From: Aquifex aeolicus VF5
Lineage (GTDB): Bacteria > Aquificota > Aquificia > Aquificales > Aquificaceae
Direction of reading: 5' to 3'
Length of the DNA: 32,000 nt
Assembly (NCBI RefSeq): GCF_000008625.1
Contig: NC_000918.1
Location: 930,001-962,000, forward strand
Of the stretch, positions 1 through 32,000 are shown one piece after another; within the stretch, counting starts at the first letter, position 1; each line of letters begins with the position of its first letter. The notes beneath the pieces are model-generated. The model was given only the letters and a program-made list of their open reading frames with translations. It had not been told where the DNA came from and did no database searches. Both the position numbers and the translations under genes were made by a program.

Positions 1-1107
1 GACCTTGAGGGTGAAAAGGTTGTTCAGAGTGACGTAATTCTCGGACAGCTACACAGGGGAATGGAAAAGCTTGCGGAAAACTTGCACTACTTCCAGTTCA
101 TTCCCTACACGGACCGTATGGACTACATATCCGCTATATGTAACGAGCTCGCTTACGTGGAGACCGTGGAAAGACTCCTGGGTGTAGAGGTTCCCGAGAA
201 GGCGAGATACATAAGGACGATGTTTGCGGAACTCCAGAGGATTAACTCCCACCTCCTCTGGCTCGGAACCGGAGCTCTGGACCTCGGAGCACTCACGGTA
301 TTCCTTTACGCTTTCAGGGAAAGGGAAAAGATAATGGACATAATTGAGGGAAATGCGGGTTACAGACTCACGAGCTGCTTCTTAAGGATAGGAGGGGTTC
401 ACTACGACCTCGCGGAAGGCACTCTGGACGTAGTAAAGCACTTTATAAAAGACTTTCCCAACAGACTAAAGGAGTATCACACTCTCCTTACGAGGAACAG
501 GATATGGTTAAGGAGAACTAAGGATGTTGGCGTAATAACGAGGGAAGACGTTCACAATTATGGGCTTTCCGGGCCCGTTGCAAGAGGCTCGGGTGTTCCC
601 TACGACCTGAGAAAACTCCAGCCGTACGCCGCTTACGACGAGGTTGAGTTTGATATACCGGTTGGAGAAGTAGGGGACGTTTACGACAGGTACCTTGTGA
701 GAATGGAAGAAATGGCCCAAAGTGTGAGGATAATTGAGCAGTGTGTTCAGAAGCTTGAAAAACTTCCCAAAGACGCTCCATACCTAAACAAGGAACACCC
801 TGCGGTAATTCCGCCCAAAGAAGACGTATTCCACGACCTTGAGAGCATGGTAAAGTCCTTTAGAGTTGTTGTTCACGGTGAAGATGCACCGCCCGGAGAG
901 GTTTACTTTGCCGGTGAAAACCCCAGAGGAGAGCTGGGCTTCTTCATCTACTCAAAAGGTGGCGGGAAACCTTACAGAACACGTATACGTTCGGGAGCTC
1001 TTTACAACTTATCTATATTCCCGAAACTCATACAAGGAAGGACGATTGCGGATGCCATAGCACTTCTCGGAAGTCTTGATCCGGTTGTTGGTGAGACGGA
1101 TAGGTAA
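1..1107 (+). CDS. nuoD: NADH-quinone oxidoreductase subunit D (49 kDa subunit), 5'-truncated by the window edge
   Basis: Frame 1 is open from base 1 (DLEGEKVVQSDVILGQLHRGMEKLAENL...), so the Met at 61 in the ORF track is internal. The HRGxEKL motif and the C-terminal GSLDPVVGETDR are typical of NuoD/Nqo4. nuoH follows immediately. Confidence 0.9.
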   Translation, partial: DLEGEKVVQSDVILGQLHRGMEKLAENLHYFQFIPYTDRMDYISAICNELAYVETVERLLGVEVPEKARYIRTMFAELQRINSHLLWLGTGALDLGALTVFLYAFREREKIMDIIEGNAGYRLTSCFLRIGGVHYDLAEGTLDVVKHFIKDFPNRLKEYHTLLTRNRIWLRRTKDVGVITREDVHNYGLSGPVARGSGVPYDLRKLQPYAAYDEVEFDIPVGEVGDVYDRYLVRMEEMAQSVRIIEQCVQKLEKLPKDAPYLNKEHPAVIPPKEDVFHDLESMVKSFRVVVHGEDAPPGEVYFAGENPRGELGFFIYSKGGGKPYRTRIRSGALYNLSIFPKLIQGRTIADAIALLGSLDPVVGETDR

Positions 1108-1119
1108 GGGGGCAAGCGG

Positions 1120-2130
1120 ATGGAAGCGATAGCTTACTCTTTAGCCTTTACCTTCTTGAAGATAGTTATAGTCTTTTCCCTGGCTCTCGGTATAGGGGCT
1201 TACCTCACGTGGTTTGAAAGAAAGCTCGCAGGGCACATTCAAAACAGGTTAGGACCAACGGTGGTAGGTAAGTTCGGGATACTCCAACCTCTTGCGGACG
1301 CCCTAAAGCTCGCAACCAAAGAAGTTATCATCCCTAGAGGAGCGGACAAGCCCGTATACTACGCAGCTGTAGTGATGGCTTTAGTTCCGTCCATACTTCT
1401 GCTTACGATAATTCCCTTTGGACCGGGTTTTAGAGTGGGGAATACCTACATAGAGCCCATAATTGCGGACGTGAACATAGCATTACTCCTTGCCTTTGCC
1501 TTTGGTTCACTATCGGTTTACGGAACAATATTCTCGGGATGGGCTTCAAACTCCAAGTACGCCTTTATAGGTTCACTTAGAAAAGCCGCGGTAGTTATAG
1601 CGTACGAAGTAGTTCTCGGTTTTTCCGTTTTGGGTGTTATTCTTCTTGCGGGTACGCTCAGCACGGTCGGGATAGTTGAAGCTCAGATACAGAAGGGAGT
1701 CTGGTTCATCTTTTACCAGCCTGTGGCTTTTATCCTGTACCTTTTCTGTATGCTTGCTGAAAGCGGAAGGGTTCCCTTTGACATTCAGGAGGCGGAAGCG
1801 GAGCTGGTTACGGGTTACAACGTTGAGTACGGCGGTATGAAGTTCGGAGCTTTTCCTCTCGCAGAGTGGTACGTAAACGTAATAGCCCTTTCCGCAATAG
1901 CTGTAGTTCTCTTCTTCGGCGGATGGGATGGACCTCACATCTTCGGGCCACTTTCTCCGTACTTCTGGTTCGTGTTCAAGACATTTGCACTGGTTTTCTT
2001 TACTCTATGGCTACACTGGACCTTGCCCAGATTTCAGGCAAAGGACATTACGGAAATTGCCTGGAAGATACTCCTTCCCATAGCGATACTTAACGTGATA
2101 ATTACTGCGGTTGTGGTTTATGCATTTTAG
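1120..2130 (+). CDS. nuoH: NADH-quinone oxidoreductase subunit H (ND1 homologue)
   Basis: 336-aa polytopic membrane protein with LTWFERKLAGHIQNRLGP and EAEAELVTGYNVEYGG motifs typical of NuoH/ND1. AAGGGGG SD lies just upstream. Confidence 0.93.
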   Translation: MEAIAYSLAFTFLKIVIVFSLALGIGAYLTWFERKLAGHIQNRLGPTVVGKFGILQPLADALKLATKEVIIPRGADKPVYYAAVVMALVPSILLLTIIPFGPGFRVGNTYIEPIIADVNIALLLAFAFGSLSVYGTIFSGWASNSKYAFIGSLRKAAVVIAYEVVLGFSVLGVILLAGTLSTVGIVEAQIQKGVWFIFYQPVAFILYLFCMLAESGRVPFDIQEAEAELVTGYNVEYGGMKFGAFPLAEWYVNVIALSAIAVVLFFGGWDGPHIFGPLSPYFWFVFKTFALVFFTLWLHWTLPRFQAKDITEIAWKILLPIAILNVIITAVVVYAF

Positions 2131-2141
2131 GAGGATTTAGG

Positions 2142-2747
2142 ATGGGTGTGAAGAAGTTAAGCAGGAAGGATTACTTGAACATACTAGAAAGCATACTTTT
2201 TATAGACTTCCTTAAGGGACTTTCCGTAACGCTGAAAAACCTCTTGAGGAGACCAATTACTACGGAATACCCGAAAGAAAAACTCACTCCTCCCAAGCGT
2301 TTCAGGGGAGCTCACGGGCACTATGTGTGGGACGGAACCGAACCTGACTCACTCAAAGCTATAGAAAAGTTCATGTCTTATGAAAAGGCAAAGAGCAGGT
2401 GTGTTGCCTGCTACATGTGTCAGACAGCCTGTCCCATGCCAACTCTTTTCAGAATAGAAGCGGTGCAGCTTCCTAATGGGAAGAAAAAGGTCGTAAGGTT
2501 TGACATGAACCTCCTTAACTGTCTCTTCTGTGGGCTCTGCGTTGACGCGTGTCCCGTGGGATGTCTTACGATGACGGATATCTTTGAACTCGCAAATTAC
2601 TCAAGGAGAAATGAAGTCCTTCGCATGGAGGACCTTGAGAAGTTCGCCATAGACTTCAAGCAAAGAAGGGGCAACGAGCCCGACAGAATTTGGCCAAATG
2701 ATGAAGAAAGGGAAAAACTGTGGGGGAAGATAGAGTGGAGTGGTTAA
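2142..2747 (+). CDS. nuoI: NADH-quinone oxidoreductase subunit I (2x[4Fe-4S] ferredoxin-type)
   Basis: Two CxxCxxCxxxCP motifs (CVACYMCQTACP, CLFCGLCVDACP). N-terminal LKGLSVTLKNLLRRPITTEYP and RFRG are typical of NuoI/Nqo9. AGGAGG SD upstream. Confidence 0.92.
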   Translation: MGVKKLSRKDYLNILESILFIDFLKGLSVTLKNLLRRPITTEYPKEKLTPPKRFRGAHGHYVWDGTEPDSLKAIEKFMSYEKAKSRCVACYMCQTACPMPTLFRIEAVQLPNGKKKVVRFDMNLLNCLFCGLCVDACPVGCLTMTDIFELANYSRRNEVLRMEDLEKFAIDFKQRRGNEPDRIWPNDEEREKLWGKIEWSG

Positions 2748-3223
2748 TCTTCTTCATCTTAGGAGCTTGGCTTATAATTTCTGCCTTGGGGACGGTTCTG
2801 GCTAAAAATCCCATTCACGTTATGCTCTTCTTCCTTTCCTCCTTACTCGCTATGGCGGGTCTTTTCCTGAGCCTCGGGGCGGAACTCCTCGCGGGTCTTC
2901 AGCTCATAATCTACGCGGTTGCCATAGTGGTGTTCTACGTCCTTGCCATAACCACGATACCTTGGGAAAAGATAAAGCGCTTTGAGGGTGTTTACAAAAC
3001 GGAAATTCTCACTGCATCCCCTATACTGCTTGTGCTCTTCCTCGTTATGAGTTACATGGTTATTAAGGGGAAGTTTGCTGAGCCTTCGGGTGTAGTAAAG
3101 GACAACGTGGAGGCTGTGGGAAGGACCTTATTTACTTCTTACCTCTTTCCCTTTGAGGTAGCTTCGGTAATACTTCTGGTTGCAATGGTGGGTGCAATCC
3201 TTCTTGCCAGAAAAGAAGAGTGA
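2720..3223 (+). CDS. nuoJ: NADH-quinone oxidoreductase subunit J
   Basis: 167-aa hydrophobic protein in the conserved nuoJ position between nuoI and nuoK. GTG start at 2720, with an alternative GTG at 2735; it overlaps the nuoI 3' end. Confidence 0.8.
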   Translation: MGEDRVEWLIFFILGAWLIISALGTVLAKNPIHVMLFFLSSLLAMAGLFLSLGAELLAGLQLIIYAVAIVVFYVLAITTIPWEKIKRFEGVYKTEILTASPILLVLFLVMSYMVIKGKFAEPSGVVKDNVEAVGRTLFTSYLFPFEVASVILLVAMVGAILLARKEE

Positions 3224-3232
3224 GGTGGGGCT

Positions 3233-3535
3233 ATGGATATAATCAAGGCTTATATCATCCTAAGTATTGCTTTATTCCTCATAGGACTTCTTGGTGTTAT
3301 AGTTAGGAAGAACCTCATTACGGTTCTCGTTAGCACGGAGCTAATGCTGAACGGTATTAACCTAGCTCTGGTTGCAGCTGACAAGGTTCTCGGAAGAGTT
3401 GATGGGCAAATTTTTGCCTTTTTTGTTCTGACGGTGGCTGCGGCGGAAGTTGCGGTAGGGCTTGGTTTAATAGTCGCCATATTCAGGCTCAAAGGTTATG
3501 AAGCTTCTCATGAGATTTCTCAGTTGAGGGATTGA
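3233..3535 (+). CDS. nuoK: NADH-quinone oxidoreductase subunit K
   Basis: 100-aa 3-TM protein with ELMLNGINLALV and AAAEVAVGLGLIV motifs typical of NuoK/ND4L. GAGGTGGGG SD upstream. Confidence 0.88.
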   Translation: MDIIKAYIILSIALFLIGLLGVIVRKNLITVLVSTELMLNGINLALVAADKVLGRVDGQIFAFFVLTVAAAEVAVGLGLIVAIFRLKGYEASHEISQLRD

Positions 3536-5400
3536 GCATGATGGTGGAGTTGGGGGTTATCTTCACACCACTGATAGCATTTTTAATAATATTGCTCTTC
3601 GGAAGAAAGATAGGAGATTTAGGAAGCGGGATAATAGCGTCAGTAGGAGCAGGACTTACAACTCTTTTCTCCTTGGTAGTCGCCCTCAAAGCCATTCACT
3701 CTCCCGTTCACGTCAAACTCTATGACTTCCTCCCAATTGGCAATTACACACTCTCCCTCGGATTTTACTTTGACTCACTCTCTTCCTTGATGGCACTTGT
3801 CGTCACATTCGTTGCCACTCTCATATTCGTCTACTCAATCGGCTACATGCGTGACGAGTTCGGCAAATGGGTCTTCAAGTTCTACGCTTACCTATCACTC
3901 TTCCTCTTCGCTATGCTCCTTATCGTGCTCTCGGACAACCTCCTCGGAATCTTCTTCGGCTGGGAAGGTGTGGGACTTGCTTCATACCTCCTTATCGGAT
4001 ACTACCACGAACAAAAAAAAGCTACAAAAGCTTCCTTTGAAGCCTTCGTTATGAACAGAATAGGTGACTGGCTCTTTATCTTCGGTATCATCTACTCCTT
4101 TTATCTCTTCAAAACCTTAGAAATCACTCAAATATTCCCCAAAGTTGAAGAAGTAGACAAGTACGCTCTTGGCGTTGCCACAATGCTCCTCTTTGGAGGA
4201 GCAGTCGGAAAGTCGGGACAATTTCCGCTTCATACGTGGCTACCAAACGCAATGGCAGGTCCCACTCCAGTTTCTGCACTCCTTCACGCAGCCACGATGG
4301 TAGCAGCTGGTGTCTACATGGTAGCAAGACTCTATCCCATGTTTGAAGCAACACCTCAAACGCTAAAACTCATAGTGCTTATCGGAGCGATAACCATGAC
4401 AATGGCAGCACTCGCAGGTGCTGTTCACAACGACATAAAGAAGATAATCGCATTTTCAACGATGAGTCAGCTCGGATACATGTTTGTTGCTCTGGGAGTG
4501 GGGGACAAGGGCGGAGCGATGTTCCACCTCACCACTCACGCTTTCTTCAAAGCCCTCCTGTTTTTAGCGGCTGGTGCTGTAATAACAGCGTTCCACCACC
4601 ACCTTTACGACATCTTCAAGATGGGAGGGCTAAAGAAGTACATGCCTGTGACTTATGTGGCGTTTATGATAGGGGCACTTAGTTTGGCAGGAGTGTTTCC
4701 CTTCAGTGGTTTCTGGAGTAAAGACAGGATAGTGGCGAGCATGTACGAGTGGAGCGGAGTGCTTGGAGTTCTTGGAACGATAGTGGCGTTTATAACTGCA
4801 TATTACGCGTTCAGGGAAGGATTTTTGGTGTTTCACGGAAGAGAGAGATGGAGGGAGATATACGATAAAGACGTTCATGAAGTAGAGGGAGTGATGACGG
4901 TACCTATGGGGCTATTAGGATTTTTGACCGTTCTCACAGGGCTATTTGGTCTTTGGCTAGAGCACTGGTATGTAGGCTTGATAGGAGGGGAGGAGAAGGG
5001 GATACACCTGAGTGTTGCGCTAGTGTCGCTCGGAGTGGCAATAGCTGGGATATGGCTTCCGTGGCCGGTATATGTGAAGAAGGTGATAGATTACAACAAA
5101 GCGTATGAATCTTTGAAGTTTATACACACGACTTTCAAGGAGCAATTCTTTACTGAAAAGCTCTACCACAACGTTGTTGCGGGTGGGTACCTTACTTACT
5201 CAAGGAGTCTGTATTCCACCGTTGAAAGGCTTTTTATAGACGGTATTGTGAACGCTACGTATCCGATTGTGGAACTCCTGGGAAGTGTGCTAAAGTTCTT
5301 CCAGAACGGAAGGCTCAGCTGGTACGTGATGGGTCTTGCCACGGGATTGACTATAATTGTCCTTATACTTTTTGCAATAACGATTAGAGGAGGGCTGTAA
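3532..5400 (+). CDS. nuoL: NADH-quinone oxidoreductase subunit L (antiporter-like)
   Basis: 622 aa with WEGVGLASYLLIGYY, GKSGQFPLHTWLPNAMAGPTPVSALLHAATMVAAGVY and a long C-terminal extension with a final TM helix. The track start is TTG 3532. ATG at 3538 or 3541, with GAGGG 7 nt upstream of 3538, is at least as likely. Confidence 0.93.
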   Translation: MSMMVELGVIFTPLIAFLIILLFGRKIGDLGSGIIASVGAGLTTLFSLVVALKAIHSPVHVKLYDFLPIGNYTLSLGFYFDSLSSLMALVVTFVATLIFVYSIGYMRDEFGKWVFKFYAYLSLFLFAMLLIVLSDNLLGIFFGWEGVGLASYLLIGYYHEQKKATKASFEAFVMNRIGDWLFIFGIIYSFYLFKTLEITQIFPKVEEVDKYALGVATMLLFGGAVGKSGQFPLHTWLPNAMAGPTPVSALLHAATMVAAGVYMVARLYPMFEATPQTLKLIVLIGAITMTMAALAGAVHNDIKKIIAFSTMSQLGYMFVALGVGDKGGAMFHLTTHAFFKALLFLAAGAVITAFHHHLYDIFKMGGLKKYMPVTYVAFMIGALSLAGVFPFSGFWSKDRIVASMYEWSGVLGVLGTIVAFITAYYAFREGFLVFHGRERWREIYDKDVHEVEGVMTVPMGLLGFLTVLTGLFGLWLEHWYVGLIGGEEKGIHLSVALVSLGVAIAGIWLPWPVYVKKVIDYNKAYESLKFIHTTFKEQFFTEKLYHNVVAGGYLTYSRSLYSTVERLFIDGIVNATYPIVELLGSVLKFFQNGRLSWYVMGLATGLTIIVLILFAITIRGGL

Positions 5401-6875
5401 TGGAAACTCTCTTAAACGTTGCCATATTCCTTCCATTGGTGGGGGCACTGCTTGTCGCCGTAATAAGAAACGAAATTTTTGCCAAAGTTGCTTCCATACT
5501 CATAGGTGCCGTTGTAGCGCTAATATCCCTGGTCCTCTTCGTTAACTTTGATTTCAGTAAAAAAGGGTTTCAGTTTGAAACATACGTTCCGTGGATAAAG
5601 ACCTTAGGCATAGGCTACCACGTAGGCGTTGACGGAATGGCGATAAGCCTTATCCTCATGACTTCCATCCTCTTTCTCGCCGCATATATATGGTCCTGGA
5701 AGATAGAAGACAGACCTTCCCTCTACTTTGCCCTCTTCCTGGCACTGGAAACCGCCTGTATAGGTGTTTTCGCAGCACTGGACTTATTTCTCTTTTACCT
5801 GTTCTGGGAAGGAATGCTCATTCCTATGTACTTCATAATCGGTTTCTGGGGACACGACAGGAAGGTTTACGCGGCTAATAAGTTCTTCCTTTACACCTTC
5901 TTCGGTTCTCTGTTTCTTCTCCTCGGTATTGCTTCTATACTCGTTTATGGATACTTTGAAACGGGTAAGATTTCCTTTGATTACTTTTTCCACCTCGGAC
6001 TTGATTACCCCCTTTGGCTTGAGCTTATAGCTTTCCTGTTATTCGGTATTGGTTTTGCGGTAAAGATACCCATGTGGCCCTTCCATACATGGCTTCCGGA
6101 CGCTCACGTTGAAGCTCCTACCGCAGGTTCCGTAATACTTGCAGGTGTTCTCCTTAAGATGGGAACTTACGGTTTTGTAAGATTTTCCCTGCCCTTCTTC
6201 CCAGAAGCCTCTAAGTACTATATACCCCTTATATTCACACTCAGCGTAGTTGCAGTTATATACGCTGCCATGATGGCTATAGCTCAAACACACATGAAGA
6301 GACTCATTGCTTACTCTTCAATATCTCACATGGGACTCGTTACACTCGGAACCTTTGCTATGAACAGCGATGCCTTGAACGGTGCGATTTACCTCATGAT
6401 AGCTCACGGGCTTTCTTCCGCGGCTCTCTTCCTAGGAGCTGGCTTTATATACGACAGGATACACTCTTACCACATGGATGACCTGGGCGGTCTTGCGAGA
6501 TACATACCTTACTTTACCTTTGCCTTCTTTCTTGCGGTTCTTGCCGGTATAGCGTTCCCCGGATTTGCGAGCTTCGTTTCTGAATTCCTTATACTCCTAG
6601 GCATATTTGAAAAGTTCCCCGTATGGGCTTTTGTTGCAGGTATAGGTATGGTTCTGGGAGCGGCATACTCGCTATACATGTTCAGAAAGGTAATGCTGGA
6701 AGAGGAGAGTATTCCCGAGGAAAGAGTAGAAAAGTGGAAGAAGTTGAAAGACTTGGAACTCCACCACGCTATTCCCTTTGCACTGATAATTGGCATGGCT
6801 CTCGTTATGGGAATATACCCTTATCCCTTTGTGAAGATAGTGGAACACACTTCTAAACTCGTGTTCGGAGGTTGA
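5400..6875 (+). CDS. nuoM: NADH-quinone oxidoreductase subunit M (antiporter-like)
   Basis: 491 aa with FYLFWEGMLIPMYFIIGFWG and PFHTWLPDAHVEAPTAGSVILAGVLLKMGTYG. The ATG overlaps the nuoL stop (TAATG). Confidence 0.92.
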   Translation: METLLNVAIFLPLVGALLVAVIRNEIFAKVASILIGAVVALISLVLFVNFDFSKKGFQFETYVPWIKTLGIGYHVGVDGMAISLILMTSILFLAAYIWSWKIEDRPSLYFALFLALETACIGVFAALDLFLFYLFWEGMLIPMYFIIGFWGHDRKVYAANKFFLYTFFGSLFLLLGIASILVYGYFETGKISFDYFFHLGLDYPLWLELIAFLLFGIGFAVKIPMWPFHTWLPDAHVEAPTAGSVILAGVLLKMGTYGFVRFSLPFFPEASKYYIPLIFTLSVVAVIYAAMMAIAQTHMKRLIAYSSISHMGLVTLGTFAMNSDALNGAIYLMIAHGLSSAALFLGAGFIYDRIHSYHMDDLGGLARYIPYFTFAFFLAVLAGIAFPGFASFVSEFLILLGIFEKFPVWAFVAGIGMVLGAAYSLYMFRKVMLEEESIPEERVEKWKKLKDLELHHAIPFALIIGMALVMGIYPYPFVKIVEHTSKLVFGG

Positions 6876-6879
6876 AGCC

Positions 6880-8274
6880 TTGAACTGGAACGCTATACTT
6901 CCCGAAGCCATACTCGCAATAGGAATTCTCACGGTTTTCATACTTGAGCTATTCCTTGAAAGGAAGCATTACAAGTTCTTGAGTGTCCTTGCTTTTATAT
7001 TCGTTGTCCTTTCAGGGTATTCAATATTCTTCGTAAATTATCCTGCAAAACTCTTTTTTGACGGCTTTTCCGTAGATGCTCTTAACTTAATCGGCAAGCT
7101 TTTCATTTTGGCAGTCACCGGGTTTGTACTCCTTTCTTCCTACGACTACTTCTCCAAGAAGAACTCCCAGTATGGAGAACTCCCATACCTCTACCTGATA
7201 GCAACACTCGGTTTAATGGTTATGATTTCCTCCGACAACCTTGCGATAATCTTCACGGGACTGGAACTCGCCTCCATCACCATGTACATACTCGTGGGTT
7301 TGTTCAGAAGGGAGTATCTCTCAAAGGAAGGAGCTTTTAAGTACTTGGTAATAGGAACTACTGGAACGTCCATGTACGCACTCGGTTCAGCACTCGTTTA
7401 CGCCTCAAGCGGTTCTATGGTTCTGAGTCCCGTAAAAGAAGAGAACACTTTATTTGCCTTAGGTGTGATACTGATAATTTCCGCCCTTGCTCTGAAGGTT
7501 TCCGCTGTTCCCTTCCACTTCTGGACGCCTGACGCTTACGAGGGAGCACCTACGCCCACTACAGCTTACCTTTCAACTGTTCCCAAAATCGGTATGTACT
7601 TCCTCTTTGTCAAACTCACCATGTACCTCTTTTCCGCGTTCCCCGATTGGAAGTACGTGGTTATGCTTCTCGCTGTACTTTCCATGTTCTACGGAAATAT
7701 AGTCGCTTACGCTCAGAAGTCCGTAAAGAGACTGCTCGCCTACTCCTCAATAGCACACGCAGGATACTTCCTTACCGCTTTAACCGCTGTGGATAAACAC
7801 CTCTTTTCCGCACTTCTCTTTTACGTGTTCGTTTACGCTCTTGCAACCGTCGGAGCGTTTACGGTTCTCGCTATCCTTGAGAAAAAGGAAGGCTGGACAC
7901 ATCACTTCTTAGATTTCAAAGGATTAAAAGAGGAAAACCCTGTTCTCGCTTCTATGCTAGCACTCTTCCTCTTTGCCTTGATAGGTATCCCTCCCGCTGC
8001 TGTATTTCTGGGTAAGCTCGGTATATTCTTCGGGCTAGTTAAAACCGATATGTTCGCCCTTGGTATCCTCTTTGCCATAGCGAGTTTAATTTCCGCAGGG
8101 TATTACCTAAAGGTTATCGTTTACATGTTCCTCTACTCGGGAGAAGTAAGACACGGTCAGACTACGGTTTCCGCTGGAGAGGCTTTCACGGTTCTCGGTA
8201 CGGCTTTCCTCGTTATATTCTTTGGTCTATTTCCCCATGTGGTTCTTGACTTTATCCTGCGTGCCCTCTCTTAA
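6880..8274 (+). CDS. nuoN: NADH-quinone oxidoreductase subunit N (antiporter-like)
   Basis: 464 aa with VPFHFWTPDAYEGAPTPTTAYLS and KRLLAYSSIAHAGY. TTG start with GGAGG 7 nt upstream. Confidence 0.9.
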   Translation: MNWNAILPEAILAIGILTVFILELFLERKHYKFLSVLAFIFVVLSGYSIFFVNYPAKLFFDGFSVDALNLIGKLFILAVTGFVLLSSYDYFSKKNSQYGELPYLYLIATLGLMVMISSDNLAIIFTGLELASITMYILVGLFRREYLSKEGAFKYLVIGTTGTSMYALGSALVYASSGSMVLSPVKEENTLFALGVILIISALALKVSAVPFHFWTPDAYEGAPTPTTAYLSTVPKIGMYFLFVKLTMYLFSAFPDWKYVVMLLAVLSMFYGNIVAYAQKSVKRLLAYSSIAHAGYFLTALTAVDKHLFSALLFYVFVYALATVGAFTVLAILEKKEGWTHHFLDFKGLKEENPVLASMLALFLFALIGIPPAAVFLGKLGIFFGLVKTDMFALGILFAIASLISAGYYLKVIVYMFLYSGEVRHGQTTVSAGEAFTVLGTAFLVIFFGLFPHVVLDFILRALS

Positions 8275-8283
8275 TTAATTTTT

Positions 8284-8925
8284 ATGTACACGGCAATAAT
8301 CCTCGCTGCTGGTAGAGGTAGCAGAATAGGTTTCAGGAAACAGTTTGCAACCCTTTGCGGAAAGCCTCTATTTATGCACTCCCTTGAGAAAGTTCTGGAC
8401 ATATTTGAAGAAGTAATACTCGTTCTCCCAGAGGATTTCTTAGATAAAGTTAAAGTTCACCCGAAAGTGAAGAAAGTAGCGGGAGGACCAGAAAGACAGG
8501 ACTCTGTATTTAACGCATTGTTACAGGCCACAGGAGACATCGTAGTAATACACGACTCCGCAAGACCACTCGCTACAAAAAAGATGTTTTTAGAAGTAGC
8601 CCAGCTCGGGGATTACCACGGGAAAGTGGTGGCTTCTCCTGCAAGGGATACTTTAAAGGAAGTAGTAGAAGGTAAGGTGATAAAAACTTTAAATCGCTCT
8701 TTAATCTGGCACGCCCAGACACCCCAGGCCTTCAGGAGGGATATTCTCCTCGAGTGTCACATGAGGGCAAAGGCAGAGGGTTTCGTCGGAACGGACGACG
8801 CAAGCCTGCTGGAACGCTACGGCTACAGCGTGGGAGTTGTTGAAGGAAGCTACTGGAATGTCAAGATAACTTATCCTGAGGATTTAGAAATGGTGAAAAA
8901 GATAATGGGATGCGAAGAGGATTAA
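8284..8925 (+). CDS. ispD: 2-C-methyl-D-erythritol 4-phosphate cytidylyltransferase
   Basis: 213 aa with N-terminal ILAAGRGSRIGFRKQF (the AAGxGxR nucleotide-binding loop of IspD), VIHDSARP and AQTPQAF motifs. Confidence 0.88.
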   Translation: MYTAIILAAGRGSRIGFRKQFATLCGKPLFMHSLEKVLDIFEEVILVLPEDFLDKVKVHPKVKKVAGGPERQDSVFNALLQATGDIVVIHDSARPLATKKMFLEVAQLGDYHGKVVASPARDTLKEVVEGKVIKTLNRSLIWHAQTPQAFRRDILLECHMRAKAEGFVGTDDASLLERYGYSVGVVEGSYWNVKITYPEDLEMVKKIMGCEED

Positions 8926-9500
8926 CCCGTTTCTTCCGCCCTCGGGAATTGCGGGCAGGCGTCTTCGGGCGGTATTTCTTTTGGAAACTCTTCTTTATAC
9001 TCGTTGTGATAACCGCAGACGTAGCATTGGATTTCTACGAGATACCCCTCGTGGGCGTGTCCTATATCCCAACCGCACAGGGGACACTCTCCTTCCTGAG
9101 CCTTCAGAACTTCCGCTAACCTGCTTCCGTCTTTTAAGTAATTCAGTACATTCTTGACCCTCTTTATCGCTTCCTTTACCTCGTAAGAGTTCCACTCAGC
9201 TCCGCAGTCCAGACACCTAAACTCGGCATATGTTCCTTCTCTTAAAAGTTTTACTATGTCCGTGGAACCGCATCTGTCGTCTATGCACACGGCTCCTATT
9301 TCCTTTCTGGAGAGCTTGTCAAGAATTCTGTAAACGGTTTCCTTGTCCAGTTTCATGGGAACGTCGTAAGCCTTATAACCGCAGCACTCGCAAAAAGCTT
9401 CAACTCTCGGGTACGGTTCCATGTACTCACAAACCCTTAGAGCTATCCTGTTACAGGCGGGACAGAGTTCTCTGTGTTGAAGATAAAAGCCCCCGTTCAT
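8922..9500 (-). CDS. Hypothetical protein with three tandem CxxC...CxxC zinc-ribbon units
   Basis: 192-aa ORF whose start overlaps the mobB stop by 4 nt (ATGA-type coupling). Cys pairs are CPAC...CECC, CIDDRC...CLDC and CPLC...CYVC, each pair about 17-20 residues apart. I recognise no family. Confidence 0.6.
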   Translation of the reverse strand: MNGGFYLQHRELCPACNRIALRVCEYMEPYPRVEAFCECCGYKAYDVPMKLDKETVYRILDKLSRKEIGAVCIDDRCGSTDIVKLLREGTYAEFRCLDCGAEWNSYEVKEAIKRVKNVLNYLKDGSRLAEVLKAQEGECPLCGWDIGHAHEGYLVEIQCYVCGYHNEYKEEFPKEIPPEDACPQFPRAEETG

Positions 9501-9925
9501 ACCATATCCTCCAAGCTTTCTATTACTTTAATAATATCCTCTAAAGGTGTTTCTCTATCAACGGTGAGTATAACGTTTTTGGCGTCAACTTTTCCCACAG
9601 ATATTTTAGGGATTTCCTCTTCCCACTTAAAGCCTTCAAGGATGACTATATCGCAGTCCGAGAAAAACCTCTTTACTATTTCCAGAGGCTTGAACTCTCC
9701 CCATTCCCAGTAGGTAACTCTGTTAGGAGAAAGGAGAGCCAGTTTCTCAACGAGTTTTGAAATCCTGTGTGTGTCAGACCCCTCCTTGTCCGTAACTCCG
9801 TGCCCTTTGGGGTCGTGCTTCAGATAACACACCCTGTAACCTTTTTCCTTCAGTTTCGGGATTAACCTCTCTATGAGAGTAGTTTTCCCTACGTTGTGCT
9901 TCCCTACGAAAGCAATTACTTTCAT
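9497..9925 (-). CDS. mobB: Molybdopterin-guanine dinucleotide biosynthesis adapter protein MobB (P-loop GTPase)
   Basis: 142 aa with a VGKHNVGKTTLIERLIPKLKEKGYRV P-loop, LKHD and ILEGFK motifs that align along the length of E. coli MobB. AGGAGA SD upstream. Confidence 0.85.
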   Translation of the reverse strand: MKVIAFVGKHNVGKTTLIERLIPKLKEKGYRVCYLKHDPKGHGVTDKEGSDTHRISKLVEKLALLSPNRVTYWEWGEFKPLEIVKRFFSDCDIVILEGFKWEEEIPKISVGKVDAKNVILTVDRETPLEDIIKVIESLEDMV

Positions 9926-9954
9926 ATTTTTCTCCTATAAAATGTATTTTTACT

Positions 9955-10638
9955 ATGATACCCATAAAAGATGTAAATCCCTCCAGAACTTTTCCCATAG
10001 TTAACTTAAGCATAATAGTTGCGTGTTCGTTGATATGGCTTTACGAATGGAGTCTTACGGACGAGGTTATATACACCTTTCAGGGGGCGGTTACGAAGTT
10101 TGAACTCTTCTTAAGGGAATGGGGACTCGTGCCGGTGGAACTTCCTCAGAAGCCTTACACTCTACTCACACACATGTTCCTCCACGGTAGCTGGGGACAC
10201 ATCATCGGGAACATGTGGTTCTTGTGGGTCTTTGGTGATAACGTTGAGGACAAACTCGGGAAGTTCAGGTACATAATCTTTTACATTCTTTGCGGACTCG
10301 GTGCTGCTCTGACGCAAACCTTTATAAGTCTTGCTTTTGGCGGTGCAAACGTCCCCATGGTCGGGGCAAGCGGTGCGATTAGCGGAGTTCTGGGAGCTTA
10401 CATGAAGATGTTTCCCCACGCAAGGGTTCTTGCATTAGTTCCAGTATTCATATTCCTGACTCTTATGGAACTTCCCGCGGTTATTTTCATAGGTCTGTGG
10501 TTCTTTATTCAGATAATTAACGGTATAATTACACTTCCCTTTATAGGCTACGGAGGAGTAGCTTGGTACGCCCACATAGGCGGTTTCATAACGGGCTACC
10601 TGCTGGTTGATTACTTCAGGAAAAGGAGTTATTCCTAA
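9955..10638 (+). CDS. Rhomboid-family intramembrane serine protease
   Basis: 227-aa 6-TM protein with HMFLHGSWGHIIGNM, the catalytic GASGAISGVLGAY (GxSG) and the downstream HIGGFITG histidine. Confidence 0.88.
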   Translation: MIPIKDVNPSRTFPIVNLSIIVACSLIWLYEWSLTDEVIYTFQGAVTKFELFLREWGLVPVELPQKPYTLLTHMFLHGSWGHIIGNMWFLWVFGDNVEDKLGKFRYIIFYILCGLGAALTQTFISLAFGGANVPMVGASGAISGVLGAYMKMFPHARVLALVPVFIFLTLMELPAVIFIGLWFFIQIINGIITLPFIGYGGVAWYAHIGGFITGYLLVDYFRKRSYS

Positions 10639-12929
10639 AACTCCACTTCCTCGTAATTCAGAATTTCTTCCAGTATCTCCTTCTTCTTCATCCTTATTGC
10701 CTTGTTTCCCAATAGGTAGAGCCCTGTGGCGAAGAGTATCCTGTCGTCTACGAGGATGCCTTCCTTGTTCCTTTTGAGAAGGTTTAAAACTGCCTTTGCT
10801 TCCCTCTTTGCGTTTTCCGAATACCTTTCTTCCTTGTACCTTTCTTCCATAAGGATTTCGTATAGGGCTTTTTGTATGGAACTTTCACTCGGAAACTCCG
10901 AAAGGAGATTTTGTATGAGTTCCTCTGTAGGAGAGCCTATTTCTGGAACTTTAACGTTGTTGTAGTAAAGTAGCTTTTTAAGCAGGTTTGCCCTTATGTG
11001 TCCCGCACCTTTTAATCCTCCTAGAGAGCTGTAATCCGTGGTCAAACCGTATTTTACCGAGTGTGCTATTTTCAAGAAATCTTTTAGGGAAAGGTCTAAG
11101 TCGCCGATTTTCTTTATTTCAATCATTGTTCTTATGAGGTGAAGGACGTCCGTACCGAGGTAAGAAAACTCTCCGGGCGGGTTTTTCACGTTCTTGTACT
11201 TGAACGTTAATCCTTCTACGTAAAAGAGGAATTGGTGGGTGTTGTCCTTTAAACACTCGCTTCCGCATGTCAGGAGTTTTTCCCTTACGTACATGTCGTC
11301 TTCAAGGAAGGTGTCTCCCTTTTTTACGAAATCGTAAAGTCCGTCAAACTTCTTCGTAAAGAGAAGTGGTCTTATGTAAACGATTTCTTCAAGTCCCAAG
11401 TATTTTCTCCTCAGGAATTCCTCGTAATTAATTGGTGGCATTCCCGAACGGACGCAGAACAGTGCCTTGTCGCTTAACTTTCCCTTTTCTATGTAACCCT
11501 TATCTTTTAACCACTCGTACACCTCGTCAATCTGAGGTGAGTAGGCGAGTTCCTTTAAAGAGTACGTCCTTTCCAGAAACTTTCTAAAGTTTTCCCCCTC
11601 ATAGAGAAAACCTACAAGTATAAATAGGCTGAGTACTTTCAGTTTTTCCTCAGAAAGGAAGACTTCTCTAAGGTAAGGTTTGAACTCTTCCTTTAGCTTT
11701 TCCGAGAGAGCTTTAGCGAGGTTTTCCTCCTTTGCCCCGTAAGGGAGTATGTAGGAGTATCCTTTTTCTTTAATACCGAGTCTTCCGGCCCTTCCCTCCA
11801 TCTGGAGAATGTCAAGAACGTCGGGGAAGAACTTTCTCTGTCTTCTTTCCCTGTCGTAAAAGGAGCGAACGCTTATTATTACCGTATCCGCTGGCAGATT
11901 TACACCGTAGGCAAGGGTGGACGTGGCAACGAGAACCGGCAGTTTTCCCTCCCTGAAGGCTTTTTCTATCTCGTCCCTCTCCTCTTTCGGGACGTCCGCG
12001 TTGTGAAAGGCGAGTTCTACCTCTTCCCTTTCCTCTTTTTCAAAAGGAGTGGTTTCGTTCATTATCCCTATCTTTTCCCTGTTTGCGATTTCAAGTACGT
12101 TCCAGCCCACGCTTTTTTTGTGGACAAAGAGTATTACCTGCTCATCGGGTTTCTTTAAGGTGTAAAGTGCTCCCAGAAGCTTGTTAGCGATTTTTTCGTC
12201 CTGAGTTGCCCCCTTCGGAAGTTTAGTAAATTCCTCAAACTTGATTAGGGGAATTATCTTTCTTTCCAGGGGTACGGGTCTCCATCGGGATTCTATGAAG
12301 AGTTCAGCCTTTATCCACTTGGCAAGTTGCTCAGCGCCCGGAAGTGTGGCGGAAAGCCCGAGTATTTCATAATTCCCGTCAAGGAGAAAAGTTATTATCT
12401 CTTCCAGTATCCATCCCCTGCTTCCCATAAGCTGGTGAATTTCGTCTATGACTACACCTCTCGCTTCCTCTATCCAGCTTGCCCTGTTCCTTAGAGCAAG
12501 GGCTAAGCTCTCGTAAGTGGCAACCACAACCTCGCTTTTTATTTCTTTGTAAAGTTCAAAAACCTCTCCGGTTCTGACTTCTACTTTTTTTCTGAATAAT
12601 TCCCTCAGTTCACTTGCCTTTTCGTAAACGAGGGAACGGGTGGGTGCCGTGAAAACCTTTATTCCTTCTTTTCCCCTTAAAAATAAGAAGGCTGTCAGAC
12701 TCTTTCCCGCAGACGTGGGAGCGCTGACGAGTGCATTCCCGCCTTCGTACTCTTTATAAAAAAGTGTCTGTATGGGGTTTAAAAGCTCATAAGGTATTCT
12801 TTCATCCACTTCTTTTCCCTTTATCAGTTCTTCCGTTTTTGGTCTCCCGCTTACCTTTTTGTAAACGAGCTTTCCCGAAGGTGGGTTTATCTTGAACTCG
12901 GATTTCTCAAGAACGATGAAGTGTTTCAT
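10635..12929 (-). CDS. Superfamily-2 DEIH-box helicase, Ski2/Hel308-like, with a C-terminal region of roughly 320 aa and unknown function
   Basis: 764 aa with motif I APTSAGKS, motif II DEIH, motif III SAT, LVATSTLAYGVNLP and motif VI QMEGRAGR (the Ski2-type QMxGRAGR). Confidence 0.85.
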   Translation of the reverse strand: MKHFIVLEKSEFKINPPSGKLVYKKVSGRPKTEELIKGKEVDERIPYELLNPIQTLFYKEYEGGNALVSAPTSAGKSLTAFLFLRGKEGIKVFTAPTRSLVYEKASELRELFRKKVEVRTGEVFELYKEIKSEVVVATYESLALALRNRASWIEEARGVVIDEIHQLMGSRGWILEEIITFLLDGNYEILGLSATLPGAEQLAKWIKAELFIESRWRPVPLERKIIPLIKFEEFTKLPKGATQDEKIANKLLGALYTLKKPDEQVILFVHKKSVGWNVLEIANREKIGIMNETTPFEKEEREEVELAFHNADVPKEERDEIEKAFREGKLPVLVATSTLAYGVNLPADTVIISVRSFYDRERRQRKFFPDVLDILQMEGRAGRLGIKEKGYSYILPYGAKEENLAKALSEKLKEEFKPYLREVFLSEEKLKVLSLFILVGFLYEGENFRKFLERTYSLKELAYSPQIDEVYEWLKDKGYIEKGKLSDKALFCVRSGMPPINYEEFLRRKYLGLEEIVYIRPLLFTKKFDGLYDFVKKGDTFLEDDMYVREKLLTCGSECLKDNTHQFLFYVEGLTFKYKNVKNPPGEFSYLGTDVLHLIRTMIEIKKIGDLDLSLKDFLKIAHSVKYGLTTDYSSLGGLKGAGHIRANLLKKLLYYNNVKVPEIGSPTEELIQNLLSEFPSESSIQKALYEILMEERYKEERYSENAKREAKAVLNLLKRNKEGILVDDRILFATGLYLLGNKAIRMKKKEILEEILNYEEVEF

Positions 12930-12975
12930 TCTAAATTAATATTAACCCTGACATGGAAACTCTCTTCCTTTTGTC

Positions 12976-12981
12976 TATAAT
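12976..12981 (+). promoter_or_regulatory. Candidate -10 hexamer (TATAAT) 8 nt upstream of the moeB ATG; possible leaderless transcript
   Basis: TATAAT at 12976-12981, ATG at 12990, and no purine-rich SD in between. Confidence 0.3.
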
Positions 12982-12989
12982 TTATATGC

Positions 12990-13805
12990 ATGTTTAACTT
13001 TACCGAGGAGCAAATTAAGAGGTACGCCCGTCACATAATCCTCCCAGAAGTCGGAGGAAAGGGACAGGCTAAACTCCTCCAATCTAAAGTGCTCGTTATA
13101 GGAGCCGGGGGACTGGGTTCTCCCGCACTATACTACCTCGCCGCTGCGGGTGTTGGAACTATAGGAATAGTTGACTTTGACGTTGTAGACTTTTCAAACC
13201 TACAGAGGCAGATACTCCACACGACAGAAAGGGTCGGAACTCCCAAGGTGGAGAGTGCAAAAAAGACTTTGGAAGCCCTTAACCCAGACGTTAAAGTTAT
13301 TACGTACAACACAAAGATAAATAAAAACAACGTAATGGACATTATTAAGGACTACGACGTCATTCTCGACGGGACAGATAACTTCCCCACGAGGTTTTTA
13401 ATAAACGACGCCTGTTACTTTGCAGGGAAACCCCTTGTTTCCGCTGCCATGCTGAGATTTGAGGGGCAGTGCACCGTTTTTGACTTTAGGGACAAGGAAA
13501 ACTCTCCCTGTTACAGGTGCTTATTCCCCGAACCGCCACCGCCTGGGCTCGTGCCCTCCTGTCAGGAAGCGGGAATTCTCGGTTCTGTTGGCGGAATTAT
13601 GGGAAGCATACAGGCAACCGAAGCGATAAAGCTCCTCCTCGGAATAGGCGAACCCTTAGTGGGTAAGCTCCTCATAATGGATGCTCTATCTATGGACTTT
13701 AGAAAGGTAAAACTCAGGAAAGATCCAAAGTGTCCCCTTTGCGGAGAAAATCCAAAGATAAAGGAACTCATAGAGTACGACCAGAGCTGTGAAGTGAGGT
13801 TTTAA
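12990..13805 (+). CDS. moeB: ThiF/MoeB-family E1-like adenylyltransferase (molybdopterin or thiocarboxylate carrier activating)
   Basis: 271 aa with RYARHIILPEVGGKGQAKLLQSKVLVIGAGGLGSP (Rossmann GxGxxG), DFDVVDFSNLQRQ and two CxxC pairs (CYRC, CPLC), as in MoeB/ThiF/TtuC. No rhodanese domain. Confidence 0.85.
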   Translation: MFNFTEEQIKRYARHIILPEVGGKGQAKLLQSKVLVIGAGGLGSPALYYLAAAGVGTIGIVDFDVVDFSNLQRQILHTTERVGTPKVESAKKTLEALNPDVKVITYNTKINKNNVMDIIKDYDVILDGTDNFPTRFLINDACYFAGKPLVSAAMLRFEGQCTVFDFRDKENSPCYRCLFPEPPPPGLVPSCQEAGILGSVGGIMGSIQATEAIKLLLGIGEPLVGKLLIMDALSMDFRKVKLRKDPKCPLCGENPKIKELIEYDQSCEVRF

Positions 13806-15002
13806 GTGAAAAAACTCCTTTCCCTTGAGAACCTCACGCTCCTTTCCCTAATCCTTGCCGTCTTTTTTGGTATTTACTTTAAAGAAATAGCCCTGAATAT
13901 CAAACTCTTCGGGGACGTTTTCTTAAGTCTCCTGAAAATGATAATAGTCCCCCTCGTTTTTACCTCCGTTTTCACCGCCATACTAAACCTTGAGAGTCTG
14001 GCAAAATTCAGGGATCTGGGTTTAAAAGCCTTTTTATACTACTTCACGACCACGGGAATGGCGGTTTTTACGGGACTTGTTCTCGTGAACATAATACAGC
14101 CGGGAAAGGGTGCAAGCGGAGTAAGTGCAAAACCTGAAGAAATCCCGAAGGTTCAGGAGTTTTCTCTTGAGAACTTAATTCTCGGACTTATTCCCCAGAA
14201 TCCCTTTGAGGCTTTTTCTGAAGGAAAGGTTCTCCAGATTATAGTTTTCGCGGTCTTTATAGGACTTGCTGTTCTGACTATAGATAAGTTCAAACAGGAA
14301 ATAATAAAGAACTTCTTTGAGGGTTTTAACGAAGCCCTAATACGACTGACAAAGTGGGTTATAGTCTTAACTCCCGTGGGAGTTTTTGCCCTTGTTTCTT
14401 ATCTGATAGCAAAGGTGGGGTATCAGGTTCTTATTTCCCTGTGGGAATACGCACTAACCGTTTTGCTCGGCCTGCTCATACACGCCTTCGTAAATCTTCC
14501 ATTAATTGCCTACATATTCGGAAGGTACAATCCCTACAAGTACTTTATACAGGTGAGGGAAGCCCTGCTTCTTGCATTTTCCACTGCATCCAGCGCTGCA
14601 ACGCTTCCTGTCTCCCTTGAACTTGCAATCGAAAGGGGAAAGGTAAAAAAGGAAGTGGCTGGCTTTGTCCTGCCCTTGGGAGCTACCATAAACATGGACG
14701 GCACGGCCCTTTACGAGTCGGTGGCAGCTGTTTACATCGCAAACCTTTACGGAATAGACCTCTCAATCTCTCAAATGGTTACGATATTCCTGACCGCGAC
14801 GCTTGCCTCTATCGGTGCTGCGGCAATTCCCGGAGCGGGTTTAGTTCTCCTGACTTTAGTCCTCAGTTCCGTAGGGATTCCTTTAGAAGGTATAGGACTC
14901 ATAATCGCAGTTGACAGGTTTCTGGACATGCTGAGAACTGCGGTAAACGTCTGGGGTGACCTGAACGGAGCTAAGATTCTGAATAGGTACGTAAACAGCT
15001 AA
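13806..15002 (+). CDS. Dicarboxylate/amino acid:cation symporter (DAACS family, GltP/GltPh-like)
   Basis: 398-aa polytopic protein with AFSTASSAATLP (HP1 SSxxTLP-type motif), GATINMDGTALYE and AVDRFLDMLRTAVNVWGD. GTG start directly after the moeB stop, with GAGG 6 nt upstream. Confidence 0.88.
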   Translation: MKKLLSLENLTLLSLILAVFFGIYFKEIALNIKLFGDVFLSLLKMIIVPLVFTSVFTAILNLESLAKFRDLGLKAFLYYFTTTGMAVFTGLVLVNIIQPGKGASGVSAKPEEIPKVQEFSLENLILGLIPQNPFEAFSEGKVLQIIVFAVFIGLAVLTIDKFKQEIIKNFFEGFNEALIRLTKWVIVLTPVGVFALVSYLIAKVGYQVLISLWEYALTVLLGLLIHAFVNLPLIAYIFGRYNPYKYFIQVREALLLAFSTASSAATLPVSLELAIERGKVKKEVAGFVLPLGATINMDGTALYESVAAVYIANLYGIDLSISQMVTIFLTATLASIGAAAIPGAGLVLLTLVLSSVGIPLEGIGLIIAVDRFLDMLRTAVNVWGDLNGAKILNRYVNS

Positions 15003-15013
15003 AATTAAGAGGT

Positions 15014-16060
15014 ATGCAAACATTACTGTACATTCTGTTTTTATTATTCCTTTTTTCCTGTTCAAAAACGGAGGAGAAAAAAACTCCCCAAGCGAGGAAA
15101 ATACAGGTATCCGTCGTAGAAGTTAAAAGAGAAAAGGTAGTTGTAAGCGTTCCTTTCAAAGGAGTCCTGAAGGCGGTAAAAGAAGCCGAGCTCTCATCTC
15201 AGGAGCCCGGAGTTTTAACAAGACTATACAAAAGGGAAGGGGAGTACGTAAAAAAGGGAGAAGTGCTTGCACAGGTGGAAAGCAATCTTGCAAAGGAAAG
15301 CTACAGGAAAGTTTTAAACCAGTTAAAAGAAGTTGAAAAGCAAGTAGAACTCCAGAAAAAGATTTACGAAAGGAGAAAGAAACTCTTTGAAAGGGAGTTA
15401 ATATCTAAGGAAGAGTACGAAAGGGAAAAGTACAAACTTGAAGAATTAATCCAGCGAAAAAAAGCCCTTGAAAGCGAACTGAAGTACTTTAAAGAAAAAG
15501 TAAGGAGACACTATGTAAGAGCTCCTTTTGATGGATACATTACTGAAAGGTACAAAAACATGGGTGATTACGTTACTCCCCAGACTCCCGTGTTCAGGCT
15601 GATAAACCTTGGAGAGCTTGAATTTTCCTTTAAAGTCCCCGCAAGATACGTTTCCCTTCTGAAAAAAGGAAAAGAATTAAATGTGGAGCTTGAAAATGGT
15701 AAGAATGTAAAGGGAAGAGTTTACTTTATCTCCGAAAGGGGTGACGAGAACAATCAATTTCTTGTAAAACTTTTAATAAATAACGAAGAAGGAAAGTTAA
15801 AGGCAGGAACGTTCGGGTTTGCGGAGGTACCAGTTAGGGAGGTTTACGCCTTTAAGGTTCCCGAGGACGCTGTTATCCTTCAAGGGAACAAAAAAATAAT
15901 CTGGGTCCTTGAAGGGAACAGGGTAAGGTCAAGGGAGGTCGAAGTAATATTCATAAATGGTGGATACGCCTACGTTGAAGGAGACCTGAAAGACGGCGAT
16001 AAAGTGGTTACGGAAAACACATTTTTATTGAAAGAAGGAGCTGAGGTAGTGGTGAGATGA
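15014..16060 (+). CDS. Efflux-system periplasmic adaptor (membrane fusion protein, HlyD/AcrA family), lipoprotein
   Basis: 348 aa with a signal peptide and lipobox (LFLFSC). It has a lipoyl-like segment (GEYVKKGEVLAQVES ... VRAPFDGYITE) split by a long coiled-coil hairpin, then beta-barrel and membrane-proximal-like C-terminal parts. Confidence 0.8.
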   Translation: MQTLLYILFLLFLFSCSKTEEKKTPQARKIQVSVVEVKREKVVVSVPFKGVLKAVKEAELSSQEPGVLTRLYKREGEYVKKGEVLAQVESNLAKESYRKVLNQLKEVEKQVELQKKIYERRKKLFERELISKEEYEREKYKLEELIQRKKALESELKYFKEKVRRHYVRAPFDGYITERYKNMGDYVTPQTPVFRLINLGELEFSFKVPARYVSLLKKGKELNVELENGKNVKGRVYFISERGDENNQFLVKLLINNEEGKLKAGTFGFAEVPVREVYAFKVPEDAVILQGNKKIIWVLEGNRVRSREVEVIFINGGYAYVEGDLKDGDKVVTENTFLLKEGAEVVVR

Positions 16061-16072
16061 GTGGTGAGATGA
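16049..16072 (+). repeat. Perfect 12-nt tandem duplication (GTGGTGAGATGA x2) at the adaptor/TolC gene junction
   Basis: Read directly: 16049-16060 and 16061-16072 are identical. Copy 1 carries the adaptor stop and the first TolC ATG (16057). Copy 2 carries a second in-frame ATG (16069). Confidence 0.9.
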
Positions 16073-17304
16073 GAGTAATTTGGGTAATCCTTTTCCTTTT
16101 TACTTTTTCCTTCCCGCTTACCTTGGAAGAAGCGGTAAGTATAGCCTTGAAAAACGTAACAGATGTCAAGCTTTCACGTTACGAACTGAAAAAGCTCGAC
16201 TACGAGATAAAGAAAGCGCTTTCTGGCATACTGCCGAAGGTGACGGGTTCTTACTCTTACTTAAGGCTGGACGATTCCCTCGTTTACGGATTTGCCTTGA
16301 GGGACAGGCAAAGTTACGACATTACGCTTTCTCAAACTATTTTCAACAAAGCAATTTTTGACAGTATCTCCCTTGCCAAAAGCCAGAAGGAACTCCAGAA
16401 CTTAATACTTGAGGATGTAAAAAGGGAAGTTGTCTACAGAGTTAAAGACATGTACTACGCAATTCTCTACAAGTGGACGGTTGTTGAGTTAAAAAAGGAA
16501 AACCTGAAATACTGGGAGGAGTACTTAAAGACTGTTGAAGAGAAGTATAAGGCGGGGATACTCCCGAAGGTTGAGTACGTAAGGGCTAAGGCTCAGTTTG
16601 AAAACGCAAAGGCGGAGCTCGCACAGGCAAGAGCGGACTACGAGAAATCAATAGAAAACTTTAAAGCTTTTTTAAAACTTGAAAAAACTCCTGAGTTCAT
16701 GGGAAAATTAGAAGTAAACCTGAATGAAGACTTTTCTGAGGAAAAACTTTTAGAGTTCCTTGAGAAAAACAACTCCACCTTGAAGGTAGCAAAGGCGAGG
16801 ATAGAAGTGGCAAAGAAAACCTACAACTTGTCAAAGGCGGATTATTATCCTACCCTTGACGCTTACCTTACTTACGAGGGTTACACGACGAGAAAGAGCC
16901 TCTTCGGAGGAAAGGAATGGGTTAAGGGCTATACTTTCGGTATCAGTTTGAACTACAAGTTTTTTGACGGGTTTGCGAGAGAGGCGGAAGTTGCCCAGAG
17001 GAAGGTAGATATCTTTCAGGAGAAAGAAAGGTTTAAAGATACGTTTTTTAACGTAAAGAGGGACTTAAAGAACGCCCTCCTCGAAATAAAGTCCCTGAAG
17101 GAACGAATAAAGGCTGTGAAGCTCTCCCTTGAAGCGGCAAAGGAGACTTTAAAGCTCGCCACGGAAAGGCACAAAGAAGGTATTGGAACGTACCTTGAGG
17201 TTTTAGACGCAAGGAGGAATTACAACGACACTTTAGATACTCTACACTTTTTGACTTACAGGTATATGAGCACGCTCGCCTTAATAGAACGCTTAACCAG
17301 ATGA
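16057..17304 (+). CDS. TolC-family outer membrane efflux protein
   Basis: 415 aa with a signal peptide, a two-fold internal repeat architecture and long helical segments typical of TolC/OprM-type outer membrane factors. It is coupled to the adaptor by an ATGA overlap. An alternative in-frame ATG lies at 16069. Confidence 0.8.
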   Translation: MSGEMRVIWVILFLFTFSFPLTLEEAVSIALKNVTDVKLSRYELKKLDYEIKKALSGILPKVTGSYSYLRLDDSLVYGFALRDRQSYDITLSQTIFNKAIFDSISLAKSQKELQNLILEDVKREVVYRVKDMYYAILYKWTVVELKKENLKYWEEYLKTVEEKYKAGILPKVEYVRAKAQFENAKAELAQARADYEKSIENFKAFLKLEKTPEFMGKLEVNLNEDFSEEKLLEFLEKNNSTLKVAKARIEVAKKTYNLSKADYYPTLDAYLTYEGYTTRKSLFGGKEWVKGYTFGISLNYKFFDGFAREAEVAQRKVDIFQEKERFKDTFFNVKRDLKNALLEIKSLKERIKAVKLSLEAAKETLKLATERHKEGIGTYLEVLDARRNYNDTLDTLHFLTYRYMSTLALIERLTR

Positions 17305-18198
17305 GGCTTCCACTTTTTCCCTCAACCTACAGACGGGGCAAATCTCTCCGACAGTGGGCTCTCCGCACACTTTGCAGGGCTGGAGTTCTTTTTTCTCCTC
17401 TTCTTTCCTGAACTTGGGGTATATCTTCCTGAGGTAGTCGAGGTAAAACCTCAATTTCGTTCCGGGAGAGCGTTCTTCTATTTCGTTTAGTATTTTCTTG
17501 TAAAAAACGGAGGTTGCGTCTTCCGAGAAGGGACACTCTTCCTCAATAAAGTCTATGCCGTTTAGGAGGGCGTAAAGTGCAGTTTCCTTTTCCGTGAACT
17601 TGCAGAAAGGCTTTACTTTCCTCACAAATCCTGCTTCCTCTTCCAGAACGGGGTATTTCCTTCCCAAGTACTTTTCGTTCCAGTTGAGGACGTTTGCAAG
17701 AAGGGCACTTGCCTCGTCGTCCAGGTTGTGTCCCGTGGCTATCACATTGTAGCCGTGTTCTTTTGCTACTTTGTTGAAGTTGTACCTCTTTACGAGTCCA
17801 CACACGGAGCACGCTTCCCTTGATGTTATCTTTACGAGTTCTGGTATACCTGCAAGTTCCTCTTTAAGGTCAACTATTATCGCCTTCCCGTTAATCTTTT
17901 CGGCGAACTTTAAGACCTTCTCCTTTGACTTTTCGGAGTACTCACCTATACCGAGGTTTATGTAAAGTCCGTCTGCTTCGTATCCGAGCTTTCTCAATAC
18001 ATGCCAAAGGGCTAAACTGTCCTTCCCTCCAGAAATAGCAACGAGAACTTTATCCTTCTTTGTGAACATCTTAAACTCTTTTATGGTTCTCTCCGTGTAC
18101 TTTTCAAACCACTCTACAAAGTGCTCCCTGCAAAGGGCGAGCCTGTGGTGAGGCATGTATATTATCGCTTTCTTTCCGCAAATCCTGCACTTCTTCAT
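17293..18198 (-). CDS. ttuA: PP-loop ATPase of the TtuA/TtcA/NcsA family, most like tRNA-5-methyluridine(54) 2-sulfurtransferase TtuA
   Basis: 301 aa with N-terminal (CRICGKK...CREH) and C-terminal (CKVCGE...CPVC) zinc fingers. It also has the PP-loop SGGKDS, catalytic-domain cysteines (CSVCG, EECP) and GHNLDDE. The overall layout matches my recollection of Thermus TtuA. Confidence 0.75.
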   Translation of the reverse strand: MKKCRICGKKAIIYMPHHRLALCREHFVEWFEKYTERTIKEFKMFTKKDKVLVAISGGKDSLALWHVLRKLGYEADGLYINLGIGEYSEKSKEKVLKFAEKINGKAIIVDLKEELAGIPELVKITSREACSVCGLVKRYNFNKVAKEHGYNVIATGHNLDDEASALLANVLNWNEKYLGRKYPVLEEEAGFVRKVKPFCKFTEKETALYALLNGIDFIEEECPFSEDATSVFYKKILNEIEERSPGTKLRFYLDYLRKIYPKFRKEEEKKELQPCKVCGEPTVGEICPVCRLREKVEASSG

Positions 18199-18218
18199 AA
18201 GAAAATGAATATAAGTAT

Positions 18219-18461
18219 TTAAACTTCGAAGAGTTTAATCAAACAATCTCTGCAGGGTTTATCTCCTCTGTTTGTAAGCCTTGCGATTTCGAGCCTCGCC
18301 TCTTCAATAGGAAGACACTCCTTCTCTTCTCTCGCACCTTCGTAAGACTGGTTTCCACAAAGGGAGACTTCTTCACATTTACAAACTGCTTCGGAGAGCT
18401 CTTCACACTTAAAGACGTGAACCTCTCCCGTATCGCTTATCCTGAGGGAGTACCTGTCCAT
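18219..18461 (-). CDS. Small Cys-rich hypothetical protein (80 aa)
   Basis: A strong SD (AAGGAGGT, then 5 nt, then ATG) sits 12 nt downstream of the pyrG stop. Seven Cys including CKC, and CRDC near the C-terminus. No family recognised. Confidence 0.5.
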   Translation of the reverse strand: MDRYSLRISDTGEVHVFKCEELSEAVCKCEEVSLCGNQSYEGAREEKECLPIEEARLEIARLTNRGDKPCRDCLIKLFEV

Positions 18462-18473
18462 TTTTTACCTCCT

Positions 18474-20078
<1,605 letters not shown>

Positions 20079-20115
20079 TTATCCTACAACGAGGTTTAAC
20101 GGACAAGTTTTGAAG

Positions 20116-20121
20116 TAGAAT
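20116..20121 (+). promoter_or_regulatory. Candidate -10 hexamer (TAGAAT) 7 nt upstream of the epimerase ATG; possible leaderless transcript
   Basis: TAGAAT at 20116-20121, ATG at 20129, and no SD in between. Confidence 0.3.
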
Positions 20122-20128
20122 CTTTGAA

Positions 20129-21094
20129 ATGAACATCCTAGTAACTGGCTGTGCTGGATTGATAGGGTGGAAGGTATCCGAGAAACTGCTGGAGCATGGA
20201 CACAGGGTTATCGGAGTAGATAACTTAAACTCTTACTACGATCCGAGGCTAAAGGAATACAGACTGGAGCAACTAAAAAAATTTGAGAACTTTAAGTTTT
20301 ACAAGGTTAATATAGAAAACAGGGAAGCTTTAAGGATTCTGTTTCAGGAGTTTGAATTTGACGCCGTTATAAACGAAGCCGCAAGGGCTGGGGTGAGGTA
20401 CTCAATACAAAACCCTCACATTTACTTCACAACCAATACTCTAGGAAATTTAAACTTATTAGAACTTATGAAAGAATTCGGAGTTAAGAAACTCATTCTC
20501 GCCTCTACTTCTTCCCTTTACGCTGGTCAACCAATGCCTTTTAAAGAAGAACTTCCCGTAAACACACCCATTTCTCCTTACGCTGCAAGCAAGAAGGCGG
20601 CAGAAGTTACCGCATACACCTACCACTACCTCTACGGGATAGATGTCGTTATCCTGAGGTACTTCACCGTTTACGGACTGGCAGGCAGACCCGATATGGC
20701 TGTATTTAACTTTATCTACAAAACACTGAAGGGAATTCCTATAAAAGTTTACGGGGATGGAAGTCAGAAGAGGGATTTCACTTACGTCGACGACGTAGCG
20801 GAAGCCACTGTAAAAGCCCTGAACCTCAAGGGATACGAAATAATAAACGTGGGAAACAATAAACCGAGGGCTTTGAAGGAGTTAATAGAACTTATAGAAA
20901 AGTACACGGGTAAAGAAGTAAAAGTTGAGTACGGAGATTTTCACAAGGCGGATATGAGGGACACTTGGGCGGACATAACGAAGGCAAAGAGATTACTCGG
21001 GTGGGAACCTAAAACTTCCCTTGAAGAGGGCGTAAAGAAAACGGTGGAGTGGTTTCTTGAGAACTGGGACTGGGTAAAAGATTTAAGGGTTTAG
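20129..21094 (+). CDS. NAD-dependent nucleotide-sugar epimerase (extended SDR, UDP-glucuronate 4-epimerase-like)
   Basis: 321 aa with N-terminal ILVTGCAGLIGWKV (GxxGxxG), the catalytic YAASK (YxxxK) and an STSSLYG serine region. Confidence 0.88.
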   Translation: MNILVTGCAGLIGWKVSEKLLEHGHRVIGVDNLNSYYDPRLKEYRLEQLKKFENFKFYKVNIENREALRILFQEFEFDAVINEAARAGVRYSIQNPHIYFTTNTLGNLNLLELMKEFGVKKLILASTSSLYAGQPMPFKEELPVNTPISPYAASKKAAEVTAYTYHYLYGIDVVILRYFTVYGLAGRPDMAVFNFIYKTLKGIPIKVYGDGSQKRDFTYVDDVAEATVKALNLKGYEIINVGNNKPRALKELIELIEKYTGKEVKVEYGDFHKADMRDTWADITKAKRLLGWEPKTSLEEGVKKTVEWFLENWDWVKDLRV

Positions 21095-22215
21095 TAGAAC
21101 ACCATTCCCGCGTAGGAGACCTTAGAGTCTGTGGGTGCTTCGTGGTAAACGTCGTAATCAAGGAGCTTTCCTTCTTTAACTCCCAAGTTCTTGAGAATTT
21201 CTAAGAATACAAAGTTCGTAAACTGTCCGTCTATGCGTGTTCTGTTGTTGTCACTCTGAAGGAGATTAAATGCCTCCTCGTTCTTAAGCTCCGCCAGTAG
21301 ATTTATGTACTCCCTGTCCCTCGGAGAAGGGTCGTAAGAGTGCGGGTCCCCAAACTTCCTTCCCACATGTGAAAAATCCACGCTGGAAATTATGAGAGGG
21401 TTTTGAGAGTCTTCCAGTACTTTCGTGATTTTATGTGCGATTTCTTTGAGACTTTTCGTATCTCCGTAGGAAACTATCGCAGGTATTACCTTCACTTCGG
21501 GAAATAGGTACTTCAAGAAGATTGTTTGAAACTCTATGGAGTGTTCGTTTTTGTACGCAAGTACATCGTGAGAAAGGTCGTAATCAAACATCTTCTGGAG
21601 TTCTTCCACTCTTTCTATATCAACTTTCAGGTCACCTAAGGGAGTCCTCAGGTCGAGCGGCAGGACGGAAAAGGGTGTTTCGTGAAAGTAGTGAGATACT
21701 CCGAGGAGAACAACGGTGTCGTATTCGTTTTCCTTTATTGCAGAGTAAACGCTCCCGTAAACTCCGCTTGCAACTCTCAAATCCATGTGAGGGACTAAAA
21801 TGCCTCTCGCTTTAAACTTTTCGGAGTTTTTATTTACAGTTTCCTCAATAAAGTTTTTTAGTTCTTGGGGATTTTCAGGATAAGCCTGGCCTGCGTGGGA
21901 CGGTTCCCTGTAGCCCTTTTTCAGGATTTTCTCCCTTTCCTCTTTTAGTTTGTTTAAAAATCTTTCGTTATAAAGGAGGTAGTTCTCGTCCAAGAAATTT
22001 ATTACCTGATTTATCTCCTCCTTCGGGATTAAATGTCCTGTTTTTTTGAAAAACTCCGCCTGAAGGTCCGTTATATCTCTCGTTCCGTCCATTAAGGAGA
22101 GTAGAAAAAGGAGTTCGGGAGTTGCTATAAAGGGCTGGGAGATGCCCACGGGGTCGCGAACCACGAACTTATCCCCGTAGGGCTGGAGGTCAAAAAACCT
22201 TACCTTCGGCTTCAT
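21091..22215 (-). CDS. Memo-like protein (AmmeMemoRadiSam system protein B family) with an N-terminal extension of about 100 aa
   Basis: 374 aa with [41 protein letters not shown] and DFSHVG motifs typical of the Memo/AmmeMemoRadiSam-B fold. The ATG overlaps the clpX stop (ATGA). Confidence 0.75.
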
Positions 22216-23450
22216 ACCGCCTGCTCGAATATGAGCTTCGGTTTTTCTTTGTTCTTCACAACATTCTCGTCTATTATTACCTCTTTTACTCCGGGAAGGG
22301 AGGGAACTTCAAACATAATGTCCGCCATTATGTCTTCCATTATGGCTCTTAGTCCTCTTGCCCCTGTTTTTCTCCTTATGGCTTCCTTTGCGATTTCCCT
22401 GAGTGCTTTTTCCGTGAAGGTGAGTTTAACACCTTCAAGTTCAAAGAGCTTTTGGTACTGTTTCACTAATGCGTTTTTTGGTTCTACGAGTATCCTCACG
22501 AGTTCATCTTCGGTGAGTTCTCTCAGCGTCGCTATAACGGGGAACCTTCCTATAAATTCGGGTATCATCCCGAACCTTATGAGGTCGTCTGGCTCAACGA
22601 GTTCGAGAAGATCCTGTTCTTTGTCCACTTTCTTTATTTCCGCTTCAAAACCTACTCTGGACTTCCCGAGCCTTTGCTTTATTATGTCCTCAAGTCCTAC
22701 AAACGCCCCGCCACATATGAAGAGTATGTCCGTTGTGTCCACCTGAATGAATTCCTGATGGGGGTGCTTTCTTCCGCCTTGAGGGGGAACGTTTACGACG
22801 CTTCCCTCAACTATCTTGAGGAGTGCCTGCTGTACTCCTTCTCCCGAAACGTCCCTCGTTATGGAAGGGTTTATACCGCTTTTTTTCGCAATCTTGTCTA
22901 TCTCGTCTATGTAAACTATTCCCTTTTGTGCCGCTTTGACGTCGTAGTCGCAGGCCTGAAGTAGTCTGACGAGTACGTTTTCTACGTCCTCACCGACGTA
23001 TCCGGCTTCTGTGAGAGAAGTTGCGTCCGCAATCGCAAAGGGAACGTTCAGTATTTTTGCGAGGGTTCTTGCAAGGAGCGTTTTTCCCGAACCTGTGGGA
23101 CCTATCAGGAGTATGTTGCTCTTTTCAAGTTCAACGTCGTCGAGGGAGAGTCCCGCTTCCTTTGCCTTTATGCGCTTGTAGTGGTTGTAAACTGCAACTG
23201 AGAGGATTTTTTTCGCCCTCTCCTGACCTATAACGTACTCGTCTAGTATCTTCTTTATCTGTTCGGGCTTCGGGATGTCTTTGAGCTCAAAGTTATAACT
23301 CGTTTTCTTATTTTCCCTGACTATCTGATAACACTTTTCAACACACTCGTCACATATGTAGGTGTTGTTAGGTCCGGCTATCAGTATCAGTACTTCGTCC
23401 TGTCTCTTTCCGCAAAAGGAACAGAATTCCTTGTTAACTTTCACAGCCAT
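22212..23450 (-). CDS. clpX: ATP-dependent Clp protease ATP-binding subunit ClpX
   Basis: 412 aa with an N-terminal zinc-binding domain (CSFCGK...CDEC), Walker A GPTGSGKT, Walker [10 protein letters not shown] and GARGLR. Confidence 0.96.
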
Positions 23451-23469
23451 GGTTTAAAAACTTAAGCCT

Positions 23470-24075
23470 TTACTCTCTCTTTTCAATAACCTTGTCTATT
23501 AGACCGTAATCTTTGGCTTCGTAAGGAGACATGAAGTAGTCCCTTTCTATGTCGTTCGCTATCTTGTCCTTGGGTTGTCCCGTATGCTTTGCGAGTATGT
23601 CTATGAGCATTTCCTTAATTCTCTTTATCTCTTCAGCGTGGATGATTATGTCCGTAGCCTGTCCCTGTATTCCACCGAGGGGCTGGTGAATCATTATCCT
23701 CGAGTGGGGAAGTGCGTACCTCTTTCCGGGAGCTCCCGCGGCAAGGAGTATTGCTCCCATGGAAGCCGCCTGTCCCATGCATATAGTAACCACGTCGGGT
23801 TTTATGTACTGCATAGTGTCGTATATGGCGAGTCCTGCTGTAACCGAACCGCCCGGGGAGTTTATGTATAGGTATATATCCTTGTCCGGATCTTGGCTTT
23901 CGAGGAAAAGTAGCTGGGCAACGATTAAGTTGGCAACATGGTCGTCTATAGGAGAACCGAGAAGGACGATCCTGTCCTGAAGGAGCCTCGAATATATGTC
24001 GTAGGCTCTTTCACCTCTCGGCGTTTGCTCTATTACTATGGGAACGAGCTGGTCAAGTATTTCCTTGTGATTCAT
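23470..24075 (-). CDS. clpP: ATP-dependent Clp protease proteolytic subunit ClpP
   Basis: 201 aa with [21 protein letters not shown], the catalytic GQAASMG Ser and IHQP His. GAGGAGGT SD lies inside the tig 3' end. Confidence 0.96.
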
Positions 24076-25389
24076 TCTTTACCTCCTCTTTTTCTTCCTT
24101 CTTTTCTTCTTCCTGTTTTTGCTCCACTTCCTTTATCTTAACCTTGGAAATGATTTCCTTAAGGGCTTTCTTTCTCCTTGCGTCTTCGTAAACAACCTGT
24201 TCGAGGTTGTTCTCCTTGAAGTACTTCTTAATTTCATCCACGGTAGTTCCGTACTGCTCTGCGAGTTCTTTGTACTGTGCCTCTATATCTTCTCCAGTAG
24301 GTTCTATTCCCTTCTCCTGAGCGTACTTGTCGAGAATAAACCTGAGTTTTATGTTAGCCTCGGCTATAGGCTGAACTTCTTCCACTATCTTCTTTATGTC
24401 CACGTACCTGGTATCTATACCGAGTGCCTGAAGTTCCCTCAGTCTTCTATCAACTAGGAAGGATAATTCCCTTCTCAGGAGCGTCTGGGGCACGGGAATG
24501 TCGTGTATTTCCACGAGCTTGTCTGCAACTCTTTCTTCGATTACCTGCTCTTTCAGTTTTTCGAGTTTTTGTTTTATGTCTTCTCTGATCTTTTCTTCGA
24601 GGTCCTTAAGGGACGCGTAGCCAAGTTCTTTTGCGAACTCGTCGTTTAGCTCTGGAAGAACCTTCTTCTTTATCTCCTTTATCTTGATCTTTATGTTAAC
24701 TTTTCCTACTTCCTTACCTTCTTGATCGTAGAGGGGGAGTTCTTTTAGTTCTACTTCTTCTCCTACCTTCTTTCCTTTGAGGGCTTCCTCTACTTCGGGT
24801 CTGAGCATTCCCTGACCGAGTATTACGGAGGTTTCCTGTTTTACCTTCTCACCTTCTCCGCCTATTTCTTCCACTTCGTATTCAACGACGAGCATATCTC
24901 CCTCTTGGGCGGGTTCGTTTTCATCTTTTGGTTCCCAGACGGCGTTTGCCTCCCTCAGTCTCTCGAGTTCCTCCTTCACGTAATCTTCCTTAAACTCTAT
25001 CTTGGGAACTTCTACTTCGAGGTTTTCTACGTCTTTTAGCTCGAACTCGGGAGCAACCTCGAAGCTCACCACGTACTTTACCTTTCCTTCCTTTTCGTCA
25101 ACTTCTACCTTTTCTAAGAAAACGTCTGCCACTGGCTTCAGGTTAGCCTCTTCCAGAGCTTTCTGAAGGGTCTCATCGGCGATCTTCTTTCCTACTTCTT
25201 CCTCTACGTAGTCCTTGTACTTAGCCCTTACTATCCAGAGGGGAGCTTTCCCTTTTCTGAACCCTTGAATCTGAACGGTTTTCTGGAGTTGCTTGTACAT
25301 CTCGTCTATTTTTTCCTTAACGCTATCTCCCTGTATTTCAACGGTTAGGGCTTTGAAAAGACTTCCCTGTCCTGAACCTCGACTTTCAT
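24053..25389 (-). CDS. tig: Trigger factor (peptidyl-prolyl isomerase); the 5' end appears interrupted by a 1-nt frame disruption
   Basis: The main ORF contains the TF signature GFRKGKAP, an FKBP-like middle domain and an acidic Lys/Glu-rich C-terminus, in the classic tig-clpP-clpX order. The only SD-preceded ATG (GGAGGTaaaaATG, ATG at 25389-25387) is out of frame with the main ORF. The main frame has no ATG, GTG or TTG between the tRNA and Met64 of the track ORF. See the finding on tig. Confidence 0.85.
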
Positions 25390-25408
25390 TTTTACCTCCG
25401 TTTTTGTG

Positions 25409-25495
25409 TGGTGCGGGTGGCGGGAGTCGAACCCGCACGCCCTTACGGGCACCGGATCCTAAGTCCGGCGCGTCTGCCAGTTCCGCCACACCCGC
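25409..25495 (-). tRNA. tRNA-Leu, anticodon UAG, class II with long variable arm, CCA encoded
   Basis: Manual fold of the reverse complement GCGGGTGTGGCGGAACTGGCAGACGCGCCGGACTTAGGATCCGGTGCCCGTAAGGGCGTGCGGGTTCGACTCCCGCCACCCGCACCA. It has a 7-bp acceptor stem (GCGGGTG/CACCCGC), a 3-bp D stem and an anticodon stem CCGGA/TCCGG with loop CTTAGGA. It also has a variable arm GCCC-GTAA-GGGC, a T arm GCGGG-TTCGACT-CCCGC, discriminator A and CCA. Confidence 0.95.
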
Positions 25496-25505
25496 TAAAT
25501 AGTTA

Positions 25506-25511
25506 ATTATA
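25506..25511 (-). promoter_or_regulatory. Candidate -10 hexamer (TATAAT) upstream of tRNA-Leu/tig/clpP/clpX
   Basis: The minus strand reads TATAAT at 25511->25506, 10 nt before the mature tRNA 5' end (25495), within the 17-nt AT-rich spacer after the gph stop. No convincing -35 was found. Confidence 0.3.
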
Positions 25512-25512
25512 T

Positions 25513-26160
25513 TTAAAATTCCACGATGTGGTTATCCATTAACTTAACCAAGTCAGAAGGTCTCGAGAGTGTAAAGTCGGGTATTTGAGAGTTTAACTTA
25601 ACGTAACCCCACAGGGCAAGGGCCGTTTTAGTTCCCGCCCTTTTGCCAGCCTCTATGTCCGCATCCGTGTCTCCTACTATTAAGGCCTTTTCGGGTTCTT
25701 CTCCCAATATTTCGAGAGTCTTCAATACCGGCGTAGGAGAGGGCTTCTTTTCTCCGAAGGTATCTCCTCCCACGATCAGGTCAAAGTAGCCCGAAAGATT
25801 AAGTATGTCGAGGATCTTCTTTGAGAGTTCCTCGAGCTTGTTTGATACTACAGCGAGTTTAAAACCTTTACTTTTCAGGGCTTCGAGTGTATAAGGAATT
25901 TCCGGATAAGGTTTCGTATAAACCACGGGGTTTTCGAGGTAGTGTTTTCTGAAAACTTCAACGTACTCTTCCCTGAACTTGTCTTTGAGAACCTTCTCAA
26001 GCAGAGCCCTGACTCCCCCGCCTATGTACTTGGTTACGTTATCGGGATAGTACTCCTCTAAACCGAGCTCTTTTAAAGTCTTCTCAAGAGCCAAGGCTAT
26101 ATCCTTTGCAGAGTCTATAAGTGTTCCGTCCAGGTCAAACAGAATTACTCTCATGCGCAC
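25513..26160 (-). CDS. gph: HAD-superfamily hydrolase, phosphoglycolate phosphatase-like
   Basis: 215 aa with motif I ILFDLDGTLIDS, motif II VVSNK and motif III/IV K...GDTDADIEAGKRAG. The second ATG, at 26154, forms an ATGA overlap with the upstream stop and may be the true start. Confidence 0.8.
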   Translation of the reverse strand: MRMRVILFDLDGTLIDSAKDIALALEKTLKELGLEEYYPDNVTKYIGGGVRALLEKVLKDKFREEYVEVFRKHYLENPVVYTKPYPEIPYTLEALKSKGFKLAVVSNKLEELSKKILDILNLSGYFDLIVGGDTFGEKKPSPTPVLKTLEILGEEPEKALIVGDTDADIEAGKRAGTKTALALWGYVKLNSQIPDFTLSRPSDLVKLMDNHIVEF

Positions 26161-26633
26161 TTCTTTATGTAATCTTCCAGTCTTTCCTTCTTAAACTCCT
26201 CCTTCTTCACGTAGTTTATAACGCACGCAAACTTCTCAGGAGGAAGGTAGCCAGGAATCTGGAGTATTAAGTTTCCGTTCTTGTCGTAAAAGATGAGGTT
26301 CGGAAAAGACGTAGCCTTCAGTTTTCTCGCGAGTTCCTTTTCGGACAAAACTTCAACCTTCCCGCCTATGTTAGTCTTGACGGGCTCGTAACTCTCGTAC
26401 AGGAGTGTGTAAATGTCTATACCCTTCAGGGCTTCCTGAAGTCTCTTTTCAGTCTTTATATCCTTCTTCAACTGGGCACAGTATATACAGCTTTTGCTCT
26501 CCACTATAAGAAGCGCATACTTGTTCTTCGGTATTATGGACTTTGCCTCCTGAACCTGAGATTTTTCCTCTCCCGAGGAACACGCAATCAGGAAGATAAA
26601 CACGATAAAGAGAAATTTGTAAATCACTCTCAT
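26151..26633 (-). CDS. Periplasmic thioredoxin-fold lipoprotein (CxxC; TlpA/SoxW-like)
   Basis: 160 aa with a signal peptide and lipobox (FLIACSS). It has a single CIYC redox motif preceded by LLIVESKS and a later SFPNLIFYD cis-Pro-type segment, consistent with a thioredoxin fold. Confidence 0.7.
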   Translation of the reverse strand: MRVIYKFLFIVFIFLIACSSGEEKSQVQEAKSIIPKNKYALLIVESKSCIYCAQLKKDIKTEKRLQEALKGIDIYTLLYESYEPVKTNIGGKVEVLSEKELARKLKATSFPNLIFYDKNGNLILQIPGYLPPEKFACVINYVKKEEFKKERLEDYIKKCA

Positions 26634-26639
26634 AATAGA

Positions 26640-26646
26640 TATTTTA
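26640..26646. promoter_or_regulatory. Overlapping -10-like A/T hexamers facing both ways in an 18-nt divergent spacer
   Basis: The plus strand has TATTTT (26640-26645) 6 nt before ATG 26652. The minus strand has TAAAAT (26646->26641) 7 nt before ATG 26633. Neither gene has an SD. Confidence 0.25.
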
Positions 26647-26651
26647 AAGAT

Positions 26652-27040
26652 ATGGCTACATACGAAGATGTAAAGAGAATGGTTCTTGACCTCGGTTTAG
26701 AAATCAAGGAGGAGATTCCGGAAGAGGAAGTCATAATCGTGGAAGACGAGGAGAGGGGAATAAAAAACATGGTAATTGACTGCGAGGAGGAAGTCCTCAT
26801 AATAGAACAACCGATAGGAAAGGTTTCGGAAAAACATTACGGATGGTTTTTGGAGAGGAACAGGACCTGCCCTTCGGAGCTTTCGCTTTGGACTCAGAAG
26901 ACGGGATAATTCTCTTTAGACAGACTTTGAGGCTCGATACCTTCGATTACGAGGAACTCGAAGCGAGTATATCCTCACTTGAGATATTTTTCGCAGAGTG
27001 GGGAGACGAGCTTTTAAATATCCTGAAGGAGGCTAAGTGA
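26652..27040 (+). pseudogene. Small acidic DUF2170 (YjfI)/YbjN-like protein, split into two overlapping ORFs by a frame disruption near 26861
   Basis: Track ORFs 26652..26909 and 26843..27040 overlap in different frames. Read together (...KHYGWFLERN + QDLPFGAFALDSEDGIILFRQTL...) they give one 129-aa protein. Its layout resembles my recollection of E. coli YjfI (FLLRNQ...), a chaperone-like fold. Its stop overlaps the pspA start. Confidence 0.6.
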
Positions 27041-27741
27041 TGGGACTTTTAAAGAGGCTTTTGAGAGTTGTAAGGGCGGAAGCCCATTCGGTTGTAGAAA
27101 AGCTTGAGGACCCTATAAAAATAACCGAAGAGGGATTGAGGGAACTCAGGAAGCAGTTAAAAGAGGCTATGGAAGCCTTGGCACAGGTAAAGGCAAGCCA
27201 GATAAGGTTTGAGAGGGAAGCCAGAAACGAAAAGGAAAGGGCCAAGGCACTCGTGAAGAAAGCCGAAAGCCTTTTACTCCAAGCACAGGAAGGAAAGATA
27301 TCACCCGAAGAGGCAGAAAAACTCGCCGCGGAACTCATCCAGAAGGCTGAACTCCACGAAAAAAACGCAAGAAGACTGGAAGAAGAGGCAAAGAGACAGA
27401 GGGAAATGGCGGTTAAACTTCAGGCAAAGATTGACGAGCTCAAGGTCCAGATCGCAAAGTACGAGGCCGAACTAAAAACACTAAAGGCGAGACTCGCTAC
27501 CGCAAGAGCGGTAAAAAAGGTAAACAAGCAAATTGCGAAAGTTGACCCTTCCGATACGATAGCCATGCTCGAGAGAATGAAGGAAAAGGTAGAAGAAGAA
27601 GAGACGCTTGCACAGGCTTACGAGGAACTTGCAAAACAGGAAGTAGCACTGGACGTGGAAAGCGAAGCGGAAAAGAAGTTAAAGGAAGTGGAGAGTAAAC
27701 AGAAGTTAGAAGAATTGAAGAAGAGACTCGGTCTTTCCTGA
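27040..27741 (+). CDS. pspA: Phage shock protein A / IM30 (Vipp1) family, ESCRT-III-like membrane remodelling protein
   Basis: About 233 aa, starting MGLLKRLLRVVRAEAHSVVEKLEDPIKITEEGLRELRKQL, the canonical PspA N-terminus (compare E. coli MGIFSRFADIV...LLEKAEDP). The rest is a continuous heptad-rich coiled coil. GAAGGAGG SD lies 6 nt upstream of ATG 27040; the track uses GTG 27037. Confidence 0.9.
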   Translation: MGLLKRLLRVVRAEAHSVVEKLEDPIKITEEGLRELRKQLKEAMEALAQVKASQIRFEREARNEKERAKALVKKAESLLLQAQEGKISPEEAEKLAAELIQKAELHEKNARRLEEEAKRQREMAVKLQAKIDELKVQIAKYEAELKTLKARLATARAVKKVNKQIAKVDPSDTIAMLERMKEKVEEEETLAQAYEELAKQEVALDVESEAEKKLKEVESKQKLEELKKRLGLS

Positions 27742-27742
27742 G

Positions 27743-28273
27743 ATGGGATTTCTTGAGAGGATAAAGAAACTCTTTTCGAAGGAAGAAGAAAAGCAGGAAG
27801 AAAGCATTCTCTCCAATCCTCTGGAAAGACTGAAAAAGGGGGACATAATCGAAATAGACGGGGAGACGTGGGAGGTTACGGACGTTGCTCTTTATGATTA
27901 CGGGGCGAGTAAAGAAAAGGAGTGGGAAATTCGTTCCGCCTCCCGCAGAGGATTTTTGAGCCTTGAGGAGGGAAAGATATACTTCTTTGAAGAAATTGAC
28001 CCAGAAGAACTGGAACCCGATCCGGGAGAGCATTTTAGAAAGTACGGAAAACCTCCGGAGTATGTAACCTACAAAGGAAAGAGGTACAGGCTAAAGTACG
28101 CGGGAAAGGCAAAGTACATTAAGAACCTCGAGAGTTATCCCGTAACCATCTGGGAGTTCAGGAGCGAAGACGGAGAAATGATAGACCTTGAGATTTGGGA
28201 TGAGTACGAAATTGAAGCCTACAAAGGGAGAGAACTACAGGAATGGGAAATTGAGAGTATTCTTCCTCGTTAG
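27743..28273 (+). CDS. DUF4178 domain protein
   Basis: 176 aa. After a short amphipathic N-terminus, the segment GDIIEIDGETWEVTDVALYDYG...KEWEIRSASRRGFLSLEEGKIYFF fits the DUF4178 pattern (G..y.V.g...W.Ey.L..g...WLs.e). The start is 1 nt after the pspA stop. Confidence 0.7.
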   Translation: MGFLERIKKLFSKEEEKQEESILSNPLERLKKGDIIEIDGETWEVTDVALYDYGASKEKEWEIRSASRRGFLSLEEGKIYFFEEIDPEELEPDPGEHFRKYGKPPEYVTYKGKRYRLKYAGKAKYIKNLESYPVTIWEFRSEDGEMIDLEIWDEYEIEAYKGRELQEWEIESILPR

Positions 28274-28757
28274 CCTATTACTCTTTCTCCTTTCCTGCTC
28301 CTCTCCAAAAGAGGTAAAGGGAAAACCTGAAGAGTTTTTCTTAAAGAACTACGAAAAGGGTATTTACAGATACGCGATTTTAGAAAATAAGCCACAGGAC
28401 ACGGAATACTGCAAGGTCCATCTAAAAGATCTTATAAAGGAAGGTGAGTACATCTTGAGTCTTCCCTCCCGCTACAAGGTGGAAAGGGAAAAATTGAGCA
28501 CAAAGCTTTACTGCGAACTCTTTTCCAAGGGAAGGTTTCTGGAGGTTGCGGGAGAAAGGTTTACACCTCCTTCCGCTCTAAAGGTGGTGACCTTCGTAGA
28601 GTTAAAGGAGGGTTTGTTCCTCTGGTTTCTTGAAAGGGTTCGTGCTCAGGGCGGTGGTGGCGGGGGGATAATATTCCTTCCACTGCCCATTCCGTGGGGA
28701 GGAGGGTACAATTACGAGGGTAGGTACAGAACTCCGACGGGGAGGTACGGAAAGTGA
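28251..28757 (+). CDS. Lipoprotein with a Gly-rich C-terminal tail, function unknown
   Basis: TTG at 28251 gives MRVFFLVSLLLFLLSC, a textbook lipoprotein signal with an LLSC lipobox. The track start TTG 28188 or ATG 28200 would add a long basic n-region. The C-terminus is GGGGGGIIFLPLPIPWGGGYNYEGRYRTPTGRYGK. It overlaps the DUF4178 gene by 23 nt. Confidence 0.6.
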   Translation: MRVFFLVSLLLFLLSCSSPKEVKGKPEEFFLKNYEKGIYRYAILENKPQDTEYCKVHLKDLIKEGEYILSLPSRYKVEREKLSTKLYCELFSKGRFLEVAGERFTPPSALKVVTFVELKEGLFLWFLERVRAQGGGGGGIIFLPLPIPWGGGYNYEGRYRTPTGRYGK

Positions 28758-29560
28758 GCGGATTCTTAATAGCCCTTTTCTGGGTAATTTTTTCTAAGTA
28801 CGTTTTTGACGTGCTCTTTTTCAGAGAAGCAAAGATTGAAAGGGAAATTTTCGGGAATAAGAACCTTGCACTTTCCCTGTCTTACGCGGGTTACTTTCTG
28901 GGACTTGCCTTTTCCTTTTACAGCGTTTACTTTTACGAGAGTCTTTTCAGGGAAGTTCTTTACCTGATTTTCGTGAGCTTTACACTCCTTCTCGGAGTTT
29001 ACATATTTGACCTCATCTTTTTGAGGAAAATAGACCTGAAAGAAGAAATTCTTAGGGGAAACGCAGGTGCGGGGATCACGCAGGGCATTTACTTTCTTTC
29101 CCTCGGTATTTTGATATCCGCTTCCTTCTGGAGAAAGGAGAGCTTCATCCTTTCGGTAATCTACTCCTTAATTTACCTTTCGCTCGGTATGGTTATGCTC
29201 TTTATTTCCACGCTTTTAATGTCCAGACTCCTTAAACTTAACTTTGAGGAAGAAGTAAAGAAGGAAAACTTTTCCGCTTCCCTCGTGCTTGGAAGTATAA
29301 CTCTTGGCGTTTCCGTCGTTTTATACGGTGCGATATCGGGAGAGTTCATGGGAAGCCTTATTTTTGACTTGTTCTCAACTGTCCTTTACTTCGTCGTTTC
29401 TCAGGTACTGATGGTGATTTTTTACGTTGTCGTTGAGTTTTTACTGTTCAGGAAAGTTATTCTTTCCTCAGAGGTTTACGAGAATAACCTTAGTGCCTCC
29501 CTTATACTGAGTGCTACATTCATAGCGAGTGCCTTCATAACCCTTGCGGTTATGGGATGA
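28754..29560 (+). CDS. Integral membrane protein with four tandem DUF350 (YjfL-like) units
   Basis: 268 aa, about 8 TM helices. Four spaced copies of the DUF350-type loop motif occur: EIFGNKNLALSLSYAG, EILRGNAGAGITQG, VKKENFSASLVLGS and VYENNLSASLILSA. The GTG start overlaps the upstream stop (GTGA). Confidence 0.75.
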   Translation: MSGFLIALFWVIFSKYVFDVLFFREAKIEREIFGNKNLALSLSYAGYFLGLAFSFYSVYFYESLFREVLYLIFVSFTLLLGVYIFDLIFLRKIDLKEEILRGNAGAGITQGIYFLSLGILISASFWRKESFILSVIYSLIYLSLGMVMLFISTLLMSRLLKLNFEEEVKKENFSASLVLGSITLGVSVVLYGAISGEFMGSLIFDLFSTVLYFVVSQVLMVIFYVVVEFLLFRKVILSSEVYENNLSASLILSATFIASAFITLAVMG

Positions 29561-31038
29561 GTGTTTCTACAGCTTTAAAGCTCTGTATTTTCTTTACTGG
29601 TTTTGCGGGAATAGTTGCCGAGTACTCCCTTGCCACTCTGGCTACTTACCTCCTCGGAAACGCGGTTCTCCAGTGGAGCGTGGTGATTTCCATCTTCCTG
29701 CTTTCTATGGGCCTTGGCTCTCACGCGAGCAGGTATATTCCTGATGATAAAACACCTCTCGCTTTTGTCCTCGCGGAACTCTTCCTCTCCCTCCTCGTTC
29801 CCTTTTCCGTTCCCATAGCCTATCACTTCGCAAATAACTTCCTTCACCTCCAGACGGTTATTTACGGACTTTCCTTCGTTATAGGGAGCTTAATAGGTCT
29901 GGAAATTCCCCTGGCTGTTCGTATAAACAACATGTACGAAGAACTCAAGGTAAATATATCTTCCGTGCTCGAGAAGGATTACCTTGGCTCAGTTCCAGCG
30001 GGACTACTTTACGCATACCTTTTTCTCCCTAAACTCGGTCTTCCCCTAACGGCTATTCTCGCGGGATTTTTCAACTTAATTTCTGCATTTTTACTGGTAA
30101 AGGTATTAAAACCGAAAAAGTTTTTAAAGTTTTTGGCGATTTTTACTTTCTTTTTACTCGCAACTTACGCAGTTGGACACAAGAGGATAACACTCTACGA
30201 AGAGCAGAAGTTTTACGGAGAGGAGATAATCCACTTTGAGCAAACCCCTTACCAGAAGATAGTTTTAACACGGTTTGGAAAACACTACTCTTTATACTTG
30301 GACGGACACCTCCAGTTCTCAACACTTGATGAAAAACGCTATCACGAGACGCTCGTTCACGTTCCCGCCTCTTTTTTAAAAAGATATGAAAAGGCTCTAA
30401 TACTCGGCGGAGGGGACGGACTGGCTTTAAGAGAACTCAGGAAATACCCTTTCGGGGAAATACACCTCGTTGATCTGGACCCTAAAATGATTGAGTTTTC
30501 AAAAAAGAATCTCGTTATGAGGAAAATTAACGAAAACAGCTTTTACGACACGAGGTTAAAGGTATTTTCGGAGGACGCCTTTAACTTTGTAAAAAAGACA
30601 AAAGAGAAGTATGATTTCGTGATTGTGGACCTCATAGACCCCAGAACCCCATCAAGTGCGAGAGTTTACTCCCTGGAGTTTTACATGTCTTTGAAAAACA
30701 AACTAAAAGAAGACGGCATTTTCATAACTCAGGCGGGAGACACTTTCTACAAGAGGGAGGTGTTCTGTTCCATTCTAAAAACTATTAAGAAGGCGGGATT
30801 TTACGCGTACCCTTTAGTTGTGTACATCCCTACCTTTGGCGAGTGGGGGATGGTTATAGGGAGTAAAGAGCCTTTAAACTTTGAGAACTTTGAACTCAAG
30901 GAAAAAACCGAGTTCCTGAACAGGGAAAGGGCTTTAGCCTTTTACACACTCGGGAAGAGTTTGGAGTGCCCGAATGTGGAAGTAAACACTTTACTGAAAC
31001 CCGTGCTTATTTATTATTACTACAAAATACAAAATTAA
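29557..31038 (+). CDS. Membrane-anchored spermidine/spermine synthase-like aminopropyltransferase (about 7 TM helices plus a SpeE domain)
   Basis: 493 aa. The first 210 or so residues are hydrophobic helices. The C-terminal domain has YQKIVL, LDGHLQFSTLDEKRYHETLVH, ILGGGDGLALRE, HLVDLDPKMIE, DAFNFV, YDFVIVDLIDP and DGIFITQAG, which match SpeE-family dcSAM and polyamine binding motifs. The ATG overlaps the upstream stop (ATGA). Confidence 0.88.
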   Translation: MSVSTALKLCIFFTGFAGIVAEYSLATLATYLLGNAVLQWSVVISIFLLSMGLGSHASRYIPDDKTPLAFVLAELFLSLLVPFSVPIAYHFANNFLHLQTVIYGLSFVIGSLIGLEIPLAVRINNMYEELKVNISSVLEKDYLGSVPAGLLYAYLFLPKLGLPLTAILAGFFNLISAFLLVKVLKPKKFLKFLAIFTFFLLATYAVGHKRITLYEEQKFYGEEIIHFEQTPYQKIVLTRFGKHYSLYLDGHLQFSTLDEKRYHETLVHVPASFLKRYEKALILGGGDGLALRELRKYPFGEIHLVDLDPKMIEFSKKNLVMRKINENSFYDTRLKVFSEDAFNFVKKTKEKYDFVIVDLIDPRTPSSARVYSLEFYMSLKNKLKEDGIFITQAGDTFYKREVFCSILKTIKKAGFYAYPLVVYIPTFGEWGMVIGSKEPLNFENFELKEKTEFLNRERALAFYTLGKSLECPNVEVNTLLKPVLIYYYYKIQN

Positions 31039-31063
31039 CACTTTTAAACTAAATTAATATAAC

Positions 31064-32000
31064 ATGGAAAAGGTATTGGCAGAGGAAAGGATTGACCTCG
31101 GAAGATACGACGAGAGATTTTACGCAATTGTGGGAAGGGGAGACGAAAACATAAAGTTCTTCTCCAAGTTCTTCGACGTGAGGATAGTCCCGAGGGGAAC
31201 TGAACTCATAATAAAGGGAGAGGAAGACAAGGTAAGGGAGTTCGTAAACTTCTTAAAGGCTGTTTTGAAGAGGCTCGAGCACGAAAGGCTCACCGCGGAG
31301 GAAGTGAAAGAGTACGCAAAACAGTTTTTGAAGAGCGTGGAAGCATACAAAATTGAGGAACAACCGGGCAGGGAAGAGAAAGAACTTGAAGAGGAAGTAA
31401 TACTCATAACCCACAGAAAGAAGGCAATAGTTCCCAAGACCGAAACCCAAAAGAAGTACGTAGAAGCCATAAAGAAGAACGACATAGTGTTCGGTATAGG
31501 TCCCGCAGGTACGGGAAAAACATACCTCGCTATGGCTATGGCCCTCCAGCACCTCAAGGAAGGTAAGGTAAACAAGATCATCTTAACGAGACCAGCGGTA
31601 GAGGCGGGAGAAAAGCTCGGATTCCTTCCGGGAACTATAGCTGAAAAGGTTCACCCTTACCTCACTCCACTCTACGACGCCCTATACGATATGGTGGACT
31701 ACGACAAGGCTAACTACATGCTTGAAAGAAACATAATAGAGATAGCTCCCCTTGCCTTTATGAGAGGAAGAACCTTAAACGATGCCTTCATAATCCTCGA
31801 TGAAGCACAAAACGCAACCAGGGACCAGATGAAGATGTTTTTAACGAGGATAGGATTTGGCTCTAAGGCAGTAATCACCGGTGACGTTACGCAGATAGAC
31901 CTTCCCAAGAAAAAAGAGTCTGGACTAATAGAAGCTATGGAAGTTCTCAAAAACATAGAAGGTATAGAGTTTATATTCTTCAAACAAACGGACGTTGTGA
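31064..32000 (+). CDS. phoH: PhoH-like ATPase (PhoH/YbeZ family), 3'-truncated by the window edge
   Basis: This ORF is missing from the track because it runs off the window. My translation from ATG 31064 reads MEKVLAEERIDLGRYDERFYAIVGRGDENIKFF... It contains Walker A GPAGTGKTYLAMA, LTRPAVEAGEKLGFLPG, IILDEAQN and TGDVTQIDLP. Confidence 0.93.
   Translation, partial: MEKVLAEERIDLGRYDERFYAIVGRGDENIKFFSKFFDVRIVPRGTELIIKGEEDKVREFVNFLKAVLKRLEHERLTAEEVKEYAKQFLKSVEAYKIEEQPGREEKELEEEVILITHRKKAIVPKTETQKKYVEAIKKNDIVFGIGPAGTGKTYLAMAMALQHLKEGKVNKIILTRPAVEAGEKLGFLPGTIAEKVHPYLTPLYDALYDMVDYDKANYMLERNIIEIAPLAFMRGRTLNDAFIILDEAQNATRDQMKMFLTRIGFGSKAVITGDVTQIDLPKKKESGLIEAMEVLKNIEGIEFIFFKQTDVV

Follow-up and report, generated by a model that had tools for sequence, protein, structure and literature searches.

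The closest described system to the gene block analyzed here is an operon type of six or seven genes that Ravi et al. (2024, mSystems; PMC11237479) present, in their passages on a "second major group", with AAN56744-AAN56747 as the example. Its gene set includes a CesT/Tir-PspA dyad, DUF4178, a lipoprotein, an 8TM DUF350 protein, and a 7TM-fused spermidine-synthase-like enzyme. Six genes on the plus strand at positions 26652-31038 of our window, a 32,000-nt stretch of DNA, encode all six of these protein types and represent this operon class in Aquifex aeolicus VF5 (around aq_1348). The initial annotation of this DNA had stated that comparative surveys list such PspA neighborhoods, and those passages indeed describe exactly such an operon. 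They also propose much the same envelope and polyamine role, so the corresponding hypothesis in the initial annotation is not new. The Aquifex block differs from the published operon in lacking the RHH regulator, with a PhoH-like gene there instead, in carrying a lipoprotein that, apart from its tail, has no detectable homology to the lipoproteins of other phyla, and in having an interrupted first gene.

The same logic is apparent in E. coli yjfIJKLMC, which encodes chaperone-like, PspA-family, and soluble DUF proteins, followed by DUF350, a lipoprotein, and lastly a polyamine-type enzyme. This series had been given correctly at the outset, including the swapped order of DUF350 and lipoprotein and the replacement of the terminal enzyme by a non-homologous one. 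However, the E. coli families (DUF2170, DUF2491, and DUF1190) differ from those of Aquifex, no BLASTP similarity connects YjfI or YjfJ to proteins of the window, and the profile comparison of DUF4178 with DUF2491 gave 38 %. Both yjfIJKLMC and ygiB-ygiC encode an ATP-grasp peptide-spermidine ligase as their enzyme, whereas the Aquifex enzyme is an aminopropyltransferase. The E. coli ligases YjfC and YgiC carry this annotation, although their physiological substrate is reported as not known. The lipoproteins YjfM and YgiB have a basic Gly/Ser/Arg tail that ends in GG, in contrast to the GK end of the Aquifex protein.

With the classical Psp system (pspF-pspABCDE), LiaH, and Vipp1, the Aquifex PspA (27040..27741, plus strand; 233 aa) shares the PspA/IM30 fold family and an N-terminal amphipathic helix. 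Its gene is preceded by a Shine-Dalgarno sequence, GAAGGAGG, just 5' of the start codon, and its product matches PF04012 (PspA_IM30; E 1e-57) and solved Vipp1/PspA chains (E 1e-12). Nevertheless, this protein is not an ortholog of classical PspA, as it reaches only 30 bits against an equivalog model whose cut-off is 243 bits. None of the classical partners was seen, as had been observed earlier: the window contains neither a sigma-54 activator (PspF) nor a sigma-54 promoter, and PspB and PspC were not seen in it. It also lacks speD. The DUF4178 protein that follows (27743..28273, plus strand; 176 aa, pI 4.7; PF13785, E 7e-25) has no signal peptide and no transmembrane (TM) segment. Its N-terminal MGFLERIKKLF segment is disordered and its body is beta-rich, with 12 strands in an AF2 model of mean pLDDT 86 that matched no PDB fold (best E 0.04, TM 0.2).

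The lipoprotein gene (28251..28757, plus strand; 168 aa, aq_1348) begins with a TTG codon at 28251, a start that had been proposed with reservation and that is borne out by the N-termini of nine homologs of 162-181 aa. Its product has a signal peptide with the lipobox LLSC, a folded alpha+beta domain (residues 20-133, pLDDT >90 in the AF2 model), and a disordered Gly-rich tail (residues 134-168, pLDDT <50). No Pfam, NCBIfam, or PDB fold match was found for this protein. The tail, GGGGGGIIFLPLPIPWGGGYNYEGRYRTPTGRYGK (28650..28754, plus strand), ends in Gly-Lys-COOH, with the Lys codon at 28752-28754. The next gene (28754..29560, plus strand) encodes a 268-aa integral membrane DUF350 protein with about eight TM segments as estimated from hydropathy. 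Its match to PF03994 (E 6e-36) covers two stretches of the 133-position model, its family alignment reveals four E-x5-N repeats, and acidic residues D86 and E228 are conserved among 42 homologs.

The last gene (29557..31038, plus strand) encodes a membrane-anchored aminopropyltransferase of 493 aa. Profile searches recovered Spermine_synth for this enzyme (PF01564, E 8e-61), just as they recovered the families that the initial annotation had given to the PspA, DUF4178, and DUF350 proteins. Its C-terminal part (residues ~215-470) is a SpeE-type catalytic domain that shares cofactor and catalytic residues with soluble spermidine and thermospermine synthases, including Thermus SpeE. The dcAdoMet-binding and catalytic residues are all invariant in 37 family members. 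Unlike the soluble enzymes, the Aquifex type is fused to an N-terminal multi-TM domain (residues 1-210), in which three intramembrane Glu residues (22, 74, and 116) are invariant, and its gene always lies beside those for DUF350 and a K-terminal tail protein. Like thermospermine and long-chain polyamine synthases, it has a catalytic motif of the DLxDP form. In classical enzymes, the second Asp of this motif binds the distal amine of putrescine; because this residue is retained, the acceptor may still be a diamine or polyamine. Positive-inside analysis places the N-terminus inside, which together with seven TM segments would put the catalytic domain outside; for this domain to be cytoplasmic, residues 147-180 would have to form a single TM segment. 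The cofactor dcAdoMet is cytoplasmic, whereas the tail proteins look exported, with a signal peptide and lipobox or with N-in anchors.

All five junctions of the block lie where the initial annotation had placed them. The pspA ATG and the gene 1 stop codon have one base in common in TGATG (27038-27042), pspA and the DUF4178 gene meet in TGAgATG (27739-27745), and the DUF4178 and lipoprotein genes overlap by 23 nt (28251-28273). The DUF350 GTG overlaps the lipoprotein stop codon in GTGA (28754-28757), and the enzyme ATG overlaps the DUF350 stop codon in ATGA (29557-29560). This translational coupling had been taken as the signature of one unit, but it is weak evidence. As a rule, same-strand neighbors throughout the window overlap or are separated by no more than 12 nt, and the unrelated PhoH-like gene starts just 25 nt after the block. 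Because the junctions match this compact-genome background they carry little information alone, and the real evidence for linkage is the conservation of the gene set across phyla. On the background alone, one might argue that the six genes are adjacent merely through genome compactness and are functionally unlinked. This explanation is very improbable, since a survey of 80 species-level genomes anchored on the chaperone gene found the same set linked in more than 10 phyla with differing gene orders and orientations.

In this survey the chaperone gene adjoins PspA in 79 of the 80 genomes and DUF4178 follows PspA in 58, while the 7TM-SpeE gene was found in 43 genomes and in 22 of the 38 loci for which 6 kb or more was available on each side. 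We estimated, rather than computed, the chance expectation for its co-occurrence as ~1 % or less. Two sub-blocks are resolved, chaperone-PspA-DUF4178 and lipoprotein-DUF350-enzyme, the latter inseparable and constant in order. In most other phyla these form two transcription units, often convergent, whereas Aquificota have both joined in a single block that is co-directional and tightly packed. PspA is swapped in some loci for other membrane scaffolds (SPFH, TelA). Most members come from mesophilic lineages, including Nitrospinota, Desulfobacterota, Scalindua, and marine and soil proteobacterial megaplasmids, and thus the earlier suggestion that the module is attractive because of a hyperthermophilic lifestyle fails.

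In 43 of 43 informative loci, the partner of 7TM-SpeE is membrane-anchored and has a disordered Gly-rich tail with a Lys-COOH end, usually Gly-Lys. All 33 distinct tails end in K, preceded by G in 30 of them. Of 40 loci that encode a full-length enzyme, 37 have an ORF ending in GK within 2.5 kb (the other three are truncated or error-ridden contigs); among other long ORFs, the background rate of this ending is 14 of 1218. A K-terminal small membrane protein is likewise present in six of six independent megaplasmid loci that lack PspA. Conversely, ORFs directly upstream of ATP-grasp ligase genes end in GG in 30 of 33 distinct tails. Because Lys-COOH accompanies the SpeE-type enzyme and Gly-Gly-COOH the ligase type, this pattern suggests that the end of the tail is a candidate substrate of the aminopropyltransferase. 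This lead goes beyond the literature consulted, in which the operon class is already catalogued.

We favor, with a probability of roughly 0.6 and judging from sequence comparisons, a widespread envelope module in which the enzyme would transfer an aminopropyl group from dcAdoMet to an amine at the membrane. The best candidate for this acceptor is the terminal Lys of the tail protein, through its epsilon-amine. Because the aminobutyl side chain of Lys corresponds to half of putrescine, the product would resemble a tethered spermidine. Points against this reading are the apparent export of the tail proteins while dcAdoMet is cytoplasmic, the retained second Asp of DLxDP, and the lack of detectable homology between the Aquifex lipoprotein and those of other phyla outside the tail. 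A cytoplasmic scaffold part would comprise the CesT/YbjN-type chaperone, an ESCRT-III-like PspA, and DUF4178, and a membrane part the lipid-anchored Gly-rich-tail protein, 8TM DUF350, and the multi-TM-anchored enzyme. DUF350 and the enzyme TM domain, each with many conserved acidic residues, may handle the cationic tail or the cofactor, whereas PspA, held by the chaperone, may protect or remodel the inner membrane under the same stress. Chemical precedent exists in hypusine on eIF5A and in the oligo-propyleneimine lysines of diatom silaffins, in which a lysine epsilon-amine bears a polyamine-type extension. The enzymes involved differ from the Aquifex type, making the link purely inferential, and we know of no bacterial or C-terminal example of such a modification.

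Possible, but in our judgment rather unlikely, is that the enzyme produces or elongates a free polyamine at the membrane, with its transporter-like TM domain and/or DUF350 serving in export, PspA buffering the membrane, and the lipoprotein acting only as a sensor or binding partner. The initial annotation had called the enzyme a polyamine synthase, which is a name by annotation: it matches NCBIfam NF002956 ('polyamine aminopropyltransferase') over its full length with 525 bits (cut-off 472), and among solved structures its best relatives are thermospermine synthase and polyamine aminopropyltransferases. The acidic residues within the membrane would be suited to polyamine transport, and some clusters include amine-oxidase genes or, in Alteromonas and Ralstonia, speD. 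However, a related MFS-SpdSyn fusion reportedly failed to complement an E. coli speE mutant. For such enzymes, Ravi et al. (2024; PMC11237479) also raise aminopropylation of other substrates, with reference to Li et al. (2019). Free polyamine synthesis leaves unexplained the invariant Lys end of the partner, which suggests that the acceptor is a protein and not free putrescine, and the Gly-Gly end in the ATP-grasp version.

The conserved terminal Lys could have another purpose, such as anchoring or recognition. E. coli Lpp (Braun's lipoprotein) provides a precedent, as its C-terminal Lys is covalently attached to peptidoglycan, and the highly basic tails of the lipoprotein type could bind anionic envelope polymers. 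Under this scenario, Lys would serve peptidoglycan attachment or recognition by DUF350 or a protease, and the enzyme would act on a lipid or small amine. We consider it improbable, since no L,D-transpeptidase gene accompanies the cluster in the loci read, and the K-terminal protein tracks the enzyme even when reduced to a 61-78-aa inner-membrane peptide. Moreover, the switch between K and GG follows the chemistry of the enzyme.

Although the six protein types had been named correctly, the first gene (26652..27040, plus strand) was misjudged in two respects. It belongs to CesT_Tir_1/YbjN (PF22550/PF10722), and DUF2170 was rejected on the basis of this membership and the lack of a BLASTP match to E. 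coli YjfI. Furthermore, it is not a single ORF, as a missed frameshift splits it into ORFs at 26652-26909 and 26843-27040, which match positions 4-68 and 75-130 of the CesT_Tir_1 profile. The cause is a 1-nt deletion (GG for GGG) at 26863/26864. The 67-nt overlap of the ORFs might call to mind a programmed -1 ribosomal frameshift, but this idea is barely credible because the break site has no slippery heptamer and the gene is unbroken in every homolog (~90 loci). An intact acidic chaperone of 129 aa (pI 4.2) is encoded by 76 homologs and by a 99.94 % identical contig (L001) in which the extra G is present. That contig and the window differ at four sites over 6.5 kb, three of them within 80 nt of gene 1. 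The window carries the non-consensus state at two of these three as well as at the fourth, 28710, which lies in the lipoprotein gene. The interruption thus reflects not recoding but either an error in sequencing or a lesion specific to the strain.

The six-gene block at 26652-31038 (plus strand) belongs to a known, experimentally uncharacterised kind of operon. Profile searches recover the families that the initial annotation had assigned to four of the products, namely PspA_IM30 (PF04012, E 1e-57), DUF4178 (PF13785, E 7e-25), DUF350 (PF03994, E 6e-36, in two stretches) and Spermine_synth (E 8e-61). Moreover, the enzyme encoded by the last gene (29557-31038, 493 aa) matches NCBIfam NF002956 over its full length with 525 bits, where the curated cut-off is 472. 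The same operon is described by Ravi et al. (2024; PMC11237479), in which a 7TM-fused spermidine-synthase-like domain is accompanied by 8TM DUF350, the beta-rich DUF4178 and a novel lipoprotein. The features of their group 2 are found here as adjacent, co-directional chaperone (PF22550) and PspA (PF04012) genes joined at a TGATG, with gene 1 lacking one base, and as a SpdSyn-like domain with an N-terminal multi-TM part, a DUF350 protein of the YjfL family and a DUF4178 protein. The lipoprotein has no Pfam or NCBIfam match, and an HMM made from its counterparts in other phyla misses it, the Gly-rich, K-terminal tail being all that it shares with them; its lipobox and operon position would fit a lipoprotein of the 'Ctha_1186' type.

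Because this operon is already present in the comparative-genomics literature, the block alone is a routine instance. The observation first made on it is real except for an interrupted gene 1 and one family name, whereas its interpretation, which did acknowledge that surveys of such neighbourhoods exist, is largely the published proposal and thus not new. The main value of the block lies in a testable substrate hypothesis.

The Aquifex lipoprotein, aq_1348, is well folded in its AF2 model from residue 20 to 133, a domain for which no fold match is found in the PDB, and disordered from 134 to 168, where it ends in ...GRYGK. The partner proteins of other phyla have folded parts without detectable homology to aq_1348, and their tails are nearly all basic, rich in Gly, Ser and Arg, and closed by Gly-Lys. 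An ORF that ends in GK lies no more than 2.5 kb away in 37 of 40 loci with a full-length enzyme gene, the remaining three being on incomplete or error-ridden contigs; the background among other long ORFs is 14 of 1,218. Where the large lipoprotein is missing, the locus instead encodes a membrane-anchored protein of 61-172 aa with a Gly-rich tail and a Lys at its end (...FFGGK, ...PRAGK, ...YHGGK, ...GPESGK, ...SGGHK, ...RFRHGK, ...NSNRVK, ...GPTHK). When 33 distinct tails are compared, the last residue is K in every one and the preceding residue is G in 30. Tail termini receive no mention in Ravi et al. (2024; PMC11237479).

A parallel arrangement exists in E. coli. The yjfIJKLMC operon ends with an ATP-grasp ligase and includes a DUF1190 lipoprotein, whereas the Aquifex block ends with a SpeE-type enzyme and its lipoprotein gives no DUF1190 match. 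The final enzyme of the E. coli-type operon is annotated as a peptide-spermidine ligase, whose physiological substrate is unknown according to a 2025 review. The E. coli lipoproteins end in ...GHWGG (YjfM) and ...RSMGG (YgiB), and in 80 metagenomic loci anchored on the ATP-grasp ligase, the ORFs directly upstream of the ligase gene have 33 distinct tails, 30 of which end in GG. Since K occurs with the aminopropyltransferase and GG with the ligase, the last residue, as judged from these sequences, varies with the type of reaction of the enzyme encoded next to it: Lys, which offers an amine, goes with aminopropyl transfer, and Gly, with its free carboxylate, goes with carboxylate-amine ligation.

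From this covariation of tail end with enzyme we infer a candidate substrate. Specifically, the acceptor of the SpeE-like enzyme would be the invariant Lys at the C-terminus of the membrane-anchored tail protein of its own operon, and aminopropylation would yield a spermidine-like group tethered to the envelope. The yjfM-yjfC and ygiB-ygiC pairs would arrive at an equivalent product by another route, in which spermidine is ligated to a C-terminal Gly-Gly. The block might therefore represent a protein-tail polyamination system that exists in two chemistries (aminopropylated Lys, or spermidine on Gly-Gly), a tentative reading to which we give a probability of roughly one in three. A point against the proposed substrate is that the tail proteins look exported while the cofactors are cytoplasmic. 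A terminal Lys can also serve another use, as in Braun's lipoprotein, where it is the site of attachment to peptidoglycan. As to a free polyamine as the product, Ravi et al. (2024; PMC11237479) cite literature that raises other substrates for these enzymes. Full-text literature searches return no report of protein aminopropylation or of a C-terminal spermidine, Li et al. 2019 and Pederick et al. 2023 aside, and no further work on DUF350 or DUF4178 beyond Ravi et al. (2024).

If tail polyamination does occur, it would give two enzyme families their physiological substrates and would be a new type of post-translational modification in bacteria, with PspA, SPFH or TelA scaffolds as its guardians; scaffolds of the PspA type would also be connected with a defined change to the envelope. 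If the tail proteins and enzymes are indeed substrate-enzyme pairs, then both the acceptor of the membrane SpdSyn-like fusions and the peptide substrate of YgiC and YjfC become simply testable.

The catalytic domain of the enzyme aligns with thermospermine synthase and with polyamine aminopropyltransferases. The window protein has all of the dcAdoMet-binding and catalytic residues, and none of them varies among 37 diverse homologues: Q233, Q253, Y262-H263-E264, GGGDG at 284-288, D306/D308, D340, and D358 and D361 of DLxDP. These positions include the GGGDG motif, the acidic ligands of ribose and adenine, the two Asp of D-x-x-D-P and the Tyr, His and Glu of YHE. Because all cofactor and catalytic positions are invariant, the family is predicted to consist of active dcAdoMet-dependent transferases under purifying selection.

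The placement of this domain relative to the membrane bears directly on the proposed reaction. The TM part of the enzyme (29557-30190, residues 1-210) has six or seven hydrophobic segments, with intramembrane E22, E74 and E116 invariant in the 37 homologues; the DUF350 protein carries four E-x5-N repeats and two conserved acidic TM residues. Family averages of Lys plus Arg in the successive enzyme loops (0.27, 3.22, 0.32, 2.68, 0 and 1.81) indicate a probable N-in orientation. With N-in and strictly seven TM segments the catalytic domain would lie on the outer side of the membrane, a placement that sits poorly with its dcAdoMet cofactor, whereas the domain would be cytoplasmic if residues 147-180 form one TM segment. 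Hydropathy and the positive-inside rule are compatible with either placement, depending on the TM count.

Some clusters include an FAD amine-oxidase-like gene (11149-12831, 9128-10801 and 8526-10148 in loci L023, L002 and L172, respectively). The Latescibacterota protein has a twin-arginine signal and a lipobox (MSSLTRRQFL...LPAC) and is thus probably a periplasmic lipoprotein. This hints that an amine product of the system may be periplasmic and oxidatively removable, which would fit a tethered polyamine and a free one alike.

The gene set recurs across phyla, as had been put forward for checking. Word-indexed searches with the lipoprotein and DUF4178 find homologues within Aquificota only. 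The broader scan, with one genome per species, was anchored on the chaperone because DUF4178 has no stretch that is conserved enough; it gave matches in 295 species, and the best 80 loci were analysed with HMMs built for the purpose. Among these best 80, the chaperone and PspA genes are adjacent in 79, DUF4178 directly follows PspA in 58, and the 7TM-SpeE gene is present in 43; where at least 6 kb is available on both sides, the enzyme is found in 22 of 38 loci and DUF4178 in 31 of 38. The lineages include Aquificota, Nitrospinota, Nitrospirota, Desulfobacterota, Chlorobiota/Ignavibacteria, Planctomycetota (Scalindua), Gemmatimonadota, Acidobacteriota, Latescibacterota, KSB1 and Melainabacteria. 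Most members are mesophilic, and the argument that the block suits a hyperthermophile therefore fails.

Two sub-blocks can be distinguished, chaperone-PspA-DUF4178 and lipoprotein-DUF350-enzyme. Relative to the chaperone-PspA dyad, the enzyme gene is co-directional and downstream, as in Aquifex, in 13 of the 43 loci, convergent in 23 and upstream in 7, and the Aquifex six-gene chain is thus one arrangement among several. The membrane sub-block is also found without PspA on megaplasmids of proteobacteria and Gemmatimonadota, where it lies beside SPFH or TelA-type proteins and together with speD, in agreement with variants reported by Ravi et al. (2024; PMC11237479). Nitrospirota clusters carry an extra gene between those for DUF350 and the enzyme (10974-11549, 12773-13357 and 12763-13347 in loci L032, L043 and L084), whose product of about 194 aa has two TM segments and no Pfam family; in these clusters the K-terminal tail is borne by a separate small protein. 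Loci from KSB1, Chloroherpetonaceae, Thermoanaerobaculia and Cytophagia encode a small J-domain (DnaJ) protein directly upstream of the dyad (L005, 7628-7981; L017, 9547-9957; L064, 4761-5138; L066, 6839-7201). A possible parallel is the chloroplast J-protein CDJ2, which, according to a published abstract, brings VIPP1 to HSP70B.

In the window itself, the five gene junctions, checked in the ORF table and base by base, agree exactly with the initial annotation: TGATG at 27038-27042 (gene 1 to PspA), TGAgATG at 27739-27745 (PspA to DUF4178), a 23-nt overlap between the lipoprotein TTG at 28251 and the DUF4178 stop at 28271-28273, GTGA at 28754-28757 (lipoprotein to DUF350) and ATGA at 29557-29560 (DUF350 to enzyme), all on the plus strand. 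The TTG start, which had been offered with reserve, is right, because lipoprotein homologues of 162-181 aa have their N-termini at this position. Overlaps or spacers of at most 12 nt are the norm between same-strand neighbours across the whole window, and the junctions alone, once taken as the signature of a single unit, are therefore no proof of one.

Gene 1 lacks a single base and therefore appears as two ORFs (26652-26909, of 85 aa, and 26843-27040) that match the first and second halves of CesT_Tir_1 in Pfam. The public contig L001 (Logan ERR15087784), which is 99.94 % identical over 6,534 nt, has a further G at 26863/4 (GGG, against GG in the window), and its gene 1 is intact at 129 aa, as is the gene in all of the roughly 90 homologous loci. 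Over 6.5 kb the two sequences disagree at just four sites, three of which fall inside 80 nt of gene 1. These are the indel at 26863/4, a synonymous substitution at 26881, and 26942, where the window has F in place of a conserved L; at the fourth site, 28710, the window encodes N and all homologues have D. For the three that are non-synonymous or indels, the window state contradicts all homologues. This pattern suggests a poor patch or error in the 1998 reference, or else a lesion in the strain sequenced. Programmed frameshifting was considered and rejected, given the GGG and intact gene of L001 and the approximately 90 intact loci. Likewise, repair by an extra T in the T5 run at 26846-26850 is wrong, as homologues read WFLERNR and the lesion is at the GG/GGG of 26863/4. 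The product had been called DUF2170-like; its PF22550 match is instead to CesT_Tir_1/YbjN, and BLASTP finds no match between it and E. coli YjfI. Both families lie within one CesT/Tir superfamily (Ravi et al., 2024; PMC11237479).

Profile and structural matches place the block's PspA, which begins with an amphipathic MGLLKRLL, in the PspA/IM30 fold family. Against the classical PspA equivalogs TIGR02977 and NF007974 it scores 30 and 17 bits, far under the cut-offs of 243 and 336, and so it is no ortholog of classical PspA. Inspection of the window ORFs reveals no AAA+ activator (PspF), as first noted, and a promoter search finds no sigma-54 consensus near the block. DUF4178 has no solved relative by sequence, and its confident AF2 model has no fold match in the PDB. 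An hhalign comparison with E. coli DUF2491 gives 38 %, carried by an N-terminal MGFF..LF.K motif only. This M-G/S-F-F-x-x-L-F-x-K stretch (27743-27790 in the window; 11303-11350 in locus L089), disordered in the model, begins DUF4178 proteins as well as YjfK (DUF2491), and, like the MGLLKRLL of PspA, it may be a peptide that these proteins share for binding the membrane or a partner.

Promoter and terminator scans of the block give background-level matches only, and no terminator behind the final gene. A PhoH-like ATPase gene (31064-32000) follows on the same strand 25 nt past the enzyme gene, with no terminator-like site between them in the scan; it also directly follows the block in L001. 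In other genomes PhoH lies outside the conserved module, and it is unrelated to the block. Upstream, a divergent minus-strand gene for a thioredoxin-like lipoprotein (26151-26633) leaves 18 nt (26634-26651) before the ATG of gene 1, which is immediately preceded by TATTTTAAAGAT; this gap has no Shine-Dalgarno sequence. Both promoters of this divergent pair must lie within coding sequence, or the transcript must be nearly leaderless. An Rfam search gives a tRNA as its sole match. A tRNA-Leu gene (anticodon TAG) occupies 25409-25495 on the minus strand, and a trigger-factor ORF called mechanically from a GTG (24053-25489) runs into it, so that the true start must lie further downstream. Elsewhere, a run of NADH dehydrogenase genes (nuoD, H, I, J, L, M and N types) spans 61-8274, and beyond it are ispD, mobB, a rhomboid protease, a helicase, ThiF, an SDF transporter, an HlyD/OEP efflux pair, TtuA, CTP synthase and others, all of which is ordinary housekeeping unrelated to the block.
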